In this document: piece after piece, positions 1 to 64,000 of the stretch
How the letters are laid out: each line of letters starts with the position of its first letter
How positions within the stretch are numbered: the stretch's first letter is position 1
Sequence record: MW822008.1
Reading direction: 5' to 3' (one strand)
From: Escherichia phage BF17
DNA length: 64,000 nt
The notes under the pieces: generated by a model
Databases searched by the model: none
What the model was told of the DNA's origin: nothing
What the model saw: only the letters and a program-made list of their open reading frames with translations
Made by a program: the position numbers and the translations under genes

Positions 1-364
1 AGTAGGCAGAGGAAGTCTGCCGTACTTTTTAGTTTCCAAGCTCCTTTTCCATTTTTCAAATTACATCAAATGTAATCAAAAGTAATCACGCAATGATTAG
101 TACTGAATTATTACTTTCACCTTAATTTCAATTACCCTTTTACCCGTCGGGGTAAAATTCAATTACCCCTTGAGGCTCCAGAAAAAAGTTGGTTAGTACT
201 CCATCCTAAATCTCGATCCTAAAAATTTTGGAGTACCTATGAAATAAAAGTTGGATCTTCGAAAGTTGAAATTTACGTTGGGACGTTTATGATTTGTGGG
301 ATATAATGATGTTTGTAGACGGGTAGTTCTCAAGAATATCAGTACTGAATAATGAAAGAAAGTT

Positions 365-393
365 ATTGACATTATGATTCAGTACTGTATAAT
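365..393 (+). promoter_or_regulatory. sigma70-like promoter in leader region (TTGACA-17-TATAAT)
   Basis: TTGACA 365-370, TATAAT 388-393, AGTACTG immediately upstream of -10. Confidence 0.5.
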
Positions 394-584
394 GTTCTAC
401 ATAGCTTCAAGGGTGATGAGTTGCTGCGAACAATTCATTTACTCTACCTCCTGTCGTGAGACAGTACAGAAAAGATAGTTCCTCCTGTGGTGGTACATCT
501 TTTTGAACCTCATATGAAAATCGTAATAACAGTACTGATATTAACAGAATGGTGTCAGTACTGATTTTAATCTAAAGCATTATG

Positions 585-604
585 CCACCAGCACAAGCTG
601 GTGG
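585..604. other. Inverted Chi pair CCACCAGC-acaa-GCTGGTGG
   Basis: CCACCAGC 585-592 and GCTGGTGG 597-604 read directly. Confidence 0.6.
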
Positions 605-729
605 ATTCCCTCTAACAGTATTCAGTACTACATGATAGTCTTCATCCTCCTAGGGTAACATAGTGAGGGCTATGATGGCAGTACTGAATACTCCCTTTCA
701 AAAGATAGATCTATGGTATAGTACTGACG

Positions 730-920
730 GATTTTGGGCGTAGTTACCCTGGATGGATTTTGGACGTAGATATGTCTAGCCCTCCAGAAGTCTGGAAGTA
801 AAGATGGCTATCCATCTAGACGGCTAAACGGCTAGATTTCTGGATGGCTAGATGGCTAGACGTTTGGACGGCTAAACGGCTAGATGGTTACACGTCTGGA
901 AGTATAGACGGCTAAATCAA
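730..920. repeat. Iteron-like short direct repeats (GGCTA[GA]A[TC]GG x8; GTCTGGAAGTA x2; GGATTTTGGRCGTAG x2)
   Basis: direct repeats visible at 731-770 and 790-915; candidate origin or packaging region. Confidence 0.65.
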
Positions 921-1085
921 AATTTTATTTTGTTTTTCCAATAGTTCCCCTACCGCGTGGGGATAGTTTCCCCGCAGTATCTGGAGTTAGATTTTTCTGA
1001 ATCTGGAATCATTATCTTATAAACTGGGGGCAATGTCAACGACCTGGACGGATATTTTTAAAAATTTTTTCAGTACTGAATTTTG

Positions 1086-1330
1086 GGCGTAACTATGCAC
1101 CCGGTGGGCTTGAGTCTTTCTCGACTTGATGGAACTATTATACAGTACTGAAAAAATAAAGCAATACCCTGGAAGCAAAAAAGTTTTAATTAATTTGCTT
1201 GCTATCCTGGGCCGGACTATGGTACTATATTTCAGTACTGAGAAAGTGCGTTTACCTGCTAGGGTGCGGGAGTGTATCCTTTTTTTATATCTTGAATTTT
1301 GGGCGTAATTTCGCACCCTCTGGGGTTTCC
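1086..1330. promoter_or_regulatory. Promoter-like sites with conserved downstream CCCACCGGGTGCATA-type elements in both orientations
   Basis: minus-strand TATAAT-like with element at about 1093-1108; plus-strand AGGGTGCGGGAGTGTATCC 1261-1280 then T-run; minus element about 1300-1320. Confidence 0.45.
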
Positions 1331-1673
1331 GCTTTCTCGCGTCTATGTAGTAATTATACGCTTTTTCAGGATCAAGTCAATACCTAAAAACAAAATAATT
1401 GAAAATAATTTAACGCGTTTAAACGGCCCGTAAAGCCCTGGAATGATTGGAATGGTGCAAATGTATAGCTTATGTGTATTAATGCGTTAGAATGCGTCTG
1501 AGGCCGTTTTACGGGGTATGGGGATGATTTGGTGGATTGATTCAGTACTGAATAATAGTACTACTATATAGAAAGATAGTTCCCCTGGATGGTTGCAGTA
1601 CTGAATGATAGTACTGAATAATAGTTCCCCTATATAGAAAGAAAACTATTTTAAAAGTATTTGTAGAAAGTAC

Positions 1674-1701
1674 TTGCAAACTAAGTTTAACGGCGTATAA
1701 T
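1674..1701 (+). promoter_or_regulatory. sigma70 promoter (TTGCAA-16-TATAAT) with 5' stem-loop
   Basis: TTGCAA 1674-1679, TATAAT 1696-1701; hairpin AGCGGGAAcactTTCCCGCT about 1714-1733. Confidence 0.7.
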
Positions 1702-1756
1702 GTTTTACATCGAGAGCGGGAACACTTCCCGCTACATATTACGAGAGATTAAAACG

Positions 1757-2119
1757 ATGGCGACTCAAATCACTAAAATTATTGCTAACCTGGTTAACTT
1801 TCGCGACGAGATGAAAGATCTTCCGGCAGAAACGGTAAAAATTCACATTTCAGCTTATCGGGAACTTATTGCAATGTTACCGCTTAAGCGTGAACAATAC
1901 GCCGCGACCGTGATGCTTGATGCGATGATCCATAAGATGATCGCCAGTGATTTAACGATGGTTTATCAGTATATGGGCGAAAATTTCGCGGTGTATAGTA
2001 AACCAGTACCAGGAATGGAAAGTACAGAAGTATTACACGGTTTAAATTTAAAACAAGATGCATGGGATAATATGCCTCGTTTCCTGGTATGGGCTGACAG
2101 TGGCAAAATTTACGAATAA
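1757..2119 (+). CDS. hypothetical protein (120 aa)
   Basis: internal ATG 1757 of ORF 1700; track start lies in promoter -10; promoter + stem-loop upstream. Confidence 0.7.
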   Translation: MATQITKIIANLVNFRDEMKDLPAETVKIHISAYRELIAMLPLKREQYAATVMLDAMIHKMIASDLTMVYQYMGENFAVYSKPVPGMESTEVLHGLNLKQDAWDNMPRFLVWADSGKIYE

Positions 2120-2133
2120 GTTTAATAAAGTAC

Positions 2134-2161
2134 TTGCAAACTAAGTTTAAAAGCGTATAAT
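2134..2161 (+). promoter_or_regulatory. sigma70 promoter with 5' stem-loop
   Basis: TTGCAA 2134-2139, TATAAT 2156-2161, hairpin GTGGGGAAtagtTCCCCAC 2173-2191. Confidence 0.7.
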
Positions 2162-2213
2162 ACTTTACATCAGGTGGGGAATAGTTCCCCACTATAATTA
2201 AGAGATTAATTTT

Positions 2214-2447
2214 ATGAGTACTATTTTAACTGTTTCTCAATCCGTTGCACTGACTGACCTATTAAACGCTTTAAGCCGTTGCACTGAGGTTGGCTTGTTT
2301 GATGTGGTTGACGTTGCACCGGACGTTATTAATCATTTTTGTGATGCGATGGAAGAATGTAAGGAAGATGATAGCCGTATGATGGCGGTCGCCTTTGAGG
2401 AAGTACAGCCGGGTGAGATCAAAGGTTTACCAGTACTGAAAAAATAG
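2214..2447 (+). CDS. hypothetical protein (77 aa)
   Basis: ORF track; promoter + stem-loop upstream; weak AAGAG RBS. Confidence 0.7.
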   Translation: MSTILTVSQSVALTDLLNALSRCTEVGLFDVVDVAPDVINHFCDAMEECKEDDSRMMAVAFEEVQPGEIKGLPVLKK

Positions 2448-2450
2448 TAC

Positions 2451-2478
2451 TTGCAAACTAAGTTTAAAAGCGTATAAT
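2451..2478 (+). promoter_or_regulatory. sigma70 promoter with 5' stem-loop
   Basis: TTGCAA 2451-2456, TATAAT 2473-2478. Confidence 0.7.
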
Positions 2479-2529
2479 ACTTTCTATCAGGTGGTGAATA
2501 GTTCCCCACTATATAAGAGGATTAAAAAA

Positions 2530-2769
2530 ATGGCTAAATCAAAAATGTTCTTAGGTCACAAAAACAAAACTCATTGGAATGTAAGCCTTTGGATTAATAA
2601 CGATGAGTCATTGTACCGGTTGGCCCAGGACTTTATTAATGATAGCACTAATCGCAATGATGCGGCCCGTCATATGATGCTATTTTTAGAACAGACTGGA
2701 CAAGATAAAACACCGGACGGATTCAAATATAGCACTACTGCGATCCGTGCGGCGATGGTTGGAATGTAA
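2530..2769 (+). CDS. hypothetical protein (79 aa); paralog of 4570..4809
   Basis: ATG 2530 with RBS AAGAGGA; shares HKNKT(H/Q)WNVSLWINN...TPDGFKYSTTAIRAAMVGM with 4570 gene. Confidence 0.75.
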   Translation: MAKSKMFLGHKNKTHWNVSLWINNDESLYRLAQDFINDSTNRNDAARHMMLFLEQTGQDKTPDGFKYSTTAIRAAMVGM

Positions 2770-2782
2770 TAGAATTTATTTA

Positions 2783-2819
2783 AAGTACTATCATTTTTTT
2801 GCGATAGTACTTTATAATA
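2783..2819 (+). promoter_or_regulatory. Promoter with palindromic operator-like site AAGTACTATC...GATAGTACTT
   Basis: inverted repeat 2783-2792 / 2803-2812 followed by TATAAT 2814-2819. Confidence 0.55.
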
Positions 2820-2855
2820 GTGTTTTATTCATACACCAACGATAAGGGTAACAGC

Positions 2856-3122
2856 ATGAATATTAAGTATTTTGCGACGCGTGAACAAGCTCGGATCGCC
2901 GCACGCCAGGACGGGGCAACGTTTAAAGATATGGGAGCGGGATCGGCAAGTGGTGAACGTTGGGCCATTGTAAAGCGTAGTACCGCCAGATCATTACAGT
3001 ACTGGTTAGCGGCGTTAAAAAGTCCCGATAGTGTATCGCGTCGAGTGGTAGAAATAAAGCTCGACCGAAAGGGCAACCGCGTGACCGTGTACCGTACTAA
3101 AAAGATTGCAGTACTTGAATAA
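2856..3122 (+). CDS. hypothetical protein (88 aa); paralog of 15228..15623
   Basis: ATG 2856; shares FATREQARIAAR...FKDMG...RKGNRVTVY with 15228 gene. Confidence 0.75.
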   Translation: MNIKYFATREQARIAARQDGATFKDMGAGSASGERWAIVKRSTARSLQYWLAALKSPDSVSRRVVEIKLDRKGNRVTVYRTKKIAVLE

Positions 3123-3129
3123 AAAGTAC

Positions 3130-3157
3130 TTGCAAACTATGTTTAATGGCGTATAAT
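3130..3157 (+). promoter_or_regulatory. sigma70 promoter with 5' stem-loop
   Basis: TTGCAA 3130-3135, TATAAT 3152-3157, hairpin AGCGGGAAcactTCCCGCC. Confidence 0.7.
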
Positions 3158-3209
3158 GTTTTACATCGAGAGCGGGAACACTTCCCGCCTATAACCTGGA
3201 GTAATAAAA

Positions 3210-3440
3210 ATGACTAATATGTATATGACTGAAGTTAAAACCGTAAAAGATACTACCACGAATAAAACTACTTACTTACAGCGGATCTGCGGTGTATGGC
3301 AACGTATCAGCAAATCAAAGTACTTTAAATTAACATCATATGCAAACCGTTCGGATTCATTCAGTACTGAAATAAAAGGTAATAAAGTACACCAATACGG
3401 CACTTATTATTATTATAGCCTGGACGCGATTGCAGTATAA
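3210..3440 (+). CDS. hypothetical protein (76 aa)
   Basis: ORF track; RBS GGAG 3198-3201. Confidence 0.7.
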   Translation: MTNMYMTEVKTVKDTTTNKTTYLQRICGVWQRISKSKYFKLTSYANRSDSFSTEIKGNKVHQYGTYYYYSLDAIAV

Positions 3441-3470
3441 GCAGTTTACAAATCTTTACAATTGCCGGTA

Positions 3471-3550
3471 TTGACTTATTTTGTCAGTACTGGCATAATG
3501 TATTCATTGGCAGATAAGCCGTAGCCCATAGGGTGCGGGAGTGTATCTAT
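3471..3550 (+). promoter_or_regulatory. Promoter (TTGACT-17-CATAAT) plus conserved transcribed element GCCCATAGGGTGCGGGAGTGTATC
   Basis: TTGACT 3471-3476, CATAAT 3494-3499, element about 3524-3550; no ORF downstream. Confidence 0.55.
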
Positions 3551-3563
3551 AGAAAAAGTAGTT

Positions 3564-3643
3564 TATTACAGTTACAATTGTGCACCCGGTGGGTTAGCTG
3601 TTGTCATGGGGTATATTATGCCAGTACTTGATAATGCTGTCAA
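3564..3643 (-). promoter_or_regulatory. Convergent minus-strand promoter (TTGACA-17-CATAAT) plus conserved element ACCCACCGGGTGCACAA
   Basis: minus-strand -35 at 3638-3643, -10 at 3615-3620, element about 3575-3595; faces the 3471 promoter. Confidence 0.55.
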
Positions 3644-3688
3644 TACTTTTTTTACTATTCAGTACTGAAAACTATTTTTAAAAAGTAC

Positions 3689-3716
3689 TTGCAAACTATG
3701 TTTAAAGGCGTATAAT
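3689..3716 (+). promoter_or_regulatory. sigma70 promoter P1 upstream of structured leader
   Basis: TTGCAA 3689-3694, TATAAT 3711-3716. Confidence 0.65.
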
Positions 3717-3721
3717 GTTTT

Positions 3722-3806
3722 ACATCAGGACGGGGAACGAAATAAGTAACTCCCCGTTAAGTAGCCCAGGAGTAAGGCACACGAAAAACTCCCCTGATAA
3801 AATAGT
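3722..3806 (+). ncRNA. Conserved structured leader / candidate small RNA between tandem promoters (copy 1)
   Basis: about 85% identical to 14031-14114; hairpin CGGGGA...TCCCCG with compensatory change in copy 2. Confidence 0.4.
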
Positions 3807-3834
3807 TTGACAAATGTTTTTAAAAGCGTATAAT
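3807..3834 (+). promoter_or_regulatory. sigma70 promoter P2 (TTGACA-16-TATAAT)
   Basis: TTGACA 3807-3812, TATAAT 3829-3834. Confidence 0.65.
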
Positions 3835-3866
3835 ACTTACATCAACTACTGAATGAGGGTTACAAA

Positions 3867-4478
3867 ATGAAAACTATCACTACTACTACTTTCGTTATGG
3901 ATTTTTCTGAATTGAACGCAGAACAAAAAACGTCAGCTATCGAACTGGTTCGGGAACGTGAAAAAAACTTAAACGATGATTATTTTTCTGAAAGTGAAAT
4001 TGAATACTATAAAGAAACAGTACTACCGGAATATGGCATTAATGACGCTGATTTACGTTTCAGTGGCTTTTGGTCCCAGGGTGACGGTGCATCAATCAGT
4101 ACTGACCACGTTGACGCAGTGAAGTTTTTACGCAAGGTAAGAGCATTAACTAAGTATCGCTCAATCCGTCACTTGCTGAATGAAGATGATTTGGCGATGA
4201 GTGTAAAGCGTTCTCACTCCCACTACTCGCATGAAAACACTGTAAGCGGGTACATTGAATCGGCTTACACTGATTTAACCGCAAAACAAGAAACGTTAGT
4301 TAATGAGCTTGAGGAACTACTCACTGAAACTATTCGTGAATTATCCCGCAAGTTGTACCGTGATTTAGAGAATGCATATGAGGATCAATTCACTACTGAA
4401 AACATTACGGCACTGATTGAGGGTAACGAATATCAATTCAATGTTATTGATGGCGTAGTAGAATCAATCGAATATTAA
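3867..4478 (+). CDS. hypothetical acidic protein (203 aa)
   Basis: ORF track; RBS GAGGG; largest module-1 ORF after the kinase-like gene. Confidence 0.75.
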   Translation: MKTITTTTFVMDFSELNAEQKTSAIELVREREKNLNDDYFSESEIEYYKETVLPEYGINDADLRFSGFWSQGDGASISTDHVDAVKFLRKVRALTKYRSIRHLLNEDDLAMSVKRSHSHYSHENTVSGYIESAYTDLTAKQETLVNELEELLTETIRELSRKLYRDLENAYEDQFTTENITALIEGNEYQFNVIDGVVESIEY

Positions 4479-4491
4479 TTTAAAAAAGTAC

Positions 4492-4519
4492 TTGCAAACT
4501 AAGTTTAAAAGCGTATAAT
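4492..4519 (+). promoter_or_regulatory. sigma70 promoter with 5' stem-loop
   Basis: TTGCAA 4492-4497, TATAAT 4514-4519, hairpin GCGGGGAgtggTTCCCCGC. Confidence 0.7.
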
Positions 4520-4569
4520 ACTTTATATCGAGGCGGGGAGTGGTTCCCCGCTCAAACGAGGATTTAAAA

Positions 4570-4809
4570 ATGGCTAGTTCTAAAACTTACAACGGGCACA
4601 AAAACAAAACTCAATGGAATGTAAGCCTTTGGATTAATAACGGTGAGTCATTGTATCGGCTTGCACAAAGTTGTATCGCACAAAGTAGAACTAAAGATAT
4701 TGCAGCGGAATGTATGTACCGCAGATTAAAAGCCAACGGTACTACTACAACGCCGGACGGTTTTAAGTATAGCACTACTGCGATCCGTGCTGCAATGGTT
4801 GGAATGTAA
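4570..4809 (+). CDS. hypothetical protein (79 aa); paralog of 2530..2769
   Basis: ATG 4570, RBS GAGGA. Confidence 0.75.
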   Translation: MASSKTYNGHKNKTQWNVSLWINNGESLYRLAQSCIAQSRTKDIAAECMYRRLKANGTTTTPDGFKYSTTAIRAAMVGM

Positions 4810-4866
4810 TATTCAGTACTGAGATAATGGCGGGTAATAGTTCCCGCCTTTACTGAGGGTTATCTA

Positions 4867-5127
4867 ATGAGTAAAGTAATAAAGTACAATGTGTTAAGCA
4901 AATCATTGTCTATCAGTGAATGCACCGATGGTTTTTGGATGTACGATGAAACGCGTGGCATGAATTTAGCTATGCGTGCAAAAACTGCTGAGGCGGCGTA
5001 TATTCAAGCACTGGAATACTACCAGGAACGTTTAAAGGAAGTAGAAGAAGATTATAAAAGCCTCAAAGCGAAAGTAGATCATTTCGTCGGTCAATTCATC
5101 GAGGAAGACGACGACAAACAATATTGA
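4867..5127 (+). CDS. hypothetical protein (86 aa)
   Basis: ORF track; RBS GAGGG; upstream stem-loop GGCGGGtaatagttCCCGCC. Confidence 0.7.
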   Translation: MSKVIKYNVLSKSLSISECTDGFWMYDETRGMNLAMRAKTAEAAYIQALEYYQERLKEVEEDYKSLKAKVDHFVGQFIEEDDDKQY

Positions 5128-5135
5128 AAAAGTAC

Positions 5136-5163
5136 TTGCAATTAGTTTTCAGTACTGTATAAT
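5136..5163 (+). promoter_or_regulatory. sigma70 promoter with 5' stem-loop
   Basis: TTGCAA 5136-5141, TATAAT 5158-5163, hairpin GGGAGAAatggTTCTCCC. Confidence 0.7.
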
Positions 5164-5213
5164 GGTTTACATCAAAGGGAGAAATGGTTCTCCCTGGTAA
5201 TGAGGAAAATAAA

Positions 5214-5435
5214 ATGGCTAATATCACTACTCTTTCCCAACTGGAAGCACTGGTTAAATCTATGCGGGAACATGCCGACAAAATCGGCGTACAAGATCCA
5301 GCCGTTTGCTTCTGCGACGAATTGAATGATGATACCCTGGTAATAGCAGAAGTCCAGGACGTTTCTAACTATTCATCGCGTTACACTGGCGGCGTAGCAA
5401 ATAAAGGTGACTTCTGTTTATACCTTACAAAATAA
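5214..5435 (+). CDS. hypothetical protein (73 aa)
   Basis: ATG 5214, RBS GAGG 5202-5205. Confidence 0.75.
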   Translation: MANITTLSQLEALVKSMREHADKIGVQDPAVCFCDELNDDTLVIAEVQDVSNYSSRYTGGVANKGDFCLYLTK

Positions 5436-5438
5436 CAA

Positions 5439-5471
5439 CGCGGGGAGATAATAACTCCCCGTTACTTTTTC
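5439..5471 (+). terminator. Rho-independent terminator
   Basis: hairpin CGGGGAGataataaCTCCCCG followed by T-run. Confidence 0.7.
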
Positions 5472-5502
5472 AGTACTGAATCATTTAATAGACGGATCTA
5501 TG

Positions 5503-5573
5503 CACCCGGTGGGTTAGTGACTGTTTCGTCTTGATGTAGTAATTATGCCAGTACTGGATGCACTTGTCAACAA
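5503..5573 (-). promoter_or_regulatory. Minus-strand promoter (TTGACA-17-CATAAT) plus conserved ACCCACCGGGTGCATAG element
   Basis: -35 at 5568-5573, -10 at 5545-5550, element about 5503-5518; no minus-strand ORF. Confidence 0.5.
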
Positions 5574-5603
5574 CTATTTTTCAAATACTTTTTATTAAAA
5601 TAC

Positions 5604-5631
5604 TTGCAATTAGTTTTTAAACGCGTATAAT
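5604..5631 (+). promoter_or_regulatory. sigma70 promoter with 5' stem-loop
   Basis: TTGCAA 5604-5609, TATAAT 5626-5631. Confidence 0.7.
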
Positions 5632-5678
5632 GTTTTGCATAGGGGGAGCGGTTCCCCTGGTAACTAAGGAATAATAAA

Positions 5679-5915
5679 ATGCTTGAACAAATCAAATCAA
5701 CGTCTTCGAATGTAACGGGAACGGTAGCACACTTTACTAGTGATGAATCGCGGGGCGTTCCCTATTGTGCTGTACATGTAAACACTGAGGGTAACTACTG
5801 GTTTACGGTTTACGGATCATATTCATTTGGACGGCCAGGGCATCAAAAAATTCTGGATAAAGTACAACCAACGGGTAAAAATATCACTGCTGAAATGTTT
5901 TATAAAAAATCATAA
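5679..5915 (+). CDS. hypothetical protein (78 aa)
   Basis: ORF track; RBS AAGGA. Confidence 0.75.
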   Translation: MLEQIKSTSSNVTGTVAHFTSDESRGVPYCAVHVNTEGNYWFTVYGSYSFGRPGHQKILDKVQPTGKNITAEMFYKKS

Positions 5916-5920
5916 AGTAC

Positions 5921-5948
5921 TTGATAATAGTTTTTAGTACTGTATAAT
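5921..5948 (+). promoter_or_regulatory. sigma70 promoter with 5' stem-loop
   Basis: TTGATA 5921-5926, TATAAT 5943-5948, hairpin GGGGGAGCGGTTCCCCC. Confidence 0.65.
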
Positions 5949-5999
5949 ATTTTACATCGCAAGGGGGAGCGGTTCCCCCTGGTAACTAAGGATAATCAA

Positions 6000-6299
6000 A
6001 TGAAAATTGCAATCATCGCCCTGGCTTTATCTGTTTCCTCTTTCGCTGTTAATGCGTCATTAGATGTAAGTAGTGAAAAATTCATTCAGTGCACTGTTGC
6101 AATGACCGATGAAAGTACTGGCGAGATTGTTTTAAAGGATTTAGAGATCCAGCCGGAAGCATTTAAAAACGGGCCGTTCCATGAAGAAGACGAAAAAGGT
6201 AGCACGACAATTTATTACGATGCAAGTACTAAACGCGGTTCGGTCACTGTTATGGATACTGAGAAAGTAACTCATACTGGCGTTATTAATTGCCGTTGA
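6000..6299 (+). CDS. secreted/periplasmic hypothetical protein (99 aa) with N-terminal signal peptide
   Basis: MKIAIIALALSVSSFAVNA-S: hydrophobic core plus AxA-like cleavage site. Confidence 0.75.
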   Translation: MKIAIIALALSVSSFAVNASLDVSSEKFIQCTVAMTDESTGEIVLKDLEIQPEAFKNGPFHEEDEKGSTTIYYDASTKRGSVTVMDTEKVTHTGVINCR

Positions 6300-6320
6300 T
6301 ATATACTACGGGGTAACATC

Positions 6321-6551
6321 ATGACTAAGCGAATTGTTTTACTTAACGAAAGCAGTACTACACAACTACTTAACGCCGTGCATTATGATATTGAAACGAG
6401 CGTTAATCTTATCAGTACTGTAGTACTGTTGGACACTGGAAAGGTCGCCAATGATAAAGCGATTGCAGGTATACTAACGGATCTTGAGCCTGGTAGCAGT
6501 GCATCAATAACGTTAAATGGTAAAGTGTTTAACATTTTACTTACTGATTAA
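6321..6551 (+). CDS. hypothetical protein (76 aa)
   Basis: ORF track; RBS GGGG; same operon as 6000 gene. Confidence 0.65.
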   Translation: MTKRIVLLNESSTTQLLNAVHYDIETSVNLISTVVLLDTGKVANDKAIAGILTDLEPGSSASITLNGKVFNILLTD

Positions 6552-6555
6552 GTAC

Positions 6556-6586
6556 ATAGCCCACCTGGTGGGCTTTTTTGTTTTTG
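6556..6586 (+). terminator. Rho-independent terminator
   Basis: hairpin AGCCCACCtGGTGGGCT then TTTTTTG. Confidence 0.7.
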
Positions 6587-6633
6587 TAGTATCGTAGTAC
6601 TGAGATACTTTGAAAATAGTTTTAAAAAAGTAG

Positions 6634-6661
6634 TTGACATTACCGCAGAAAAGCGTAGAAT
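6634..6661 (+). promoter_or_regulatory. sigma70-like promoter (TTGACA-16-TAGAAT) with long diverged leader
   Basis: TTGACA 6634-6639, TAGAAT 6656-6661; leader 6668-6770 related to the 3722/14031 leaders. Confidence 0.6.
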
Positions 6662-6784
6662 GTATTACATCAAGACGGGGAGCACTAAGTAGACCGCCAG
6701 TAAGTCGAACGAAAAACTGGACACGTCGAGAAAACTTTGATACACTAATAAACGTAAACTAAACTTTAATTGAGGATTTATAAA

Positions 6785-7267
6785 ATGGCTAATGTAAAAT
6801 CATTCATCAAAGCACTGGTAGCAAATGAAACTAACGTCGCGGCTGAGATCCTGGCTGAACTGGATAACGATACCATGAAAGCGGTACGCAATAATTTTAA
6901 CATCGCGTACAGTACTGCGAAAGAACTACAAGCAAATAAAGCGGCAGAAATTGAAGCGGCAAAGGCGGCCCGTGAAGCAGAACTACAAGCAACAATCGAA
7001 AGTATTCAGGCGGCAGTAGTTGGATTGGATCTGGAAGTAGTTACAGAGATGGCACAAAAAGCCCTGGCGGTTAAGTATGGGGAAGACAAGCCAGAAGTAA
7101 AAGCCAAAAAATGGATTCAGGAACGCGTAGCGGTAGTACTGGACAACGGGGAAGAATATCTGATTCCGGTGCGTGGTAACTGCATTGCGGTAGTACTGGA
7201 CGCGATTAACTCCAGTGGTATGACTCGCGAGGAATGGATCGAAGCTCATCGCAAAGTTGAAGCATAA
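6785..7267 (+). CDS. hypothetical protein (160 aa), Ala/Glu-rich helical N-terminal part
   Basis: ATG 6785 with RBS GAGG 6772-6775. Confidence 0.75.
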   Translation: MANVKSFIKALVANETNVAAEILAELDNDTMKAVRNNFNIAYSTAKELQANKAAEIEAAKAAREAELQATIESIQAAVVGLDLEVVTEMAQKALAVKYGEDKPEVKAKKWIQERVAVVLDNGEEYLIPVRGNCIAVVLDAINSSGMTREEWIEAHRKVEA

Positions 7268-7286
7268 CAATTAAAGTACTGAATCA

Positions 7287-7318
7287 CTAGCCCACTTATA
7301 CAGTGGGCTTTTTTGTGT
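7287..7318 (+). terminator. Rho-independent terminator
   Basis: hairpin AGCCCACTtatacAGTGGGCT then TTTTTTG. Confidence 0.75.
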
Positions 7319-7324
7319 TTATCG

Positions 7325-7440
7325 TTTACCAGGCCACCAGCACCGCCTAGAAACGATTCTAACGCATTAAACTGATTATCTGATGCATCACCCTAGCTGG
7401 TGGCGTTAAGGTCGTTAGAATGCGATTGAGTGCGTTTAAA
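7325..7440. repeat. Large imperfect palindrome with Chi octamers on both arms and TTAGAATGCG motifs
   Basis: CCACCAGC 7334-7341 and GCTGGTGG 7396-7403; ATTCTAACGCATT / CGTTAGAATGCG inside. Confidence 0.5.
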
Positions 7441-7468
7441 GTATTTTACAAAAAGTAATAAAAAGTAC

Positions 7469-7496
7469 TTGCACGATTAAGAGATTAGCGTATAAT
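7469..7496 (+). promoter_or_regulatory. sigma70 promoter with 5' stem-loop
   Basis: TTGCAC 7469-7474, TATAAT 7491-7496, hairpin GGGGGAAacggTTCTCC. Confidence 0.7.
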
Positions 7497-7551
7497 GTTT
7501 TACATCGAGAGGGGGAAACGGTTCTCCTTCCAAATCAAAGGAATCAAAACA

Positions 7552-7779
7552 ATGGCTATTATCATTACTCGCGTATCTGGTACTACTGGCAACGAACAAG
7601 TAGTTGCAGTCATTACCAACAAGGAAGGTGCGGAATTGCAAAATGCAATGAATACCTGGGCCGTTAATGAGTTCGGTCAGTGGGCAAGTGTAGCATACAT
7701 TGAAACCTATCAAGTGCCGTCGATTAGTTTAACTGATTTGGGCGTTGAGCGTATCCTTTGCCTTGATGAATTAAATTAA
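7552..7779 (+). CDS. hypothetical protein (75 aa)
   Basis: ATG 7552, RBS AGGA 7538-7541. Confidence 0.75.
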   Translation: MAIIITRVSGTTGNEQVVAVITNKEGAELQNAMNTWAVNEFGQWASVAYIETYQVPSISLTDLGVERILCLDELN

Positions 7780-7787
7780 AAAAGTAC

Positions 7788-7815
7788 TTGCAAAGTAAAT
7801 CGAATAAAGTATAAT
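7788..7815 (+). promoter_or_regulatory. sigma70 promoter with 5' stem-loop
   Basis: TTGCAA 7788-7793, TATAAT 7810-7815, hairpin GGGGAGAAaatgGTTCTCCCC. Confidence 0.7.
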
Positions 7816-7865
7816 ACATTACATCAAGGGGAGAAAATGGTTCTCCCCACTACAAGGAAACTAAA

Positions 7866-8009
7866 ATGAAAACTTGTCAATGTGGTCAGAAATCTATTAC
7901 GGGTTTAAAGCGGGGCGTTGCTCTTTGCCAGTACCATTATAATTTACAAGTATGGGGTAAAGAATGGGCCGACCAGGTGGAAGCAGCAAAGAAAGCAAAA
8001 AGTAAGTAA
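7866..8009 (+). CDS. small Cys-containing protein (47 aa; CQCG...CQYHY), below ORF-track cutoff
   Basis: translated by hand: MKTCQCGQKSITGLKRGVALCQYHYNLQVWGKEWADQVEAAKKAKSK; RBS AAGGAA; promoter upstream. Confidence 0.6.
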   Translation: MKTCQCGQKSITGLKRGVALCQYHYNLQVWGKEWADQVEAAKKAKSK

Positions 8010-8022
8010 AAATATTATCACA

Positions 8023-8057
8023 GTACTATTGACATAGTTTGATAGTACTGGCATAAT
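8023..8057 (+). promoter_or_regulatory. Palindromic promoter cassette AGTACTAT-TGACATAGTTTG-ATAGTACT (copy 1)
   Basis: TTGACA 8029-8034, CATAAT 8052-8057; about 60 nt (8007-8070) exactly repeated at 8299-8362. Confidence 0.7.
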
Positions 8058-8088
8058 AGATTTTATCAAGACGACTAAGGAAAACAAA

Positions 8089-8301
8089 ATGGCTATCATT
8101 ACAAAAATCAAAGTAAACAAATCACTGGTTAAACTTGAACAAGTGAAAGCAGGTTATAAAGTATCGTGGTGCGGTATGTATCGGATGTTCGCAGATATTG
8201 ATGAAGCGATCAATTATTACAGCGACACGGTTAAAAACTTTGTTCGTGCTGATGTGGTTATGGCAGTGGCAGCACATAAAGCAGCGAAAGAAAGTAAGTA
8301 A
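8089..8301 (+). CDS. hypothetical protein (70 aa); paralog of 11203..11382
   Basis: ORF track; RBS AAGGAA; MAII(T/A)K start shared with 11203 gene. Confidence 0.75.
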   Translation: MAIITKIKVNKSLVKLEQVKAGYKVSWCGMYRMFADIDEAINYYSDTVKNFVRADVVMAVAAHKAAKESK

Positions 8302-8314
8302 AAATATTATCACA

Positions 8315-8349
8315 GTACTATTGACATAGTTTGATAGTACTGGCATAAT
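8315..8349 (+). promoter_or_regulatory. Palindromic promoter cassette (copy 2, exact repeat of copy 1)
   Basis: TTGACA 8321-8326, CATAAT 8344-8349. Confidence 0.7.
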
Positions 8350-8390
8350 AGATTTTATCAAGACAACATATTAATTTAAGGAATACAAAA

Positions 8391-8714
8391 ATGGCTAAAA
8401 CTATCATTAACACCGTTTCCCTGGCTGCAATCCGTGCAATCAATGTTGACGGTAAACGTTGGACTGATTCATATGGCAATACTTATCATTCTTGTCATGT
8501 AAGCGTTGAACTGGATAACGGTTTGAATGATCTGGCGGTTGAATCATTTACTTATGGCTATGAAGATGCATATCAACAAACGGCGTTAGATCTCTTAAAG
8601 GAATCAGTAGACGGGCTTAATACTGATGAAACCTCCCTTACTCGTTTGTGCAATGATCTTAATATCCCGTTGCATTGTACTGTACAGAATGTTAAACGCA
8701 AAAAAGATCTTTAA
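8391..8714 (+). CDS. hypothetical protein (107 aa); paralog of 14809..15132
   Basis: shares RWTDS(Y/H)GNTYHSC(H/Y)VS and C-terminal RKKD(L/M) with 14809 gene. Confidence 0.75.
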   Translation: MAKTIINTVSLAAIRAINVDGKRWTDSYGNTYHSCHVSVELDNGLNDLAVESFTYGYEDAYQQTALDLLKESVDGLNTDETSLTRLCNDLNIPLHCTVQNVKRKKDL

Positions 8715-8794
8715 TTAGCTTTACTTTATGCAGATACTTTGATATAGTGTCTGCATAGGGGAAAGAAATTAAATTAACTTAAGAGGATCGTATA

Positions 8795-9064
8795 ATGAAA
8801 AATATCAGTACTTTAATCGATGCAGGTACACATGTTCGGCGGTCTATGGTTGCAACCAGTACTACAAAACAAGTAGCGAGCGGTTATCTTGTATTTGTGC
8901 ACGATGGTAAACTCCTGGAACGTTCAATCAATTTTGATGTTAAAAACAATTGCCGTTTTATTATCTTTAAGCGTGAACAATATAAAATTGATTTACCAGC
9001 GAAGCCCATAAGCGGGGCGTACAACGTGCAATCATTGTTTGAGCGTCAACCTTACACCTATTAA
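8795..9064 (+). CDS. hypothetical protein (89 aa)
   Basis: ORF track; strong RBS AAGAGGA; upstream inverted repeat ATGCAGATACT...AGTGTCTGCAT. Confidence 0.7.
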   Translation: MKNISTLIDAGTHVRRSMVATSTTKQVASGYLVFVHDGKLLERSINFDVKNNCRFIIFKREQYKIDLPAKPISGAYNVQSLFERQPYTY

Positions 9065-9115
9065 TCAAAACATCGTTAGCGGTCGTTTAAGGCCGCTTAT
9101 ATTGGGGATTATACC

Positions 9116-9388
9116 ATGAACGTTAATCAAGTACTGAATGAGATCGAAAGCATCATTAAACCGATGAAGCGTACTGATGCTATGTTAACACCGGAAGAAA
9201 GCCGCCTATATGAGCGTTACAGCGTCGAACAAGTCCAGGCAATGGCTATGGCTACGCCAGCCGTTAAACCGCCTGAGAATGCGTTACAGGACGTTACAGG
9301 GGATTATATCATTAATCCAGTACTAGGGAAGATGCCGCCAATCACCGAAGAACAAAAAGACTATTTGAGTCAGTACTTAAAAGGTTAA
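9116..9388 (+). CDS. hypothetical protein (90 aa)
   Basis: ORF track; RBS GGGG. Confidence 0.65.
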   Translation: MNVNQVLNEIESIIKPMKRTDAMLTPEESRLYERYSVEQVQAMAMATPAVKPPENALQDVTGDYIINPVLGKMPPITEEQKDYLSQYLKG

Positions 9389-9393
9389 TTAAT

Positions 9394-9603
9394 ATGCTTA
9401 CTGTACAGGATAAGATCGACATCTTAAAGGTTAATATGTATGTGATTGATGCCGTACCTGGTAAAGTATTTGCATACGATGATTCTAATCGCAGTCCTTT
9501 CTATTGTAGTCATGTAGTTGGATACGTGCCGTTGGCGTATGTTATCGAAAGAGTGGTTGATGCAGCATACAATCATTTTTTAGAAAATAATACTTGCAAT
9601 TAG
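9394..9603 (+). CDS. hypothetical protein (69 aa)
   Basis: ORF track; 5 nt after previous stop. Confidence 0.6.
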   Translation: MLTVQDKIDILKVNMYVIDAVPGKVFAYDDSNRSPFYCSHVVGYVPLAYVIERVVDAAYNHFLENNTCN

Positions 9604-9621
9604 TTTTTAAACGCGTATAAT
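9594..9621 (+). promoter_or_regulatory. sigma70 promoter with 5' stem-loop
   Basis: TTGCAA 9594-9599, TATAAT 9616-9621, hairpin GGGGAGAAatgaTTCTCCCC. Confidence 0.7.
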
Positions 9622-9672
9622 GTTTTACATGAAGGGGAGAAATGATTCTCCCCACTAATTAAGGAATATGAA

Positions 9673-9819
9673 ATGAAAGCATCAAAAAAGAGTAATACCA
9701 AGAAAGCATGTTCACCTTTCGCTGGGGTATTCCCTTTACGTTTCGTTGATGAAGTGGTTTCCTACCCGCTGGGCCTTACTCCTGAGATGGTAGAAAGTTT
9801 GCGTAAATCTAAAAAATAA
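9673..9819 (+). CDS. small basic protein (48 aa), below ORF-track cutoff
   Basis: hand-translated MKASKKSNTKKACSPFAGVFPLRFVDEVVSYPLGLTPEMVESLRKSKK; RBS AAGGAA. Confidence 0.55.
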   Translation: MKASKKSNTKKACSPFAGVFPLRFVDEVVSYPLGLTPEMVESLRKSKK

Positions 9820-9823
9820 TACT

Positions 9824-9850
9824 TGCAATTAGTTTTCAGTACTGTATAAT
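9824..9850 (+). promoter_or_regulatory. sigma70 promoter with 5' stem-loop
   Basis: TTGCAA 9824-9829, TATAAT 9845-9850. Confidence 0.7.
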
Positions 9851-9900
9851 AGTTTACATGAAGGGGAGAAATGATTCTCCCCAATAACAGGAGAAACAAA

Positions 9901-10053
9901 ATGAAACAATACAACGCTCGGTTTGATGTTACTATCGGCAACGGCAAAGGTCAATTCTCTTTCAGTACTCGCCGCAGTTATACAGAAAACTTCCTGCGAA
10001 ATTGTGCACTGACCGCCGCACAAATTAAACATTACTTCCAGGCTAAAAAATGA
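9901..10053 (+). CDS. hypothetical protein (50 aa)
   Basis: ATG 9901 with RBS CAGGAG; track start 9871 lies in leader. Confidence 0.6.
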   Translation: MKQYNARFDVTIGNGKGQFSFSTRRSYTENFLRNCALTAAQIKHYFQAKK

Positions 10054-10139
10054 AATCATTAGCTTATTACAGTTCGGCGGTGATCGGTGCATTGATCGCG
10101 GCATTGTTAGTAACCTATCTATTCTTTATGGTGATTTAA
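10050..10139 (+). CDS. tiny hydrophobic single-TM peptide (29 aa)
   Basis: ATGA overlap with upstream stop; MKSLAYYSSAVIGALIAALLVTYLFFMVI. Confidence 0.35.
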   Translation: MKSLAYYSSAVIGALIAALLVTYLFFMVI

Positions 10140-10259
10140 ATGAATCCTAACGGTTTAATTTACAGTACTACTAAAACGAAAGCAGATAAAGCGAAAGTAA
10201 AGGAGTACATTAAGCAAGGCATGACGCGAAAGGCGGCAGTACTGAAAGCTAAAAAATAA
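10140..10259 (+). CDS. small basic protein (39 aa)
   Basis: ATG adjacent to previous TAA; MNPNGLIYSTTKTKADKAKVKEYIKQGMTRKAAVLKAKK. Confidence 0.35.
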   Translation: MNPNGLIYSTTKTKADKAKVKEYIKQGMTRKAAVLKAKK

Positions 10260-10267
10260 ATGAAAAA

Positions 10268-10350
10268 AGTGGTTGACTTCGGTCAGCCATTTTGCTATTA
10301 TATATTCATTGAGAGATAGCTCACTAGCCCACCGGGTGCATAAGTGTATC
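10268..10350 (+). promoter_or_regulatory. Composite module: terminator-like hairpin overlapping promoter (TTGACT-17-TATTAT) plus conserved element GCCCACCGGGTGCATAAGTGTATC
   Basis: hairpin 10271-10288 with T-run; TTGACT 10273-10278; TATTAT 10296-10301; element 10327-10350. Confidence 0.55.
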
Positions 10351-10394
10351 TATTATATAAGTATTGAGTACTGAGAACTATTTTTAAAAAGTAC

Positions 10395-10422
10395 TTGCAA
10401 ACTATCTCAATTGGCGTATAAT
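10395..10422 (+). promoter_or_regulatory. sigma70 promoter with 5' stem-loop
   Basis: TTGCAA 10395-10400, TATAAT 10417-10422. Confidence 0.7.
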
Positions 10423-10473
10423 GTTTTACATCGAGAGGGGGAACGGTTTCCCCTGGTAATAAGGAAACGAATC

Positions 10474-10815
10474 ATGACTATCTCAATTGCTCAATCTAAC
10501 TTTGAAAATGAAATCATCGCCCAGGCACTGCGTTTAAATGATGGTCGGGCCGAAATTAATTACGGTTTCAATTCAGGCGGTTGTGAAAACTATCAGTACT
10601 TTGTAACTGCTGATGGCGGTGTCCTGGGCATCAATACCGTTATTGTAAACATTCAGAAAATTAATTTCAATGATCCAGACGATAGCCAGTTTTACATTGT
10701 AGGCGTAGACGTGAACTATGAGGATGACTCACTAACTGATGATCACACTGGCGAGAAGTTAGAAAGTGCATACGGTGAAGATGATTATCAGTCCGGTCCA
10801 GAAGATTTTGAATAA
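10474..10815 (+). CDS. hypothetical protein (113 aa), acidic C-terminus
   Basis: ATG 10474 with RBS AAGGAA. Confidence 0.75.
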   Translation: MTISIAQSNFENEIIAQALRLNDGRAEINYGFNSGGCENYQYFVTADGGVLGINTVIVNIQKINFNDPDDSQFYIVGVDVNYEDDSLTDDHTGEKLESAYGEDDYQSGPEDFE

Positions 10816-10828
10816 TATTAAAAAATAG

Positions 10829-10857
10829 TTTGACAATAGATTATAGTACTGTATAAT
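10829..10857 (+). promoter_or_regulatory. sigma70 promoter (TTGACA-17-TATAAT) with 5' stem-loop
   Basis: TTGACA 10829-10834, TATAAT 10852-10857. Confidence 0.7.
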
Positions 10858-10906
10858 AAGTTACATCAAGGGGAGAATAGTTCTCCCCACTAACAGAGAA
10901 AACAAA

Positions 10907-11119
10907 ATGGCTAATATCTGCACTGTACTGAAAAATGCAAAACAAGTTTTATTTTCTGACCACGATTATTTTAATAAAGATATTACAGGCGTTCGGAATA
11001 TCAAAGATGTAAAAAGTGTTATGGGTATCTATTGCAATATGAAACGTGTTGGAACGTTCGGCGACAAAGTACTATACCAGGCAGGGGATTACAATTTTAC
11101 ACTGACTATCATTAACTAA
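10907..11119 (+). CDS. hypothetical protein (70 aa)
   Basis: ORF track; RBS GAGAAAA. Confidence 0.7.
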   Translation: MANICTVLKNAKQVLFSDHDYFNKDITGVRNIKDVKSVMGIYCNMKRVGTFGDKVLYQAGDYNFTLTIIN

Positions 11120-11132
11120 AAATATTATCACA

Positions 11133-11167
11133 GTACTATTGACATAGTTTGATAGTACTGACATAAT
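11133..11167 (+). promoter_or_regulatory. Palindromic promoter cassette (copy 3)
   Basis: TTGACA 11139-11144, CATAAT 11162-11167, flanked by AGTACTAT / ATAGTACT. Confidence 0.7.
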
Positions 11168-11202
11168 AACTTTTATCAACTACACTACTAAGGAATTAAA
11201 AA

Positions 11203-11382
11203 ATGGCTATCATCGCAAAAACTGAAATCGTTGGTCTGGATTCTATCATCATGACGTTTGAAGATCAAAAAGGTATGTATGTAGTTTCATATGGTGATTA
11301 TGTTCGGGAGTATGAAACGGTAGACGAAGCCTTTGAAAGTTATATTCGCCAGGTGAATAAAGCATACGACGACTACCGCTAA
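11203..11382 (+). CDS. hypothetical protein (59 aa); paralog of 8089..8301
   Basis: hand-translated; RBS AAGGAA. Confidence 0.6.
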   Translation: MAIIAKTEIVGLDSIIMTFEDQKGMYVVSYGDYVREYETVDEAFESYIRQVNKAYDDYR

Positions 11383-11403
11383 AATATATTACCAGTACTA
11401 TTA

Positions 11404-11437
11404 AAGTTATTGACATAGTTTGATAGTACTGTATAAT
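11404..11437 (+). promoter_or_regulatory. Palindromic promoter cassette (copy 4)
   Basis: TTGACA 11410-11415, TATAAT 11432-11437. Confidence 0.7.
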
Positions 11438-11481
11438 AAGTTTTATAAACAGTAGTTAACTTAACCTAAGAGAGAAATAAA

Positions 11482-11625
11482 ATGATCGCACTGGATTCAT
11501 TCATCGACGCAGTACTGGCAAAAACTGGCGAGGATCTGACCGCAGAACAATACGCGATGATCGAGCAATGTCAGCAAAACGGTAAATCGGTGAAAGATAC
11601 TGTTAAGATTATCCGCAAGATGTAA
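11482..11625 (+). CDS. small protein (47 aa), below ORF-track cutoff
   Basis: hand-translated MIALDSFIDAVLAKTGEDLTAEQYAMIEQCQQNGKSVKDTVKIIRKM; RBS AGAGAAA. Confidence 0.55.
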   Translation: MIALDSFIDAVLAKTGEDLTAEQYAMIEQCQQNGKSVKDTVKIIRKM

Positions 11626-11631
11626 GATTAT

Positions 11632-11665
11632 AGCCCACTGGTTAACGCTGGTGGGCTTTAATCCT
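11632..11665 (+). terminator. Terminator-like hairpin containing a Chi octamer
   Basis: AGCCCAC...GTGGGCT stem; GCTGGTGG 11647-11654; weak T-run. Confidence 0.45.
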
Positions 11666-11730
11666 TTACCCTATACAATGTCAGTACTAAACCGTTTATC
11701 TCATTAGAATGCGTTACAGGACGTTTGACA

Positions 11731-11928
11731 ATGATTAGCATGAAATCAGTACAAAAACAAATAGAAACATTATCAAAAATTAAACGTAAACAGTACTCGT
11801 TAGAATATACAATCAATGGTAACTATCATCTAATGAAAGAGAATAATTTTATCGTCATTGATGAATCATTGCAAGTTATTAGTATAGTACTGAAAGCATT
11901 AATTAATGATAGAAAAAAATTAAAATAA
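11731..11928 (+). CDS. hypothetical protein (65 aa), AT-rich codon usage
   Basis: ATG 11731 (track start is TTG 11725); weak RBS; no promoter seen. Confidence 0.4.
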   Translation: MISMKSVQKQIETLSKIKRKQYSLEYTINGNYHLMKENNFIVIDESLQVISIVLKALINDRKKLK

Positions 11929-11932
11929 TCTA

Positions 11933-12013
11933 TTGACAATATCCTCCAGTACTGGCATAATACTTACATCAAGACGAGAACGTCACTAACCCATAGGGTG
12001 CACAAATGTAACT
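11933..12013 (+). promoter_or_regulatory. Promoter (TTGACA-17-CATAAT) plus conserved element ACCCATAGGGTGCACAAATGTAAC
   Basis: TTGACA 11933-11938, CATAAT 11956-11961, element 11988-12013. Confidence 0.55.
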
Positions 12014-12020
12014 GTATAAT

Positions 12021-12057
12021 ATTGATCAAAAAATGATCTGATCAATACTTGATCAAT
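12021..12057. promoter_or_regulatory. GATC cluster: 4 GATC sites in 31 bp, three as TGATCAA
   Basis: GATC at 12024, 12035, 12040, 12051 within the leader upstream of the TraR-like gene. Confidence 0.6.
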
Positions 12058-12259
12058 TTGCGTAAAGTAGTATAATTCTATGCAGTTGGTTAGACGAAAG
12101 GTTATGATTAGTAGTGCAAGTGTATAAAAATTTTCATGGTGTATCGTTCCGCACATATGGCAATGAATATGTGGTATCATGTGGATTGGAAAAAGTAAGA
12201 ACAAGTAATATTATTGTCGCATTACAGTACTATAGTATTTTTATAATGAGGTTAAAATA

Positions 12260-12517
12260 ATGGCTGTAGGATTCGCGAAAGATGGGGCCGAACAAGACGA
12301 GATTAACGCAGTGATTCAGGCCGCCGTTAACCACGCTAGAAAGCAAATTAACGCACAAATAGAATCACTGATACATTGCCTCGACTGCGGCGATATAATC
12401 CCTGAGAAACGACGCCAGGCCGTTAAGGGATGTAAGTACTGCATAACTTGCCAGGAGGATCATGATAGTACTTTTAAACGTCCCCCGCGTAATTGTTGGC
12501 ATAGATCTATGAGATAA
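12260..12517 (+). CDS. TraR/DksA-family C4 zinc-finger protein (85 aa)
   Basis: CLDCGDIIPEKRRQAVKGCKYCITCQ = C-x2-C-x13-C-x2-C-x2-C arrangement with IPE..RR typical of TraR; RBS GAGG. Confidence 0.75.
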   Translation: MAVGFAKDGAEQDEINAVIQAAVNHARKQINAQIESLIHCLDCGDIIPEKRRQAVKGCKYCITCQEDHDSTFKRPPRNCWHRSMR

Positions 12518-12523
12518 AAAGTA

Positions 12524-12552
12524 TTGACAGTACTATCCAGTAGTGTTATAGT
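12524..12552 (+). promoter_or_regulatory. sigma70 promoter (TTGACA-17-TATAGT) with 5' stem-loop
   Basis: TTGACA 12524-12529, TATAGT 12547-12552, hairpin AGGGGAAacatcTTCCCCT. Confidence 0.65.
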
Positions 12553-12598
12553 ACTTACATCAAGGGGAAACATCTTCCCCTACTAAGAGGAAATGAAA

Positions 12599-12787
12599 AT
12601 GGAAAACTTATCAAGTATTTTAGTACAAGATGATTTCGGTAATCCTGGAAGTGCTATCATTGTTCGGGGTAATAAAGCAACATTTGTTATTGCTGGTGGA
12701 CCTGTACAGCGTAGCATTAAAAACAATGCCGTTACTATTAATAATGTACGCTATCGCTTAGATAAAGAATTGATTCATAAACTGTAA
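12599..12787 (+). CDS. hypothetical protein (62 aa)
   Basis: ATG 12599 with RBS AGAGG (track start 12593 too close to RBS). Confidence 0.65.
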   Translation: MENLSSILVQDDFGNPGSAIIVRGNKATFVIAGGPVQRSIKNNAVTINNVRYRLDKELIHKL

Positions 12788-12814
12788 TATTAATTTAATA
12801 GAGGATAACAATAA

Positions 12815-13138
12815 ATGTACATTCATACTACTATCACAAAGGAAGTCCGTTGCCAGTTCGAAAGTATTCCGGGCGTATGTTTCATCACTGGTACGTTTTC
12901 CCCTGGTGATCGTGATAATCCAGTACTGTTACAATTACGCCATCCATCATGGGATAAAGCATTTGATCTACCGTTGAATGAATTCGCAACTACTGCTGAA
13001 AAGTACATTAAAAATATTCGCGAGAATGATCGACTATTCATTAATGCTTTCAGTGATTCCGCGTTAAGCGAGATCCACAGCGTATTGGTTGCAATCATGG
13101 AATCAATGGAGAAAACTAAATTCAAACAAGGTGAATAA
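12815..13138 (+). CDS. hypothetical protein (107 aa)
   Basis: ORF track; RBS AGAGGA. Confidence 0.7.
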   Translation: MYIHTTITKEVRCQFESIPGVCFITGTFSPGDRDNPVLLQLRHPSWDKAFDLPLNEFATTAEKYIKNIRENDRLFINAFSDSALSEIHSVLVAIMESMEKTKFKQGE

Positions 13139-13144
13139 AAACTA

Positions 13145-13172
13145 TTGACAAGATAATCTAGTACTGTATAAT
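13145..13172 (+). promoter_or_regulatory. sigma70 promoter (TTGACA-16-TATAAT) with 5' stem-loop
   Basis: TTGACA 13145-13150, TATAAT 13167-13172. Confidence 0.7.
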
Positions 13173-13221
13173 AAGTTACATGAAGGGGAGAAATGATTCT
13201 CCCCACTGAGAGGAAAGAAAA

Positions 13222-13434
13222 ATGCAAGGTCAACTAATCGTTCGTAAATGGTCTGATACTAACGCTAAACCGTGGGATGTACAATACATCGGACCGGATG
13301 GGGTATCACGTTATCAGCCTGGCGTAACGCATAGTACTGAGCAATATGCCGCCGCTCACCGCGAACGCCTGTTAGAATCCATGAAACAGGGATACGGTGA
13401 AAAATTCATTCAAGATCATTGGCTGAAAGATTAA
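13222..13434 (+). CDS. hypothetical protein (70 aa)
   Basis: ORF track; RBS GAGAGGAAA. Confidence 0.75.
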   Translation: MQGQLIVRKWSDTNAKPWDVQYIGPDGVSRYQPGVTHSTEQYAAAHRERLLESMKQGYGEKFIQDHWLKD

Positions 13435-13451
13435 TATAAGGAGTACAGCTT

Positions 13452-13544
13452 ATGCAAATGAATCCGATGATTATTGTGTTAGCTGTACTTATGATCATTC
13501 ATGCAATAGTAAAAGTATTAACGCAATCAGGAGTAATAAAATGA
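13452..13544 (+). CDS. tiny hydrophobic single-TM peptide (30 aa)
   Basis: RBS AAGGAG 13436-13441; MQMNPMIIVLAVLMIIHAIVKVLTQSGVIK. Confidence 0.4.
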   Translation: MQMNPMIIVLAVLMIIHAIVKVLTQSGVIK

Positions 13545-13714
13545 TTCAAGTAGAATTATCAGTACTGAAAGATCTGTTTTATCGGTTAGGTACTACTGGC
13601 GAGTATCCTAAAAGTGATACCGCAAAACTTTTTGTATCACTCGACTTATGGCAACGCGAACAATTAGTAATGTCCTGGCGTAAAGGTAAAGCAGATAGCG
13701 AGGTGAAAGCATGA
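13541..13714 (+). CDS. small protein (57 aa)
   Basis: ATGA overlap with upstream stop; RBS CAGGAG. Confidence 0.45.
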   Translation: MIQVELSVLKDLFYRLGTTGEYPKSDTAKLFVSLDLWQREQLVMSWRKGKADSEVKA

Positions 13715-13860
13715 AAGAATTCTTATTCGAAGTAGTGTTTCAAGGTGTCGGTAGTAACCAACTGATTCGCTCAAGTGGTTATAATGTTAACCAGGCATGG
13801 AATAACATTAAACAAATGTACCCGAACGCTATCACCTATCGCAACCCGAAAGAAGTTTAA
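13711..13860 (+). CDS. small protein (49 aa)
   Basis: ATGA overlap with upstream stop; RBS GAGG. Confidence 0.45.
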   Translation: MKEFLFEVVFQGVGSNQLIRSSGYNVNQAWNNIKQMYPNAITYRNPKEV

Positions 13861-13873
13861 AAATATTTGAAAA

Positions 13874-13952
13874 AGGGATTGACTCCGGTCAGTCCCTTTG
13901 CTATTATATACGCATAGAAACAAATCAGCCCACAGGGTGCATAAATGTATCT
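13874..13952 (+). promoter_or_regulatory. Composite module: bidirectional terminator-like hairpin overlapping promoter plus conserved element AGCCCACAGGGTGCATAAATGTATC
   Basis: hairpin GGGATTGACtccgGTCAGTCCC 13875-13896, TTGACT 13878-13883, element 13927-13952; Chi GCTGGTGG 13960-13967 just downstream. Confidence 0.55.
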
Positions 13953-13998
13953 ATTGTTTGCTGGTGGCTAGTACTGAAAACTATTTTTAAAAAAGTAC

Positions 13999-14026
13999 TT
14001 GCATTGTACTTAGAATCAAGTATAAT
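13999..14026 (+). promoter_or_regulatory. sigma70 promoter P1 (TTGCAT-16-TATAAT)
   Basis: TTGCAT 13999-14004, TATAAT 14021-14026. Confidence 0.65.
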
Positions 14027-14030
14027 GTTT

Positions 14031-14114
14031 TACATCAGGACGGGGAACGAAACAAGTAACCCCGTTAAGTAGTCCAGGAGTAAGACATAAGAAAACCTCC
14101 CCTGATAAAATAGT
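14031..14114 (+). ncRNA. Conserved structured leader / candidate small RNA (copy 2)
   Basis: about 85% identical to 3722-3806; stem CGGGG...CCCCG one base pair shorter on both arms. Confidence 0.4.
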
Positions 14115-14142
14115 TTGACAATAGAAAGTAAACGAGTATAAT
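14115..14142 (+). promoter_or_regulatory. sigma70 promoter P2 (TTGACA-16-TATAAT)
   Basis: TTGACA 14115-14120, TATAAT 14137-14142. Confidence 0.65.
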
Positions 14143-14175
14143 ACTTACATCAACCACTGATAAGGAAACATTAAA

Positions 14176-14451
14176 ATGCGGATTCTACTGACAGCTAACG
14201 AAATCGAACAAGTACTGACTACTAACCTGGAAGACTGGAAACGTGAAGCAGATATCCAGGCGGTTCAACTGCTTAACGATAAGTTAACGCCGGATGACTT
14301 AAGCAAGATTGTAGATCCTCAATTCTACGAAGATATCCACGACACCGCGTTAAGCGTCGAGGATGTACTAGATAAGCACTACATTGATATTGATTTGCAG
14401 GTTTACGGTCGTAAAAACTTTATCACTATTCACGACATTTATAATAATTAA
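14176..14451 (+). CDS. hypothetical acidic protein (91 aa)
   Basis: ORF track; RBS AAGGAAA. Confidence 0.75.
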   Translation: MRILLTANEIEQVLTTNLEDWKREADIQAVQLLNDKLTPDDLSKIVDPQFYEDIHDTALSVEDVLDKHYIDIDLQVYGRKNFITIHDIYNN

Positions 14452-14454
14452 GTA

Positions 14455-14482
14455 TTGACAAAGTATCTTAGTACTGTATAAT
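14455..14482 (+). promoter_or_regulatory. sigma70 promoter with 5' stem-loop
   Basis: TTGACA 14455-14460, TATAAT 14477-14482, hairpin GGGGGAAtggTTCCCCTCC. Confidence 0.7.
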
Positions 14483-14537
14483 AGTTTACATCGAGAGGGG
14501 GAATGGTTCCCCTCCTAACAAAGAGAGAGAAATAAAA

Positions 14538-14720
14538 ATGGCTAAATGCACTATCTGCAAGAAAGAAATAGTATTAGTTCCAAGTGCCCGTGAACGTGCC
14601 GCTCGGTTCGGTGGCAAAGCGTCAGACTATACAAAAATGTTTACTACCCATGCAGCTTGCCAGGTAGCAAAACGTTCACAAGAAAGCGTAGAATTAATGC
14701 GTAAACTTTCCAAAAAATAA
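14538..14720 (+). CDS. small Cys-containing basic protein (60 aa; CTIC...ACQ)
   Basis: ORF track; RBS AGAGAGAGAAA. Confidence 0.7.
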   Translation: MAKCTICKKEIVLVPSARERAARFGGKASDYTKMFTTHAACQVAKRSQESVELMRKLSKK

Positions 14721-14723
14721 GTA

Positions 14724-14751
14724 TTGACAAAGTATCTTAGTACTGTATAAT
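14724..14751 (+). promoter_or_regulatory. sigma70 promoter with 5' stem-loop
   Basis: TTGACA 14724-14729, TATAAT 14746-14751. Confidence 0.7.
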
Positions 14752-14808
14752 AGTTTACATCAAGTGAGGGGAAACGGTTCCCCTCCTAACAAAGAGAGAG
14801 AAATAAAA

Positions 14809-15132
14809 ATGGCTATGATCCTTGCCCAGAAAGTAGAACTGAAAATTGTAACCTCCTTTGACATTAAAGTTAATCGGTGGACTGATTCACACGGCAATAC
14901 TTACCACTCTTGCTACGTGTCCGCGTTAATTGGCGACCGCTGGGAAGACTTGGGACATGAAACCTTTACTTACGGTTACGGTACACAAGGAGAATACACG
15001 GGCTTGGAGATCATTAAAGAAACCGTTATAGGTTTCAACCCGAAAGAAAAAGTTATTCACCGCATCGAAAAAGAGATTAACAAAGAAATAACAGTTCGCT
15101 ACTACGATGTAAAACGTAAGAAAGACATGTAA
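14809..15132 (+). CDS. hypothetical protein (107 aa); paralog of 8391..8714
   Basis: ATG 14809; track start 14764 lies in leader. Confidence 0.75.
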   Translation: MAMILAQKVELKIVTSFDIKVNRWTDSHGNTYHSCYVSALIGDRWEDLGHETFTYGYGTQGEYTGLEIIKETVIGFNPKEKVIHRIEKEINKEITVRYYDVKRKKDM

Positions 15133-15146
15133 TAGAATCCATTTAA

Positions 15147-15183
15147 AGTACTATTTGACATTGCCCAGATAGTACTTTATAAT
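15147..15183 (+). promoter_or_regulatory. Promoter TTGACA-17-TATAAT enclosed by palindrome AAGTACTAT...ATAGTACTT
   Basis: TTGACA 15155-15160, TATAAT 15178-15183; same architecture as 2783-2819. Confidence 0.65.
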
Positions 15184-15227
15184 AGACTCTAACTTGTAGT
15201 ACTAACTCAACTAATAGGATGTATACC

Positions 15228-15623
15228 ATGATTACTAAATTCTACGCTACCCGTGAAGCTGCCCGTATTGTTGCACGCGAGGAAGGAGCAGCATTTAAAG
15301 ACATGGGCAAAGATGCACCGAAAGGTCAACGCTGGGCCGTACAGTTCAAAGAAATCTCTGATATTGTGAATTCACCTGAGCCAGTACTAACAGCAGCAGA
15401 ACTAAAACGAGCGGATTTACTGGCGGCAGTACTTAACGCACAAGATGAATTTATCGCTGATTCTGATATCAAAGTACAGACAAACCATACCGCTTGGACT
15501 CACGCGGATCACCTGGCAAACCTTAAGCGTCCAAGTGAACTGGTTCGCAACCAGAAAGAGATCCGACACGACCGTAAGGGTAATCGTGTAACAGTATACA
15601 GTAAACGCCGCCAGGTTATCTAA
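15228..15623 (+). CDS. hypothetical protein (131 aa); paralog of 2856..3122
   Basis: ATG 15228 with RBS AGGA 15215-15218. Confidence 0.75.
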   Translation: MITKFYATREAARIVAREEGAAFKDMGKDAPKGQRWAVQFKEISDIVNSPEPVLTAAELKRADLLAAVLNAQDEFIADSDIKVQTNHTAWTHADHLANLKRPSELVRNQKEIRHDRKGNRVTVYSKRRQVI

Positions 15624-15643
15624 TAACTTGCAGTACTAACAAC

Positions 15644-15671
15644 ACGGCGGGATCAGTTCCCGCCTTTTTTA
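15644..15671 (+). terminator. Rho-independent terminator
   Basis: hairpin GGCGGGatcagttCCCGCC then TTTTTT. Confidence 0.75.
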
Positions 15672-15685
15672 TAGGATAAACTAAA

Positions 15686-15940
15686 ATGATTAAGGTACAA
15701 CTATCTAAAGATAATATCTTGCGGGTACACTATAAAGCACCACAGAGAATCATCACAAAGGCCGTACAGCTTGCTAATGAGTTTATTAATGGTAACCTAT
15801 TACCAAGGAAGTTAAGCAACGGAAAACTGCGTGTAATCGATGTAGACACTAACAACAGAATAGTAATTGAGAACACAGGAAAGATAAACCTATATGAACA
15901 CCAACAATATAATAAGAAAATAAAACTAATATCACGTTGA
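15686..15940 (+). CDS. hypothetical basic protein (84 aa)
   Basis: ORF track; RBS AGGA. Confidence 0.65.
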   Translation: MIKVQLSKDNILRVHYKAPQRIITKAVQLANEFINGNLLPRKLSNGKLRVIDVDTNNRIVIENTGKINLYEHQQYNKKIKLISR

Positions 15941-15965
15941 CAGTACTCAATTGTTTTAGTATTAT
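15937..15965 (+). promoter_or_regulatory. sigma70 promoter (TTGACA-17-TATTAT); duplicated cassette with 16213-16241
   Basis: TTGACA 15937-15942, TATTAT 15960-15965; leader TACACATACCAACACGGG shared. Confidence 0.6.
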
Positions 15966-15993
15966 GTACACATACCAACACGGGAGAAACAAA

Positions 15994-16212
15994 ATGAAAT
16001 TATCTAAAATCGAAAAGAAAACTATTGATGAAGCAGTTAAGCACGGTTATACCTTTCGTAATGATTCACATTTTACCAATTTTCAACAAGGCCAAAGGAC
16101 TATTAAAAAACTAATTGACAAAGGTTTATTAGTTAAAGTAGATAACGGTAACGGCATTGAGTATCAGCCAACCCAAGACGCATTATCTTTAAAGAAATAT
16201 GCAATTATCTAA
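15994..16212 (+). CDS. hypothetical protein (72 aa)
   Basis: ATG 15994; track start 15937 is the TTG of the -35. Confidence 0.7.
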   Translation: MKLSKIEKKTIDEAVKHGYTFRNDSHFTNFQQGQRTIKKLIDKGLLVKVDNGNGIEYQPTQDALSLKKYAII

Positions 16213-16241
16213 TTGACAGTACTCAAATGTTTTAGTACTAT
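16213..16241 (+). promoter_or_regulatory. sigma70 promoter (TTGACA-17-TACTAT)
   Basis: TTGACA 16213-16218, TACTAT 16236-16241. Confidence 0.6.
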
Positions 16242-16269
16242 ATGTACATACCAACACGGGGAAAACAAA

Positions 16270-16512
16270 ATGATTACTTTAGAAAAACGTATCAAAGAAA
16301 CTACATCGCTGGTGGAACTGTTAACAGTACTGAAATGCCGTACTACTCGGTTTAGTACACCGGACTTTATTAATATGGTTGATGTTAACGGTCGTTATCG
16401 CATTGCAGTAGAACATGGAACAGCGAAAGTATTCAGTACTAAAAACACTAAGGAAGTGATTCACGCGGTTAGTGTGAAAAAAGTGGTTGCCATTGATAGT
16501 AAAGTACTGTAA
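16270..16512 (+). CDS. hypothetical protein (80 aa)
   Basis: ATG 16270, RBS GGGGAAAA. Confidence 0.7.
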   Translation: MITLEKRIKETTSLVELLTVLKCRTTRFSTPDFINMVDVNGRYRIAVEHGTAKVFSTKNTKEVIHAVSVKKVVAIDSKVL

Positions 16513-16543
16513 GATAGTTTCATTAACTCAAGGAGAACATGCA

Positions 16544-17128
16544 ATGCGTAATTATACTAAATTCATCCGTACCCTGTCAGAAATGGAAACCAACAAAGAG
16601 ATCCTTTCAGCTTGTCGGTTAGCTGGTCTGGAGATCATCGGTGCGGGTTCTTCCCGTATTGTATTCGCTTTAAATGATCGGTTAGTGATTAAGGTCGCCA
16701 ATTGTGATGCGGGTGTAGAACAAAATGAAACTGAATGTAAGGTATGGAATTTTTTAGACTATGACCGCCCTCAATTGAAACAGTACTTTGCAAAGGTGCA
16801 TATGCATTTATGCGATCCTGATAATATGTTTATCGTTATGGATCGGTTGAGTACTGCAAGCAAAGGCAGTGTAAAGCACGTTAACGCGTGCAACGAATTA
16901 AAGTACAATATTAAACGTAATGCCATTGAACGCCAGCACCGCTTTGCTGATGCACTACAACACGTCGATGATACATTATCAACACTAACGATAAGAGATA
17001 TCAGAAAACAGAATATCGGCCAGGATCGTAATGGACTTATTAAAGTACTTGATTACGGTTTAACCCGCAATATCTGGAATCAGTACTATAAAAAGCGTGA
17101 TGTGGCAGCAAGTAAAGTAACACGATAA
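16544..17128 (+). CDS. putative small atypical protein kinase (194 aa) with Hanks-like catalytic motifs
   Basis: IIGAGSSRIVF (Gly-rich loop), VIKV (Lys), IRDIRKQNIG (cf. HRDxKxxN), VLDYGL (cf. DFG); ATG 16544 with RBS AAGGAG. Confidence 0.55.
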   Translation: MRNYTKFIRTLSEMETNKEILSACRLAGLEIIGAGSSRIVFALNDRLVIKVANCDAGVEQNETECKVWNFLDYDRPQLKQYFAKVHMHLCDPDNMFIVMDRLSTASKGSVKHVNACNELKYNIKRNAIERQHRFADALQHVDDTLSTLTIRDIRKQNIGQDRNGLIKVLDYGLTRNIWNQYYKKRDVAASKVTR

Positions 17129-17141
17129 AAAAGATTAAAAA

Positions 17142-17225
17142 AGGGATTGATTTCGGTCAGTCCCTTTGCTATTATATATTCATTGAGAGATAGCTCACTG
17201 ACCCACAGGGTGCATAAATGTATCT
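17142..17225 (+). promoter_or_regulatory. Composite module: terminator-like hairpin overlapping promoter plus conserved element ACCCACAGGGTGCATAAATGTATC
   Basis: hairpin GGGATTGAtttcgGTCAGTCCC 17143-17165; element 17201-17225. Confidence 0.55.
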
Positions 17226-17268
17226 ATTATATAAGTATTCAGTACTGAAAACTATTTTTAAAAAGTAC

Positions 17269-17296
17269 TTGCATTGTACTTAGAATCAAGTATAAT
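17269..17296 (+). promoter_or_regulatory. sigma70 promoter with 5' stem-loop
   Basis: TTGCAT 17269-17274, TATAAT 17291-17296. Confidence 0.7.
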
Positions 17297-17351
17297 GTTT
17301 TATATCGAGAGGGGGGGAACGGTTCTCCCTCAAAGAATAAGGAATAAAATC

Positions 17352-17573
17352 ATGACTACAATGACTTGCATTTACGCTTCCAATCTTCTGAATGATGCGG
17401 CCTTTAATGTTGATTCAGAATATCAATGTTATCGGGATGAAAATAAAAAAGTTTTTGTAGTTGATAATAATGGTTTCCATATTGAAATACAATCCGGCTT
17501 CACTGGTGTTGATGGTAAATCAGTATGGGGCGTACAGGATGATAACGGTACATATCATTTTAAACGTAATTAA
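17352..17573 (+). CDS. hypothetical protein (73 aa)
   Basis: ATG 17352, RBS AAGGAA. Confidence 0.75.
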   Translation: MTTMTCIYASNLLNDAAFNVDSEYQCYRDENKKVFVVDNNGFHIEIQSGFTGVDGKSVWGVQDDNGTYHFKRN

Positions 17574-17576
17574 GTA

Positions 17577-17604
17577 TTGACAAAGTATCTTAGTACTGTA
17601 TAAT
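17577..17604 (+). promoter_or_regulatory. sigma70 promoter with 5' stem-loop
   Basis: TTGACA 17577-17582, TATAAT 17599-17604. Confidence 0.7.
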
Positions 17605-17657
17605 AGTTTACATCAAGGGGAGAATAGTTCTCCCCGATACTAAAAGGAAACAAAATT

Positions 17658-17930
17658 ATGTCCAGCTACTCCGCTACTATGATCATTAAAGATATGAACG
17701 GTAATCCTACTTCCGCTGGTGGATCATTTGGAAACATTAATTTAGATGGTCGGTTATCCATGCAATCAGCCATCGATGCAGCGAAAGAAGTTTTTAAGAA
17801 TGAATGCACTGTAAGCAAGCTGGATTATATGGGATTCGCTATCGAGAAAACTAATCGTTTTGTGAACTACAAAAATCCACTGATGATTGATACTAACCTG
17901 AAAGCTAACGAAGTGGAATACTTATTATGA
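17658..17930 (+). CDS. hypothetical protein (90 aa)
   Basis: ORF track; RBS AAGGAAA. Confidence 0.75.
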   Translation: MSSYSATMIIKDMNGNPTSAGGSFGNINLDGRLSMQSAIDAAKEVFKNECTVSKLDYMGFAIEKTNRFVNYKNPLMIDTNLKANEVEYLL

Positions 17931-18118
17931 CAGTTGAAGAAGTTAAAAAAGTACTGGCAGTACTACGCTATCATAATCATTGCAAGGTGAAGAATGATCC
18001 TGATTATGTTGATTCATCCCTGGAGGAAGACACATTAAACGCAATAAGCCATATGCAAACATTAGCAAAGCGTATGACCGAAAAGAATAGACCGGACTAT
18101 ATCGGAAATAAAATTTAA
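17927..18118 (+). CDS. hypothetical protein (63 aa)
   Basis: ATGA start/stop overlap with 17658 gene. Confidence 0.6.
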   Translation: MTVEEVKKVLAVLRYHNHCKVKNDPDYVDSSLEEDTLNAISHMQTLAKRMTEKNRPDYIGNKI

Positions 18119-18125
18119 AAAGTAC

Positions 18126-18153
18126 TTGCATTGTAGTTAGATTAACGTATAAT
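18126..18153 (+). promoter_or_regulatory. sigma70 promoter with 5' stem-loop
   Basis: TTGCAT 18126-18131, TATAAT 18148-18153, hairpin GCGGGGGAAtagtTCTCCCGCC. Confidence 0.7.
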
Positions 18154-18204
18154 GTTTTACATAGAGCGGGGGAATAGTTCTCCCGCCAGTCCAGGAGATA
18201 CACC

Positions 18205-18468
18205 ATGAACACTATCGAAATCACTATCAATGCACACGTATACGACAACGTAGTACTGCAAACTACTATGACCGCTAACGATACCAGTACTTTGCGGAAT
18301 ACTGTTATTAGTGCCGTATGTGCCGCTATCGGTGATGTCGCCCTGGAAAATGCAAAACACGTAAACGATGGTTTCACTATGTGCAAACGTGATAACGCAA
18401 AACATATCATCGTGGAAGGTTACGGCGGTGTAGAATTTAATGTTTATATGAAAAAAGTACTTGCATAA
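18205..18468 (+). CDS. hypothetical protein (87 aa)
   Basis: ORF track; RBS CAGGAG; 3' end overlaps next promoter -35. Confidence 0.7.
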   Translation: MNTIEITINAHVYDNVVLQTTMTANDTSTLRNTVISAVCAAIGDVALENAKHVNDGFTMCKRDNAKHIIVEGYGGVEFNVYMKKVLA

Positions 18469-18488
18469 TAACTAAAACAAAGTATAAT
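18461..18488 (+). promoter_or_regulatory. sigma70 promoter with 5' stem-loop
   Basis: TTGCAT 18461-18466, TATAAT 18483-18488. Confidence 0.7.
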
Positions 18489-18535
18489 GTTTTGCATAGG
18501 GGGAGATGTCCTCCCCCACTAAAAGGAGTAATAAA

Positions 18536-18760
18536 ATGGCTAACTTTGATGAACTGATGCGGGAAGTAGCTAACCTGGCAGAAGAGAAAAAATCATTCGA
18601 TTCTATCTATAACACCTCTTACCGTGATTCAGTACTGGCATGTAACCAGGATCAAAAAGATGAACTAATCGCCACCTATCATGAAGCATGGAAGTACTAC
18701 CGACAATGGGAGAAAGAAGAAAGAGAGTCTACCATTGACGGCCTCAATAATCTAATCTAA
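18536..18760 (+). CDS. hypothetical protein (75 aa)
   Basis: ATG 18536, RBS AAAGGAG. Confidence 0.75.
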   Translation: MANFDELMREVANLAEEKKSFDSIYNTSYRDSVLACNQDQKDELIATYHEAWKYYRQWEKEERESTIDGLNNLI

Positions 18761-18773
18761 AAGTTTTATTTCA

Positions 18774-18808
18774 GTACTATTGACATAGCTTGATAGTACT
18801 GATGTAAT
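18774..18808 (+). promoter_or_regulatory. Palindromic promoter cassette (copy 5, diverged -10)
   Basis: AGTACTAT-TGACATAGCTTG-ATAGTACT; TTGACA 18780-18785. Confidence 0.6.
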
Positions 18809-18836
18809 AACTTTACTAACTACAAGGGGAAACATC

Positions 18837-19094
18837 ATGGAACAATTCACACAATATCGGGTAAATCCTCAAGCTATGGCCTACGTAGAAGACCATAAAA
18901 CGTTACCAGTACTGCAACCAGTTAAAGGCCATATCTATCGTGCAATGTCGTGGAGTACGGCCCAGGATGGCTATAAAACCGTAGCCGTTGGTATGTACTG
19001 CGGTAATGGTGAATGGTTTGATCCAAATAATCCGGTAGCCATTGACAGTACTGAAAAAATGAAATGGGCCGACTACATCGAAGATATTTCATAA
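18837..19094 (+). CDS. hypothetical protein (85 aa)
   Basis: ORF track; RBS AAGGGGAAA. Confidence 0.7.
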   Translation: MEQFTQYRVNPQAMAYVEDHKTLPVLQPVKGHIYRAMSWSTAQDGYKTVAVGMYCGNGEWFDPNNPVAIDSTEKMKWADYIEDIS

Positions 19095-19107
19095 AAAGAA
19101 TAAAAAA

Positions 19108-19187
19108 AAGGAGTTGACTTCGGTCCGCTCCTTTAGTACTATATACGCATAGAAACAAATCAGCCCACAGGGTGCATAAGTGTATCC
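19108..19187 (+). promoter_or_regulatory. Composite module: terminator-like hairpin overlapping promoter plus conserved element AGCCCACAGGGTGCATAAGTGTATC
   Basis: hairpin about 19109-19133; element 19162-19187; Chi GCTGGTGG 19222-19229 downstream. Confidence 0.55.
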
Positions 19188-19254
19188 AAAATATATAGTT
19201 AATAACGGTGAGTAACTATCTGCTGGTGGAACTAAAACTATTAATAAAAAAGTA

Positions 19255-19283
19255 TTGACAAAGTATATCAGTACTGCAATAAT
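19255..19283 (+). promoter_or_regulatory. sigma70-like promoter (TTGACA-17-AATAAT)
   Basis: TTGACA 19255-19260; GC-rich leader hairpin. Confidence 0.55.
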
Positions 19284-19336
19284 GTATCTCGTAGGGCGGC
19301 AATGGTGCGACGGCCCACAAAGTTAGGAGATTCAAA

Positions 19337-19669
19337 ATGAGTACTTCAATCGCTATCGTTAAAGCTTTCATCCGTACCAATGTTTCATCTGTATTCATCG
19401 ACGGTCTGGATCGGGAAGTAGAATACTCAATCATTATCGCACAGACTGCAAACGGTGCTCGGTATATCCTTAATGATAGTGAAGCAAATCACTACTACTT
19501 CACTAAAGCTACTGGCTTTAAACGCATCGATGCTGATGTAGTATACGCTAAGATGAATAAGCTGGTAGACAAGATTAACGCTAAAGGTACTATAGATTTA
19601 CAGTACTGGACCGAAACCGATCCAGAATATGGATCTCACCGCTACCTGAATCCAGGTATTAAAATGTAA
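19337..19669 (+). CDS. hypothetical protein (110 aa)
   Basis: ORF track; RBS AGGAG. Confidence 0.75.
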   Translation: MSTSIAIVKAFIRTNVSSVFIDGLDREVEYSIIIAQTANGARYILNDSEANHYYFTKATGFKRIDADVVYAKMNKLVDKINAKGTIDLQYWTETDPEYGSHRYLNPGIKM

Positions 19670-19676
19670 AAAGTAC

Positions 19677-19704
19677 TTGCATAGTACTTAGAATCAAGTA
19701 TAAT
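19677..19704 (+). promoter_or_regulatory. sigma70 promoter with 5' stem-loop
   Basis: TTGCAT 19677-19682, TATAAT 19699-19704, hairpin GGGGGAAatggTTCTCCCTCC. Confidence 0.7.
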
Positions 19705-19758
19705 GTTTTACATAGAGAGGGGGAAATGGTTCTCCCTCCTAAATTAAGGAGTTTTATC

Positions 19759-20160
19759 ATGACCTTCTCAATCAATTCCTTCGCTGACGTTTTAGTACTG
19801 GCTCGGACTTTCGGTAAAGATGCACTGGAGTACGCTGTAAGTAATGGCACTATCCAACCGGAACAGTGCCGCATCATTGGAAACTGCAAACGTTGGGCGG
19901 TATCCAATACTATTGCACTGGAAAACTTCCACGATGGCAACAATGAATATTCTGTTGATGTAGTATTCGAAGCCGTTGATCTCGGCGGTATCTATAATAC
20001 TAACCTGAATGATGTGCGTATCGTTCGCACGGGGTTCGGTGCTTATGATGTATCTATCCGTGAAGCTATGGACAACGGATACATTAGCAAGGACTTACTT
20101 GCTCACATCATGCAGCTGTGTACGGAACGTAACGAAGCACGCACTATCTTAGGACTGTAA
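19759..20160 (+). CDS. hypothetical protein (133 aa)
   Basis: ATG 19759, RBS AAGGAG. Confidence 0.75.
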   Translation: MTFSINSFADVLVLARTFGKDALEYAVSNGTIQPEQCRIIGNCKRWAVSNTIALENFHDGNNEYSVDVVFEAVDLGGIYNTNLNDVRIVRTGFGAYDVSIREAMDNGYISKDLLAHIMQLCTERNEARTILGL

Positions 20161-20228
20161 GCGTTACACATCACCAAACATCATAGGCCGCCTTGTAGCG
20201 GCCTTAACTATATCAGGAGTACATACAT

Positions 20229-20438
20229 ATGTTCTATACAGTATACAGCGTTCTAGGTACTATTGCAGGCGTACATGATAACGTCAATGATGCTATGCGT
20301 ACAGTACTGCAACAGGTTCCACTAAAGCCTAAGACCATTAAGCAGATGACAGCACGACTAACCAGGGCGACCGATGGCGTGGAAGTATGGCAGGACTACG
20401 GGGATACACAGATAATCGTTAGCGTAACGAAGGATTAA
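20229..20438 (+). CDS. hypothetical protein (69 aa)
   Basis: ORF track; RBS CAGGAG; GC-rich hairpin upstream. Confidence 0.65.
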   Translation: MFYTVYSVLGTIAGVHDNVNDAMRTVLQQVPLKPKTIKQMTARLTRATDGVEVWQDYGDTQIIVSVTKD

Positions 20439-20439
20439 T

Positions 20440-20720
20440 GCGTAAAGGGATCTAGTACTGATTCAGAAAAAAGTCAAGGCGTTTTTAAAATTATGCGTTA
20501 AAAAAATGCATAGGTAATCCCTTGACTTTTTTGAAATAAAAGGGATTGGACTATGGCAAAATGCGTAGGGGGCTAAAGGGCGGGTAACCTTTAGCGACTT
20601 CGAAAAAAGGAGTGATAGGGGCTTGACTTTTTATATAATTCTGATAATATATAGTCTATATTATATTTCATTCATATTTTATATGTTAGTTACATTAACT
20701 CAACTTTAGAGGTCACCGAA
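20440..20720. other. Intergenic boundary between moderate-GC early module and AT-rich paralog-array module
   Basis: three YTTGACTTTTT copies in alternating orientation; GC-rich GGGGGCTAAAGGGCGGG; promoter/RBS style changes after this point. Confidence 0.5.
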
Positions 20721-20722
20721 CT

Positions 20723-21088
20723 ATGAATCCATCATCTAATAAATGTGGTACTTCCTTTAATGTAGAATGGTTGTTTTTTAAACCTACATCTACTATAAAA
20801 TCATTCATTGCTGATATCACTGAAGCACCTGACACCCTTGTATCAGTTGTTAGCAACAATAACGAAATGGTATTTTCTATTGATGAAAATCAATATGCAG
20901 ATATCTATTCATTGATTCGTATAAAAAACTTAGTTGTACTGTCCGAGAAAGCGTTCGCAAAAGAAGCGAAGAAATGGGATTTTAAACTTCCTATTGAATT
21001 GGTACGTGAAATACAAAAATTGGGATGTACTACTATTGAGAATTGTAAAGACTCACGTGCTACTGGGAATATTTCATTTGAAGTATAA
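20723..21088 (+). CDS. hypothetical protein (121 aa), first gene of AT-rich module
   Basis: ORF track; RBS AGAGG. Confidence 0.65.
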   Translation: MNPSSNKCGTSFNVEWLFFKPTSTIKSFIADITEAPDTLVSVVSNNNEMVFSIDENQYADIYSLIRIKNLVVLSEKAFAKEAKKWDFKLPIELVREIQKLGCTTIENCKDSRATGNISFEV

Positions 21089-21111
21089 TGCATTTATATG
21101 AACAAAACATC

Positions 21112-21140
21112 TTGACATCATGCCTCACATGGGGTATGAT
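21112..21140 (+). promoter_or_regulatory. sigma70-like promoter (TTGACA-17-TATGAT) at head of family A array
   Basis: TTGACA 21112-21117, TATGAT 21135-21140. Confidence 0.6.
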
Positions 21141-21174
21141 GTTTTTTCACATATGAACCTATGGATTTTATCCT

Positions 21175-21372
21175 ATGCGTATTTTAACTAAAGAACAGCA
21201 CCACGAAAGACTTATCAATAACATGGCTATGATAATGTATAAGTCCCATGACCGTGGTATTGCCTATAAGCGTGAATTAATTATGGCACTATTCATTGGA
21301 ACTAACTTTCAGGAAAGGTATGTCAACGATTGGATTTGGTATTTAATTGAAGATATAACGAGTAAACTATGA
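21175..21372 (+). CDS. family A paralog (motif FIGTNFQE)
   Basis: ORF track; about 65 aa; conserved LGTNYQE-type core. Confidence 0.65.
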   Translation: MRILTKEQHHERLINNMAMIMYKSHDRGIAYKRELIMALFIGTNFQERYVNDWIWYLIEDITSKL

Positions 21373-21569
21373 AAATGCGTATTTTAAATAAAGAAGAATA
21401 TCAATCACTGTTACGTAAAAACTTCACAAAGATTTATAATACAGACACACACGTAGAACGAATGGAGTTATACCTTTTGATTACTTTGGGAACTAACTAT
21501 CAGGAAAGATGGGTGATTCAATATATGGATACATTGAAAAATAAAATATTGTCCACGAGGAAACAATGA
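21369..21569 (+). CDS. family A paralog (TLGTNYQE)
   Basis: ATGA overlap with upstream gene. Confidence 0.65.
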   Translation: MKMRILNKEEYQSLLRKNFTKIYNTDTHVERMELYLLITLGTNYQERWVIQYMDTLKNKILSTRKQ

Positions 21570-21775
21570 AAACTATAACACGAACCCAATCATACGGTCT
21601 TATCTTGAAATACATGGACTTAATGGTGGATATCAGCAAAGACCTTCCTAAAACTGAAATTGAAGTTGCAAGAGCAGAGATCCGCATGTTGGCTGTACTG
21701 AACACAAACCATCAGGAAGATTATGTTGAAGAATGGATTCGATTTTTAATAGAAGATATAAAGAGTAAATTATGA
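21566..21775 (+). CDS. family A paralog (VLNTNHQE)
   Basis: ATGA overlap. Confidence 0.65.
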   Translation: MKTITRTQSYGLILKYMDLMVDISKDLPKTEIEVARAEIRMLAVLNTNHQEDYVEEWIRFLIEDIKSKL

Positions 21776-21987
21776 TTATTATAGAAAACTCATATCAATA
21801 TACTGAACGCATCGCTGCCAGACAACTTGAAATCCTCATAATATACGAAGAGACTTCTGATTTAAACTTAGCCGAGGTATTGGAAAATGATATACTATTG
21901 GGTGCATTCTTAGGAACAGACTATCAGAAGTATTATGAGGAAAAGTATTTGTCATCTCTTGAGAAATATATCAGGAGCAAATTATGA
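21772..21987 (+). CDS. family A paralog (FLGTDYQK)
   Basis: ATGA overlap. Confidence 0.65.
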   Translation: MIIIENSYQYTERIAARQLEILIIYEETSDLNLAEVLENDILLGAFLGTDYQKYYEEKYLSSLEKYIRSKL

Positions 21988-22196
21988 TTTTTTTAACACC
22001 AGAAGAATATAAGAAACGTTTCAATTCCGCACAGGGTGAAATCTTACTTATATACCTTTCAAATGCAGACCTTAACTTATCAAGGGTATTAGAAAAAGAT
22101 TTACTTATGGGTGCATTCCTTGATACAGACTTTCAGGTGTATTATGTAGGGGAATACTTAATTGCACTCCAGAAATACATTAAGAGCAAACTATGA
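21984..22196 (+). CDS. family A paralog (FLDTDFQV)
   Basis: ATGA overlap. Confidence 0.65.
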   Translation: MIFLTPEEYKKRFNSAQGEILLIYLSNADLNLSRVLEKDLLMGAFLDTDFQVYYVGEYLIALQKYIKSKL

Positions 22197-22411
22197 AACA
22201 TTTAAGTAATTACGAGAAGAATAAAATTATCGTTGCTGCAATAAACAAATATTTTACACTTCCTCACACAGAAGGTTTATGTGTAAGGGAACACAGGATA
22301 AACACCACCGATATACGCATGATGGCTGTACTGGGGACGAACTTTCAGGAAGAGTATGTTGTTGCACACATAGTTGCCCTCACTGATTTAATAAGGGACA
22401 AATGCAAATGA
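22193..22411 (+). CDS. family A paralog (VLGTNFQE)
   Basis: ATGA overlap. Confidence 0.65.
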   Translation: MKHLSNYEKNKIIVAAINKYFTLPHTEGLCVREHRINTTDIRMMAVLGTNFQEEYVVAHIVALTDLIRDKCK

Positions 22412-22716
22412 AACACTTAACTGATGATGAATTTGAAACTATAATTCGTAAACTAACCCCCATCACAAGGATAGTCTACGGTGACCCCAGCCTTACATGG
22501 AACCAAATGCGAGCTAAAGTTAATGAGCTATGGTTGCTGTACTTTATGGGGACTCAATATCAAGATAAGTTTTGCACAGAATATATCGAACAATTAACGA
22601 ATGTTATACAGGATAAACTAGATGATTATTTGCTCACAAAACATGAAGATTTTATCAGGAGTGGAGTATCAGACTGCCCTCTTCTCTCTTCTAAACACCC
22701 TCCGCACGAACAATAA
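22402..22716 (+). CDS. family A paralog (FMGTQYQD) with C-terminal extension
   Basis: 104 aa; 3' end overlaps next paralog by about 74 nt. Confidence 0.55.
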   Translation: MQMKHLTDDEFETIIRKLTPITRIVYGDPSLTWNQMRAKVNELWLLYFMGTQYQDKFCTEYIEQLTNVIQDKLDDYLLTKHEDFIRSGVSDCPLLSSKHPPHEQ

Positions 22717-22894
22717 ACTTTATAATTCCCGTGAAGCTGATATCGTCAACGCTGATGTATATCTTAATAAATTCATAGGGACTAACTATCAAGAACTGTT
22801 CACTCTACGATATATCGCTGCATTGAGAAACGAAATATCAGATAAAACCCGTCAAGCCAGAAGAGAATGGAATAAACAATGCGACACAGACTAA
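22643..22894 (+). CDS. family A paralog (FIGTNYQE)
   Basis: internal ATG 22643 of ORF 22622. Confidence 0.55.
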   Translation: MKILSGVEYQTALFSLLNTLRTNNKLYNSREADIVNADVYLNKFIGTNYQELFTLRYIAALRNEISDKTRQARREWNKQCDTD

Positions 22895-23130
22895 ATCACA
22901 AAATGTATTGTAAACTATTACAGACACTGGCACAGAAACACTATGACACTGTATCTGAAATATTACCCTATGATATCATGCGTTTAATTCATAGTGAGGC
23001 AGAGATGCTTGTACTGATGACAGGCACTGATAAAAAAGCAATTGCCAAATCAATAGATATGTTCATCGAAGCACAATGTCAACACATTAGAACCGAGATA
23101 TGGAGACGAGAGAATGATAACACTAAATGA
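22879..23130 (+). CDS. family A paralog, divergent (LMTGTDKK)
   Basis: ORF track; position in array. Confidence 0.55.
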   Translation: MRHRLNHKMYCKLLQTLAQKHYDTVSEILPYDIMRLIHSEAEMLVLMTGTDKKAIAKSIDMFIEAQCQHIRTEIWRRENDNTK

Positions 23131-23329
23131 GTTTCAGTATCATTGGAGGTTACAAACTATCAAATCAAAAGTGTATAGTATTGTGTTAAACAAATCTATT
23201 GCACAAGAGGACAAATGTGTTATAATAGCTGAAATGAAGTTGGGTGCTTTCGTAGGGACAAACTATCAAAACATCTACACTGACGTATTGTTAAGTGCCT
23301 TACGTAACAAGGTGGTATCCAAAATATGA
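23114..23329 (+). CDS. family A paralog (FVGTNYQN)
   Basis: ORF track. Confidence 0.65.
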   Translation: MITLNEFQYHWRLQTIKSKVYSIVLNKSIAQEDKCVIIAEMKLGAFVGTNYQNIYTDVLLSALRNKVVSKI

Positions 23330-23544
23330 GAAATTTACAAGGCTTTGAATACATCAGACTCCTGAAAACATGCACCAGCAGAAGGAAAATCTTATCAAGC
23401 GATAAGAGCATCCAAGCTAACCTTAAGCACGCACTAGTAACTGAACTCTATGTAGGTGCACTCTTAGGCACAAACTATCAACAAATGTATGTAGATCTAT
23501 GGATTGACGCTCTACAGAAAGAGGTTAAAAGTAAATGCAAATGA
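23326..23544 (+). CDS. family A paralog (LLGTNYQQ)
   Basis: ATGA overlap. Confidence 0.65.
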   Translation: MRNLQGFEYIRLLKTCTSRRKILSSDKSIQANLKHALVTELYVGALLGTNYQQMYVDLWIDALQKEVKSKCK

Positions 23545-23753
23545 TTAATTTAAGTAAAGACGAATTTTATGTTATACTGGCGAAAACTTATCCAGCACGT
23601 AAGGCCGTTTATGATAGTCACATTATTGAACCCTCAAAGAAGTTGATTTTAGTAAATGAGATAAAGATGCTTTCAGTCTTAGGAACAAACTATCAAGAGA
23701 ATGCTGTACTGATGTTAATTGATGCCCTCCAGCGAGAGGTTAAACGTAAATGA
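23535..23753 (+). CDS. family A paralog (VLGTNYQE)
   Basis: ORF track. Confidence 0.65.
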   Translation: MQMINLSKDEFYVILAKTYPARKAVYDSHIIEPSKKLILVNEIKMLSVLGTNYQENAVLMLIDALQREVKRK

Positions 23754-23980
23754 AAATGATTAATTTAACTTACCATGAATATCAAAAACGTTTAAATGCA
23801 TCCAGAGATATAAGGATTCAAATATTCAATAACAAAAGATTGAAGCCTGATATCAGGAAAATCAAAATCATAGAAGCCGTGTTGTGCAACTTCCTAGGGA
23901 CTAACTATCAGGAAGGTAAGGTAGAAAACTATCTTATAGAACTCATGAATAGTATTGAAAATAAATGTAAGGGTAATTAA
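23750..23980 (+). CDS. family A paralog (FLGTNYQE)
   Basis: ATGA overlap. Confidence 0.65.
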   Translation: MKMINLTYHEYQKRLNASRDIRIQIFNNKRLKPDIRKIKIIEAVLCNFLGTNYQEGKVENYLIELMNSIENKCKGN

Positions 23981-23981
23981 C

Positions 23982-24221
23982 ATGAAAATGATTAAATTAT
24001 CTCAAGCAAAATATAAAGAACGCCTGGTAAAAATTGCACCTGGACTTAATGAAATCCATCACGGAGAAGTCATTAAACACGGAAATAAGATGATTATGAA
24101 ACTTGAGTTAAAGGTGGGTGCATTCATAGGAACAAACTATCAGGAGTATTATGTAGATGAATACATAATCGCACTTAAGAGATACATTGGAAGAAAACTA
24201 TATCTACAAACTAAAGAATAG
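23982..24221 (+). CDS. family A paralog (FIGTNYQE)
   Basis: internal ATG of ORF 23955; junction AAATGTAAGGGTAATTAACATG repeated at next gene. Confidence 0.6.
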   Translation: MKMIKLSQAKYKERLVKIAPGLNEIHHGEVIKHGNKMIMKLELKVGAFIGTNYQEYYVDEYIIALKRYIGRKLYLQTKE

Positions 24222-24250
24222 TATTGAAAATAAATGTAAGGGTAATTAAC

Positions 24251-24514
24251 ATGCAAATGATCAATTTAAGTAAAGATGAATATACCGAGCGTATGACAAA
24301 AATTACGCACAAACGTAATACAATCTATCACAACCCAGAAATTCAACACAGTAAGAAAATGATTATGATGCGTGAGTTAAAGATGGGTGTATTCTTAGGA
24401 ACAAACTATCAAGATACAGAAGTAAATCGCTTAATCGCGGAGTTGCTACTGGAAATCAGAGGTAAGCTGTACTTTCATCAAATGACCCAACCACTGAGGT
24501 GTACTAAGAAATGA
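24251..24514 (+). CDS. family A paralog (FLGTNYQD)
   Basis: internal ATG of ORF 24224; duplicated junction. Confidence 0.6.
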   Translation: MQMINLSKDEYTERMTKITHKRNTIYHNPEIQHSKKMIMMRELKMGVFLGTNYQDTEVNRLIAELLLEIRGKLYFHQMTQPLRCTKK

Positions 24515-24726
24515 TCAACATCACATTGCAAGAAAGATTCATCCGAATCAACTATGCAATTACCAAATTAGATGCTACTATAGGATTCCAAAGTCTACCA
24601 TACAAAACCAGATTGTTATTAGAGTGTGAAGCTAAGTTGGGTGTACTATTAGGGACGCAACACCAACAACGATATGTGGAAATCTGGATTGATCTTTTAA
24701 CCCAGGATGTACATGAGAGAATGTAA
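24511..24726 (+). CDS. family A paralog (LLGTQHQQ)
   Basis: ATGA overlap. Confidence 0.65.
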   Translation: MINITLQERFIRINYAITKLDATIGFQSLPYKTRLLLECEAKLGVLLGTQHQQRYVEIWIDLLTQDVHERM

Positions 24727-24981
24727 ATGCAAAATGAAATGATATACTTAACCTATAATGAATACGTCGAGAGATTAGTTCGTGCCAAGAGATATACCAA
24801 TAAACGTCCAATTGACCTAAACCAAACCCCTGCCGAAAGGAGTGCAGAAGTTTTATTCCAATCACTACCATACCTTCTTGGAACTGATAGACAAGAGGAA
24901 TATGTTGCACGTATGATTAGATATCTTAAAATCACTATTAAGGAAAAAGTAAATGCAAATGAAATACTTAACAGACGATGA
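24727..24981 (+). CDS. family A paralog (LLGTDRQE)
   Basis: ORF track. Confidence 0.65.
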   Translation: MQNEMIYLTYNEYVERLVRAKRYTNKRPIDLNQTPAERSAEVLFQSLPYLLGTDRQEEYVARMIRYLKITIKEKVNANEILNRR

Positions 24982-25204
24982 GTTAAAAGAACGACTAATT
25001 AAATCCAGAAAACTTACAAATCAACTTCCAAACGACACAAACAAGTCACATGCCGAAAGGAGTGCAGAAGTTTTATACATTCAACTCATGTACTTTCTTG
25101 GCACTGACAGACAAGAGTATTACATTGAAAGTATGCTTCGATATCTTAAATTCTCTATAAAGGAAAAGATACATGCTCAAGAATTTAAAAATCCTAACAG
25201 TTAA
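24953..25204 (+). CDS. family A paralog (FLGTDRQE)
   Basis: ORF track; close paralog of 24727 gene (HAERSAEVL shared). Confidence 0.65.
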   Translation: MQMKYLTDDELKERLIKSRKLTNQLPNDTNKSHAERSAEVLYIQLMYFLGTDRQEYYIESMLRYLKFSIKEKIHAQEFKNPNS

Positions 25205-25415
25205 TGAATATCATACGATTGTAATGAAAACTAATAGTGCAATTTCTAAAAAATCAAACCCCAAGTACATACTGGAACACACATTCGAAGAACGTCAATT
25301 AGCTTTAGTTGAAGCAAAACTTCTTGCACTCCTAGGAACAAACTATCAGGAAGAATACATCAGAAAACTAATATACCTTTTAACTAAACATATAAGAAAA
25401 AGAAAAAATGCATGA
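25173..25415 (+). CDS. family A paralog (LLGTNYQE)
   Basis: ORF track. Confidence 0.65.
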   Translation: MLKNLKILTVNEYHTIVMKTNSAISKKSNPKYILEHTFEERQLALVEAKLLALLGTNYQEEYIRKLIYLLTKHIRKRKNA

Positions 25416-25642
25416 AACACTTGACAGATGATGAACATGGACTTATAGTAATGGATGTAATCAACATCGAATACAAAAAGTTGATACGCTACCGTTGTTA
25501 TGAAGATAAGCAACTCGTTCTAGCAGAACAGAAGTTGTTTCGACTCTTAAACACAAACTTCCAAGCACAATACGAAGAATCGTATATGTACCTTTTGGCG
25601 AGGAAAGCAAAAAGAGATTATGAAAATTTTAAGCAAAGGTGA
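25412..25642 (+). CDS. family A paralog (LLNTNFQA)
   Basis: ATGA overlap. Confidence 0.65.
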   Translation: MKHLTDDEHGLIVMDVINIEYKKLIRYRCYEDKQLVLAEQKLFRLLNTNFQAQYEESYMYLLARKAKRDYENFKQR

Positions 25643-25841
25643 TTCAGTAATATTACTTATAGAGAGTTCAAGTAAATTCTTAAACATAACACTGTCTGAT
25701 ATAGATGAAGATGACAAAGAAGTACTGAGAGCAGATTTAAGAGTACTGTTACATATCGGAACAAACCTACAAGAAGAATATGTAGAGTGCTACATTAATG
25801 AACTTAAAGAATCAGTACTGAGAAAATGCAAATGCAAATGA
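25620..25841 (+). CDS. family A paralog (HIGTNLQE)
   Basis: ORF track. Confidence 0.65.
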   Translation: MKILSKGDSVILLIESSSKFLNITLSDIDEDDKEVLRADLRVLLHIGTNLQEEYVECYINELKESVLRKCKCK

Positions 25842-26065
25842 AAATCATTTCACCCACAGAATACAACCAACTATTAAGTAGTTTAATTCTAAAGCTGTTT
25901 ATAACAAAAAGCATGAAATTACCAGATGATGAAATAAGTATTCTAGTAAGTGAAATCTATGTTCAAGCTACACTAGGGACTAACTATCAAGAATGCAATA
26001 TTAATGATTACATCAATGAACTAAAAAGGTTTATCCAATGCAAATGCGAATCATTACCGAAGTAG
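25826..26065 (+). CDS. family A paralog (TLGTNYQE)
   Basis: ORF track. Confidence 0.65.
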   Translation: MQMQMKIISPTEYNQLLSSLILKLFITKSMKLPDDEISILVSEIYVQATLGTNYQECNINDYINELKRFIQCKCESLPK

Positions 26066-26280
26066 AATACCTAACAATCATAAATGGACTGTTTTCGAAG
26101 TTATTTGCCATTAACACATCAAAACTTCCAGATTCTGATAAAATTATTAAGTTAAATGAAATCTACGTTCAAGCTACTCTAGGAACAAACTATCAAGAAG
26201 CCAATGTGTATAATTACATTAATACACTCAAAAGGGTAATACAATTAAAATGCACAGACAGCACACACACAAACCCCTAG
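26038..26280 (+). CDS. family A paralog (TLGTNYQE)
   Basis: close paralog of 25826 gene. Confidence 0.65.
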   Translation: MQMRIITEVEYLTIINGLFSKLFAINTSKLPDSDKIIKLNEIYVQATLGTNYQEANVYNYINTLKRVIQLKCTDSTHTNP

Positions 26281-26480
26281 GAACAGCAGAATACATTGAA
26301 CTAATGGCTGCAAACTTCTCATCCTTTAAGAAACTGATGCAAGAATCAAAGAATGATTTAGAATATCACATCAAAAGTTCAGATTTAAGATTGCTACTCA
26401 CTCTAGGAACAGATTCCCAAGAGCGATTTGTCAATGAGCATATTAGAGCACTTTTAAATGGCATCAGGAATAAACTATGA
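26250..26480 (+). CDS. family A paralog (TLGTDSQE)
   Basis: ORF track. Confidence 0.6.
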   Translation: MHRQHTHKPLGTAEYIELMAANFSSFKKLMQESKNDLEYHIKSSDLRLLLTLGTDSQERFVNEHIRALLNGIRNKL

Positions 26481-26693
26481 AGGAAATATCAAATCAAGAG
26501 TACTTGGCACTATTCAGGAAGAATAATCACAAATATATGGCACTTGATTCAAGAACTGATATAAGTGAACTTGAAAAAAAATCTTTTGCGTTCAGAGATG
26601 ATAGTACTGACACTCTTAGGAACACAGCATCAAGAGAGAACTGTTAATTCACACATAGGGATTCTTATGCAGATAGTTCAGGAAAAGATATGA
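26477..26693 (+). pseudogene. family A paralog disrupted by +1 frameshift at an A8 homopolymer
   Basis: N-terminal frame MKEISNQEYLALF... stops at 26645-26647; the C-terminal ...MIVLTLLGTQHQERTVNSHIGILMQIVQEKI is in the +1 frame; A-run 26574-26581. Confidence 0.6.
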
Positions 26694-26911
26694 GAATCAT
26701 AACACAACAAGATATTCTTAAGTTCACAAGGGTTCATGCATCTGAATTTGATGCTATATTATCAAAAAGTTACAACAACCCTTATACACAAGATGTACAT
26801 TACAGTGAATTATGGATGTATATACTTTTAGGTACAAATAAGCAAGAGCAAGCCGTACAGAAGTATTTGACAGCTTTACGTGATGCTACTGCTAATGGAG
26901 TATGTGTTTAA
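26690..26911 (+). CDS. family A paralog (LLGTNKQE)
   Basis: ORF track. Confidence 0.65.
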   Translation: MRIITQQDILKFTRVHASEFDAILSKSYNNPYTQDVHYSELWMYILLGTNKQEQAVQKYLTALRDATANGVCV

Positions 26912-26912
26912 T

Positions 26913-27155
26913 ATGAAAGTACTGACAGAAATAGAAATGTATCATAGATTTAATAAGTACTATCATTTACTTAAGCCTATACAGAGGATTAAATGTCCAT
27001 TTGAAGAGAAACAGGTTTTAATCTATGAGCACAAGTTCTTTGTATCATTAGGTACAGATCAACAAGAGTACTATTTGACGTTGTACTTGATTACATTAAT
27101 AGATTTAATTCACTATAAAACCAAACAAGCTAATAAAGAGAAATATGAAAACTAA
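26913..27155 (+). CDS. family A paralog (SLGTDQQE)
   Basis: internal ATG of ORF 26880. Confidence 0.6.
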   Translation: MKVLTEIEMYHRFNKYYHLLKPIQRIKCPFEEKQVLIYEHKFFVSLGTDQQEYYLTLYLITLIDLIHYKTKQANKEKYEN

Positions 27156-27489
27156 TATACAACTCAAGGTATATAAATCATTTGAACATACATATATCAA
27201 AAGTAGTCTATGTAGAGATGTAATGGATTACAAGGGTAAGCCATTCACAATTACCTATGATTCTTATGTTAGTGATTTATATATATCATTTGTTAATTAC
27301 GAAAATAAAATATACAAGCACGTTGATATTAAAGATTTAAGTACTTTATCACCAGAGGAATACTTTCAGGAATCATTAGTATGGGATTTAGAGTTTCCTA
27401 TGCCATTAGTACATAAGATGATAGTACTAATGAAAGAATCTAAACAGGAGCCTAATGGTGATTATGAAGAACACACAGTTGAGTACTGA
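27145..27489 (+). CDS. family B paralog (PEEYFQESLVWD)
   Basis: ORF track; conserved acidic-aromatic FQ motif in C-terminal third. Confidence 0.65.
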   Translation: MKTNIQLKVYKSFEHTYIKSSLCRDVMDYKGKPFTITYDSYVSDLYISFVNYENKIYKHVDIKDLSTLSPEEYFQESLVWDLEFPMPLVHKMIVLMKESKQEPNGDYEEHTVEY

Positions 27490-27850
27490 TAATATTAAGA
27501 GTTATACAAGCTCAAGTACTGTGACAATCGAAGTGAATTCTATTAATGCTGGTAATGCAGTAGATAAGTTCTTTATTGCTCAAGGGTACAGGAAAGATAT
27601 TCATCAATATTGTTCAGTATATGGGGAGTACAATAGTACTGAAGATATAATTTATTGGTCAACACATCAAGATTATCTAACTAAAATTGGCGTTCCAGAT
27701 GTTAGTACTTTATCTGAAGAAGAATACTTTCAGTACAGCTTAGTACATGATGTACCTATACCTTTAGGGTTAATCAAGGGTATACAGGAAGAGGTTCATA
27801 AGCTTAAATCCATGAGTAAAGGTACTTTCATTAGAACAGTGCAATACTAG
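27455..27850 (+). CDS. family B paralog (EEEYFQYSLVHD)
   Basis: ORF track; RBS AGGAG. Confidence 0.65.
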   Translation: MVIMKNTQLSTDNIKSYTSSSTVTIEVNSINAGNAVDKFFIAQGYRKDIHQYCSVYGEYNSTEDIIYWSTHQDYLTKIGVPDVSTLSEEEYFQYSLVHDVPIPLGLIKGIQEEVHKLKSMSKGTFIRTVQY

Positions 27851-27851
27851 C

Positions 27852-27880
27852 TTGACAGTACTTTTCATTACTGATATAGT
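27852..27880 (+). promoter_or_regulatory. sigma70-like promoter (TTGACA-17-TATAGT)
   Basis: TTGACA 27852-27857, TATAGT 27875-27880. Confidence 0.55.
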
Positions 27881-27911
27881 ACCTGTACGTTAATCATTAG
27901 GGTAGAAAATT

Positions 27912-28157
27912 ATGTTAAATTTTTTAAATTTCCTTATCGTCTTGTGTATTGTTCTTGGGATTGCACCATTTGTATTGTATTTCATGGATTCAGATGAAAT
28001 GCAGAAGATGAATTGCACAAGGACAGGACAGAGTAGAGTAGAGACGATTCTTATGCCTGTTACGGTTATTGTTAACAACATGCCCATTACGAACATGGTC
28101 CCTACCCTAACGACAACGTACCAGTACTCTTGTGCTGACGGAGAGAGGTGGAGATGA
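27912..28157 (+). CDS. small membrane protein (81 aa) with N-terminal TM helix
   Basis: MLNFLNFLIVLCIVLGIAPFVLYF hydrophobic segment. Confidence 0.6.
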   Translation: MLNFLNFLIVLCIVLGIAPFVLYFMDSDEMQKMNCTRTGQSRVETILMPVTVIVNNMPITNMVPTLTTTYQYSCADGERWR

Positions 28158-28465
28158 AATTTAATATAGCAAAAACATCTAATATATGTATATTTGGTTA
28201 TGCCGAAGAGTTGGGTGATATTGACATTCTTTTGTACAAAAAGGATGGTGTTATGCATTTCAAGTACCAGGATGAAGAGGCAGACAATTATCTTTTACCT
28301 AATTTAGTACAAATGCAGGAAGATGAATTATTCCAGTACAGCTTAGTATACGACATTGATATTTGCACGATGCCAGTACTAATTAGTATTCAAAAAGTGA
28401 TGCTCGATATGTATGATAAGCTAATACAAGGTATGTCAGGGAGGATCATTGAAATTGACATATAA
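28148..28465 (+). CDS. family B paralog (EDELFQYSLVYD)
   Basis: ORF track. Confidence 0.65.
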   Translation: MEMKFNIAKTSNICIFGYAEELGDIDILLYKKDGVMHFKYQDEEADNYLLPNLVQMQEDELFQYSLVYDIDICTMPVLISIQKVMLDMYDKLIQGMSGRIIEIDI

Positions 28466-28661
28466 GAATATACCTAATGCATATGAAATGAAGTACAGGG
28501 AGTTTATTAAAAATGTACACACCGATCCTTTTAATATCAAAATATCAGATTTTGATGTATTATTTTATCTAGGGACAATAGCACAGGATCAATGCGTTGA
28601 TAAGCTCATATGGTCCTTGAAAATGGAGATACAATGCAGACCCAAATATATAAAAAGGTAG
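28449..28661 (+). CDS. family A-like paralog (YLGTIAQD)
   Basis: ORF track. Confidence 0.55.
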   Translation: MKLTYKNIPNAYEMKYREFIKNVHTDPFNIKISDFDVLFYLGTIAQDQCVDKLIWSLKMEIQCRPKYIKR

Positions 28662-28897
28662 ATTCTTTATTGTACGCTTCAAAGTACAGGGATTTTTGTT
28701 TACGAGGGGGAGAGGAAGATTTCTCTCTGAGATTATCTGAATTTAATATGTTATTTTATCTTGGTACAAAAGATCAAGAAGATACAGTACAGAAATTTAT
28801 CAAGCACCTTGAACAAAAAATTCATATGCAAATTTTTATGCTTAAGGTACATAATGAGATAAACAAATATGAACCCAACAATAGTACAGGATCTTAA
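28634..28897 (+). CDS. family A-like paralog (YLGTKDQE)
   Basis: internal ATG of ORF 28610. Confidence 0.55.
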   Translation: MQTQIYKKVDSLLYASKYRDFCLRGGEEDFSLRLSEFNMLFYLGTKDQEDTVQKFIKHLEQKIHMQIFMLKVHNEINKYEPNNSTGS

Positions 28898-29255
28898 ACA
28901 AGTAATATTCCTTTTGAATACCAGAAGTGAATTGTATACAGAGTTAAAAGAGATTAATGCATTTTATCAGAATTTTGTAATCCAAGAGTTCAGTGATTTA
29001 ATTACAGATGCATTATTTGAATTCTCGGAGAAATACAAAGGAACAGAGTTCAGTGTTAAGAATGTTATTCGTCCAAGTACAAGGAAAATTATATTATCAC
29101 ATTTTACATTTGACAATAAAGATTTATTCAGTCATAATCCAAGTACAGCTTTATATTTTATTCCTGATTCAGATAAAAATCATCCTATTCATTACGGATG
29201 GATTTTGTCATATATAGTACAAGGAAAGGAGTATCCTATTAAATGGAAAGATTAG
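28869..29255 (+). CDS. hypothetical protein (128 aa)
   Basis: ORF track. Confidence 0.55.
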   Translation: MNPTIVQDLKQVIFLLNTRSELYTELKEINAFYQNFVIQEFSDLITDALFEFSEKYKGTEFSVKNVIRPSTRKIILSHFTFDNKDLFSHNPSTALYFIPDSDKNHPIHYGWILSYIVQGKEYPIKWKD

Positions 29256-29403
29256 GGCGATTAGATTATTACACAATTAATACAAATTATTTGTTGCGTA
29301 ATATAAAATCCGATTACAAAATATGGATAAAGAACAGAGATAGCATGTGTTATGAATTTTATTTAGATTATGCTATCAAACGATTTTTAAGAGAAGAACA
29401 TTA

Positions 29404-29607
29404 ATGCAAAAGATTAATACGATAACATTAAATGCATTACAGGATTCATTATTAGATAGTATTAAGATGTATTACAATATACATTTGAAGGGTGGTATTG
29501 ATGATTACGATTATTATTTGAGTTTAATTACATTTGAGCACCTTTCAGTACAGGACAGGATTTTACATCCTACAAATCCTAGGTATCCATCGATAGGTAA
29601 ATTATGA
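29404..29607 (+). CDS. hypothetical protein (67 aa)
   Basis: ORF track. Confidence 0.5.
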   Translation: MQKINTITLNALQDSLLDSIKMYYNIHLKGGIDDYDYYLSLITFEHLSVQDRILHPTNPRYPSIGKL

Positions 29608-30158
29608 ATGAGATAGAGTTATTAGCACACAAGATAAGTACAATAATGCTTATCCTCAATAACAACCATCCTATATCGCAGATAGATGGAATCCTGAGTC
29701 AGAGGACAGGTGGTAGTTTATATTTGTCCATAAACGCAGATATCGCAAGGAAATACATTGATATTGACATTGATGTTGAAATCGAATATGATACAACGGG
29801 GATTGTTGGTGTAGGTGCATTAATCAGTTCAAATCCAGTATCAGCATCCCCATTGACCAAAGATGTTAGTACAGGATTCGAAGGGTATTTGTGGTACAAT
29901 ACCAATGATGATTATTTTATATATCAGCATTCCAATACAAATTATGATGAAGACAAATTTCAGTTCATAGACCCTTATGATGAAGCTGAAGTATTTCAAA
30001 AATCATTAATCACAAAACCGCATGAGATGATGTATCTAATTTTATTCAGTACAATGCATTTGAATCCATTAATTAAAGGTTTAAAATTTTATATTCAATT
30101 AAATTTAGTCCATGTAGTTTATGATTTATTAATGCAAGGATATAGTTATGAAGTATAA
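29604..30158 (+). CDS. family B-like paralog (EAEVFQKSLIT; C-terminal LIKGLKFYIQ)
   Basis: ATGA overlap; copy 1 of a tandem segmental duplication. Confidence 0.65.
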   Translation: MNEIELLAHKISTIMLILNNNHPISQIDGILSQRTGGSLYLSINADIARKYIDIDIDVEIEYDTTGIVGVGALISSNPVSASPLTKDVSTGFEGYLWYNTNDDYFIYQHSNTNYDEDKFQFIDPYDEAEVFQKSLITKPHEMMYLILFSTMHLNPLIKGLKFYIQLNLVHVVYDLLMQGYSYEV

Positions 30159-30230
30159 AATGAAGTATAAAATGATGTATACCCCAAGATATGATTTATG
30201 TTGAATTAGAAGATGATGCATCCATCAATA
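30148..30230 (+). pseudogene. truncated remnant of the 5' end of gene 30738 created by segmental duplication
   Basis: GGATATAGTTATGAAGTATAAAATGA...CCCCAAGATATGATTTATGTTGAATTAGAAGATGATG nearly identical to 30728-30800 with 1-nt insertion. Confidence 0.6.
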
Positions 30231-30241
30231 GGTAATAATAT

Positions 30242-30748
30242 ATGAATGAGATAGAATTATTAGCACACAAGATTAGTACAGTAATGCTTATGCTCAAGAA
30301 TAATCATTCTATGCATAAGTACATTTATATAGGTGATTTACGCATAGAAGATAGATATGATAAATTATCGTTTTTGTTTAAAGATGAAAGTAATGCAAAA
30401 GTTTGTTTTGCAGCATTTGCCCAAGGCAATCCAGAACAAGCATCTCCTGTTATATACGAAAATAGTGAAGGGTATTTGTGGGTCAACACAAACGATTATT
30501 TCTTTTATGATTTGAAACAAAATGATGAAGTAGAAGCACGAATTGATTTAATTGATATTAGTTCAGATTGTAGTTCTGAATTATTTCAGAAATCGTTATT
30601 ATACAGTCCTCGTCAAATACATTATCTAAAGTTATTCAGTTCATTGTACGCGAATCCTTTAATTAAGGGTTTTAAATTTTATATCAAAATTCCGTACCTT
30701 TCAAACGTTTATGATATTTTGATGCAAGGATATAGTTATGAAGTATAA
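30242..30748 (+). CDS. family B-like paralog (SSELFQKSLLY); copy 2 of duplication
   Basis: N-terminus MNEIELLAHKIST shared with 29604 gene. Confidence 0.65.
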   Translation: MNEIELLAHKISTVMLMLKNNHSMHKYIYIGDLRIEDRYDKLSFLFKDESNAKVCFAAFAQGNPEQASPVIYENSEGYLWVNTNDYFFYDLKQNDEVEARIDLIDISSDCSSELFQKSLLYSPRQIHYLKLFSSLYANPLIKGFKFYIKIPYLSNVYDILMQGYSYEV

Positions 30749-31049
30749 AATGATGTATACCCCAGATATGATTTATGTTGAATTAGAAGATGATGACGAT
30801 GGGTGGAATTTGATTTATTCAAGAAGTTCAGGTTGGTACATGGCACATTTAAATGATTCGATAGTTACAGATTATTTTGTAGATTTCAATACATTATCCG
30901 ATGAAGAATTGTTCCAACAGCAATTAGTGATTGACACGGGTGGTTATGATGTCTTATTATTAAAAAAGATACAGAAAGCTGTTATTGATTTTAAGCCCAT
31001 GATATGGCAAAGGAAATATTATGACCTCGAAGTACCGTACCAGCAATGA
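30738..31049 (+). CDS. family B paralog (DEELFQQQLVID)
   Basis: ORF track. Confidence 0.65.
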   Translation: MKYKMMYTPDMIYVELEDDDDGWNLIYSRSSGWYMAHLNDSIVTDYFVDFNTLSDEELFQQQLVIDTGGYDVLLLKKIQKAVIDFKPMIWQRKYYDLEVPYQQ

Positions 31050-31587
31050 TATTCAGTACACCTACGCTAATGCAATCCTTATGGGACAAAAGTTAGCTTG
31101 TATTGTTGCAGCCTTATATAATGCACAGAAAGATTACAAGCGTCACATCCACAAATGTATTGGTATTATTCCATCGAAGTACAATACATATATTACGTGC
31201 ACGAGTCATTTTGATAAACGATTCAATACACCTGATAACCCAAATGCCCGTAGTGTTATTGGTCTTTTGGATTTTGCCCCTGGGGCTGTTATTGGAAAGA
31301 ATGATTTAGAGTACGCATGGTATAATAAAAATTCCCCATTAGTAATGGTAACATATAATAAAGAAACGAACAAAACAATAGAGTACAATACATATAAATC
31401 AGAGGAAGAATTTTTCCAAGGTTCAATGCTTGTACCAGTGCGTTTGTTATTTTATAATGTCATAATGAGTACAGTACACAATAGTCCATTACACAAGAAT
31501 CACAAAATTAATTTCAATTTTTGTGCTTATGCGATTGATGGTGTTTATGAGTGCTTAATGGAGATATTGAGTTATGAAGCTGAATAA
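31021..31587 (+). CDS. family B paralog (EEEFFQGSMLV)
   Basis: ORF track. Confidence 0.6.
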   Translation: MTSKYRTSNDIQYTYANAILMGQKLACIVAALYNAQKDYKRHIHKCIGIIPSKYNTYITCTSHFDKRFNTPDNPNARSVIGLLDFAPGAVIGKNDLEYAWYNKNSPLVMVTYNKETNKTIEYNTYKSEEEFFQGSMLVPVRLLFYNVIMSTVHNSPLHKNHKINFNFCAYAIDGVYECLMEILSYEAE

Positions 31588-31915
31588 TACATTTGATATT
31601 AATAAGTTAAGAGAATGGTTTTATAGTATTGAAATTGAAGCCATCCCGTATCATAGATATGAACAATATAATTTAACCAGTATTGATATCAGTGAGTTGT
31701 ACGCGTATTATCAAAGTGCATTAGAGATGCATAAGTTATTTTTGAGTACAGATTTTGTTCTAAATTACAATTTTGAGGAATTTAAAAATTATAATTTAGT
31801 ACAGAAATATGTAGTAGCAAAGTACATGTACAATCAAGGAATCAAAGGTTGCATCGAATTCAATACCGTTCTTGTTTTAGTTGAGGTAATTTTATGCACC
31901 GCATGTCTGATTTAG
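31574..31915 (+). CDS. hypothetical protein (113 aa)
   Basis: ORF track. Confidence 0.5.
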   Translation: MKLNNTFDINKLREWFYSIEIEAIPYHRYEQYNLTSIDISELYAYYQSALEMHKLFLSTDFVLNYNFEEFKNYNLVQKYVVAKYMYNQGIKGCIEFNTVLVLVEVILCTACLI

Positions 31916-32400
31916 AGTTCAGTTTAGATGCAGCATTTAAATTTGTTCACAAAATAGAAACAATATACAGTACATTATGTGCAATAACATCAGTATCAAA
32001 AGAGCTTGATGTTGGTGAAAGGTATCAGGTGTGGAATAATTCATTTTTTAATAAAGAACATTCTTCGACGGCATTTTATATTTTAGCATTTAATCCCACC
32101 AATTGTTACCCAGAGAAGCATGAACGTTATCCGAATGACGACATGTGGTTTGAGTACAAAGAAGATTCTTATATGTCGTCAATTGTAGTTCCTGATGATT
32201 TTAATGCACAAGATTTAACAGAAGAGTGGTGGTTCCAGCAGAATTTAGTACATGATGATATTGATTTATTTTTCTATATTGCATTTAAAATGCTTTATCA
32301 CAACAATATAGTTAAAGAAAGTGTATCGTTTTCATGTCTATATATTGATGATTTGTACAATGAAATTCAAATAAACATGCCCAGAACGCCTGTATCGTAA
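31894..32400 (+). CDS. family B paralog (EEWWFQQNLVHD)
   Basis: ORF track. Confidence 0.65.
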   Translation: MHRMSDLEFSLDAAFKFVHKIETIYSTLCAITSVSKELDVGERYQVWNNSFFNKEHSSTAFYILAFNPTNCYPEKHERYPNDDMWFEYKEDSYMSSIVVPDDFNAQDLTEEWWFQQNLVHDDIDLFFYIAFKMLYHNNIVKESVSFSCLYIDDLYNEIQINMPRTPVS

Positions 32401-32425
32401 GATATGGGCTTTTTTCGTTTTGGTA

Positions 32426-32454
32426 TTGACATAGAAGACCAAAGCTGTTATCAT
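32426..32454 (+). promoter_or_regulatory. sigma70-like promoter (TTGACA-17-TATCAT)
   Basis: TTGACA 32426-32431, TATCAT 32449-32454. Confidence 0.55.
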
Positions 32455-32482
32455 GTGTAATCATTTTAAAGGAGAACATATA

Positions 32483-32995
32483 GTGAGTTTCATAATCCCA
32501 AGTACATACGAAGATGCATCAAGTGCAGTTCATAAGATTCATTATATTTTTAATTTAATTATTAGATCTGCAAAAATTAAAATGTATGCACCTCTTGTGA
32601 CAAATAATCGAAATGAAGAAATTTTTATTAGCACAGACAAAATTATTTTTCCATCTTTCCATGAAGATAGATTGTGGTTCATGCATTTAGCTGCATTACA
32701 AAAATATAAAATGTCAATTCGTAATAATTTGGATATACCGTTATATCATCCTGATATTGGAGAGGATGAATATTTTCAGTACAGTACAGTACACCGCCAT
32801 GAAGATATCTTTGTTGCTATGCTTATTGCTAAATTGAATACCGTTGATTTGGAGCAGCACAAATATAATAATACATCATGTAAGATCATAATCCCTGCAT
32901 TCATAGCTCTTTATGATTATGTGGTGCATAACATAAAAGATGATACATATGCTTTCAATGAAGAGTATTTGGATTTTTTTAAGGAGAACATATGA
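32483..32995 (+). CDS. family B paralog (EDEYFQYSTVH)
   Basis: GTG 32483 with RBS AAAGGAG; track start 32453 lies in promoter. Confidence 0.6.
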   Translation: MSFIIPSTYEDASSAVHKIHYIFNLIIRSAKIKMYAPLVTNNRNEEIFISTDKIIFPSFHEDRLWFMHLAALQKYKMSIRNNLDIPLYHPDIGEDEYFQYSTVHRHEDIFVAMLIAKLNTVDLEQHKYNNTSCKIIIPAFIALYDYVVHNIKDDTYAFNEEYLDFFKENI

Positions 32996-33522
32996 GCAGT
33001 ACAACAGTACAGAAAGCAATGTCATTCAATGAAATTGGTACATTTAAAGATAAGATCATTGATTGCCTTGAATACATGATTTGTAGTAATATCGAAAGTA
33101 TCGAGATATTTAACAAGACAAATCGCTCTTACCATATGATGTACATTGCAAACAATAATGGTATCATTCCATTTATTTCGGATAGTACAATATGGTACGC
33201 ATGTGATACGAAAAAAACCACAATAGGTTTACATTTATTTGAGACACATTATGATCTAATTATTCCTGAACATTGTATGCAAGAAGAAGAATATTTTCAA
33301 ATGCAATGTATACATTCACCATTAGTGTTGTTTAGTTTATATATTATACCTTATATCACCAAATGTGTTCATGAGAATAAAGCTCCGTGGAATCATGAAT
33401 TTGTATCGTTGAAGTTATTGTATAATGTATTAGTAGAATATTATGATTACAGGCACAATGGTACAATCAGTGATGTATGGGATTTTGAATCGCTAAGGGT
33501 GAAAACATACACAGGTGAATGA
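32992..33522 (+). CDS. family B paralog (EEEYFQMQCIH)
   Basis: RBS AAGGAG; ATGA overlap. Confidence 0.65.
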   Translation: MSSTTVQKAMSFNEIGTFKDKIIDCLEYMICSNIESIEIFNKTNRSYHMMYIANNNGIIPFISDSTIWYACDTKKTTIGLHLFETHYDLIIPEHCMQEEEYFQMQCIHSPLVLFSLYIIPYITKCVHENKAPWNHEFVSLKLLYNVLVEYYDYRHNGTISDVWDFESLRVKTYTGE

Positions 33523-34138
33523 TATGACCAGAATTAAAATGTATGATTTGATGCAGTACAGTAAAATTGCCATTCCAGTGCTTAATAAAGTGCTGGATGC
33601 ATTCATTGCCAAATACCCTGAGAATTCAGTGTTATGTATTCCATTTAGCGTTCCAGATAAAGATGATATATTCCAAGTGAATGTCAGTACACGTGGTATT
33701 ACATTACAGCAGAAATACATGGATACGGAATATTATGGAATAAAGTTGGATTCAGTACAGGGTTCAAAATCAGCCTATGATTTTTTTGTTCCTAATAATA
33801 TAGAGTCATGGGAAACAAACATTTCAAAGAAAGATGAAAATGATGTTCCTATTAGTGGTGTGTTCAACAATAAAGTTTTTTATTATTACGAAACCGACAA
33901 ATTCCCTGAAGAGTTATATTACAATTCAGAAATGAATGAAGATGTAGATGCATTCATGTTTCAATTATCTTTAGTACATGATATCATTGATGTTCAAGAG
34001 TTAAGAGCAGAAATCAATTTAGCTAAAGAGTTATCGGACATGCTGCCACCGTTTAGTATGCTTTTTTGTGAAGGTGGTTATTTTTCAAAAGAAGTGTTTG
34101 AACATTTCGTAGATGTTGTAAAAGGGTTGGATATATAG
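33515..34138 (+). CDS. family B paralog (DAFMFQLSLVHD)
   Basis: ORF track. Confidence 0.65.
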   Translation: MNDMTRIKMYDLMQYSKIAIPVLNKVLDAFIAKYPENSVLCIPFSVPDKDDIFQVNVSTRGITLQQKYMDTEYYGIKLDSVQGSKSAYDFFVPNNIESWETNISKKDENDVPISGVFNNKVFYYYETDKFPEELYYNSEMNEDVDAFMFQLSLVHDIIDVQELRAEINLAKELSDMLPPFSMLFCEGGYFSKEVFEHFVDVVKGLDI

Positions 34139-34139
34139 T

Positions 34140-34334
34140 ATGCTTACAGTTGATGTTAAACAAAAATACCGTAAGTTTGATTGGTTCACCGATAGTTTCC
34201 AGCTTGAATTATTACATATGAATATCAGTGAAACATTATGTGCAGAAACACAAGATGAATTTGATGATAGAGTGATGAACATAGTAATGCTTTCTTGCTT
34301 TAAACATTTTGGTTATTTTTTCGGACAGAATTGA
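34140..34334 (+). CDS. hypothetical protein (64 aa)
   Basis: ORF track. Confidence 0.45.
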   Translation: MLTVDVKQKYRKFDWFTDSFQLELLHMNISETLCAETQDEFDDRVMNIVMLSCFKHFGYFFGQN

Positions 34335-34342
34335 GGTAAAAA

Positions 34343-34858
34343 ATGCATCAACACAAGCATCATTCATATGATTTTGCAATTAACATTATGAAGTTCATTC
34401 GAGCGTTGGAGGATGGGAAGCTTAGTCATAAGTACAGGAAAGAGGGTAACAATTGGTTCAGAAATGATTCCGAGTTCAGTTGTCATAAAATCGTGTATAG
34501 TAATCAGTACAGTGCCAATTACCTACAAGATGTAGTGATGTGTTTTGAATACGTGTTGCAGTTCAGGGGTTCAATCCAAGATGAGTTGATGGAGAACATG
34601 TACATCCGATACCTTCCAATGCTCAAAGATGAAAATGTATTATTAAATTCAATATACCAACGAGTTCGTGAAATTGAGTGCAGGGATATATTAGATACAG
34701 AAGAATCGTATTTCCAGCAATCCCTGATTTATTCACCTGATTTATTACAGGTACATAATTTGTTTAATACATTACGTCAGAACATCAGTACAGACATATT
34801 TTTGTCATTATCGGATTATGATACATTTGTCAAAGATTTAGAGGAAATAGGATTATGA
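34343..34858 (+). CDS. family B paralog (EESYFQQSLIY)
   Basis: ORF track; RBS GAGG. Confidence 0.65.
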   Translation: MHQHKHHSYDFAINIMKFIRALEDGKLSHKYRKEGNNWFRNDSEFSCHKIVYSNQYSANYLQDVVMCFEYVLQFRGSIQDELMENMYIRYLPMLKDENVLLNSIYQRVREIECRDILDTEESYFQQSLIYSPDLLQVHNLFNTLRQNISTDIFLSLSDYDTFVKDLEEIGL

Positions 34859-35196
34859 GTAGATTTTCGGTTTGTGTGGTAAACATAAAAAGTGATGGTA
34901 GTTTAATTGAATTAGATGTATATGATGATGATAATGCATATGGTATTAAAGTACAGGACAATGATGTGCAGTTCAGTTCAAGAACAAATTTTGAAAATCC
35001 AGTCCAAGTTCCTAATTTCATAGAAGATGAAGCAGCACGTTTCCAATACGAAACGGCATATGACAATGTACATATGCATATTATTATGCAACAAAGTTTA
35101 GTTCAATTAGTTCCTTTGTTCAGACAAAATATATATGTACATGAATTGTCGATCAATGACGTTCGCAGTTCCGTATTGTTCGATACAAATATGTAA
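34855..35196 (+). CDS. family B-like paralog (EAARFQYETAYD)
   Basis: ATGA overlap. Confidence 0.6.
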   Translation: MSRFSVCVVNIKSDGSLIELDVYDDDNAYGIKVQDNDVQFSSRTNFENPVQVPNFIEDEAARFQYETAYDNVHMHIIMQQSLVQLVPLFRQNIYVHELSINDVRSSVLFDTNM

Positions 35197-35206
35197 GGAA
35201 AGTACA

Positions 35207-35749
35207 ATGAGTTTATTAGATACATTAGAAAAAGACAGAAGTGCAATTAAGCGTTTAAAAGAGCAAGTACAAAAGATTGTATACAACGTTGATAAGTTTG
35301 AGGTTCCCGGAAGATTTGGTGATATTTCCCATACGGAGATCAAATCCCTTAAGTCAGATTTGTTGATTAAAAATAAAAATGGGTTGATTTTAGTTTTGAG
35401 TTCAGATATGATGGGGGCAACACATAGTTATAATGCAGTATCGGTGCGTTCAGAGTGTGAAGGTATATATCTATCACAGGGTTTCAATAGCGAGACACAG
35501 GTTTGTTTTTGTGATGCAGTACATGACCCTATGAAGTTCACGAGAAGTGAAGCCCAAGCGTTATTAGAGCTATCAGACGAGAGTTTGTTTCAGTACAGTA
35601 CAATGTATGACAATGATAAGCTTCGTTGTATGTACGCTGTAAAGCATTATACACAGGAGTTCTCTGGATTTGCATACCTTTTAGTTAGAACCAATACCAG
35701 ATATATTGATATGTTAGAAGATTACATCGATAAAGTTGTTAATGTATGA
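35207..35749 (+). CDS. family B paralog (DESLFQYSTMYD)
   Basis: ATG 35207 with RBS AAGGAAA; track start 35135 overlaps upstream gene. Confidence 0.6.
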   Translation: MSLLDTLEKDRSAIKRLKEQVQKIVYNVDKFEVPGRFGDISHTEIKSLKSDLLIKNKNGLILVLSSDMMGATHSYNAVSVRSECEGIYLSQGFNSETQVCFCDAVHDPMKFTRSEAQALLELSDESLFQYSTMYDNDKLRCMYAVKHYTQEFSGFAYLLVRTNTRYIDMLEDYIDKVVNV

Positions 35750-35770
35750 TTTTGTGATGGGATGATGCTA

Positions 35771-35941
35771 ATGAAAGAGTTATTTGAAGATCAGTTCAAT
35801 ACATATGTGGATAATATTCTTTATTCCAGTCGTGCCAGTCAACGAGGAAATCGTGCTTACAATATTGATTACCTATTGGTGGTGCTGAGTTCACAGTACA
35901 CCAATGCGGTACAAAGGGTTTATTATGAAAAGTGCAAGTAA
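35771..35941 (+). CDS. small hypothetical protein (56 aa), below ORF-track cutoff
   Basis: hand-translated MKELFEDQFNTYVDNILYSS...; fills gap in array. Confidence 0.35.
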   Translation: MKELFEDQFNTYVDNILYSSRASQRGNRAYNIDYLLVVLSSQYTNAVQRVYYEKCK

Positions 35942-36134
35942 TAGTGATATTGCAAAGGAGAAGTTTAAGTGCAGTTTAGATTACGGTTTAAATGATTTTC
36001 TTACATGCACAATGTACAGGGATGATGATTATGAACAATCCGTAATTTCGTTGCACAGATATTTAGAAATAATTTACGCAAGATATCTTAGAAGGTTAGA
36101 GGGAATAGGGGATTGGTATAATGATTACGTTTGA
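35925..36134 (+). CDS. hypothetical protein (about 69 aa)
   Basis: internal ATG of ORF 35904. Confidence 0.4.
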   Translation: MKSASNSDIAKEKFKCSLDYGLNDFLTCTMYRDDDYEQSVISLHRYLEIIYARYLRRLEGIGDWYNDYV

Positions 36135-36357
36135 AGAACCAGAAACAATGAGTCCATATACGATGAAAGGTTTTGAATTCATGATGGATTCGATTTTGAA
36201 GAGTTCGTGTTTAGTACACAATCCTGAGCGTGCAACAGTGAGGGAATATCAGGACAATGCATTACAGCGTGTAATGAATATGTACAGGAATACGAGTCGC
36301 AAGCTTTGTGCGTTGAAAAGGATTGAAGAAATCAAGGTTTCTAGGCTGAATAAATAG
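36121..36357 (+). CDS. hypothetical protein (78 aa)
   Basis: ORF track. Confidence 0.5.
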   Translation: MITFEEPETMSPYTMKGFEFMMDSILKSSCLVHNPERATVREYQDNALQRVMNMYRNTSRKLCALKRIEEIKVSRLNK

Positions 36358-36369
36358 AGACGTTTCATT

Positions 36370-36400
36370 TTGACAGGCCGCTGGAGGGGGTCAAAAAAAT
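36370..36400. repeat. GC-rich palindromic island TTGACAGGCCGCTGGAGGGGGTCAA in AT-rich array
   Basis: TTGAC / GTCAA arms flanking a 15-nt GC-rich core, followed by A-run. Confidence 0.45.
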
Positions 36401-36556
36401 TTCCGCTGAAAAACATGCTAAGGTATATGTTTAATATAAAGTTTTATATTGTGTTTTTTCAGAGTACAGTTCATGTTTCTTGAAACAAAAAATACCCCGC
36501 CGCCGAACGTTCTCCTTATATTGGAGTTTACCTTATTAATTATAGTAGAGATTAAG

Positions 36557-36934
36557 ATGGAAATAAAATATAATGAATTTTGTGCAAGGACATGGATGTA
36601 CACTGGTGAGTTAGTTACGCACTCTAACTTATACAAGGGTGATTTAAACTACGCTAGGGACAAGATTTTAAAGTACTGGAATGCTGACTTTTATTTGATG
36701 GATTTTAGTACTGGGTTTAGGGGTAAAGCAACCGAGATGTTGGACTATACAGTACTTGATGATTCTGCACTGTTTCAGGCGGCATTAGTATTTGATAAGA
36801 AGTACATCTGTACATTAGAAGAGATGATTGAATTACAGCGTAGAATTAAATGTATTCACAGGGAATGTATAGATATCTGGTGCAGTACTGGTGAAGATGA
36901 TTTTTGTAATCATTTCAATCTAGGGGAAGTGTGA
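36557..36934 (+). CDS. family B paralog (DSALFQAALVFD)
   Basis: internal ATG 36557 of ORF 36449; start uncertain. Confidence 0.55.
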   Translation: MEIKYNEFCARTWMYTGELVTHSNLYKGDLNYARDKILKYWNADFYLMDFSTGFRGKATEMLDYTVLDDSALFQAALVFDKKYICTLEEMIELQRRIKCIHRECIDIWCSTGEDDFCNHFNLGEV

Positions 36935-36936
36935 TG

Positions 36937-37095
36937 GAATTTGATTTTTTAATATCAGTACATTCTTTTAAGCACAGTTATCAGTACTTTTGTAATTTAA
37001 ACAAAGGTGATTTGATTATGGATACAGATACAGAGGCTGTATACAGTTCTAATATTCTGTACAAATTCAGTACTAATCTGAAGGAGATTTTATGA
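36937..37095 (+). pseudogene. duplicated 5' fragment of gene 37463 (truncated copy, 52 aa ORF)
   Basis: 36937-37030 nearly identical to 37463-37550 (ATGGAATTTGATTTTTTAATATCAGTACAT...). Confidence 0.55.
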
Positions 37096-37463
37096 AAAAA
37101 GAAATTAGAATTCAATTCGGTATGAGGAAAAGAGAGGTCATCTGTACACTGAATCATGCGGTCGTGGAAAGCCTTGGTGGTGCATTACAAAAATTCTCCC
37201 ATTTTGTTCTTGTACTATATGAAAATGGGTCTTTTAAAATCTTCACATATGATGATTCAAAAAATTACCGTAATGATTTTGTAAATCTGACAGTACTGTC
37301 AGAAGAGGAATTCTTTCAGGAAAGTACTGTCTGGAATTTACCAGGAGCACCAATTGAATACGTCCGTGCTACACAGGCAGAAATGATCAAAGTAATGCAG
37401 AACTATCCAGAAGATTATATGACTAAGTTTCCTGAATCTATTTATGTAGAGGTTGAGTACTGA
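37092..37463 (+). CDS. family B paralog (EEEFFQESTVWN)
   Basis: RBS AAGGAG. Confidence 0.65.
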   Translation: MKKEIRIQFGMRKREVICTLNHAVVESLGGALQKFSHFVLVLYENGSFKIFTYDDSKNYRNDFVNLTVLSEEEFFQESTVWNLPGAPIEYVRATQAEMIKVMQNYPEDYMTKFPESIYVEVEY

Positions 37464-37819
37464 TGGAATTTGATTTTTTAATATCAGTACATACTTTCAA
37501 GCACAGTTATCAGTACTTTTGTAATTTAAACAAAGGTGATTTAATGCACAGTGCAAATGAGTATATTCATTACACTCAGGGTAAATTTACATTCATTGAT
37601 TACAGTTCATTACAGTATCCACACCAAGATATGCCGGACTATACATTAATGGATACCGCAGAACTATTCCAAGAATCATTAGTATTTGATAAGAAGTACT
37701 TGTGTACATTTGAAGAAGTTATTGCAATACAAAATGAAATGAAAGAGTATGCTGCTTTGCATAAACCCAATGCAAGTATTAATCAAGAATACAAATTCAA
37801 TTTAGGAATTCAAGAATGA
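37463..37819 (+). CDS. family B paralog (TAELFQESLVFD)
   Basis: ORF track. Confidence 0.65.
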   Translation: MEFDFLISVHTFKHSYQYFCNLNKGDLMHSANEYIHYTQGKFTFIDYSSLQYPHQDMPDYTLMDTAELFQESLVFDKKYLCTFEEVIAIQNEMKEYAALHKPNASINQEYKFNLGIQE

Positions 37820-38175
37820 CATATGATTATTCTATGTACTATTATAAGTTACCTAAAGGATGGGACTTGTGCTGTAATCTTATTAAGGGCGACTCGGAAC
37901 ATGAGTTGAGTTTATATATGCATTACAAAGATTCTTGTTTTAAATTTATTCATGTATCACATGACGACTATGACTATGAATCTGAGAGTCTTATAGATTA
38001 TACAGTACTGGACGATGGTGAACTATTTCAGGCTGCATTAGTGTTTGATAAGAATAAGTACTCCTGTACATTTGAAGAAATGGTTTCTTTGCAAAATGAA
38101 ATGAAGAGATTTGAAAAAGAAAACGTATTTAATCCATCCCCATCAAGAACGAATAATTATTATTTCAATATATGA
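37816..38175 (+). CDS. family B paralog (DGELFQAALVFD)
   Basis: ATGA overlap. Confidence 0.65.
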   Translation: MTYDYSMYYYKLPKGWDLCCNLIKGDSEHELSLYMHYKDSCFKFIHVSHDDYDYESESLIDYTVLDDGELFQAALVFDKNKYSCTFEEMVSLQNEMKRFEKENVFNPSPSRTNNYYFNI

Positions 38176-38184
38176 GATTATAAA

Positions 38185-38676
38185 ATGACATTACAGAGTT
38201 CATTGGAAAAAGCAAAGAAGATTCATGAGTACATGAATATGGCAAAAGAAGGTTCAGTTTACGGTGTTTTCAAAGACACAAGTACTCAATATTATGTACC
38301 GGATAACCTCCTTTATAATGACTGCTCAGATACAGAAACGTGCGTACTGGATACAGAAACGTGCATACTAGATACCGACCCTAATGATTATGAATGCTTC
38401 ATTAATATGCATAATGAGTACATGGTCTATATTAATGATACAGATACCATCAACAGTACTGACAGCGATTCCAATGACATTATAATTCCGAGTGAAGTAC
38501 TGGAAGGTCCGTGGGATAGTGAAGAGTATTACTTCCAACAAAGTACTGTATATGATAATGAAGTACTTGATGTTATTATAATTATGTGGTACTTTAAAAG
38601 TATTGGTTCTGGGAACTTCTATTTCGATTACAAATACGTAAAGAAAACTGTAGATAACGGTATTAACAGGGGTTGA
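38185..38676 (+). CDS. family B2 paralog (SEEYYFQQSTVYD); contains 21-bp internal tandem repeat
   Basis: GATACAGAAACGTGC(G/A)TACT(G/A) x2 at about 38322-38363. Confidence 0.65.
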   Translation: MTLQSSLEKAKKIHEYMNMAKEGSVYGVFKDTSTQYYVPDNLLYNDCSDTETCVLDTETCILDTDPNDYECFINMHNEYMVYINDTDTINSTDSDSNDIIIPSEVLEGPWDSEEYYFQQSTVYDNEVLDVIIIMWYFKSIGSGNFYFDYKYVKKTVDNGINRG

Positions 38677-38677
38677 A

Positions 38678-39148
38678 ATGAGTTTAGAAAGAGCATTAGA
38701 GATTGCGAAGTTAATTGATTTATGCAGCAAAGAAATTGTAGCAAATTGTCTTAATGGATATCTATTCAAGGAAGGTAAATCATATTGTCGAATGAGATAC
38801 GATGACAGTAGTGAGTACATTCACATGTATGAAGAAAACTTAGATTCTTCTGAAACAACACTCAATGGGTGTGATGTTAATTTGGAAGATAATTACATGT
38901 ACTTCTGTCGTGATGCTGATATTTTAATACAAGATTCTGACATTATATCTGGTGCAGCAGAGAAACATCTTCCGTATTCAGTACTGGATAATGACTGGGG
39001 AAGTGAAGAGTACTACTTCCAGCAGAATACTATCTACGAGGAAGATGTACTTGACAAGCTTGTCATTCTGTGGTACTTTAATAATACAGATTGTCCTAGC
39101 TTCTATTTGGACTTGGATCTACTACGAGTTATTAAAGAGGATATATGA
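38678..39148 (+). CDS. family B2 paralog (SEEYYFQQNTIYE)
   Basis: N-terminus MSLERALEIAK. Confidence 0.65.
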   Translation: MSLERALEIAKLIDLCSKEIVANCLNGYLFKEGKSYCRMRYDDSSEYIHMYEENLDSSETTLNGCDVNLEDNYMYFCRDADILIQDSDIISGAAEKHLPYSVLDNDWGSEEYYFQQNTIYEEDVLDKLVILWYFNNTDCPSFYLDLDLLRVIKEDI

Positions 39149-39588
39149 GTTTAGCAAGTGCACTTGAACTAGCACACAGAATACATCACTTCCACGATAA
39201 CATAAAAAGTGGGTTCTATGGTGATAAAGTAAGTGCATTTGGTGATGAGTATTATCTATCAGGTATAAAGACATACTCTGATGATATTTTACTTATGGGA
39301 CAGGATAAAGACAATACTATACAGTACTCTTCATGTAGTCAATATACTAATTTTTTTGTATATATTCCAGGTACTAAGATTACTTTTGACACAACAAATA
39401 CACCTGTTGACTTCGGGGTACTTGATGGCCAGTGGGGTACTGAAGAGTATTACTTCCAACAGAGTCTCATTTTTAACCAAGAAATTCTTGATTCCTTGGT
39501 TGTGTTGTGGTACTTTAAGGAATTGAATTTTGAACCATTCTTTCTTGACTGGGGAGCATGTGAATATTTAAGTACAGGGGATTTGTAA
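39145..39588 (+). CDS. family B2 paralog (TEEYYFQQSLIFN)
   Basis: ATGA overlap. Confidence 0.65.
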   Translation: MSLASALELAHRIHHFHDNIKSGFYGDKVSAFGDEYYLSGIKTYSDDILLMGQDKDNTIQYSSCSQYTNFFVYIPGTKITFDTTNTPVDFGVLDGQWGTEEYYFQQSLIFNQEILDSLVVLWYFKELNFEPFFLDWGACEYLSTGDL

Positions 39589-40076
39589 TGTCATTACAAA
39601 GTGCATTGAAAGAAGCAAAGAAGATTCATGAGTACATGATTATGGTACAGGAAGGTTCAGTACCAGGTGTATATAAAACATCTGATACTGAATTTTTTGT
39701 AAAAGACCGTGACGATTATGACGAGTCCGAGATATGTGCAGAAACATTAGTACTGCACACTGATACTGGTGACAGTGATAACTGTGAATATCATATGTAC
39801 AATCAGTACATTAGTTATTGTCGTAATGAAGATATTACCATCTACAACACAGATAGTGATGCTGATGACACTATCATTCCTTATTCAGTACTGGAAGGAC
39901 CGTGGGATAGTGAAGAATATTACTTCCAGAATAGTACGTTGTACAATGAAGAAGAATTAGATGTTATTGTAATTATGTGGTATTTCAAAAGTATTGACTC
40001 CAGTAGTTTCTATTTTGATTATGAATATGTAGAGAATACTGTAGGAGAAGGTAATGTCATTACAAAGTGCTCTTGA
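39588..40076 (+). CDS. family B2 paralog (SEEYYFQNSTLYN)
   Basis: close paralog of 38185 gene. Confidence 0.65.
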   Translation: MSLQSALKEAKKIHEYMIMVQEGSVPGVYKTSDTEFFVKDRDDYDESEICAETLVLHTDTGDSDNCEYHMYNQYISYCRNEDITIYNTDSDADDTIIPYSVLEGPWDSEEYYFQNSTLYNEEELDVIVIMWYFKSIDSSSFYFDYEYVENTVGEGNVITKCS

Positions 40077-40506
40077 AAAAGCAAAAGAACTACATGGATA
40101 CTTTGACGATATAAAGGCAGGAAAGTTCAAAGAAGTGTACAAAGCCGAGAACGGCAACTACTACAAGGATGAAATGTATAATAACTCCGTTGGTGTAAGG
40201 GTTATTCTTGGGTTGAATTCCAATAGTCCTATATCGTTTTCTGAATACAATAGAGATGCAGAATTTATTAGTTATGTTGAAAATGGTAGCATTCGTTTTA
40301 TTAATCGCAAAAAACCATTAATTTTGAATTATGAAGTACTGGAAGGTCCGTGGGATAGTGAAGAGTATTACTTCCAAAACAGTACTGTTTACGATGATGA
40401 AGTACTTGAAGCATTAGTTATTATGTGGTACTTAAAGAGTGTTAACTGTCCTCGATTTTATTTGGATTTCGAAGAACTTCGTAAAGATCCAGAAGGTATA
40501 GAATGA
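40054..40506 (+). CDS. family B2 paralog (SEEYYFQNSTVYD)
   Basis: ORF track. Confidence 0.65.
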   Translation: MSLQSALEKAKELHGYFDDIKAGKFKEVYKAENGNYYKDEMYNNSVGVRVILGLNSNSPISFSEYNRDAEFISYVENGSIRFINRKKPLILNYEVLEGPWDSEEYYFQNSTVYDDEVLEALVIMWYLKSVNCPRFYLDFEELRKDPEGIE

Positions 40507-40817
40507 AAAACTTATTCAGTGTTCAGTACGTCCCTGGTGAAATTAGTTTATTGTATCTGTTTGATCATGATAATTCATTATTACTAGTAGTAAAGAAATG
40601 CCAAGCTAGTTCATTTGTTGAATACATTCACGATAGTGAATATATACCTGATTTTTTAGAGTGTGATTATTACGATGAACATGAATCATTTATTTTCCAG
40701 GAATCGCTCGTGTGGGATAAATCGATCAACTTCTTTACGTTAATTGAATTACAAAAGCAGGTGAAGTATCATTGGAATTACTTAATCACACAGGATTACA
40801 TTGAGATAGAAATATAA
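40503..40817 (+). CDS. family B paralog (ESFIFQESLVWD)
   Basis: ATGA overlap. Confidence 0.65.
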   Translation: MKNLFSVQYVPGEISLLYLFDHDNSLLLVVKKCQASSFVEYIHDSEYIPDFLECDYYDEHESFIFQESLVWDKSINFFTLIELQKQVKYHWNYLITQDYIEIEI

Positions 40818-41125
40818 TGACTAAAAATGAATTTGATTCACTTTGTACGGTTTATAATTCATTAACAGAAATACCTGACTTTATTAATTACATTTCAGCT
40901 TTAAATCAAATTATGCATAGTTTTGAACAATCGTTTGAAGAGAAATATGCTGGTAGAAAAGTTCTATGTCATATGTCAATGTACTTAGGAGATGGTGAGC
41001 CTTACACTACAAGTACTACATGTGAAATAAAAAAATATAATATATTATTGGGGACAATAGAATTCACAGTATCCAATGGTGGTAGTTATATGTACTTTAG
41101 AGATGGAGTGGTTGAATTATTATGA
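40817..41125 (+). CDS. hypothetical protein (102 aa)
   Basis: ORF track. Confidence 0.5.
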   Translation: MTKNEFDSLCTVYNSLTEIPDFINYISALNQIMHSFEQSFEEKYAGRKVLCHMSMYLGDGEPYTTSTTCEIKKYNILLGTIEFTVSNGGSYMYFRDGVVELL

Positions 41126-41571
41126 GTTACGAAAGTGCAATCAAGAAAGCAAATGATATTCTACGCGTCGTTAAATTCTTCAAAGAAAATCCTGAATACT
41201 TAGCTGATGAAAACCATGATCACGATGAGAGATTGAGACGAAAAATTGTCGCTTTATTTGACACTAATGCGGATAATTATAGTCTAATTGAGTTAGCATA
41301 CGATTATATTTCATTGAACCGAAACGGCAATATAGTTAATATAGAAAGACATGCAACTGAAGAATCTTTTAAAATTTCAGATATTTTATCCCTGAGTACT
41401 GAAGAAGGGTACTTCCAGGGTAGTACTGTTTATGAACAAGGGACACTTGACAATCTATGCACATTCAGTGTAATATATCAGAAATCTGTACTAGATGTAT
41501 TTTATCTTGACACTGCTGAACTGGATACACTAACCAATTTTGTTACTACTGAAGAGGCTACATTCGAGTGA
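41122..41571 (+). CDS. family B2-like paralog (TEEGYFQGSTVYE)
   Basis: ATGA overlap. Confidence 0.65.
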   Translation: MSYESAIKKANDILRVVKFFKENPEYLADENHDHDERLRRKIVALFDTNADNYSLIELAYDYISLNRNGNIVNIERHATEESFKISDILSLSTEEGYFQGSTVYEQGTLDNLCTFSVIYQKSVLDVFYLDTAELDTLTNFVTTEEATFE

Positions 41572-42104
41572 TGAAAGTTAACATCAATGACTTTGATGCA
41601 TTACAAGATTTATCAAAAAAGATTCGCACCATTGTACCAGTACTCAAAAAATGCAGTACTGGTTTAATCGATCCTAGTACTGTTGTTAATGAGAAGTACA
41701 ATTTTCATTATGTATTACAGGGTACTGGGGCATTCCAGAAGTGTGAGGTGCGTGAGACACACGTAATTGATACATCATTGTTTTCTATTGGTGCACCTGT
41801 GTCGAATAATACTATTTTCCTAGACAACGCTGGAAATATTCAACAATTAACATTTAAGAAAAGGAAAAAGAACAATAACATTGGTGTGTATGCGATGAAG
41901 TGGGGGCAACCTGATTTGAAGCGTGAAATTCACATCCCTAAGTACAATTACAATGCATTTGACGAACAGTGTTTTCAACTATCGTGTACTGACCCTGACT
42001 ATGCTATCATTCAGTTCTATATGGAATTGCAGATTGCATTTAACAGTAATTTGTATATTAACTTATTGGCGATGAACATCGATGAAGTATTCAAAAACAT
42101 TTAA
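41568..42104 (+). CDS. family B-like paralog (DEQCFQLSCTD)
   Basis: ATGA overlap. Confidence 0.55.
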   Translation: MMKVNINDFDALQDLSKKIRTIVPVLKKCSTGLIDPSTVVNEKYNFHYVLQGTGAFQKCEVRETHVIDTSLFSIGAPVSNNTIFLDNAGNIQQLTFKKRKKNNNIGVYAMKWGQPDLKREIHIPKYNYNAFDEQCFQLSCTDPDYAIIQFYMELQIAFNSNLYINLLAMNIDEVFKNI

Positions 42105-42300
42105 TCGAATTGAATACATGAGAACTGTGAGTGCAGTGTGGGACATATGGTTCACTACTAAACCAAAAATGGATTACCATGACTTTAAGCTCTTGTTCTT
42201 CGTTGGCTCTAACAAACAGGATGTTGCAATGAAGGGTTATATTCAGCACTTACAGGAACTAATCCAGAAGAGAATATATGAAAATAATAGACCAAAATGA
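42082..42300 (+). CDS. family A-like paralog (FVGSNKQD)
   Basis: ORF track. Confidence 0.55.
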   Translation: MKYSKTFNRIEYMRTVSAVWDIWFTTKPKMDYHDFKLLFFVGSNKQDVAMKGYIQHLQELIQKRIYENNRPK

Positions 42301-42469
42301 CATTGCTAAACTATTCAATATATATTCTACTAGAATGATGCAAACAGACTCATATAGTACTGAATTCAAAGAGTTGAAAGTACTGATGTACTTAGGAACC
42401 CAATACCAAGAACAAGTTATTTTAGAATATATTAATTCGTTGAAGAAGGATATCCGTTATGTACGATGA
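42278..42469 (+). CDS. family A-like paralog (YLGTQYQE)
   Basis: ORF track. Confidence 0.6.
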   Translation: MKIIDQNDIAKLFNIYSTRMMQTDSYSTEFKELKVLMYLGTQYQEQVILEYINSLKKDIRYVR

Positions 42470-43019
42470 TTTAGATCTTGCGTTTGAACGTATGGTAATT
42501 TTAATGCAATGTGCAGAAATGCATGAAACAATCCGTCGCACCAAAGGGATTGAATATACAAGTAAACTATTCTCATACGAAAGTCGTCGAGGGATGGATC
42601 ATTTTTACTGCACTGATTGTTCAAAGTTTTCAGTACTGAAATATTATCATCCTACTGTTTCCAATAATAGTTTAATATCCACATATGACGGTGTTCTGTT
42701 TAGTGTAATGTATGACACATTACATCCATCAATTTCAATCTATAAAGATTGCGATAGTAGTTTATCGTATATAATTGAAGATTACTTATCTCCTAATACT
42801 GAAGAGAATATTTTTCAGAACAGTGTGTTGCATGATGAATTAAGCATAAAATGCATCTATATGTTCAATAAGTTAAAAGAGTACGCCGATAATAATTACT
42901 TAATTGATAAGTTAGCAGTATTGTCTGTTTCCGTTTTTAATACAAATGACATTGATATGAAATACTATAATGAGATTTGTAAAGTACATCATATGTATAA
43001 GGAACTATTATGTCAATAA
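42459..43019 (+). CDS. family B paralog (EENIFQNSVLHD)
   Basis: ORF track. Confidence 0.6.
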   Translation: MYDDLDLAFERMVILMQCAEMHETIRRTKGIEYTSKLFSYESRRGMDHFYCTDCSKFSVLKYYHPTVSNNSLISTYDGVLFSVMYDTLHPSISIYKDCDSSLSYIIEDYLSPNTEENIFQNSVLHDELSIKCIYMFNKLKEYADNNYLIDKLAVLSVSVFNTNDIDMKYYNEICKVHHMYKELLCQ

Positions 43020-43612
43020 ATGCAAATAAATGTTGTAGTGCAGATGTGCATTTGTTTTTTAAGAAATTAGCAAATGATATTATATATATGCAGGAAATGA
43101 TTTATCACAAACGAGCGGATTTAGAAAAAGCATTAGTACAGTTCTCATTTATGCTTGATGGTGATATATTTCTAGAGAGTGATGCATTGCGAATAGTATT
43201 AGACAAAAATGCTAAAAGATTTTTATTTCATATAGATAATAAATTATGTTCCTCCGTATGTCGTACTTTTTATAATCGTGATTCGGACTTATATCAATTC
43301 CTTTATTCTAAAGGTGCAGTAGAAGCATCATATGGTGATGGTTATGCCCTAGGAAAGAGTATTCCATTTATGAAATCATTTAAAATAGAACACATCAGTA
43401 CTGATGAAGATGCAATGTTCACAAATGATATAACTATGGGACGTGAAGATGCAATGCGATATATTACAAATTCTATGCATACATTCTTTCAACGAACAGA
43501 ATTTGATAATGTATATATATCAAATGTAAATATTTTCAATGACCTGTGTCAGTACTTGAGAAGTGTTTGTGATTTTGATGAAAGCTATTGTAAGCTTTAT
43601 ACTGAGGTATAA
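43010..43612 (+). CDS. hypothetical protein (200 aa), weak family B resemblance
   Basis: ORF track. Confidence 0.55.
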   Translation: MSINANKCCSADVHLFFKKLANDIIYMQEMIYHKRADLEKALVQFSFMLDGDIFLESDALRIVLDKNAKRFLFHIDNKLCSSVCRTFYNRDSDLYQFLYSKGAVEASYGDGYALGKSIPFMKSFKIEHISTDEDAMFTNDITMGREDAMRYITNSMHTFFQRTEFDNVYISNVNIFNDLCQYLRSVCDFDESYCKLYTEV

Positions 43613-43617
43613 AACAA

Positions 43618-43980
43618 ATGAACACATTAAGTATTACATACTATACAACTAAAAAATTAGTTACTTGTTTAATATCATTGAAGACAAATCATGATGATAT
43701 GTTTGATATGGCTGCATATGAATTAGAATTATCAGAAGATGGCTTCAAGAGCTATGAAGTATATAGCTATGTTCGTGAAGATGTAATTGACACTACACTA
43801 ATGCAAGAGGATGAGTTATTCCAAGAAAGTTTAGTATGGGATAATAAGTACGATTGTAACTTTGATTTCTTATGTTTAATCCAGAAAGAAATGAAAAGAA
43901 TCTTTGATAATTATCCAGTGAAGAGATTGAGTACTGGACCGGAGCAGTACAGGAGAATTTTATTCCGTTATGAAGACTGA
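43618..43980 (+). CDS. family B paralog (EDELFQESLVWD)
   Basis: ORF track. Confidence 0.65.
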   Translation: MNTLSITYYTTKKLVTCLISLKTNHDDMFDMAAYELELSEDGFKSYEVYSYVREDVIDTTLMQEDELFQESLVWDNKYDCNFDFLCLIQKEMKRIFDNYPVKRLSTGPEQYRRILFRYED

Positions 43981-44305
43981 ATTAGTGAAAGTAATGTACG
44001 CTACTCATATTAAACTACTACTTGTGAAATTTGATTATAATAAAAAACATAATGATTTCTATACTTTAATTCGTGATGAAAATACATTCTCCTTGCGATG
44101 CAACAATATACCGTTGAAGATAAATGATTTTACTTCACTTGACGAGGGTGAATTATTTCAAGAATCATTAGTTTTTAATAGTAATATAAAAATTGATATA
44201 GAAGTTATTAAAAAATACCAGATTTTATTGAACAAAATTATGAATTGTTATCCATGTGAAATAGGTGGTCATATGCAGTTCAAATCAAAAATGTATGAAT
44301 TATGA
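43970..44305 (+). CDS. family B paralog (EGELFQESLVFN)
   Basis: ORF track. Confidence 0.65.
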   Translation: MKTELVKVMYATHIKLLLVKFDYNKKHNDFYTLIRDENTFSLRCNNIPLKINDFTSLDEGELFQESLVFNSNIKIDIEVIKKYQILLNKIMNCYPCEIGGHMQFKSKMYEL

Positions 44306-44312
44306 GGTTTAT

Positions 44313-44849
44313 ATGTTAGATGAAAAAATGAACAATGGAACACAATATAATCATCTTAAGTTAGATACATTCGAATCAGCTATCAGTACTGCACAAGATA
44401 TAATTGATATTATCAAGTTCATTAAAGAAAATAAGTTCAAATGTTTGAAAATACTAAATCGTTCAATGTACCGTGATAACAATATTCATGTATCAGTACG
44501 TAGACCGAAAGATAAAGAAAGTGGGAGAGATTTCTATAACAACAGTGAGCAGTTCGAATGTGAATATGATCCAGAATTCAGAGGCGGTTTCATGTGTTAC
44601 TGTATAAAGGATACCTCACACATTGAGATACGTTCATCGAAAGGTGGCATACGTACATTAGAGTTCATTGATATAGTTTTAAATCAGGAATACTACTTTC
44701 AACTATCATTGTTGTTTCCTGCATACGATTTAGGAGTTCTATTCATGTATAAGTACTTTTATGAGCACTGGAATGAAGACTTCTATCTGGACTTAGAAGA
44801 TTACCAATTAGTTTGGAAAGAAATGGTAGAACTTCGCAACCCATCTTGA
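44313..44849 (+). CDS. family B2-like paralog (NQEYYFQLSLLF)
   Basis: ATG 44313 with RBS GAGG 44304-44307; track start 44265 overlaps upstream gene. Confidence 0.6.
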   Translation: MLDEKMNNGTQYNHLKLDTFESAISTAQDIIDIIKFIKENKFKCLKILNRSMYRDNNIHVSVRRPKDKESGRDFYNNSEQFECEYDPEFRGGFMCYCIKDTSHIEIRSSKGGIRTLEFIDIVLNQEYYFQLSLLFPAYDLGVLFMYKYFYEHWNEDFYLDLEDYQLVWKEMVELRNPS

Positions 44850-44855
44850 CACCCT

Positions 44856-44909
44856 CCGATTCTTTGTGATATAATCTCTTTATATTAATTGTAAAGGGTT
44901 ATATCACAA
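44856..44909 (+). promoter_or_regulatory. Promoter with extended -10 (TGaTATAAT) inside inverted repeat TTGTGATATAA...TTATATCACAA
   Basis: TTGACA 44856-44861, TATAAT 44880-44885; 11-bp arms; GATTCTT(T)GTGATATAAT motif recurs at 57905. Confidence 0.55.
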
Positions 44910-45385
44910 TGTCCAAAGACCTATCATTTAGCAATGCACAAAAAATAGCAAAAGACATTATCAGGGTTTATAAATTCCTTGCGAATGTTACTGAAGATTT
45001 TTTCGTGGGGGAACATAAAGTTATTAAACGAAATGGATACCTTTCCTTTATGGATGGGTTACTCTATAGTTCAGATGAATCAACTTGTAGCATTAGAGTA
45101 CTTGATGAAGTACCAAGTGGTGATTTTATTTCATACCATTTTCCAAGTTCAGATAATTTCAAATACTACAATCATCTTCTTATAAATGAAGCATTTGATA
45201 CGATTGTAATTAACACTGAAGAAGAGTTCTTCCAGTACAGTACTGTGTATCCAGAGAGGATTGTTTTCAGTTCAGTGATTTACACTGCCCTTAAAAATGA
45301 ACTAAATTCCGATAGTGATCATTACTACTTGGACCTGAACAATGTCGATTGTATTATTGAGTACATGGAGAAAAATGGTTTATGA
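44909..45385 (+). CDS. family B2-like paralog (EEEFFQYSTVYP)
   Basis: ORF track. Confidence 0.65.
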   Translation: MSKDLSFSNAQKIAKDIIRVYKFLANVTEDFFVGEHKVIKRNGYLSFMDGLLYSSDESTCSIRVLDEVPSGDFISYHFPSSDNFKYYNHLLINEAFDTIVINTEEEFFQYSTVYPERIVFSSVIYTALKNELNSDSDHYYLDLNNVDCIIEYMEKNGL

Positions 45386-45876
45386 TTACTACAGAATATG
45401 ATTACTATGGTGTTTTAGAATTTACAGAAAATATCTATCGCATTGCAAAGGAGTTCAGAAGTCCTAAGCCTTTTGGTGGTATGTTTCAATACGATGAGTT
45501 CAGTTCATCTAAAGGAAGACTAGCATTTACTAATGTTAGAGGTAATCAAATCTACGCGGAGTACTTTGATGATAATGACTTTCATTACAAAGCCGAATAC
45601 ATTTCATATTGCCCTGGGTCTGATTTGAAGATTAATATTGATACCTTTAGAGATTCAGTGCTTGTCCCTTATAGTGAGTTAGTTTTCATGACAGAAGAAA
45701 TGTACTTTCAAGAGTCTTGTATTCATGATGTAAAAGTACTTAATGCTATGTTATTTTATGGTGCACTACTTCATCATTACAAATACAAACAACGATTCTT
45801 TTTAGATTTAGTAGTATACTATAAATGCGTGGATTATTTGAATGCAAAATACGACAACAATTCAGTACATGACTGA
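45382..45876 (+). CDS. family B paralog (EEMYFQESCIHD)
   Basis: ATGA overlap. Confidence 0.65.
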   Translation: MITTEYDYYGVLEFTENIYRIAKEFRSPKPFGGMFQYDEFSSSKGRLAFTNVRGNQIYAEYFDDNDFHYKAEYISYCPGSDLKINIDTFRDSVLVPYSELVFMTEEMYFQESCIHDVKVLNAMLFYGALLHHYKYKQRFFLDLVVYYKCVDYLNAKYDNNSVHD

Positions 45877-46204
45877 TGGTACTGAATACTTTGTTTCAAG
45901 ATATGTAATCAACCACAACCATTATGTAACCTATATTCCAGAGTACAATCAATTTTATATCCAGATTTATCAAAATAATGGAAAGATAAATGATATATAT
46001 TCAGAAATAAAAATCCCTGATTATAGTACTTTATCAGAAGAGGAATTATTTCAGGAGAGCACTATCAGTACTGAAGATGTGTACGAAATAATGGAATACC
46101 AGAAGGTACTTAAACATTTTCATGAAGCAAATGATATACAAATCGATATTGTTAAACCGTGGTGTTACAATACATATGAGGTAAATTATGTTAGAAATGA
46201 TTAA
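45842..46204 (+). CDS. family B paralog (EEELFQESTIS)
   Basis: ORF track; true start may be ATG 45869. Confidence 0.6.
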   Translation: MQNTTTIQYMTDGTEYFVSRYVINHNHYVTYIPEYNQFYIQIYQNNGKINDIYSEIKIPDYSTLSEEELFQESTISTEDVYEIMEYQKVLKHFHEANDIQIDIVKPWCYNTYEVNYVRND

Positions 46205-46601
46205 AATTATGCAACGCTGTCTTGTTGATCAACACGGGGTATATGGATATCGTTTAAGTGCTCCTATTGACAAAAATAAAACAACCTATGTAAGCTATAA
46301 TGCTGTACAAGGATTTGATATATTCATTAGTACTAATTATCAAATCAAACAAGCGAAAGATGTGTCTATAATGACCCCTGATGAGTTATTTCAGTACAGC
46401 TTAGTCTTTCCTACATGTATCGATTTACAACGTCTAGGAGCGATACAGAAGGTTTTACGCGAACATAAAGTACAACCCAATAAAGTCACACACATTCCAG
46501 AAACAATCTTCAAAACCATAGAAGTAGAAACTCCTGATTATATGTTAAGTGATGATGAGTACTACGAGAAACACTTCCCTGGTAAAGTTTGGAGAGACTA
46601 A
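46188..46601 (+). CDS. family B paralog (PDELFQYSLVFP)
   Basis: ORF track. Confidence 0.65.
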   Translation: MLEMIKIMQRCLVDQHGVYGYRLSAPIDKNKTTYVSYNAVQGFDIFISTNYQIKQAKDVSIMTPDELFQYSLVFPTCIDLQRLGAIQKVLREHKVQPNKVTHIPETIFKTIEVETPDYMLSDDEYYEKHFPGKVWRD

Positions 46602-47083
46602 TGAACCGAAAGTACAGAGAAACTATGAAGTTCGCTAAGGAGTGTTTAGAGACAGTTGATTTCATTTTCGATAACAAAGACTCACTGGGTCATCACTTCG
46701 TAATTACAAAGAAAGAAGATAAGAGATACAAGTGTGAAAGATTAGGATACAGTATTGAGTTCTCCTTAATGATTGATGGAATGATAAACTCCTTATATGA
46801 ATGTGGTAAGACTGATTACCTTTCATTTAGATCATGGAGTGAAGGTATCATGTTCTTGAGAACAAATGGAGTTTTATATCCGTTTCTTGATGATTTATCA
46901 GAAGAAAGTTACTTTCAAAATAGTTTAATTTACACAGAAAAAGAACTCAAAATGCTATTCATTATGTCGTACTTTAAAAAGTACTGCAAATTTAATACAT
47001 TATCTTTTGAGATTTCTGCAATGAAAGTATTCATTAAAAATGTAAAAGAATTAAAGAGGGCTTTTAATGTACATAGAAAATGA
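46589..47083 (+). CDS. family B2 paralog (EESYFQNSLIYT)
   Basis: ORF track. Confidence 0.65.
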   Translation: MERLMNRKYRETMKFAKECLETVDFIFDNKDSLGHHFVITKKEDKRYKCERLGYSIEFSLMIDGMINSLYECGKTDYLSFRSWSEGIMFLRTNGVLYPFLDDLSEESYFQNSLIYTEKELKMLFIMSYFKKYCKFNTLSFEISAMKVFIKNVKELKRAFNVHRK

Positions 47084-47609
47084 GAATGTAAAATGCATTA
47101 CTGACATTTGTATAAAATTAATGAAAATTTTCATTAACCCAAAATACAAGACTCGTTCTTTACGTCATAATATTGATGAGCATTGTACCATTAATATACT
47201 AGGTAGTATTCTTGATGTAAAATATGATGGTAAAATGTTATTCGGTATAAGAGAAGAGAAGATAGATGATGCATTCTTTTCTTCTAAAGATAAATTTGAA
47301 CCTTCTGATTATAAAGTGATTATTCGTGATGATAGCATCTATATTAGTAGTGATTATTCAAATTACTTCGATAAAATATACACTGAAAACGTTGACTACC
47401 ATTATGAAATGATAGATTTACCAGTAACAGACATTGATATGGAGAGAATCAAATTTTCATTATCAGATAATGAGTACTTAGGTATACAAACATATTATTC
47501 ACTACAAGGAAAGATTCCACCTGCTATGTATATAAGGATTGAGATTGGTAATGTATTCAATGATAAGGTTATATCAATTGCTGATAAAATATTGGGGGTT
47601 GAATTATGA
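47067..47609 (+). CDS. hypothetical protein (180 aa)
   Basis: ORF track. Confidence 0.55.
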   Translation: MYIENENVKCITDICIKLMKIFINPKYKTRSLRHNIDEHCTINILGSILDVKYDGKMLFGIREEKIDDAFFSSKDKFEPSDYKVIIRDDSIYISSDYSNYFDKIYTENVDYHYEMIDLPVTDIDMERIKFSLSDNEYLGIQTYYSLQGKIPPAMYIRIEIGNVFNDKVISIADKILGVEL

Positions 47610-48169
47610 ATATCAATGATTACCAATTTCATAGGCTTGAATTTCGTCATTGTGTTGCATTTGCAAAAACATTGATGTGCATCATTGACACTCTTTCATC
47701 CAAACAATTTCGTAAGGATAATGATTTATTTCTGAAAAAAGGTCGTGTAACATCAACCGATATCGGTATTGAACTATTTGTTGATATCAGTGTTGATACC
47801 GGAGACAGTACAAGGGTTGGTTGTATAGGTCATATTGGTACACATTGCTTCACATGGAATCCAAATACAAGTCAAGTACGAATTGATTATAGAAATTCAC
47901 GTTGGGTTGATCTTAGTACTGAATCAGATTTAGAATCAGCTATGTTCCAGCTAAGTTTAATTCACAATCCTAATGAACTTCTTTACATTATTACTTTCAG
48001 TTATCTGTTACAAAACTACAATAAACCATCAGGTTTTTTTATAGAATCAGATATAGATGAAATTATGGAAGAGATTCCCAGTTTAAAGGATATTCTGGAA
48101 GAAAAAGATTTCTATGAAGACTTAAGAGATTTATACGACATGCACTTGGAGTTATTTAAGAATGGATAA
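47606..48169 (+). CDS. family B paralog (ESAMFQLSLIHN)
   Basis: ATGA overlap. Confidence 0.65.
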   Translation: MNINDYQFHRLEFRHCVAFAKTLMCIIDTLSSKQFRKDNDLFLKKGRVTSTDIGIELFVDISVDTGDSTRVGCIGHIGTHCFTWNPNTSQVRIDYRNSRWVDLSTESDLESAMFQLSLIHNPNELLYIITFSYLLQNYNKPSGFFIESDIDEIMEEIPSLKDILEEKDFYEDLRDLYDMHLELFKNG

Positions 48170-48680
48170 AGATGATATTCTAATTAGACTAATTAATAGT
48201 TTAATAAAGTTCTCAAATAATGATGTCGATACATACAAAGTAGGGGATATTGAATACAAATCATTTGGTATGTACGGTGAGGATAAAACATATTATGCGT
48301 CAATGAAATTTCAAGATTTTCACGAGATGTTAATATCGTTATCATATGAAGATGTTGATCCAAGATGGAGTTCCAGTATTTCACTATCGAGAATGGTAAT
48401 TCGTAGTAAGCATCGTTATATTTCGTCAAAGAATACTCCTAACTTGATTAATATTGTGTTGAATGAAAATACAAATCCCCTATCTAAACATGATATCGTA
48501 CCGTTAACCGATGAAGTTCTTTTTCAATTGAGTACCATTTGTGATGAAGATGTGATATCATGTATGAAAATTTATGAGAAGGTTGGGAGTGATATTCCTA
48601 TGAACTATTACCTAACTATAGATGGAACGTACCTTCGAGATGATGTTTTAGCGTACATTGACAGTGTTTTACCAAAATAA
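48162..48680 (+). CDS. family B paralog (DEVLFQLSTICD)
   Basis: ORF track. Confidence 0.65.
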   Translation: MDKDDILIRLINSLIKFSNNDVDTYKVGDIEYKSFGMYGEDKTYYASMKFQDFHEMLISLSYEDVDPRWSSSISLSRMVIRSKHRYISSKNTPNLINIVLNENTNPLSKHDIVPLTDEVLFQLSTICDEDVISCMKIYEKVGSDIPMNYYLTIDGTYLRDDVLAYIDSVLPK

Positions 48681-48703
48681 AGACCCGTATGGGTCTTTTT
48701 GTG
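48680..48703 (+). terminator. Rho-independent terminator
   Basis: hairpin AGACCCgtatGGGTCT then TTTTTG. Confidence 0.7.
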
Positions 48704-48755
48704 TTTATGGCTTTACAAGAGCATTCAGGTGTGTTATACTTGATTTTAACTAGAG

Positions 48756-49334
48756 TTGGAGGAATCTATGAGTACTGAATTAATTAAAGAAGTCACATTA
48801 CTTCTGAAGCATTGTTTTAAGTTCATTCCTGATACTGGCTCACGCCAGTACATTAAAGTTAATGAGAAATATAACATCAATATCCTTGTATCTGAAACTG
48901 CGAGCAGTTATGCAAACATTGAGTTGGATTCTGAAGAAAAATATACAGTATTACAAATCATAGCAGATGTACAACGTAAACAAGATTATCGTTCTTCATT
49001 TTACAACGATCATCTGTGTGTTTGCTCAAACTTCAGTGAGAATAAAATTGTGTATAAGAATTTATACACACATGAAGTGATTGATACATATAATTATAAA
49101 ATTTCATCTGATGAATACAATGTTCTAATGTTCAACGCAAACCTTTTGTATGATGCCAGTACTGTACGCTGTTTAGAGTTAGCATATAAAATTCCAAAGA
49201 TCATGGAAAGAAAAGATTTGATTCACTTTAAAACTATTTTAAAATACAGTACAAAAGAATTAGAGGATTTAGTACAGGCTCTTAAGAATTTCATTAATGA
49301 ACATGTACCTGTTAAATTCGAGGATGCACAATGA
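48756..49334 (+). CDS. hypothetical protein (192 aa), family B-like
   Basis: RBS GGAGG. Confidence 0.65.
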   Translation: MEESMSTELIKEVTLLLKHCFKFIPDTGSRQYIKVNEKYNINILVSETASSYANIELDSEEKYTVLQIIADVQRKQDYRSSFYNDHLCVCSNFSENKIVYKNLYTHEVIDTYNYKISSDEYNVLMFNANLLYDASTVRCLELAYKIPKIMERKDLIHFKTILKYSTKELEDLVQALKNFINEHVPVKFEDAQ

Positions 49335-49915
49335 ACCATATCAGAACTAAAATTTTGAGACTCATGCATGACATTGCAGAACTTTCAGAGATTCATGACA
49401 TTACAGAAATTGTTGAATTTGATAATTATCGACTGAAAATTGAAAACAAATCCAAACATCGTTTTGGTTCAGTTCAGTTGGATGTATATAAAACTTATGA
49501 ATTTTCTAAAAAAATTAAAAGTTCATGGGATACGATTACTATGTACATTCGCACATCCAGAAATCGTGAACGTATTGGTTCTATTTCTTCTAATATGGTA
49601 TTTGCGAATGCATTACATGAAAAAATGAATAAAATTGTAGAATCTGATTTCAGTGAAGATGATGGTTTTATTGGGTTGGATGTTCCACCAGAATTAGACC
49701 AAAGTGAAGATATTCGAGATGCATTCATTTTCCAGAAATCATTGTTGGACAATTACAAAGAATTCGAGTACTTAATGCTTTGTTACGATACTGCAAAAGT
49801 TCTTGATTGTGGTGAACTAGTTATGTACAATGATTTTATCAATTACAAGACTGATGTTCTGAATACACTACTTCAAAATATAGAATCGGTTAAGGAAAAA
49901 TATGAACGCTTATAG
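49331..49915 (+). CDS. family B paralog (DAFIFQKSLLDN)
   Basis: ATGA overlap. Confidence 0.65.
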   Translation: MNHIRTKILRLMHDIAELSEIHDITEIVEFDNYRLKIENKSKHRFGSVQLDVYKTYEFSKKIKSSWDTITMYIRTSRNRERIGSISSNMVFANALHEKMNKIVESDFSEDDGFIGLDVPPELDQSEDIRDAFIFQKSLLDNYKEFEYLMLCYDTAKVLDCGELVMYNDFINYKTDVLNTLLQNIESVKEKYERL

Positions 49916-50483
49916 TTATATGACAGAACGCCATCAGTTATTATATGATATCAGTAAAAAAATGCTATCAATTGTTGGTAGTGCGAAAGAAATTGAAAAA
50001 CAATATCTCATCCGTGATGTATCAATTTCATCCAAATGTTGGTCAAATGAATATTACGACCACGGTATTCTTACTATTTCTGGGGCCAGAAATATTTGTA
50101 TTGTAAAAAATAAAAGTAAAAGTAATGAAGAGTGTGAGATTAGAACCGATATACAAATTAAGGATGATGGAAGTTTTTCACATCACCCATTCCATATTAG
50201 TACTATTGGTGTTTTATATAATATTAAAGTACTATTCGGTGATGAAGAGTATGTGTTAAAAGCTATCAATCCAGATTCAAGTACAGTTGAAGAAGAACTG
50301 TTCCAGATGAGCACTGTTATACCTGAAGAGGTTCTTAGTACTGTTGTTTTTTGTAGTTTAATTTATCATACATACAAAAAGAACCAATTCGATTTCCACA
50401 TTTTAGGAACGTACATCTTCAATACTTTGAATGTTGATCGTTTAAAAGCATTAAATGCAGCAATGGATAAGGTGCTACAATGA
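49902..50483 (+). CDS. family B paralog (EEELFQMSTVIP)
   Basis: ORF track. Confidence 0.65.
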   Translation: MNAYSYMTERHQLLYDISKKMLSIVGSAKEIEKQYLIRDVSISSKCWSNEYYDHGILTISGARNICIVKNKSKSNEECEIRTDIQIKDDGSFSHHPFHISTIGVLYNIKVLFGDEEYVLKAINPDSSTVEEELFQMSTVIPEEVLSTVVFCSLIYHTYKKNQFDFHILGTYIFNTLNVDRLKALNAAMDKVLQ

Positions 50484-50908
50484 CAAGAGATGATTGTTTG
50501 TACATATGGGATATAATTGAAACTACACTTTCAAATCCAGAAAATTATAAAACAAAAAAAAGACAACGACACAAAATATGGATAGATTTGTTCGTTGAGG
50601 GCATACACGCAGTGACTATTTGGGATTCACCGAGGGCATCAGCATCTACTCTATTGGACAATGAATGCATTGATTGCATTAATTCCACTTTTCATCTCTA
50701 CGGTACTACATTTTTCGGTACATTTCTGGATATTGAAAGTAAAGATGATATTGATTCACTTGCGTTACAATACCAAGTACTGTATAATACTAAATTAATT
50801 TACGATTTAGTACTAGCTTCTTATGTGTATAAATTAATGATGAAATATAATCATATTTCTGTTTCAGTTTATACTAAGGATATTCTTTCATTAAGAGACA
50901 AAACATGA
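50480..50908 (+). CDS. family B-like paralog (SLALQYQVLYN)
   Basis: ATGA overlap. Confidence 0.55.
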   Translation: MTRDDCLYIWDIIETTLSNPENYKTKKRQRHKIWIDLFVEGIHAVTIWDSPRASASTLLDNECIDCINSTFHLYGTTFFGTFLDIESKDDIDSLALQYQVLYNTKLIYDLVLASYVYKLMMKYNHISVSVYTKDILSLRDKT

Positions 50909-51414
50909 GTTTATTAAATGCACGCGAATTAGTTGAGATGTATGAGATTTTGTCTTCATATAAAAATTCTCATGGAGATGTGATTCTCGACAAAAAGTTC
51001 CATGTCAGTGTTGAACATATATCAAATATAGATATGATTTCTTTGGTGGAAAGTGATAAGTCAGGTCTTGAACGCGATATCATGCGTTTGATTTATATTC
51101 CCAAACCATCATATACTAATGATAGTTCAATTAGTAATGAGACATTCATGTATAGTCCTGGTACGGATTCTACTATAGTATCGCTGTCCAATAAATCAAT
51201 GGGTACTTTCCAATTCATCTATACCAGTACTGATAACATTGAAGAAATTGAATTTCAAAACAATACATTAAGTCCATGTAGTAGTGTTATAACCTTTATG
51301 TCATATCTATGGTCAACTAAAACAAGTGCTGTTGTATATAGTTCAAATTATACACAAGATAGTATTGTTGAATCATATAAAGTTCTAAAGGAATACTATG
51401 AAAATAACAAATGA
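50905..51414 (+). CDS. family B-like paralog (EEIEFQNNTLSP)
   Basis: ATGA overlap. Confidence 0.55.
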   Translation: MSLLNARELVEMYEILSSYKNSHGDVILDKKFHVSVEHISNIDMISLVESDKSGLERDIMRLIYIPKPSYTNDSSISNETFMYSPGTDSTIVSLSNKSMGTFQFIYTSTDNIEEIEFQNNTLSPCSSVITFMSYLWSTKTSAVVYSSNYTQDSIVESYKVLKEYYENNK

Positions 51415-51979
51415 TTTTATTAAAAGTGTAGTACACCCTATGCTTAGTATTATGAAAAAAATACAGAATCTACCGGAAGATAACGATTACAAGTTTAATC
51501 GTTTTGATTCAGATGTGTTTTGTATTGAAATTGAAATTAATAACAATCGCAATTTACATTTAAAATTCAAAGAATCGTCAAGTCCGTACTACAACTTTGA
51601 TATGAATTTTAAAATAGATACTGACATTGAAGAAAACGTAATATCAAATCATACTAGCAAAAATGGTTTTATGCATAGAACTACTATGTACAATAATAAA
51701 AATAGTATTATATCTAAATGGAATCATCAATTCACTAAAATTTGTGAAATTGAATATAGTGATTTTGGTGAAGAGAATTACTTTCAGTTAAGTACAATTC
51801 ATGAACTTCCACCGTATGATTATGTTAAAACATGGTTTGATATTCATAATATAATTGATGATGCAATCAAACTTCCATTTGGTGTGTCAATATCATATAC
51901 TGCTCCTAAAACATTTGTTTTTACTGAAGATATGATTATGAAAAAGATATGGGCAATTATCCCACTTATGATGGATTAA
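51398..51979 (+). CDS. family B paralog (EENYFQLSTIHE)
   Basis: ORF track. Confidence 0.65.
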   Translation: MKITNDFIKSVVHPMLSIMKKIQNLPEDNDYKFNRFDSDVFCIEIEINNNRNLHLKFKESSSPYYNFDMNFKIDTDIEENVISNHTSKNGFMHRTTMYNNKNSIISKWNHQFTKICEIEYSDFGEENYFQLSTIHELPPYDYVKTWFDIHNIIDDAIKLPFGVSISYTAPKTFVFTEDMIMKKIWAIIPLMMD

Positions 51980-51983
51980 ATTC

Positions 51984-52011
51984 GTACCAGGGGTTGACTC
52001 TGGTATTTTTG
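51984..52011 (+). terminator. Terminator hairpin overlapping a TTGACT -35 box
   Basis: ACCAGgggttgactCTGGT then T-run; RBS AAAGGAG downstream. Confidence 0.55.
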
Positions 52012-52040
52012 TATGATACATTGTCCTAAAGGAGAATTTT

Positions 52041-52592
52041 ATGAACTACAATCATGATCTTTTTACATTATGTGCATCCAAATGTGTTGATGGATGGACA
52101 GATAAAATCAATACCATAATTCATCGATATCTGGTCTTTAGTTCTCGTGCACGAAGTGAGGGGGCTATGGATTTCAAATATACACTATCTATTGATGGTG
52201 TAACTATCCATGCAGACGAAGAACGTCTGAGCATTAATTTGTATGATTCCTGTGTATTTGCTATTCACCAAAAGATGGGGAAAGGATGGGGTTGTAATAA
52301 CATTAACTCAAAAGCTATCTTTTGGGTTGGTCACCACCAGACAGTACTTGATCCTTCAATCAAATCTAATCTTTTATCCGATAATATGGTTTATGATTTA
52401 TTGTACTCCGAAGAACAACATTTTCAGTTAAGTACATTACATGATCTGGCACAGTACGAGGATTGTTACAAAACATTAGAACTATGCCATTCCCTTGAAC
52501 TTAAAGATAAATTGATACAAGTTTACCCTTCATTCTTTCATGAAGAAGTACAAAGTACACTAGATCATATTTTATATGGATACGATAAATGA
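52041..52592 (+). CDS. family B paralog (EEQHFQLSTLHD)
   Basis: RBS AAAGGAG. Confidence 0.65.
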   Translation: MNYNHDLFTLCASKCVDGWTDKINTIIHRYLVFSSRARSEGAMDFKYTLSIDGVTIHADEERLSINLYDSCVFAIHQKMGKGWGCNNINSKAIFWVGHHQTVLDPSIKSNLLSDNMVYDLLYSEEQHFQLSTLHDLAQYEDCYKTLELCHSLELKDKLIQVYPSFFHEEVQSTLDHILYGYDK

Positions 52593-53191
52593 GAAAAAGT
52601 TATCAAGAAGCTATTGACTTAATTCGTGAAGTTATCAAGGTGGCTCCTGCTGCTATTGAGTTCAAGAAGTCCATATACAAGAAGTATGGTTCAATGTCGA
52701 GTATGTGCTTTCAAAAGAAACGTAGAGCATTCACTACCCAGTACTGGAATGATTCTATCATCCTGAGCAATGAGACTCAGCGTATTTTAACACTAGAATC
52801 TGAACCTAATGAGTACGGGGAAGGGAACATTTGTGTACCTGATTATGATGAAATTAACTTCAACTGCGGTGATTTTGAAACAACATTATTACTTCATGAG
52901 GGTTATCCAGAAGGTGATGTATTAGCTGAGTACAATCCAAAAACTAAAATTCTCAAAAGAGGAATCCAGTTCACTATTAATAACAAAGATGATGTTCAAG
53001 CAGCACTGATGCAACTGAGTACAAGTGAACCTATCACTATTAGTGTAGAAGAGTTATGGGGAATTATTTCAGTACTCAATGAGTGCTACAAAGTAAAATC
53101 ATTGCGTAAACACAGCATTATATTACATACCAATATGGCAAATATAAAATGTAAGCACATTCAAGAAATGGTGGTTCCAGATGGACTTTAA
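52589..53191 (+). CDS. family B-like paralog (QAALMQLSTSEP)
   Basis: ATGA overlap. Confidence 0.55.
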   Translation: MRKSYQEAIDLIREVIKVAPAAIEFKKSIYKKYGSMSSMCFQKKRRAFTTQYWNDSIILSNETQRILTLESEPNEYGEGNICVPDYDEINFNCGDFETTLLLHEGYPEGDVLAEYNPKTKILKRGIQFTINNKDDVQAALMQLSTSEPITISVEELWGIISVLNECYKVKSLRKHSIILHTNMANIKCKHIQEMVVPDGL

Positions 53192-53765
53192 AGAAATTGA
53201 AAGTAAATTAAAGTACTTCAAAGATATCAAACTTCTTTGGAAAAAGTATAAAGTTGATTACAATTTCAGTGATGATGAGACAATAAAATACATTGAGATT
53301 AATATCAAAATCAAGTTCAAGAATAATAATTATGGTGAAGTAACCTTAAATCATACTGGTATATCACTCAAGGACTATGATGGTACAACACTCGCATATT
53401 TTGACTTCACACCAGAACCAGGTGAAACACTACTTAGTGAGATAAATTCCTATGACATGGAAGTGTTCGGCGGGAATCCGTTACTGTTCCGACTTTCTGA
53501 AGAGTGGAGTGAAGAGTACTACACTTACAAAGATGGTGTAGTACTTGATATTCATGGAGAAGTTGTGAATGACTTGGAAGAACGTTTGTTCCAAGAATTG
53601 TGTGTTTCAAATACTTCATATGCATACAATCATATCCTTGACATGTTTGATTTATATAGTAAAATAGATGCTGAAATGAAGGCACATGGTATTCATTACC
53701 TTACAATTAACGACTATGCTCAACTCGAAACCGCTGTGAAAGCATTGACTAAAGTACTGAAATAG
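53181..53765 (+). CDS. family B-like paralog (EERLFQELCVSN)
   Basis: ORF track. Confidence 0.55.
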   Translation: MDFKEIESKLKYFKDIKLLWKKYKVDYNFSDDETIKYIEINIKIKFKNNNYGEVTLNHTGISLKDYDGTTLAYFDFTPEPGETLLSEINSYDMEVFGGNPLLFRLSEEWSEEYYTYKDGVVLDIHGEVVNDLEERLFQELCVSNTSYAYNHILDMFDLYSKIDAEMKAHGIHYLTINDYAQLETAVKALTKVLK

Positions 53766-53774
53766 GAATGAAAT

Positions 53775-54188
53775 ATGAAACTGTATCATGCGAGTACTGT
53801 AAAAATTGATAACTTTTATATCCCGTATGGTGGTCTTCATATGGGAGGTAAACACAGTGCTTTGGAAGCTGCATTACGCAAGCTGAGAAGCCCACTGAAC
53901 GTAGTAGACGCATGTACAGTATACTTGCATACCTTAGAAGTTGATGTTGATAACGTGCTTCTGTGTGAAGATTTAGGCAGTGATGATGAGTGGCGTTCAC
54001 TTATTGAGAATTGCACTGCTCAAGGTTATGATGCTGTTCAGTACAAAAATGATTACGAGCCAGACAATGTTCCTAGCTTTATGATTTGGGATGCATCTAA
54101 AGTTCGCATCATTGAAGTTGATGCTATGCATATGGATGAAGCTGAAATGATTATCGAAGATTTTCTTGATGAATATGAAGGTGTATAA
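53775..54188 (+). CDS. hypothetical protein (137 aa), not a family A/B member
   Basis: ORF track; RBS AGGAA. Confidence 0.6.
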   Translation: MKLYHASTVKIDNFYIPYGGLHMGGKHSALEAALRKLRSPLNVVDACTVYLHTLEVDVDNVLLCEDLGSDDEWRSLIENCTAQGYDAVQYKNDYEPDNVPSFMIWDASKVRIIEVDAMHMDEAEMIIEDFLDEYEGV

Positions 54189-54724
54189 TGTCTGAACCGA
54201 TGGTAGCACTGGCACGTACAAAATTACTATTAAAGATTGGTGAGATTTTTACGGTTCTTCTGTCCAATAATATTGATATCACTGAGCTAGATATTAAGCA
54301 ACCGTGGGAAGTGACTATGTTCTCGGCGTTCCACCGATTGTCATATAAAGGTGAAAGTGTTCTTGATTTTAACCCTAAAGCAAAATTCATAGATTATGCT
54401 GCGTTGTACAGAGAGTTGCACAGAAATATTTATTCCGGTTGTATAACCAATAACTTCAAAGAAATTAAAGTTCAAACTGCATCACATGAGTTCAATGATT
54501 TACTTTATCCAGAATTTAATCTAACGGAAGAATTACTCTTTCAGTACTCGTTAATTCTCACAAATCTCGAAACACTAGAGTTCTACAAAGAGTTAGTAGA
54601 TATTTTTATGAATACACGACTTTCAAAAGATATTGTGATATTCTGGTATACAGAGCATGTTACGGAGGAATTGCTTACTGAATTTCTTCTAAATATGACA
54701 GCTATAAAGGAGAAGTTATGTTAG
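54188..54724 (+). CDS. family B paralog (EELLFQYSLILT)
   Basis: ORF track. Confidence 0.65.
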   Translation: MSEPMVALARTKLLLKIGEIFTVLLSNNIDITELDIKQPWEVTMFSAFHRLSYKGESVLDFNPKAKFIDYAALYRELHRNIYSGCITNNFKEIKVQTASHEFNDLLYPEFNLTEELLFQYSLILTNLETLEFYKELVDIFMNTRLSKDIVIFWYTEHVTEELLTEFLLNMTAIKEKLC

Positions 54725-55191
54725 ATATTTTAGGAAACATCGATACTGCAAATTATTTTATCCAGGACGCACTGTTCAATACAGTTCAACAAGGATTAGA
54801 AGTTCGTCATAACGTTTACCAAGGTGATGGTTATTTCGTTGATATTGTTGAGGCACGAAAGAATACGTTTAATGTTAACATTACAACACTGGGTAGACAG
54901 AACATTGCACGAATTTTAGTAAGTAAAGATGAAATTGTATTGAGATACAGTGCTAAGTTTATGTTGACTTATAAGAAAAAAACTGATATGTTCAGTACTA
55001 ATTTATTTGATGAGCCATTTGACCTTGAAGATATTGAAGCTACTTTCTTTACTCAAAGTACTATGGTAAAATACACTGATGTTCAATTTTCTGCTGATGT
55101 AATGTCAGAAACATTACAAATGATCAAGGTATTATTTTATGCATTTGAGCAATTTAGAGAAGAAAGAAACAAGGTTAACAACCACAGATGA
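54718..55191 (+). CDS. family B-like paralog (EATFFTQSTMV)
   Basis: ORF track. Confidence 0.55.
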   Translation: MLDILGNIDTANYFIQDALFNTVQQGLEVRHNVYQGDGYFVDIVEARKNTFNVNITTLGRQNIARILVSKDEIVLRYSAKFMLTYKKKTDMFSTNLFDEPFDLEDIEATFFTQSTMVKYTDVQFSADVMSETLQMIKVLFYAFEQFREERNKVNNHR

Positions 55192-55552
55192 ACTAATAGA
55201 GGCGATGACTAAGGAGTCAAAATACCACAAAGGGATTCGTCTATATTTTATAGATATTGGTTCAATGGAAGGCATATACATTTATGGTTCACAATCTTTA
55301 TCTTATGATGTAATGCCAAAAAAACATGTAAAAATCTTTTTAGGTTCAAATAAAAAAACTTTCTTGACAATTAATGATAAAAACGTTATTATGAATTCGT
55401 TGGGTCATGATAAGGTGGAAATTGATCTAAACACACTGGAGGATATTGATTTTTTTCAATACGAGTGTTTAGGTGTTGACTTACATGGCATTAGTAGCGA
55501 TATGATAAAATCATTAATCAAATATTTCGAAGGTGTTCATAAATGTATCTAA
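55139..55552 (+). CDS. family B-like paralog (IDFFQYECLGVD)
   Basis: ORF track; true start may be ATG 55205. Confidence 0.5.
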   Translation: MHLSNLEKKETRLTTTDELIEAMTKESKYHKGIRLYFIDIGSMEGIYIYGSQSLSYDVMPKKHVKIFLGSNKKTFLTINDKNVIMNSLGHDKVEIDLNTLEDIDFFQYECLGVDLHGISSDMIKSLIKYFEGVHKCI

Positions 55553-56040
55553 CTAAATCAATGAAAAATTCATTTGATAAAATCAAGAGTTGTCTTGATG
55601 GGGAAAATATTACAAGTGTTACACAAACTGCTGACCAAATTCAAAGCAGTTCAAGTGATTGTACTGTTATTTTAGGTTTACATAGTCTACGTTTATCAAT
55701 AGTAAATAATATTGACAACACTGCTATTGTAATCACACCATGCCATATTCAAAATGAGAATGGTGTATATCTTCATCACATGGGAACAGTATTTCATATT
55801 TTCAATACAAACGAAAACATTGTTAAGGAATACAATACTCTTAATATTGATTCAGGTGAATTATTTCAAATGAGTACTTTGTACTCATGTAATTTTACAG
55901 ATACTTCATGTATTTTGCCATTTTTCTTGGAAATTATTAAGAAAATGGAAAATTTAAAACGTGAATACAATAAAGAAATGGTTCCTGAAGCTATATTAAA
56001 TATTACTAATGCTATAGAGAAGTATAATGCAGTGACTTAA
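55543..56040 (+). CDS. family B paralog (SGELFQMSTLYS)
   Basis: ORF track. Confidence 0.65.
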   Translation: MYLTKSMKNSFDKIKSCLDGENITSVTQTADQIQSSSSDCTVILGLHSLRLSIVNNIDNTAIVITPCHIQNENGVYLHHMGTVFHIFNTNENIVKEYNTLNIDSGELFQMSTLYSCNFTDTSCILPFFLEIIKKMENLKREYNKEMVPEAILNITNAIEKYNAVT

Positions 56041-56082
56041 TAAAAACGCACATGGAGTGCATTAGAAGATCAAGGATAGATC

Positions 56083-56556
56083 ATGGAGATTAAAACTGTT
56101 GAAAATGGGAAAATTGATGACATTTTAGAGTTGGACGCATTCAAAGTTCATGATATAATGTTTAATGTGAAGGACATTATTCAATGTCTATTTTTGTGTA
56201 GCAAGACAATGCATGATTTTTTTCACAACCCAAATACTAACGTTTTTATACTAACAATCAGTACTGAAAACTCGTTTATCATGGGTATGCCTATGAGTAC
56301 AAATGAACAATATATTGATTGTGTTATTCGTAATAACGATAGTATTACGCCACAATCTGAAGTACGTAAAAAGAAAAACACCTACACAATCAAAGATGAT
56401 AAAATTATGATGTGCTGTAGTAAAGGGTTTATATTAGATAATTTTATCGTAAAAGACAGTTATCACGACTTTAAAGTATCTGAAAATCAATCCAATGTAG
56501 TTCTTTATGCGAGTGACATAGAAAGTCTAACAGTTAAAGATCCTAGTTTGGAGTAA
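56083..56556 (+). CDS. hypothetical protein (157 aa)
   Basis: ORF track. Confidence 0.6.
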   Translation: MEIKTVENGKIDDILELDAFKVHDIMFNVKDIIQCLFLCSKTMHDFFHNPNTNVFILTISTENSFIMGMPMSTNEQYIDCVIRNNDSITPQSEVRKKKNTYTIKDDKIMMCCSKGFILDNFIVKDSYHDFKVSENQSNVVLYASDIESLTVKDPSLE

Positions 56557-56558
56557 TT

Positions 56559-56690
56559 ATGTCGAAGAAAGTTAACAATTTCGTACAGAAACACATGAAT
56601 GAGTTTAATAAACCTCAGACACATGTGGATCGTAAAAAAGAAATGAAAAATGGTAAAGTAAAACACAAGTCGAGATTTATTCTCGACTAA
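56559..56690 (+). CDS. small basic protein (43 aa), below ORF-track cutoff
   Basis: hand-translated MSKKVNNFVQKHMNEFNKPQTHVDRKKEMKNGKVKHKSRFILD; RBS GGAG; terminator overlaps 3' end. Confidence 0.4.
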   Translation: MSKKVNNFVQKHMNEFNKPQTHVDRKKEMKNGKVKHKSRFILD

Positions 56691-56697
56691 TTTTTTG
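56668..56697 (+). terminator. Rho-independent terminator
   Basis: hairpin GTCGAGAtttatTCTCGAC then TTTTTTG. Confidence 0.7.
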
Positions 56698-56719
56698 TCT
56701 AAATTTATGAGGATTGTAT

Positions 56720-57568
56720 ATGTTAGACATTTCAGATTTTCTTAATTTTAAAAAGTATTCAGTACTTGAACATATCAACGAATTTCTGAATTCTACTACA
56801 CCATTTGGTATCAGTACATCAGATGCATACGATGGATATACAATCTTCCCATACAATGACTTTCAAATTTCCGTCAAAAAAGGTATTACAAAAGAAGTTG
56901 CAATTCGTGATGTAGTAATGTATAGCGATTCTTCTATTTCTTACTGTCATGATGTGAACAAGTTTGAATCTCTTGCAACACCTAATTGTTCATACTACAA
57001 ATCCCATGACACGATGATGTATAAAGAACAACATATCAATGGTGTTTCGTTCTATAAAACTAGCAGTGATAAATCATATACATCTAGAGATGATTTTGGA
57101 AAATACACATGTACTATGCACACGGATAATGAAAAAACAAATTACACTCATTCATTCGAGTCCAAATTCCAAGAGAGTGAAGTTTCAAATATCACTATAC
57201 AAGAACAGGTTTCAGAAGGCATTGTATATCGTAGCACTGCATTCTTTCGCATGAAAGATATTGCCACAGGCAGACCAATGATGTACAATATTGATATATA
57301 CATGAAAGGTGATATATCCGAAGTAGTGATTAGTACTGGTTATCGTGAAAAATATACAGTTACAATGGAATCACCAGATGCATCATTAGTTCACCTCTTT
57401 AACAATTTATATACATTCCAATTCGAACTTAGTTTCGATCCAAATGAATATCAAATATTTGATATATTAAAAAGTAATATTATTAATAAGTTAGAATATT
57501 ACTACAAGTTAGGTGGTAAGATGTGCATAGTTAATACTATGTTACATAACATAAAAGAAACATTATAA
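56720..57568 (+). CDS. hypothetical protein (282 aa)
   Basis: ATG 56720 with RBS GAGGA; track start 56714 is TTG. Confidence 0.7.
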   Translation: MLDISDFLNFKKYSVLEHINEFLNSTTPFGISTSDAYDGYTIFPYNDFQISVKKGITKEVAIRDVVMYSDSSISYCHDVNKFESLATPNCSYYKSHDTMMYKEQHINGVSFYKTSSDKSYTSRDDFGKYTCTMHTDNEKTNYTHSFESKFQESEVSNITIQEQVSEGIVYRSTAFFRMKDIATGRPMMYNIDIYMKGDISEVVISTGYREKYTVTMESPDASLVHLFNNLYTFQFELSFDPNEYQIFDILKSNIINKLEYYYKLGGKMCIVNTMLHNIKETL

Positions 57569-57584
57569 ATCTGGAGGATTTGGT

Positions 57585-57878
57585 ATGGATACTAAATTCA
57601 AAATTATTTTTAAAACTAAGCCGTATATTCCACATACAGCAGAACGTTTTATACCACATGGTGCTGAGGAAATTATTCACCAAGATGGTACTAAGTTATA
57701 CCTTGTTCCTTGTTCTTATGAACGTGCAGTAGAAATGTTACTAATGAATGCTAGACTATGCAAAAACAAGTACATTAGTTACCTATACAATGAACATATT
57801 TTAGATTTCAATGATGAAAATATGTTCATTCTAGCAATCGAGGATTTTGATAACTGGTACAATATTATTAAAATCTAA
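57585..57878 (+). CDS. hypothetical protein (97 aa)
   Basis: RBS GGAGGA. Confidence 0.7.
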   Translation: MDTKFKIIFKTKPYIPHTAERFIPHGAEEIIHQDGTKLYLVPCSYERAVEMLLMNARLCKNKYISYLYNEHILDFNDENMFILAIEDFDNWYNIIKI

Positions 57879-57888
57879 TGAAAATAAT

Positions 57889-57935
57889 GTGAACATATTA
57901 GATTCTTGTGATATAATGTTCACATCTTTTTTTGA
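57889..57935 (+). promoter_or_regulatory. Inverted repeat GTGAACAT...ATGTTCAC with T-run, enclosing extended -10 promoter motif GATTCTTGTGATATAAT
   Basis: TATAAT 57913-57918; same motif as 44868-44885. Confidence 0.55.
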
Positions 57936-57949
57936 TAACGGAGATATAG

Positions 57950-58336
57950 ATGAATACAAGTTCAATCCTAAAAGCAATTGGTGGTGTTTTACTCATTGAA
58001 GTAAAAGGTGAGCCAAAGCTATGCTGTTTAGAAGATATGAAGAATACAAAACACTTCAGTACTGGTCAGATTTTCAATGCCATTCGTATTCTAAATGACA
58101 AATCCATTGCTGATTATGGAAAAGTTTGGCCTGTATATCAAAATGCTGATGGTGATATCAGTACTGATTGGAAAACAATTGAGGCGGTACGACAAAGTTG
58201 TGAGAGTGATTGGGACTTCATTGTTGAAGTTTGTGATCAACTACAAGAAGATGTTCCAGAAATTGTCGAACGAAAAGAAGTCCTAGCACGACTTGAAAAA
58301 TTCCGTCACGGAACACTACAGTATAACACAATCTAA
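57950..58336 (+). CDS. hypothetical protein (128 aa)
   Basis: ORF track; RBS GGAG. Confidence 0.7.
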   Translation: MNTSSILKAIGGVLLIEVKGEPKLCCLEDMKNTKHFSTGQIFNAIRILNDKSIADYGKVWPVYQNADGDISTDWKTIEAVRQSCESDWDFIVEVCDQLQEDVPEIVERKEVLARLEKFRHGTLQYNTI

Positions 58337-58385
58337 TCTGCTTATTAAAAATATCTAATTAACATTATATAAAAGGAATTTAAAA

Positions 58386-58691
58386 ATGGAAGACAATGGA
58401 ATGAAATTTGATATGTTTGAAGGTGTACCAGAGTTCGATTTCAACAAACTTGAAGAAGGTGAGGAATCAGAACTAGTCAGTGTTACACTTAAAGCAGATT
58501 CTAAGAAGAAATATTCATCAGCAGTACGTTCACGTTCACAAGAAGAATACGAAACATTTATTGAAAGTATTCATTATGAAACATTCCATCATGCAGATGG
58601 AACTCCATATGAAGTACGTGTAACAGTACTGAAGCCTGAAGTAAATCCAATGGAAAATCTACGTCCTGTTTACTGCTGGGCAAGTCACTAA
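58386..58691 (+). CDS. hypothetical acidic protein (101 aa)
   Basis: RBS AAAGGAA. Confidence 0.7.
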   Translation: MEDNGMKFDMFEGVPEFDFNKLEEGEESELVSVTLKADSKKKYSSAVRSRSQEEYETFIESIHYETFHHADGTPYEVRVTVLKPEVNPMENLRPVYCWASH

Positions 58692-58696
58692 TAAAC

Positions 58697-58733
58697 CAAA
58701 GGACGGGATTTGTTATCTCGTCCTTTTTTTGTC
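58697..58733 (+). terminator. Rho-independent terminator
   Basis: hairpin AAAGGACGggatttgttatctCGTCCTTT then TTTTTT. Confidence 0.7.
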
Positions 58734-58742
58734 TGGAGATGT

Positions 58743-59597
58743 ATGAAACTTTATCTAATCGTTGACTACAATAAGGATTATGCTGGTAACTTCACCGAAG
58801 ATTCGGATGGATATTGCACATCGACTAATGTCAATGTACGTAGCAGTAGTGCTCATGAACATGAATCTTGTAAAAATCTAAAAGATTTTATCGCATACCG
58901 AGCATTTGAAAAGAACTTCTGCCGCAGTAGATATTCGAAGTTTGAGTACCCGTTAATTGATGTTCCTGATGATTTAATGTTCCAGTTAATGCTAACTGGA
59001 GTTCAAGATTATGATTACATAGCATATAATCATATTACTAAGAAAATTTATATTGGTACATCATCACATGACACTTCTATGTATGCATCATGCCCAGATG
59101 ATCGAATGAATGATAGAAAATCATACTATAGTGGATCAGTTGGTTTAAATGATTCATTAAATGAAAATTTATTCTTTGAGTATGTTTATGATTACCATCA
59201 TGAGAAAAAAGAACGTGAAGATTACTGTATAGCAATTGATAGTACTAATGGGTATGAAGACGTGAAAGAAGCACTTATGCCGTACATTATTGAAAAGTAC
59301 TACAAAGATTTTCAGTACTGTAGTAATTTTCTAATCAGAAATTCTATTATAATCGGTCGCCAATCTAGTGCATACTCTCAGTACTATAATGATTCACCAG
59401 TAGCATCGGCAAATGAAATGTGTGATATTTTACAAATTCCACGTGAAGATATGGCATTCATTTTTACATCTTTTATTGAAGATGATGAGTTGTATATTAA
59501 AAATAAACACCGTTTCATGCCAAGCAAGATTGAGGTTATTCGAAGTTTTAGTGTTGATATACTAACAAATTTCACAGAAAAAACCGAATATAACTGA
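58743..59597 (+). CDS. hypothetical protein (284 aa)
   Basis: ATG 58743 with RBS GGAG; track start 58710 lies in terminator. Confidence 0.7.
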   Translation: MKLYLIVDYNKDYAGNFTEDSDGYCTSTNVNVRSSSAHEHESCKNLKDFIAYRAFEKNFCRSRYSKFEYPLIDVPDDLMFQLMLTGVQDYDYIAYNHITKKIYIGTSSHDTSMYASCPDDRMNDRKSYYSGSVGLNDSLNENLFFEYVYDYHHEKKEREDYCIAIDSTNGYEDVKEALMPYIIEKYYKDFQYCSNFLIRNSIIIGRQSSAYSQYYNDSPVASANEMCDILQIPREDMAFIFTSFIEDDELYIKNKHRFMPSKIEVIRSFSVDILTNFTEKTEYN

Positions 59598-59625
59598 GAC
59601 AAATGATAAGTTAATGATATAATAT

Positions 59626-59661
59626 AAGGTGACAACATAATATGTTAGTCACCTTTTTTTA
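59626..59661 (+). terminator. Rho-independent terminator
   Basis: hairpin AGGTGACaacataatatgttAGTCACCT then TTTTTTT. Confidence 0.75.
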
Positions 59662-60200
59662 ATCCTGAAAGGTTCCCATAAGGAAATGATTAAAAGCCTA
59701 ATCCACTCGAAAATGTAGAGGGTAGATGAGTAGTCCTTTCAGTACGAACAGCAGATGAAACCCGTTAGATGATGGCATAGTTTGAACCACTCACGGCAAT
59801 GCGGCTGTATAAAGAACTCCAATAGGATAAAGAGAGTTCCTCGATAGACATATAAGGATCGCACCTTACCAATTATCTAAGGGAGATTTCATAAGAAATA
59901 TGCGGTCGGAATTATACAATATAGTTGCGTCCAAATTTTGTGAAATCAAATACAAGTACTGGTCATATGGTATTTGTATTATGTGTCGGGATGTTTAAGA
60001 CCGACGACCGTTGCTACAAGAACCGCGATAGAGAGAAACAGAGCAACCCGCTTTCGTCTCGTAAGAGAATTCGTGATATGAACTATGTGAAGGCCACCAG
60101 CGTCAAACTTTTTTGTTCTTTCCCCTGCGGGGGGGATGAAATATGCTCAAGCAAACCCCGTCAATATTAATTAAAAGAAAATAGTACTTGTAGAATTAGA
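59662..60200. other. ORF-poor, relatively GC-rich intergenic region; candidate structured RNA or replication/recombination site
   Basis: no ORF with RBS; long-range complementary segments (GACGACCGTTGC / GCAACCCGCTTTCGTC); CCACCAGC 60094-60101; CCCCTGCGGGGGGG hairpin. Confidence 0.35.
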
Positions 60201-60279
60201 CATGCGTAGCATGGTAATTCTACTGATGTTGATGAAATCAACGTCACGTATATTCATTGATGTTTCCATAGGAATAATG

Positions 60280-60822
60280 ATGGCATTTATTAGAAAAGAA
60301 AAAACTGTTACTTATAAAACTTTGAATTTTGATGATTGCATTAATCAATCACAAGACGAAGATATCTTTACTGGATATGTGGTTATTAAAGAAAAAGGAT
60401 GCATTTCTTATATAAAGGAATTGCAAAATGGAATTGAAGTGACTTCAGTTAAATTACTTCCTACTCAAAAACCAACAATATCAAAAGCCCAGTATGGTAA
60501 TTATTTTGAAGAAAGATATAGTAATAATTCAATAAGTGTTAAGGCTCATATTATTAAAGGAGAACTAGAAGGAGAATATAGAAAATACAACCCACAAGGA
60601 AAATGTGTTTGGGTTAAATACTTCAATTCAGGATATGATGTAACATCTGAAATTATAGAGTTCTTAGGTTTAAAATGTACCCCTGAGACTATTCACGATT
60701 ATAAGTTCAATACTGAAGAAGAGTTTAATCTGATGATGCGTTACGGTTCACATTTTAAATTTTTATATGAATATAACATTGACAGTAGTACTTTTGATAA
60801 GATAGTACACAACTGTCTCTAA
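60280..60822 (+). CDS. hypothetical protein (about 180 aa)
   Basis: ATG 60280 (or 60277) with RBS AGGA; track start 60202 lacks RBS. Confidence 0.6.
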   Translation: MAFIRKEKTVTYKTLNFDDCINQSQDEDIFTGYVVIKEKGCISYIKELQNGIEVTSVKLLPTQKPTISKAQYGNYFEERYSNNSISVKAHIIKGELEGEYRKYNPQGKCVWVKYFNSGYDVTSEIIEFLGLKCTPETIHDYKFNTEEEFNLMMRYGSHFKFLYEYNIDSSTFDKIVHNCL

Positions 60823-60838
60823 CAAAAGGAATTATATA

Positions 60839-61360
60839 ATGTCGAAGAAGGATGCTTCGAAAAAACATTCAGTACATTTTAGTACTGGAAAAGATAACTG
60901 GACAACTCCAAAGGATTTCTTTGAAGATTTGGATGAACTCTGGGAATTTACACTAGATGCAGCATGTGTCAAAGAAACTGCATTGTGTGATAATTTTTTC
61001 ACTCCAGAAGATGATTCACTGTCACAGGATTGGGGAAATAATATAGTTTGGTTGAATCCACCATATAGTGACTTGAAAACTTGGTTATCTAAAGCAGTAG
61101 ATGCATATAATAACGGGGCAACTGTAGTTATTCTTGTACCCTCAAGAACCGATACAATTGCTTTTCAGGATTATGCTGCTAAAATATGTGATTGTATTTG
61201 TTTTATTAAGGGAAGATTGAGATTTGGTATACCAGAAGAACCCGATAAGAAAACAGATTCAGCACCATTTCCTTCGTGTCTGATAGTACTGGATAAGTAC
61301 TTAACCACTGCTAAAATCAATTATCTTAAATCTCTTGGGTTGGTGATGAAGAATTTATGA
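60839..61360 (+). CDS. phage Dam-family DNA N6-adenine methyltransferase (173 aa)
   Basis: WTTPKDFF...LDAAC...WLNPPYS: NPPY catalytic motif plus overall pattern of the small phage Dam family; RBS AAAGGAA. Confidence 0.75.
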   Translation: MSKKDASKKHSVHFSTGKDNWTTPKDFFEDLDELWEFTLDAACVKETALCDNFFTPEDDSLSQDWGNNIVWLNPPYSDLKTWLSKAVDAYNNGATVVILVPSRTDTIAFQDYAAKICDCICFIKGRLRFGIPEEPDKKTDSAPFPSCLIVLDKYLTTAKINYLKSLGLVMKNL

Positions 61361-61890
61361 AAGAAACATGCGTATTAACTTTTGGACGTGTTAATCCCGT
61401 ACATCGTGGACATGGTTTAGTTTTTGAAAAGGCCAAAACATTACAAGAACAGTACAATGCTGATTTAAAAATATATCTAAGCACCAGTACTGACAATATA
61501 AAAAACCCACTCCCACCTGAACTAAAAATGTATTATACAGAGGGATTCTATCCTTCAGTGCAAGAGAACATCTACACAGAAGACAATCTATTTGATATAA
61601 TGAGAGAACTGGATGGAAAGTACTTAGATGTTCTTTTCATATGTGGTTCTGACCGTATTGATTCTTTTCAAAAAACTCTTGACATGTACAATGGTAAGTT
61701 GTATAATTTTTGTAGTATAAAAGCAATTCAAGCAGGTATTGACCGTAATGTAAGTCAATATAGCTCAACACAAATGCGTAACTTCGCAAAAAATGAAGAT
61801 TTTGATAGTTTTCGTGAGTTTTTACCTGGAAATGACGAGGACTTAAAAATACAATTATTTGAAGACGTTATAAAATACATGAGGAAATAA
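61357..61890 (+). CDS. nucleotidyltransferase with HxGH motif, NMN adenylyltransferase-like (177 aa)
   Basis: N-terminal TFGRVNPVHRGH matches the G(R/K)FxPxHxGH signature of NadM/NadR-type adenylyltransferases; ATGA overlap with methyltransferase gene. Confidence 0.55.
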   Translation: MKETCVLTFGRVNPVHRGHGLVFEKAKTLQEQYNADLKIYLSTSTDNIKNPLPPELKMYYTEGFYPSVQENIYTEDNLFDIMRELDGKYLDVLFICGSDRIDSFQKTLDMYNGKLYNFCSIKAIQAGIDRNVSQYSSTQMRNFAKNEDFDSFREFLPGNDEDLKIQLFEDVIKYMRK

Positions 61891-61892
61891 TT

Positions 61893-62186
61893 ATGTCAGT
61901 ACTGTTCAAAACCAATCCAGTACTTTGGGATCAAAATGAGCAATCAGGATTTCGTTCCATCCATGTTGAATACAAAGGTAATACTGTAGTTGCAATTATT
62001 GCTAACAAAACTCTAGGAAACTGGACTGCACAGGTTGTTCCTATGGGATATTCTTACACATCTGATGAGGTTCAATTCCTGGCTGAACTATATCGTCAAG
62101 TGCCGTTTATCATTAATGTACTAGAAGGTAATGATACATTATCACATGCAGATGTGATTAATTTTCTTGGAAACTTGCATGTGTGA
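61893..62186 (+). CDS. hypothetical protein (97 aa)
   Basis: RBS GAGGAAA. Confidence 0.7.
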   Translation: MSVLFKTNPVLWDQNEQSGFRSIHVEYKGNTVVAIIANKTLGNWTAQVVPMGYSYTSDEVQFLAELYRQVPFIINVLEGNDTLSHADVINFLGNLHV

Positions 62187-62466
62187 TGAAATAAATCTTA
62201 CAGGATATTTTTTACAAGAATCAATGATTAAATTTAGTGATAAATTTTCAGTACTGGATGGTATCGAAATGTGGCATGTCAAACCACTGTTCCACACTTT
62301 CAGTAAAGAGCACAAAATGTTATTGACTGAAGCCAGTAAATCAAATAACATATGTGAAATCAAAATTGGTGTAAATGTCTATAAAGGGATGGTTATCTTT
62401 TTTGACAATAACAGCAACTACTTTTATATTGTTAAGGAGCATTACGTTGACAAATACAAATACTAA
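62179..62466 (+). CDS. hypothetical protein (95 aa)
   Basis: ATG 62179; track start 62167 is TTG. Confidence 0.6.
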   Translation: MCDEINLTGYFLQESMIKFSDKFSVLDGIEMWHVKPLFHTFSKEHKMLLTEASKSNNICEIKIGVNVYKGMVIFFDNNSNYFYIVKEHYVDKYKY

Positions 62467-63067
62467 TACATATTTCCGTTATCTTCGATTAGGTCTTTCC
62501 CTACGTCCGATCCGTGGAAAGTGCGATTCACTCGCTGACCTTGACTATGCATATGCATTACATCATGAAGGTGTACAGTATGTATTGGGTGATTATGGTG
62601 AATTTGAAGAAACAAATGACAGTACTGGAATTAATGCTGGTGTAGAAAATCTTAACAACATTGCTAACAGTTCTCGCCATGACATTGTGTTACAGATTCA
62701 AAACTTTATTGAGCAACACACAGGCAAACGTGTTTGGTGCTATGTCGGTACTGATGCACAAATGTCAATTTCATTCGGTAACGATGAAGGATATGTTGCA
62801 CAGCTTATTATGGATTTTGAATCTGAAGAGAAGTTTTTAGAATTCAAAGAAAAGATTATTCAGTCACTTGTTGATATGGGTATCCCCGAAGATAAAATGC
62901 CAGAAGTTCAAAACATTGATGAATTTGTTTTGATTCCATCTGATGAGAAATATGATGCAATGTTTACTGCTCTTAATATTCCAGGAGTTATTGTGGAGTA
63001 CTTTGATGATGGTGATGATAGTATCTATATCGATCTAGATGACGATGACGATGACGACGATGAATAA
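62447..63067 (+). CDS. hypothetical acidic protein with poly-Asp C-terminal tail
   Basis: TTG 62447 preceded by RBS AAGGAG 62434-62439 (start uncertain; track gives 62375); C-terminus DLDDDDDDDDE. Confidence 0.5.
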   Translation: MTNTNTNTYFRYLRLGLSLRPIRGKCDSLADLDYAYALHHEGVQYVLGDYGEFEETNDSTGINAGVENLNNIANSSRHDIVLQIQNFIEQHTGKRVWCYVGTDAQMSISFGNDEGYVAQLIMDFESEEKFLEFKEKIIQSLVDMGIPEDKMPEVQNIDEFVLIPSDEKYDAMFTALNIPGVIVEYFDDGDDSIYIDLDDDDDDDDE

Positions 63068-63073
63068 TGTACA

Positions 63074-63102
63074 TAGCCCGACATAAGTTCGGGCTATTTT
63101 TG
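63074..63102 (+). terminator. Rho-independent terminator
   Basis: hairpin AGCCCGAcataagtTCGGGCT then ATTTTTG. Confidence 0.75.
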
Positions 63103-63113
63103 TAAGGGGATAT

Positions 63114-63389
63114 ATGAATTATAAAGTTCTACAATATACATACAGTGTTTTGTTTGATTTACATCACAATGGAAGATATCTCAATACAATACGAGAAAAC
63201 ACATTCACTCATACTATCTGGATTAATCACTTAATAATGATACGTGAATATTTTGTTAATAGTGAGATAATCATTCGTGGTAAAAAACAGAAGATAGAAC
63301 AAGTTAATAGTTTTGGTGGTAAATTAGTACTATCATTTATAGATAGTAATACTAATGAAAGATATAGTATAGATTTGGTGGACATATGA
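63114..63389 (+). CDS. family C paralog (MNYKVLQYTYSVLFDL...)
   Basis: RBS AAGGGGA; N-terminal motif shared with following genes. Confidence 0.65.
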   Translation: MNYKVLQYTYSVLFDLHHNGRYLNTIRENTFTHTIWINHLIMIREYFVNSEIIIRGKKQKIEQVNSFGGKLVLSFIDSNTNERYSIDLVDI

Positions 63390-63652
63390 ATTATAAAGAT
63401 TTCCTACTAACATACAAGATTATTCGAGATTTAGCACACGACAATGATAGCCCTAGTCTAGAAGACACATGCACTGAAATGATTCATACGATTCGTGGTA
63501 AGATTAAAAAAAAATTCAGTACTGTTATTATTGGTGATGACCATGCAGAATTTTCTGATATAATCATTAGACGTGATGGTAAAGTTGAGGTTCAGTACTA
63601 CACTGATTTTGGATTTACCAGTATTCCGTTGGAGATATTCCCTTGGGATTAA
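63386..63652 (+). CDS. family C paralog (MNYKDFLLTYKIIRDL...)
   Basis: ATGA overlap. Confidence 0.65.
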   Translation: MNYKDFLLTYKIIRDLAHDNDSPSLEDTCTEMIHTIRGKIKKKFSTVIIGDDHAEFSDIIIRRDGKVEVQYYTDFGFTSIPLEIFPWD

Positions 63653-63954
63653 ATTTAAATGATATACAATTCACTTATAAGATCCTATATGATTTGTATG
63701 ATGTATACCTTGTTAGTAACAACATAGGTTCACATAACCGATCCAAAGAACAACCATTTATTGATTTATATATTGAGTACTTAGATTCAGTAGGTGAATA
63801 TATAAAAAAGAATTACAGTACTTTTATCGATGGAAATGATAAATTCGATTTCTATGGTGTACAATCATATAATGGTATAATCCATGTTCAATTTCAGGAA
63901 ATAACCGATAGGGGATTTATCGAGATTAAAGTTGTGAAGTTGGTGAATTTATAA
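63643..63954 (+). CDS. family C paralog (LNDIQFTYKILYDL...)
   Basis: ORF track. Confidence 0.6.
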   Translation: MGLNLNDIQFTYKILYDLYDVYLVSNNIGSHNRSKEQPFIDLYIEYLDSVGEYIKKNYSTFIDGNDKFDFYGVQSYNGIIHVQFQEITDRGFIEIKVVKLVNL

Positions 63955-63964
63955 GAGGTTACAT

Positions 63965-64000
63965 ATGTTATTAAATGATATACAATTCACATACAAATTT
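63965..64000 (+). CDS. family C paralog, 5' partial (MLLNDIQFTYKF...), runs off window
   Basis: ATG 63965 with RBS AGAGG; same N-terminal motif. Confidence 0.5.
   Translation, partial: MLLNDIQFTYKF

Follow-up and report, generated by a model that had tools for sequence, protein, structure and literature searches.

Illegitimate short-homology joints in mosaic phage genomes often lie at gene boundaries, and microhomology-driven template switching of the FoSTeS/MMBIR type is a model that has been defined in eukaryotic and bacterial chromosomes. In T4-type phages, PeSL modular shuffling, based on promoter plus stem-loop repeats and on mini-circles, has been described (Arbiol et al. 2010, PMC2839356; PMC4122927). 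The locus presented here belongs to a RaK2-like jumbo phage and not to a T4-type phage, and PeSL-mediated shuffling is the closest described mechanism for the small gene cassette that it carries. As in the PeSL systems, ORFan genes of small size in plastic regions are present in some and absent from other closely related large lytic phages, and short direct repeats on either side of them would permit excision, formation of a circle and renewed insertion through homologous recombination. However, the repeat at this locus is coding sequence, probably duplicated by the insertion itself, whereas the PeSL repeat is a pre-existing sigma-70-like promoter with a stem-loop terminator.

The window, by which we mean the whole stretch of 64,000 nt analysed, has a G+C content of 34%. 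Its 35-40 kb region matched 35 phage records at 83-98% identity, all of them from Escherichia/Salmonella jumbo phages of the genus Asteriusvirus with genome sizes of 310-386 kb, including 121Q, PBECO4, slurp01, G17 and phAPEC6; the window itself belongs to the 121Q/PBECO4 group of E. coli jumbo phages in this genus. The genes concerned are named A, short ORF, B, C and D in the order of their positions (Table 1). A Pfam search of A, the short ORF, B and C returned no significant domain for any of the four, the best match of gene A (RINGv, E=0.064) being below threshold and the other three having none. The gene A orthologue of phAPEC6 (L010, 1618-1995) carries the annotation 'amidohydrolase 3', a name that is probably spurious, because Pfam gives gene A of the window no such match.

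Table 1. Positions of the genes, repeats and joints in the window; a slash within a sequence marks the point of junction.
Feature	Position	Strand	Description
Gene A	36449..36934	+	upstream neighbour; phrog_15629 family
Repeat copy 1	36932..37016	+	TGA/ATG overlap plus first 80 nt of gene C, duplicated; 82/85 against 37461-37545
Short ORF, putative chimera, 53 aa	36934..37095	+	codons 1-27 as gene C; codons 28-53 as 3' tail of an A4_364-like gene
Left joint	37009..37013	+	microhomology GATTT; gene C ...GGTGATTT/AATG against donor ...CAGGATTT/GATTATGG
Presumed remnant of the donor's upstream gene	37014..37095	+	last 147 nt of a 192-198-aa gene, shortened by a 63-nt deletion
Gene B, putatively imported, 123 aa	37092..37463	+	phrog_13866
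Repeat copy 2	37461..37545	+	true 5' end of gene C; 82/85 against copy 1
Right joint	37461..37467	+	microhomology TGATGGA (stop/start overlap), common to donor B/next gene and recipient A/C
Gene C, 118 aa	37463..37819	+	phrog_15629
Gene D	37816..38175		
Window's own positional counterpart of B	43618..43980	+	28% aa identity to B; synteny with A4
Junction repeat, first copy	23947..23984	+	38 nt, exact; small-gene array
Junction repeat, second copy	24216..24253	+	38 nt, exact; small-gene array

The 85-nt direct repeat and other repeats of the window

An earlier note on this DNA had described the beginning of the short ORF as nearly identical to the 5' end of the gene starting at 37463 (gene C), and this near-identity indeed takes the form of a direct repeat of 85 nt with 82 matching positions. 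The copy itself was correctly recognised, but its limits were not, as the proposed end at 37030 lies about 14 nt too far downstream and the start codon is at 36934 rather than 36937. The two copies are spaced 529 nt from start to start, with 444 nt between them, and differ at three positions (36964/37493, 36969/37498 and 37014/37543), while identity outside the repeat is 22% over 80 nt upstream and 29% over 80 nt downstream, which is random for the composition. Over all position pairs about 1e-32 chance matches of this kind are expected, and even given the 75-80% identity typical of paralogues the probability of at least 82/85 matches is 1e-7 to 1e-5; a chance origin is therefore excluded with regard to both random sequence and ordinary paralogue identity.

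Self-BLAST of the whole window returned 188 off-diagonal matches, mostly paralogue similarity at 70-90% identity. Within the arrays at 21-57 kb, a self-comparison of which had been proposed as a check, off-diagonal identity was present at both copies; the 85-nt repeat was the top off-diagonal match and the sole match of at least 95% identity, other array paralogues being 65-88% alike. Nor is the repeat an assembly artefact, since the repeat and its joints recur in 10 isolate genomes assembled independently of one another, as well as in 2-3 contigs from metagenomes. A regulatory or RNA element in the repeat was considered and rejected, with 18 promoter-like matches against 17.7 in shuffled sequence and 2 terminator-like matches against 1.2; the RNA fold z-score of the repeat is -0.45, that is, without a structure signal.

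A second repeated junction, reported earlier at about 24 kb, proved to be real as well: the 22-mer AAATGTAAGGGTAATTAACATG occurs exactly twice (23963 and 24232), and the 38-nt exact repeat sits within a 269-nt tandem unit that is elsewhere 69-77% identical. Tandem duplication is a plausible origin for this small-gene array, and the more general claim that the arrays bear scars of rearrangement is borne out. UB and 121Q have a single copy of the 22-mer, and the adjoining 24146-24716 is replaced in them by sequence not aligning at 80% identity or more. A simple deletion of the unit was considered for these two phages, but the adjoining stretch is replaced and not cleanly deleted.

Two further features of the window were recorded. 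The palindrome AGTACT occurs 252 times in positions 1-64000, whereas base composition predicts 21 occurrences and synonymous-codon shuffling gives 131 +/- 6, for example at 36983-36988, 37292-37297 and 37453-37458; by codon phase the counts are 63/38/59, and density is highest in non-coding DNA, where 11.5 kb contain 92 copies. In its extended form, CAGTACT, the motif was found 113 times against 3.3 expected, with a flank preference of C-AGTACT-G, and the AGTACT excess is a DNA-level signal. In addition, positions 1600-19800 hold a separate family of dispersed direct repeats of 40-230 nt at 83-98% identity (14443-14544/14712-14815, 14715-14764/17568-17617, 10253-10480/17127-17358, 3661-3852/13970-14160 and 2129-2209/2446-2525, among others), and these repeats of the first 20 kb may be repeated intergenic regulatory cassettes. 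Our literature search found no paper on these paralogue arrays in Asteriusviruses, nor on their AGTACT excess.

The short ORF, its tail and the native setting of gene B

The short ORF starts at an overlap with the stop codon of gene A (TGATG) and, as had been noticed before, runs up to the start of the next gene, where its stop codon overlaps the ATG of gene B (ATGA). What did not hold is the description of an orphan fragment left by duplication and decay, since, once past the repeat, the ORF runs on in frame as the 3' tail of a different gene. This is most easily seen in 121Q, where the ORF has 74 aa (MEFDFLISVH...NKGDL followed by IMDTDTEVVYSSNVLCKEFQNSKMLELLCIADCNILYKFSTNLKEIL); residues 1-27 correspond to the beginning of gene C, and the final 49 match the C-terminus of A4_364 (...QQDLIMDVDSAATYSSNVLCKEFQNSKILELLYIADCNILYKFCTHLKEIL) over their entire length in an ungapped alignment, with 40/49 identical. 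The version in the window has a 63-nt in-frame deletion between imperfect repeats TAATRTTCTGTRCAA, the deletion point lying near 37053, while 121Q retains the tail at full length. Against the PHROG profiles the ORF matches phrog_15629 with residues 1-39 to profile positions 1-39 only, of 121 (E=1.2e-9), and it is not a full-length member of that family, as the invariant FQ motif is absent. In relatives the ORF is annotated as 'hypothetical protein', for example as M2K_0104 and PSLUR01_00268, and at 74 aa as PBI_121Q_366.

A4_364 of phage A4 codes for 192 aa and immediately precedes the gene-B orthologue there, the two overlapping at ATGA just as the short ORF and gene B do. The native order of a full-length 192-198-aa gene, B and a 112-aa gene was found in five independent sources, namely A4 and the four Logan metagenomic contigs L025, L028, L030 and L031. 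Because the 364-like gene has the family motif FQQxLIxD followed by the tail, the tail is taken to be native to it. The block of tail and B, counted from GATTT to TGATGGA, measures 519 nt in A4, in 121Q and in three of the four native Logan contigs and 522 nt in L031; in the window type it measures 459 nt, which corresponds to the 63-nt tail deletion together with one extra codon in B. Given that the tail aligns to the A4_364 C-terminus and that the block matches A4 and the native-context contigs in length, the short ORF is best read as a chimera of the 5' end of gene C and the 3' end of a 364-like gene, and not as a decayed tandem copy. Likewise, the homology of the tail and its native contiguity with B indicate that the 444 nt between the repeat copies represent an imported block rather than the residue of a tandem duplicate of C.

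The native position of B in A4-like phages is about 6.5 kb downstream of the insertion site, as A4 genes 359-369, on both sides of 364-B, are syntenic with the window at 41.5-45.8 kb, where the window has a positional counterpart of its own (Table 1). Thus, the block at 37 kb would be an ectopic copy of sequence that resides about 6.5 kb downstream in a diverged relative. Gene B is single-copy in every genome and was found in only 11 database phages, that is, in A4 and in ten with B at the A/C site; scans of IMG/VR and JGI metagenomes for B returned only 121Q itself and one distant relative.

These data also bear on the reading in which gene C underwent tandem duplication and its upstream copy was reduced by decay to a 5' stump, with B as a long-established member of the array and the rest of the short ORF as degraded or new sequence. 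Tandem paralogues abound in the arrays and the stump copies the start of C faithfully, as this reading would expect; however, the 29% identity to C past the repeat is random, the sequence after the repeat is homologous to the A4_364 tail and contiguous with B as in A4 and the four Logan contigs, no genome holds an intermediate with a longer C-derived piece, and the native position of B is elsewhere in the array. We therefore regard tandem duplication and decay as very improbable.

Instead, there is a high probability that the short ORF is the left novel joint of an ectopic insertion of the tail and B, as one cassette, into gene C. At the left joint gene C reads ...AAAGGTGATTT/AATGCAC and the donor ...CAACAGGATTT/GATTATGGAT, and the chimera combines them as ...AAAGGTGATTT/GATTATGGAT, with a microhomology of 5 nt that occupies nucleotides 76-80 of gene C. 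The right microhomology has 7 nt; here the donor reads ...GAGTACTGATGGA/TTTAGT, the empty site ...GAAGTGTGATGGA/ATTTGA and the filled site ...GAGTACTGATGGA/ATTTGA. The donor would have been an A4-like Asteriusvirus, itself outside the sampled genomes, and the recipient a 121Q/PBECO4-type genome. During mixed infection, the last 147 nt of the 192-198-aa gene and the complete gene B would have been copied into gene C through two template switches in recombination-dependent replication or, equivalently, through two illegitimate crossovers. Since the right joint, the point of re-entry, lies about 80 nt upstream of the left joint, the point of exit, in the recipient, the first approximately 80 nt of C would be duplicated and C itself left intact. 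One duplicate would then head the chimeric ORF, in which codons 1-27 of C lead without a frameshift into the foreign tail, and the other the intact gene C, so that the 85-nt repeat would be the target duplication of the insertion. Slippage between 15-nt imperfect repeats may later have removed 63 nt from the tail without shifting its frame, giving the form seen in the window.

An observation that speaks against this insertion is that all ectopic copies carry a cluster of eight base changes that no native copy has. These changes lie at the start of the tail (window 37020-37043), are all non-synonymous and fall in four of its first eight codons (V>T, S>T, A>E and T>V); they are common to the window, L002, L004, L006-L011, L029 and L032, absent from all five native copies and without another source in the window or the phage collection. 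Their place next to the left joint may hint at replicative template switching.

In 121Q (L004, 2026-2062) and at the same place in CRJP21 (L008), repeat copy 1 is divergent at codons 11-17, with TVKGAPQYL for SFKHSYQYF. Neither the window nor the phage collection yielded another copy of this patch, and gene C of UE-S1 is partly similar to it; codons 11-17 at the start of gene C look like a hypervariable spot in these sequences.

A mobile element, be it a transposon, a homing endonuclease or a PeSL-type regulatory cassette, might also have brought in B, with the repeat as its target-site duplication or functional end, and direct repeats on both sides of a small accessory gene whose presence varies between close relatives would agree with this. 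Target duplications made by transposases are far shorter than 80-85 nt, and the duplication here, with 80-85 nt, is too long to be one of them. Furthermore, no transposase or homing domain was found, B and the chimera being without a Pfam domain, and the repeat consists of ordinary gene C coding sequence, which makes an origin from such an element extremely unlikely. Transposon-like ends were looked for and rejected, as the insert ends lack terminal inverted repeats.

Distribution, spread and coding capacity of the cassette

The filled state, with two repeat copies and B, was found in ten isolates (121Q, CRJP21, SHEFM2K, G17, ECO103 4-12-1, EC22.5-2, slurp01, phAPEC6, Turkey3 and Sharanji). 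In 22 database phages the site is empty, with one repeat copy and with A and C contiguous, so that the stop codon of gene A overlaps the ATG of gene C directly (E9.1, PBECO4 and others); gene C is intact in every filled and empty genome. All six deep outgroups (ph0011, UE-S1, Ec-M-J, TH47, WPEC3 and EC.P1) are empty. Trees of the left and the right flank, built by simple NJ from 650-1200 nt of sequence that recombines, did not separate filled from empty genomes, and the deep-branching genomes in them are all empty. The joints are identical in all filled genomes, from which it follows that the insertion happened once, and the presence/absence polymorphism seen today would result from the cassette having moved into, and probably been lost from, other genomes by homologous recombination, for which the 85-nt repeats and the flanks would offer the means.

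Turkey3 is the decisive case for lateral movement. Compared with the window, its left flank is 88.7% identical, tail and B 99.8%, repeat copy 2 100% and the right flank 85.8%, while its repeat copy 1 is the local allele of its own clade. A cassette nearly identical to that of the window within flanks of 86-89% identity shows that the cassette also spreads by homologous recombination, and the pattern is what would be expected of a double crossover inside the repeat or of the integration of an excised circle by one crossover. In addition, all four combinations of tail deletion and B haplotype exist, and both B haplotypes were found in native and in ectopic contexts, so that gene conversion or recombination is still going on, both from one filled genome to another and between ectopic and native copies.

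It could be argued that the filled state is ancestral to the 121Q/PBECO4 group and that one old insertion was followed by losses only, with no lateral spread. Deletion between 85-nt direct repeats would be easy in a recombination-proficient phage, and E9.1 (empty) and phAPEC6 (filled) differ by the cassette within flanks that are 99.2-99.6% identical on both sides; moreover, the single copy in E9.1 has one mismatch to copy 1 and three to copy 2 of phAPEC6, which fits a crossover late in the repeat. Against this, the six deep-branching genomes sampled are all empty, so that many independent losses would be needed, losses alone cannot yield a Turkey3 cassette of 99.8-100% identity between flanks of 86-89%, and both B haplotypes also occur in native-context genomes. 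We consider a history of losses only unlikely and retain the single insertion followed by gain and, probably, loss through homologous recombination. For the individual events, the alleles in single-copy genomes do not decide between gain and loss, since both repeat alleles (T..T and A..C) occur at empty sites, and the polarity of each single gain or loss is unproven, as recombination between the repeats can turn filled sites into empty ones.

A more far-reaching possibility, which we regard as doubtful, is that the 529-bp unit of foreign tail, B and 80-nt target copy forms a self-contained, recombination-mobilised cassette that loops out as a circle and, by virtue of its copy of the start of gene C, integrates by single crossover. 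If this were true, the unit could enter any co-infecting Asteriusvirus with gene C and spread through genomes that are more than 10% diverged, as a coding-sequence analogue of the PeSL mini-circles, and the clustered non-synonymous changes would reflect either mutagenic formation of the joint or adaptation of a newborn chimeric protein.

As to its own role, the chimeric ORF is most likely a passenger without function. The alternative is a functional new small gene made by fusion, either as a protein of 53-74 aa or as an ORF that is kept open and couples translation of B to that upstream. The ORF is open in 10/10 filled isolates and in metagenomic contigs, neither the joint nor the 63-nt deletion shifts the frame, the overlaps at its start and stop codons (TGATG and ATGA) persist, all eight changes near the joint are non-synonymous, and the pN/pS of the tail is 0.4-0.7 and thus below 1. 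However, an in-frame joint and an in-frame deletion would coincide by chance in about 1/9 of cases, and a stop-free ORF is to be expected of a young fusion with its tail in the native frame. The tail has a pN of 0.094 between native and chimeric copies against 0.027-0.044 for B, i.e. 2-3.5 times higher, while two native tail copies compared with each other show 0 non-synonymous and 3 synonymous differences. In the predicted fold of C, for which the AF2 model is confident (pLDDT 86.4, pTM 0.83), residues 1-27 make up only the first beta-hairpin. The invariant FQ motif, missing from the chimera, is formed by the F-Q pair, which together with the initiator Met are the sole residues conserved in 26/26 aligned paralogues. 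B has an AAGGAG ribosome-binding site of its own, placed 6 nt upstream of its ATG; the ORF is lacking in 22 relatives, and two metagenomic contigs even have a frameshifted B. A function of the chimera thus seems improbable, and we infer that it is carried along as a passenger.

The frameshift concerns the ENA metagenomic contigs L032 (2501-2794) and L033 (68-361), in which B has a 1-nt deletion in a TTCTTTCAGG run and a truncated product of 97 aa; this could be natural inactivation or an assembly error. The linear record of Sharanji (L012, OR545507) starts and ends within repeat copy 1 and the chimeric ORF, its end at 350079 corresponding to window 36970, and the assembly appears to have been opened at the 85-nt repeat with a short terminal redundancy; the repeat is a point at which assemblies may break.

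Other changes were seen nearby. In UE-S1 (L018, 1503-2231) A and C are joined into a two-domain ORF of 242 aa by a difference of 1 nt just ahead of the start codon of C, a second kind of fusion at the A/C junction. An extra C-like paralogue (MEYDFS..., 113-114 aa) is present in Turkey3 (L007, 3241-3585), ph0011 (L017, 2649-2990) and WPEC3 (L021, 2724-3068), where it occupies the place of the window gene 38185..38676 and constitutes a further replacement polymorphism in the array.

Comparison with known recombination systems

The locus offers all the states of one jumbo-phage gene gain, as the donor context, the empty target, the 74-aa primary product, the 53-aa deletion product and a lateral transfer have all been sampled. 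As such, it suggests how the 30-kb Asteriusvirus arrays, with about 40 uncharacterised paralogues, may be remodelled, namely through joints at microhomologies and subsequent spread by homologous recombination. It also illustrates that short ORFs annotated as 'hypothetical protein' can be by-products of recombination, and caution is advisable in the annotation of M2K_0104, PSLUR01_00268, PBI_121Q_366 and their equivalents, which we read as fusion scars.

With decayed tandem-duplicate pseudogenes the locus shares a 5' gene fragment near its full-length source inside a paralogue array, but here the fragment is fused to a fragment of another gene and parted from its source by an imported gene. With PeSL shuffling it further shares the pattern of Turkey3, where copy 1 is the local and copy 2 the donor allele, as the integration of a circle or an equivalent double crossover would give; the likeness is one of genome sequences, whereas circles, which are part of the PeSL systems, were not observed here.

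The insertion event itself appears to fit short-homology illegitimate recombination or templated insertion. Like other illegitimate joints in phages, those described here have microhomologies of 5-7 nt, one of them lies exactly at a stop/start boundary, and the donor would be a related co-infecting phage; in contrast to typical cases, the other joint is intragenic, with an in-frame chimera and an 80-nt target duplication as its result, and both parental contexts and the empty site have all been sampled. Like FoSTeS/MMBIR events, the insertion would be templated from an ectopic locus with microhomology at both joints, the sequence between exit and re-entry is duplicated, and a cluster of base changes lies beside one joint, although the sequence here fits replication-based and break-join recombination alike. 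Taken together, the event belongs to an ordinary class of phage recombination scar and represents no new biological system, but it is an unusually completely documented member of that class.

Follow-up and report, generated by a model that had tools for sequence, protein, structure and literature searches.

A gene of an Escherichia jumbo phage carries, inside its coding sequence, a 21-base unit written twice in a row, which raises the question of whether the site is a contingency-type variable region, as suggested by the original prediction, or an ordinary duplication that the gene tolerates. The window, that is the whole stretch of DNA analyzed (64,000 nucleotides of Escherichia phage BF17, record MW822008.1), is from an Asteriusvirus jumbo coliphage, and over 2.8 kb around the repeat it is 99.8% identical to G17, SHEFM2K, and Sharanji, 98% to PBECO4, and 94% to 121Q. 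Its GC content is 34%, its + strand carries 108 of the 111 non-overlapping ORFs of at least 80 aa, and the ORFs include nine paralog families. Searches of the window for tRNAs and against Rfam gave no match. The features on which the analysis relies are the following.

38185-38676, + strand: host gene of the repeat, encoding an acidic protein of 163 aa (pI 4.05) of family phrog_9317 (profile match, E 6.5e-64)
38329-38349, + strand: repeat copy 1, GATACAGAAACGTGCGTACTG, encoding DTETCVL (residues 49-55), exact match
38350-38370, + strand: repeat copy 2, GATACAGAAACGTGCATACTA, encoding DTETCIL (residues 56-62), absent from one-copy alleles
38371-38375, + strand: GATAC echo, a partial third unit (the 0.3 copy of TRF)
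38678-39148, 39145-39588, 39588-40076, and 40054-40506, + strand: paralogs 2-5 of the adjacent array (38678-40506), with a single unit or no recognizable unit at the homologous position
41122-41571, 45382-45876, and 46601-47083, + strand: three more, dispersed paralogs (span 41122-47083), from blastp clustering of the window ORFs

The repeat and the gene that carries it

The two copies are adjacent and identical at 19 of 21 positions, the longest uninterrupted identity being 15 bases in the window allele; copy 2 departs from copy 1 by a G>A change that replaces Val by Ile and by a silent G>A change. The repeat is aligned with the codons, beginning 144 bases (48 codons) into the ORF 38185-38676 (+), and TRF reports it at 38328-38375 with a period of 21, 2.3 copies, 88% matches, and a score of 82. 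An in-frame repeat of 42 bp had been described here, and we recovered both its adjacent 21-mers and the encoded DTETCVL-DTETCIL, but the coordinates given for it, 38322-38363, lie 7 bases too far left, the stretch at those positions actually reading CTGCTCAGATAC...GAAACGTG (also given as CTGCTCAG...GAAACGTG). Its description as a small internal duplication is borne out, as we found a seven-codon in-frame duplication whose unduplicated state is seen in single-copy orthologs and in paralogs.

When up to three mismatches were allowed, the 21-mer matched the 64 kb at the two adjacent sites only, and 100 shuffles gave no match. Tandem pairs with a period of 21-60 and at most two mismatches are expected by chance about 2.6e-4 times in 64 kb of the same composition. 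A looser test with periods of 15-60 and at most two mismatches gave 0.17 expected pairs per window, a value driven by period 15, and the period-specific calculation was used instead. The 21-base repeat is not due to chance. Two other roles were considered for it and rejected. A diversity-generating retroelement or another templated hypervariation was discarded since the 64 kb contain no template copy, the 21-mer (at most three mismatches) being found at the two adjacent sites only. A regulatory or RNA role was set aside in view of the absence of dispersed copies of the 21-mer, of a promoter or terminator excess, of RNA structure (z = -0.04), and of any Rfam match in the window.

Orthologs of the host gene are G17_00555, phAPEC6 gp442c, and 121Q gp370. 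The gene comes first in a head-to-tail row of five paralogs (38185-40506), out of eight in the whole window. Residues 1-161 of its product align with positions 1-158 of the 160 of the phrog_9317 profile, to which each of the eight paralogs gives a full-length match (E 1e-55 to 1e-66). Seven of the eight are acidic (pI 4.05-5.06) and the eighth, 46601-47083, is basic (pI 8.92). No match to the host gene product was found in Pfam or NCBIfam, and a sequence-profile search of the PDB returned no relative. A profile search run exhaustively against 1.84 billion representative proteins yielded only 30 relatives, and the structural neighbors obtained from BFVD were all uncharacterized proteins, from 121Q, SP27, RaK2, GAP32, Serratia phage BF, and Yersinia phage fHe-Yen9-03. 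The phrog_9317 family, known from Rak2-like and Asteriusvirus jumbo phages, is small, acidic, and lineage-restricted.

Two properties of this gene bear on how a change in its length is to be read. First, the phAPEC6 virion proteome, in which 62 proteins were detected, contains no gp4xx member (PMC7247149, Table 1), and the product of the host gene is therefore most likely non-structural. Second, the syntenic slot of the gene is occupied by a different small gene pair in ph0011 and fEgEco12, and the gene is truncated in SD-1_S14 (P0015), indicating that this paralog is dispensable; several other records (H24, H26-H32) match only from the next paralog onward.

Copy number among isolates and its history

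Copy number was compared in 27 orthologous DNA sequences, namely the window, 19 phage records, 2 metagenome contigs, and 5 assemblies obtained via a protein search. The repeat is not invariant across isolates, the comparison that had been proposed as a check: two copies are present in 19 of the 27 sequences and exactly one in the other 8, and none of the 27 has zero copies or three or more. Each of the eight one-copy alleles shows a clean 21-base gap at exactly the repeat site, and the ORF is intact in both length classes. A pattern scan of IMG/VR for more alleles returned 121Q only, the GTDB genome contigs gave 0 matches, and the complete E. coli genomes gave no match. Three metagenome contigs have two copies, and because their accessions form one series they probably come from one project. 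The 21-base length separates Asteriusvirus isolates that are otherwise near-identical, for example JP4 and G17.

Such a difference could be produced by mis-assembly or by a sequencing artefact affecting either the duplicated or the single-copy state. Nothing specific speaks for it beyond the unverified flag or the draft status of some records. The array, with its 42 bases, is far below the read lengths used, and its copies differ, making collapse or expansion by an assembler unlikely; moreover, one-copy and two-copy alleles each turn up many times in records that are independent in laboratory, platform, and country, and they differ every time by a clean 21 bases. We consider an artefact extremely improbable.

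The four most basal lineages (A4, SRR21187690, ERZ15610127, and UE-S1) have one copy, and the aligned paralogs have at the repeat position a single ET(C/L)VL unit or none, which makes one copy the ancestral state. Derived substitutions of copy 2 are shared among two-copy alleles, namely CATACTA in the window type, TGT in the PBECO4/121Q/SP27 type, and an extra ACA in CRJP21 and slurp01. These shared differences point to a single origin of the duplication, followed by divergence.

Four further one-copy alleles are nested in the two-copy crown (JP4, GCA036254115, GCA031701365, and GCA958334435). The JP4 gene has only 2 substitutions outside the repeat relative to the window gene, yet it has one copy, and it belongs to a 14-member clade with 99% bootstrap support, all other members of which are two-copy. 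The right-flank haplotype of GCA036254115 is that of phAPEC6. Fitch parsimony on 200 bootstrap gene trees required 4-6 state changes, with a mode of 5. From this distribution it seems that the state changed repeatedly by loss and/or recombination, the nested changes being read as losses. A homoplasy of 4-6 steps exceeds what a once-only event would give, so that either the site is mutationally hotter than average or its alleles have been moved by recombination.

The second of these possibilities can be taken further, in that the scatter of one-copy alleles could reflect the recombination of short patches between co-infecting Asteriusvirus phages, with one gain and perhaps one loss. The table of informative sites indeed reveals mosaic haplotypes within the 490-base gene, for example in GCA958334435, whose left flank resembles that of 121Q and whose right flank is mixed, and in a block common to mgOEQX and CRJP21, and the phages are also mosaic in gene content across the same region. 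However, JP4 and GCA036254115 agree with their two-copy neighbors at almost every informative site, left and right of the repeat, which would restrict any recombined patch to a very short stretch centered on the repeat; in addition, the one-copy units are not the same, some ending in CTG and others in CTA. We regard the exchange of patches as a rather unlikely source of the whole scatter.

The unit of GCA958334435, GTGCGTACTA, is chimeric, with the 5' part of copy 1 and the 3' end of copy 2, as would be expected to remain after an out-of-register exchange between the two copies. A point against the explanation proposed below is the unit retained in JP4, which is copy 1 completely. A JP4 parent of the window type would require an exchange inside the 5-base GATAC; a parent of the SP27 type, which is an assumed parentage, would account for the unit more easily.

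A proposed origin by slippage

In the one-copy alleles of A4, UE-S1, and JP4, the unit is bracketed by a direct repeat of 5-6 bases, GATAC (AGATAC in A4), in the arrangement ...CAGATACAGAAACGTGCGTACT(A/G)GATACCGAC.... Short direct repeats that bracket a unit are the classic starting point of a tandem duplication, created when replication slips by one unit or by unequal exchange. We therefore propose the following course of events. The ancestral allele would have contained one unit, GATACAGAAACGTGCGTACT(G/A), followed by GATAC. Through the 5-6 bases of direct microhomology provided by (A)GATAC, the nascent strand could have paired again one unit back, with the result that 21 bases were copied twice. 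The copies would then have diverged by one to three substitutions. Once formed, the 21-base direct repeat would itself be a substrate for deletion, and one-copy alleles would reappear on two-copy backbones.

Taken as a whole, the repeat is very probably a seven-codon, in-frame tandem duplication of the slippage (or unequal-exchange) type, located in a non-structural, dispensable, lineage-specific gene of jumbo phages; slippage as the mechanism is what we infer from the arrangement of the bases. Short direct repeats give rise, by replication slippage or by unequal exchange, to in-frame tandem duplications and coding minisatellites (VNTR), a class that includes the RecA-independent deletion of tandem repeats in E. 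coli and, in phage T4, deletions that run from one short direct repeat to another. The repeat studied here resembles coding slippage indels in its head-to-tail order, in its unit that is a multiple of three, in alleles that differ by whole units, and in the microhomology at its junction, as well as in the chimeric unit of one presumed deletion product and in the insertion into a predicted loop that tolerates length changes. Unlike a multi-allelic VNTR, it has two states only, one and two copies, and is better described as a duplication/deletion dimorphism, for which the mechanism is deduced from sequence.

Tandem duplication is also known in jumbo phages at a larger scale. In 121Q and phage G, more than 30 similar genes stand in an array that was explained by the duplication of genes in tandem (Hua et al. 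2017, PMC5646251), and such arrays were noted in phAPEC6 too (PMC7247149). The host gene is a member of such an array, and the repeat has in common with these arrays the duplication and deletion between direct repeats, here at the size of 21 bases. The published arrays of 121Q and phAPEC6 are whole-gene duplications, whereas the present repeat is intragenic and seven codons long. The Asteriusvirus literature that we searched mentions the tandem gene arrays and not the 21-base repeat.

The predicted loop and the question of contingency

The structures of the two alleles were predicted with AF2, giving a pLDDT of 85.1 and a pTM of 0.83 for the two-copy allele and a pLDDT of 89.8 and a pTM of 0.85 for the one-copy allele (P0004). 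Both models contain the same elements, a helix at residues 3-22, a small sheet, and C-terminal helices with the invariant W-EE-YFQ and WY motifs. In the one-copy model, strand 51-56 is followed by a turn of 7 residues and strand 64-67, the mean pLDDT of residues 61-70 being 85; in the two-copy model, strand 51-56 is followed by a loop of 14 residues and strand 71-74, and the mean pLDDT of the same residues is 54. Copy 1 makes up most of the predicted beta-strand 51-56 of the two-copy model (pLDDT of block 51-60, 85). The second heptad is thus predicted to extend a surface hairpin loop of about 7 residues, directly after the strand, to one of about 14, leaving the fold unchanged. Since the predicted fold is unchanged, the extra heptad is probably tolerated and near-neutral. 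The loop segment is also the most length-variable part of the protein, and an acidic one, in the paralog alignment (A1).

These models bear on the reading of the repeat as a contingency region, in which a hypermutable tract would toggle within populations and alter a target-binding loop, thereby pre-adapting the phage to variable hosts or defenses. Contingency loci, as in Haemophilus and Neisseria, rely on phase variation of simple sequence repeats, and the present site resembles them in being a coding-region repeat whose copy number differs between isolates, with 4-6 state changes, some of them between near-identical backbones. It also belongs to a gene of a tandemly amplified, fast-diverging, acidic family and lies in the most variable segment of that family. 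Unlike these loci, it has neither a long perfect tract nor a switch of reading frame or promoter: the unit of 21 bases preserves the frame, so that no on/off switching results and both alleles encode a full-length protein, with the same predicted fold. The two copies are imperfect and three or more were found in 0 of the 27 sequences, while the one to three substitutions between copies are common to many isolates, which indicates that the array is not rapidly homogenized or turned over. Copy number has no obvious tie to the recorded host either, the phages of O157:H7 showing both states. The label of contingency-type is therefore not supported by two imperfect copies that never reach three, keep the frame, are predicted to leave the fold as it is, and have changed 4-6 times genus-wide; we consider a contingency function very unlikely.

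A related idea is that the phrog_9317 array encodes diversifying host-takeover or anti-defense proteins, whose acidic hairpin loop recognizes a target, and that the recurrent change of seven residues is selected and tunes specificity. We hold this to be highly improbable; if it were true, the repeat would be a low-copy, in-frame 'contingency' indel in a jumbo phage. All that we examined agrees with an ordinary slippage product that is tolerated in a loop of a dispensable paralog. Being an in-frame duplication of the textbook kind, in a gene that the phage can do without, the repeat in itself matters little, and it would gain interest only with real hypermutability or with a difference in phenotype between alleles. 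Besides its modest use as a length marker of isolates, it singles out, in an uncharacterized multigene family, the hairpin loop that follows strand 51-56 as the part that tolerates length changes and changes fastest, where a binding surface would be sought if these proteins were studied.

Other length variants and repeats

Several further observations were made on the gene and its surroundings. Two more in-frame length polymorphisms exist among the orthologs of the repeat gene (L004, L010, L012, L013, L017, L020, and L030), a 3-base indel near residue 87 (INDTD-TI versus INDADITI) and a C-terminal extension of 9 bases (NKLHRG or NKPHGG) found in A4 and SRR21187690. In SHEFM2K (L005) and SD-6_S16 (L007), at locus positions 386-877, as well as for proteins P0005-P0007, the gene is annotated from an internal ATG (Met-17/19; 138-147 aa). 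The DNA of these records is identical to that of the 163-aa records, indicating an inconsistency of annotation and not a difference in sequence. An antisense ORF of 150 aa (38368-38820, - strand) overlaps the repeat gene and the next paralog, and is probably spurious given the strand bias of the window (108 of 111 ORFs on the + strand).

Paralogs of a second family, phrog_15629 (118-161 aa, motif LFQ(A/E)(A/S)LVFDKKY), occupy 36473-38175, directly upstream of the phrog_9317 array, and 43618-43980. An extra member of this family fills the slot of the repeat gene in ph0011 and fEgEco12. Whole-gene tandem amplification is exemplified elsewhere in the window by seven ORFs of one family between 22402 and 26280, and a tandem repeat at 23923-24411, with a period of 269 bases, 1.8 copies, and 77% identity, coincides with small paralogous genes that lie side by side.

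Two shorter arrays were also noted. At 806-914, about 12 units of 8 bases (GGCTAGAC / GGCTAAAC / GGCTAGAT) stand head to tail, for which TRF also gives periods of 24 and 32. This array is non-coding, with no ORF of at least 30 aa across 600-1000, and it resembles an iteron array of the protein-binding or origin/regulatory type. At 30148-30181, a 12-base tandem repeat (ATGAAGTATAAA, 2.8 copies, 95% matches) lies at the boundary of two genes of a three-gene paralog family (29604-31587); it contains an ATG, and may therefore represent a duplicated gene start.

Follow-up and report, generated by a model that had tools for sequence, protein, structure and literature searches.

Locus and sequence context

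The DNA analysed here (the window) is a 64-kb stretch of a phage genome that, judged by sequence identity, is an Escherichia jumbo phage of the 121Q/PBECO4 group (Asteriusvirus, Rak2-like jumbo phages). The 1.1 kb around the gap of interest is 99.5-99.6% identical to Escherichia phages vB_EcoM_CRJP21, 121Q and SHEFM2K, and ~95% identical to PBECO4. Window positions 59655-60205 correspond to 121Q 192802-193351, an unannotated gap between 121Q genes 415 and 416. The original prediction described this gap as poor in open reading frames, richer in G+C and placed downstream of a strong terminator, and proposed that it might hold a structured non-coding RNA or a replication or recombination site.

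The descriptive part of this prediction is borne out. The G+C content of 59661-60175 is 40.8%, compared with 34.2% for the window and ~30% for the flanking genes, and the four copies of the element in 121Q have 39.8-41.4% G+C against 34.1% for that genome. The sole open reading frame of more than 40 aa is an 81-aa frame with a TTG start at 59925-60170, and it is not conserved: the homologous stretch contains stop codons in all three frames in 59/59 other members of a 60-copy alignment, and its length among family members is often no multiple of 3. The RNA gene described below is thus predicted to encode no protein, with the 81-aa frame limited to the copy of the window (copy A). The upstream terminator (hairpin 59627-59654 followed by T7 at 59654-59660), a G-rich hairpin (CCCCTGCGGGGGGG at 60122-60135), a reverse-orientation Chi (CCACCAGC at 60094-60101) and a promoter-like site 3' of the gap (AGTACTTG at 60183-60190) were all confirmed. 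Long-range complementary segments, also noted originally, show no excess over chance in the single sequence; once homologues are compared, the complementarity goes far beyond chance, for example in helix P1 (59665-72/59735-42) and in a pseudoknot (59962-68/60076-82). Chi was considered as a functional part and dropped; it is not conserved in the paralogues, and its presence in copy A is incidental. Elsewhere in the window, Chi is over-represented.

Promoter, terminator and 3' flank

The elements flanking the RNA are as follows.

59596..59623, + strand: promoter of the RNA gene, with -35 GAGACA (59596-601), a 16-nt spacer and an extended -10 TGaTATAAT (TGATATAAT, 59615-23)
59627..59660, + strand: terminator hairpin of the upstream gene, AGGTGAC...GTCACCT plus T7
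60183..60190, + strand: AGTACTTG, the -35/UP half of a repeated early-promoter class of the phage, outside the RNA

In a promoter scan, the copy A promoter scores 10/12 with the TG. It aligns with a GGGACA/GGAACA-N16-17-TGnTATAAT arrangement that precedes the other inspected copies, and the ATAAT columns of the -10 are invariant in 19 copies. In the copies inspected, the RNA gene is therefore predicted to have its own host-type sigma70 promoter of the extended -10 kind, and this promoter is the basis on which expression and the 5' and 3' ends of the RNA are proposed.

In copy A, the terminator hairpin sits between the promoter and the RNA, unlike the other inspected copies, where visible upstream terminators lie 5' of the promoter. 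The hairpin was missed by a simple terminator scanner, presumably because its loop exceeds the 3-8 nt limit of the scanner. Transcripts starting ~7 nt past the TATAAT (59623) would contain most of the hairpin and could stop at the T-run. An alternative -10, CATAAT, is found in the hairpin loop at 59636-41 (ATGATA-16-CATAAT, scoring 9/12), and a start from this weaker site would fall inside the 3' arm of the hairpin and so escape termination. As this terminator follows the main promoter, copy A may depend for its expression on the weaker -10 in the loop or on read-through.

On the 3' side, AGTACTTG occurs 38 times in the 64-kb window, against 2.4 occurrences expected. The consensus of the repeated class is AAAAAGTACTTGCAA-N17-GTATAAT, and the site at 60183 has a poor -10 (CATGGT); it represents a separate phage promoter class and is no part of the RNA. 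In several orthologue groups, a good sigma70 promoter (TTGACT-N17-TACAAT) separates the RNA from the next gene. In ~60% of copies, a terminator-like hairpin with a U-run is followed by further conserved sequence; this internal hairpin is absent from copies A and C.

Architecture of the RNA

The + strand transcript is predicted to fold into at least 17 helices joined by four pseudoknots, with many invariant unpaired nucleotides. Its parts, all on the + strand of copy A, are listed below.

59655..60172: conserved RNA body (nhmmer family profile, E=1.7e-115; approximate ends)
59665..59745: 5' domain, comprising P1, P2, P3 and PKa
59665-72/59735-42: P1; P1 and P2 together show compensatory changes at 11/12 pairs
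59673-76/59682-85: P2 hairpin, counted with P1 in the 11/12 compensatory pairs
59704-08/59718-22: P3 hairpin, its loop being the conserved GAAAAUGUA
59730-32/59743-45: PKa pseudoknot, 100% paired; 2/3 pairs covary
59748-52/59804-08: P4, 100% paired; three pairs covary; encloses P5, a variable insertion and an invariant CACGGCAAUGCGGC block
59762-65/59793-96: P5, within P4, 100% paired; three pairs covary
59799-801/59849-51: PKb pseudoknot, AUG with CAU, 100% paired; the CAU lies in an invariant GAUAGACAUAU block
59814..59839: P7 hairpin, GAACUC/GAGUUC, 91.9% paired; 6/6 pairs compensatory
59853-57/59864-68: P8 hairpin, 95-100% canonical in the E-INS-i alignment and 65% in the MAFFT alignment
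59879-84: AAGGGA core, invariant in 60 aligned copies, within a conserved UAAGGGAG block (59878-85)
59885-89/59943-47: P9, closing a variable insertion; 5/5 pairs covary
59949..60082: 3' core, P10-P15 plus PKc, with the blocks GACCGUUGC and GAUAGAGAGAAAC..ACCCGCUUUCG mostly invariant
59949-60/59969-80: P10 hairpin, whose loop (59962-68) takes part in PKc
59962-68/60076-82: PKc, a 7-bp H-type pseudoknot, 98.1% paired; 7/7 pairs covary
59984-88/60002-06: P11, in the 3' core
60010-14/60043-47: P12 pseudoknot, 100% paired, crossing P13 and P14
60024-28/60071-75: P13, recovered by RNAalifold
60031-35/60051-55: P14, recovered by RNAalifold
60058-60/60065-67: P15, with a GUAA loop, recovered by RNAalifold
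60089..60106: P16 hairpin, 82.8% paired, weak in copy A; contains the reverse Chi (60094-60101)
60119..60136: P17, a C-run/G-run hairpin kept in all copies, with one-sided C-G to U-G changes only
60156..60164: 3' tail motif CCCCGUCAA, a second copy of the P16 3'-arm motif

The PKb pseudoknot joins the P4 domain to the P7/P8 region and is compensated by G-C to A-U replacement in 15 sequences and by U-A to C-G replacement in 3. The lower P8 value in the MAFFT alignment is attributable to misalignment of loops of different length. The insertion closed by P9 holds an optional hairpin module (UACAAUAUAG...CGUCC), which in other copies is also found as an insertion inside P15.

Within the 3' core, the strands follow the order P12 5', P13 5', P14 5', P12 3', P14 3', P15 hairpin and P13 3', which is unlike both the P3/P7 arrangement of group I introns and the nested double pseudoknot of the HDV type. 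A covariance model of this core (R1) recovers copy A at 59946-60108 with 128.3 bits (E=6e-29).

The 3' part of the RNA contains a duplicated motif. In copy A, the 3' arm of P16 and the bases that follow read GCGUCAA; P16 itself is compensated in locus L059 (GUCGAU/AUCGAC) and in a divergent clade (UUCG/CGAA). The tail motif and the P16 3' arm vary in concert (CGUCAG, CGUCAA, UGUCAG, CGACAA, CGAAG), and in 37/40 sequences the tail is able to pair with the P16 5' arm no less well than the adjacent arm. Such a co-varying CGUCAG/CGUCAA duplication would fit an alternative fold, contact between molecules or a dimeric binding site. P17 shows no compensatory changes among the 60 aligned copies.

Comparative evidence for the fold

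The helices were derived from 64 non-redundant copies by locating stacked column pairs that remain complementary while changing. The curated structure (102 pairs in 21 helices, four of these being pseudoknots) was tested by pair counting on an independent MAFFT alignment of 60 non-redundant copies. Standard pairs occupy 91.8% of cells, compared with 73.7% for shuffled partners and 37-42% for slid registers, and changes on both sides of the pair occur at 75/102 pairs. Compensatory cells number 1050, against 281 in shuffled and 115-189 in slid controls; the covariation score is 0.501, against 0.176 and 0.06-0.10, respectively. On each of five measures, the observed value lies beyond all 500 shuffles. 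PKa, PKb, PKc and P12 are each supported on their own. Moreover, RNAalifold, run blind on the 3' core with the divergent clade included, recovers P10, P13, P14 and P15, with 22/28 pairs compensatory.

The strand that folds is indicated by wobble pairs. G-U/U-G cells (477) exceed A-C/C-A cells (85), so that it is the + strand that folds; combined with the conserved promoter, the excess points to an RNA. Covariation above shuffled and slid controls and the lack of a conserved reading frame characterize the element as a structured non-coding RNA. This reading of the original prediction is strongly supported by covariation in 60 homologues, four pseudoknots included, by the G-U excess, by the promoter and by the lack of a conserved frame.

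The single-sequence tests proposed at the outset gave another picture. Folding-energy z-scores against dinucleotide shuffles are insignificant (-0.86 for the + strand over 515 nt, -0.24 for the - strand), and Rfam 15 returns no family match in the window, the region or 20 further loci. With its 4227 covariance models at the gathering threshold, the 64-kb window gives 0 matches; at E<=10, the region and 12 further loci give scattered, inconsistent small-RNA matches, mostly outside the element, and eight bacterial loci give unrelated matches only (TPP riboswitch, STnc450). Among the outcomes that the original prediction would have counted against a structured RNA were no Rfam hit and a folding energy like that of shuffled sequence. 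Both were found, and the RNA is nevertheless real; in view of the covariation, that rule yields a false negative.

Distribution in jumbo phages

The window contains a single copy, and no second one was found there by blastn, nhmmer or the covariance model. Taken alone, the gap is 96-99.8% identical in most other Asteriusviruses and ~88-90% identical in the most distant ones; with its flanks included, the region falls to only ~87% identity in relatives such as Ecwhy_1. The gap is thus better conserved than its flanking genes. It can be aligned at ~70% identity in jumbo phages of Salmonella, Klebsiella, Yersinia, Erwinia, Serratia, Cronobacter, Pectobacterium and Xanthomonas. All 70 of 70 Rak2-like jumbo phage records carry 4-5 copies, amounting to 280 matching places. 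The 121Q genome has four dispersed paralogues; all are on the + strand, and the gap that holds each of them is unannotated.

90.3 kb, + strand: copy after a sigma-factor gene
192.8 kb, + strand: copy A, the counterpart of the copy in the window, in an unannotated gap
247.5 kb, + strand: copy in an unannotated gap
326.7 kb, + strand: copy between two minus-strand genes

The paralogues consist of near-identical blocks broken by variable insertions, and 121Q copy B is flanked by two minus-strand genes. A fifth candidate in 121Q (277089-277251, 19 bits with the covariance model) was rejected; it consists of the end of a coding gene together with terminator and promoter sequences, has almost no family motifs and looks like a chance match. 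A divergent clade, found in phage contigs of 41-44% G+C, keeps the 3' core and has a remodelled 5' domain. In at least one of its members (L084), the RNA adjoins baseplate-hub and portal genes, like 121Q copy B.

Public collections scanned by pattern yielded 46 loci from viral contigs, 70 from metagenomes and 8 from bacterial genomes. None of the sequenced non-jumbo phages carries the element, and a plasmid collection gave no match. In at least 70 deposited genomes, the element is either unannotated or over-annotated with spurious small "hypothetical protein" genes. No description of it was found in the literature on jumbo phages and structured or non-coding RNA; it goes unmentioned in the papers on phAPEC6, CBB and further relatives, and no transcriptome of a family-bearing phage was found.

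Copies in bacterial integrative elements

Full-length homologues, each behind a promoter of its own, are present in chromosomes or contigs of Serratia fonticola, Serratia sp., Silvania hatchlandensis, Enterobacter chinensis, Buttiauxella, other Enterobacteriaceae and two E. coli strains. All bacterial copies examined lie within small integrative elements. In one setting, the RNA has an integrase gene (large serine or tyrosine recombinase), read in the same direction, on one side and a convergent gene for a CI-like S24 repressor on the other; in others, it lies beside ParB/RepB-like genes at the edge of an element, or belongs to an island that has integrated next to ffs. For most prophage loci, the RNA is separated from the host genes by the integrase and so is not at the attachment boundary.

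A shared adjacent protein partner was not found across the inspected bacterial loci and 121Q. Neighbouring proteins of the prophage lineage have no match in 121Q, and locus L060 and the E. coli islands have other neighbours. The absence of a linked protein gene in such different mobile elements suggests that the partner is a conserved component of the host or is supplied by the jumbo phage, or that the RNA acts alone, as a ribozyme or, like ROOL and GOLLD (PMC12286853), as a self-assembling particle.

Comparison with known RNAs

Several known classes were examined as candidates. ARAGORN detects neither tRNA nor tmRNA in the window. A group I intron was rejected, as the element is intergenic, has its own promoter and gives no Intron_gpI match at E<=10; since it lies outside any gene, it is not an intron. 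By-eye likenesses to a 16S 3'-end/Shine-Dalgarno mimic, boxA, the 11-nt tetraloop receptor, conserved regions of RNase P and an HDV-like fold were dropped, none of them holding family-wide. In general terms, the element resembles group I introns, RNase P RNA and tmRNA in its comparable size, multiple pseudoknots and conserved junction nucleotides; unlike group I introns, it is not inserted in a gene and so has no exons.

Close in kind are ROOL and GOLLD, large ornate RNAs that are often found in prophages and phages and form RNA-only homo-oligomers (PMC12286853, PMC5737381). Shared features are the 500-800 nt size class, many helices and pseudoknots, conserved unpaired bases, the lack of an associated protein gene and the occurrence in phages and prophages; speculatively, the CGUCAG motif could mediate intermolecular pairing as well. 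Membership was rejected, however, as the GOLLD and ROOL covariance models give no match in sequence or structure, even at E<=10. The hosts also differ, the present RNA being found in Enterobacterales and their jumbo phages and ROOL/GOLLD in Firmicutes, rumen or lake samples; moreover, this RNA has no tRNA-gene association and occurs as 4-5 diverged paralogues per genome.

In the related jumbo phage PA5oct, RNA-seq defined four unannotated ncRNAs of 236-619 nt, two of them very abundant (PMC7318152). At least one of them, ncRNA004, combines a sigma70-like promoter with a C/G-rich hairpin close to its 3' end. Homology to PA5oct ncRNA001-004 was rejected, with both nhmmer --max (E<=10; L027, L134, L135) and model R1 (E<=10) giving nothing, so that any relationship within this related clade would be one of analogy only. 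The family of which copy A is one member is described in no database or paper searched.

Interpretation and alternatives

From ~59630/59648 to ~60175, the + strand very probably carries a ~520-nt structured-RNA gene of a new family, an assignment in which we have high confidence. Whether the RNA acts in trans rather than in cis is a more evenly balanced matter, on which we lean to neither side strongly. The combined reading, a structured-RNA gene of a new family that acts in trans, is the one we favour with some reserve. According to this reading, unmodified host RNA polymerase would make the RNA early in infection and constitutively in lysogens, and the folded RNA would work in trans: it would scaffold a conserved host or phage factor or act as its decoy, or else be a ribozyme or a self-assembling particle. 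It would not serve as a leader for the gene that follows. Its independence from its neighbours is supported by how copy B and the prophage copies are oriented, by the separate downstream promoters in several orthologue groups and by the absence of a common downstream gene. Four observations count against this explanation. The terminator hairpin of copy A lies 3' of the main promoter and ahead of the RNA; the 4-5 fixed copies, their dispersal, common orientation and deep synteny fit a cis element better; the hairpin and U-run 5' of conserved 3' elements in ~60% of copies are awkward for a stand-alone RNA; and the single-sequence folding energy is no better than that of shuffles.

A bolder version, offered tentatively as one joint possibility, would make the family a new class of large RNA, catalytic or self-assembling, that is used by Enterobacterales mobile elements. 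Here the four-pseudoknot core would be the active site or assembly unit, and different molecules, possibly those of the 4-5 paralogues, would exchange strands through the CGUCAG arm and tail. During jumbo-phage takeover, the resulting particle would target a conserved host process, and integrative islands would have captured the RNA to exploit or block jumbo phages.

The main rival is a cis-acting replication-origin transcript, a possibility also raised by the original prediction and one that we regard as unlikely. Each copy would be an origin with a structured primer RNA made by host RNA polymerase, working like ColE1 RNA II or T4 origin transcripts; the 3' part (P17 and the A/T-rich tail) would stay in an R-loop, whose processing by phage RNase H would prime leading-strand synthesis, and the island copies would be origin mimics copied by the replisome of an infecting phage. 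T4 itself has several origins that depend on early or middle promoters. The genomic arrangement suits this proposal: four or five dispersed, co-oriented copies per 350-kb genome are stable in number and synteny, and in 121Q their placement at 90, 193, 247 and 327 kb, with common orientation and deep synteny, is what a position-dependent element would show. The early sigma70-type promoter, the conserved G-run close to the 3' end with A/T-rich DNA behind it, the RNase H and T4-like replisome encoded by the phage, and the islands that carry the element with no conserved protein partner also agree with it. Further likenesses to ColE1 RNA II and T4 origin transcripts are the structured length of ~0.5 kb with a sigma70-type promoter for host RNA polymerase, the G-run as a possible anchor for an RNA-DNA hybrid, and the several copies per T4-like genome. 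However, known origin primers need far less than four pseudoknots and dozens of unpaired bases kept invariant across 500 nt, the tertiary architecture here being far more elaborate and better conserved, and neither homology to such primers nor an antisense regulator was seen. GC skew is unchanged at the four 121Q loci and follows gene orientation, which is a weak test for T4-like phages. No iterons or tandem repeats were seen in the family alignments, and prophage copies lie between integrase and repressor and do not adjoin a replication gene.

We consider it improbable that the element is a cis-regulatory leader, that is, a processive antitermination element (HK022 put-like) or a giant riboswitch controlling read-through of the internal terminator-like hairpin into downstream genes. 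Like HK022 put and lambda nut, it stands directly 3' of an early promoter and is followed by terminators, and the hairpin and U-run ahead of conserved sequence in ~60% of copies would fit such control. Copy A, moreover, has no convincing promoter before the next gene, the -10 of the AGTACTTG site being poor, and all four 121Q copies are co-oriented with large + strand gene blocks downstream. In 121Q, however, copy B is followed by two opposite-strand genes, the prophage copies converge on the repressor gene, several orthologue groups have the TTGACT-N17-TACAAT promoter between the RNA and the next gene, copies A and C have no internal terminator, and the downstream genes vary by copy with no function in common. 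In size, the ~520-nt element also differs from HK022 put (~70 nt, two stem-loops), and the way in which copy B and the prophage copies are oriented speaks against its being a leader.

Still less probable is a site acting at the DNA level (recombination, packaging or protein binding) or a single-stranded DNA structure instead of an RNA. A multi-copy, dispersed and conserved element, with Chi in copy A and integrases nearby in bacteria, would fit such a site, but the compensatory changes keep base pairing and not sequence, the G-U over A-C asymmetry points to one folding strand, and the conserved promoter indicates that this strand is transcribed; in addition, Chi is not conserved in the paralogues and most prophage loci place the integrase between the element and the host genes. 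A protein-coding gene or pseudogene, either the 81-aa frame present in copy A (59925-60170) or a decayed gene, can be discounted almost entirely, given its TTG start with no ribosome-binding site on the inspection behind the original prediction, at least one stop codon in every frame of the homologous stretch in 59/59 other members, length differences between members that are often not multiples of three, and a substitution pattern that is that of paired RNA helices.

Significance

The element also carries a caution for screening, as single-sequence folding z-scores and Rfam scans both miss this RNA. Taken alone, the negative Rfam result and the z-score would have led to its dismissal, and it was the comparative evidence that changed the outcome. 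It is rare for a new bacterial or phage RNA class of ~500 nt to show ribozyme-grade architecture, and the majority of those known (OLE, GOLLD, ROOL, raiA) have no assigned biochemical function. The present family occurs in cultivable E. coli phages (121Q, PBECO4, phAPEC6 and others) and in E. coli and Serratia chromosomes, and is therefore directly tractable genetically. Its universal presence in the jumbo-phage clade, as 4-5 stable paralogues, points to an important role, which may lie in host takeover, replication initiation or mobile-element conflict.

Genomic settings and annotation of the RNA family

Outside the jumbo phages, the structured non-coding RNA is carried by small enterobacterial integrative elements, one lineage of which (loci L055, L057, L058, L062, L069, L072, L080, L085, L089, L127 and L128) shows an integrase-RNA-repressor layout. 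The gene order in this lineage runs integrase, RNA, CI-like repressor, Cro-like HTH and a conserved 286-aa protein, for which Pfam and PHROG returned no match. Another RNA-bearing island, in E. coli LR-29-1 (L133, NZ_AP027515.1 3470142-3488515), is inserted beside ffs and houses the RNA inside a 1.4-kb unannotated gap, together with an integrase disrupted by IS3, DUF4326, DUF488 and a gene for a dual-OB-domain protein.

In several deposited genomes, small ORFs have been called across copies of the RNA, and these are probably spurious:

121Q 247799-247954, minus strand: gene 516, a small ORF annotated over an RNA copy
SHEFM2K, E9.1, JP4, WPEC3/5 and others: 'hypothetical protein' calls overlapping the RNA element

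Among the non-coding RNAs of the related jumbo phage PA5oct, ncRNA004 (L134 517-1135) resembles the family in layout, combining a sigma70-like promoter (TTGACA...TAAACT) with a C/G-rich hairpin close to its 3' end, but shows no detectable homology to the family.

Repeated promoters and Chi sites of the window

Some 17 strong and nearly identical promoters with the pattern AAAAAGTACTTGCAA-N17-GTATAATGTTTTACATC are spread over positions 1669-19672 (for example at 1669, 2129, 2446, 3125, 3684, 4487, 7464, 10390, 13994, 17264, 18121 and 19672), and they form a class distinct from the promoter driving the RNA family. Across the whole window, AGTACTTG occurs 38 times against 2.4 expected, with the majority on the + strand. 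Several AGTACTTG promoters stand in tandem within ~2047-4014, a stretch of ~2 kb that corresponds to 121Q 135194-137161 and has no annotated gene in that phage.

Chi (GCTGGTGG) is likewise overrepresented in the whole window, at 11 occurrences against 0.42 expected, eight of them + strand copies between 7396 and 19229. An inverted Chi pair at 585/597 resembles the two arms of a hairpin.

Repeated and possibly movable modules inside the RNA

The RNA contains direct repeats, CGUCAG or CGUCAA, and an optional hairpin of ~30 nt (UACAAUAUAGAUCCGUCCAAAAUU):

60100-60106: P16 3'-arm motif (columns ~696-703 of A1, the alignment of 60 copies)
60158-60164: 3'-tail motif (A1 columns ~806-815)
59900-59935: ~30-nt hairpin module, within P9; inserted at P15 in L026, L060, L133 and others

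The 3'-arm and 3'-tail motifs vary in concert across the family, and the 5' arm of P16 can pair with either repeat. The insertion of the optional ~30-nt hairpin at two positions in different copies suggests that it is a transposable structural module.
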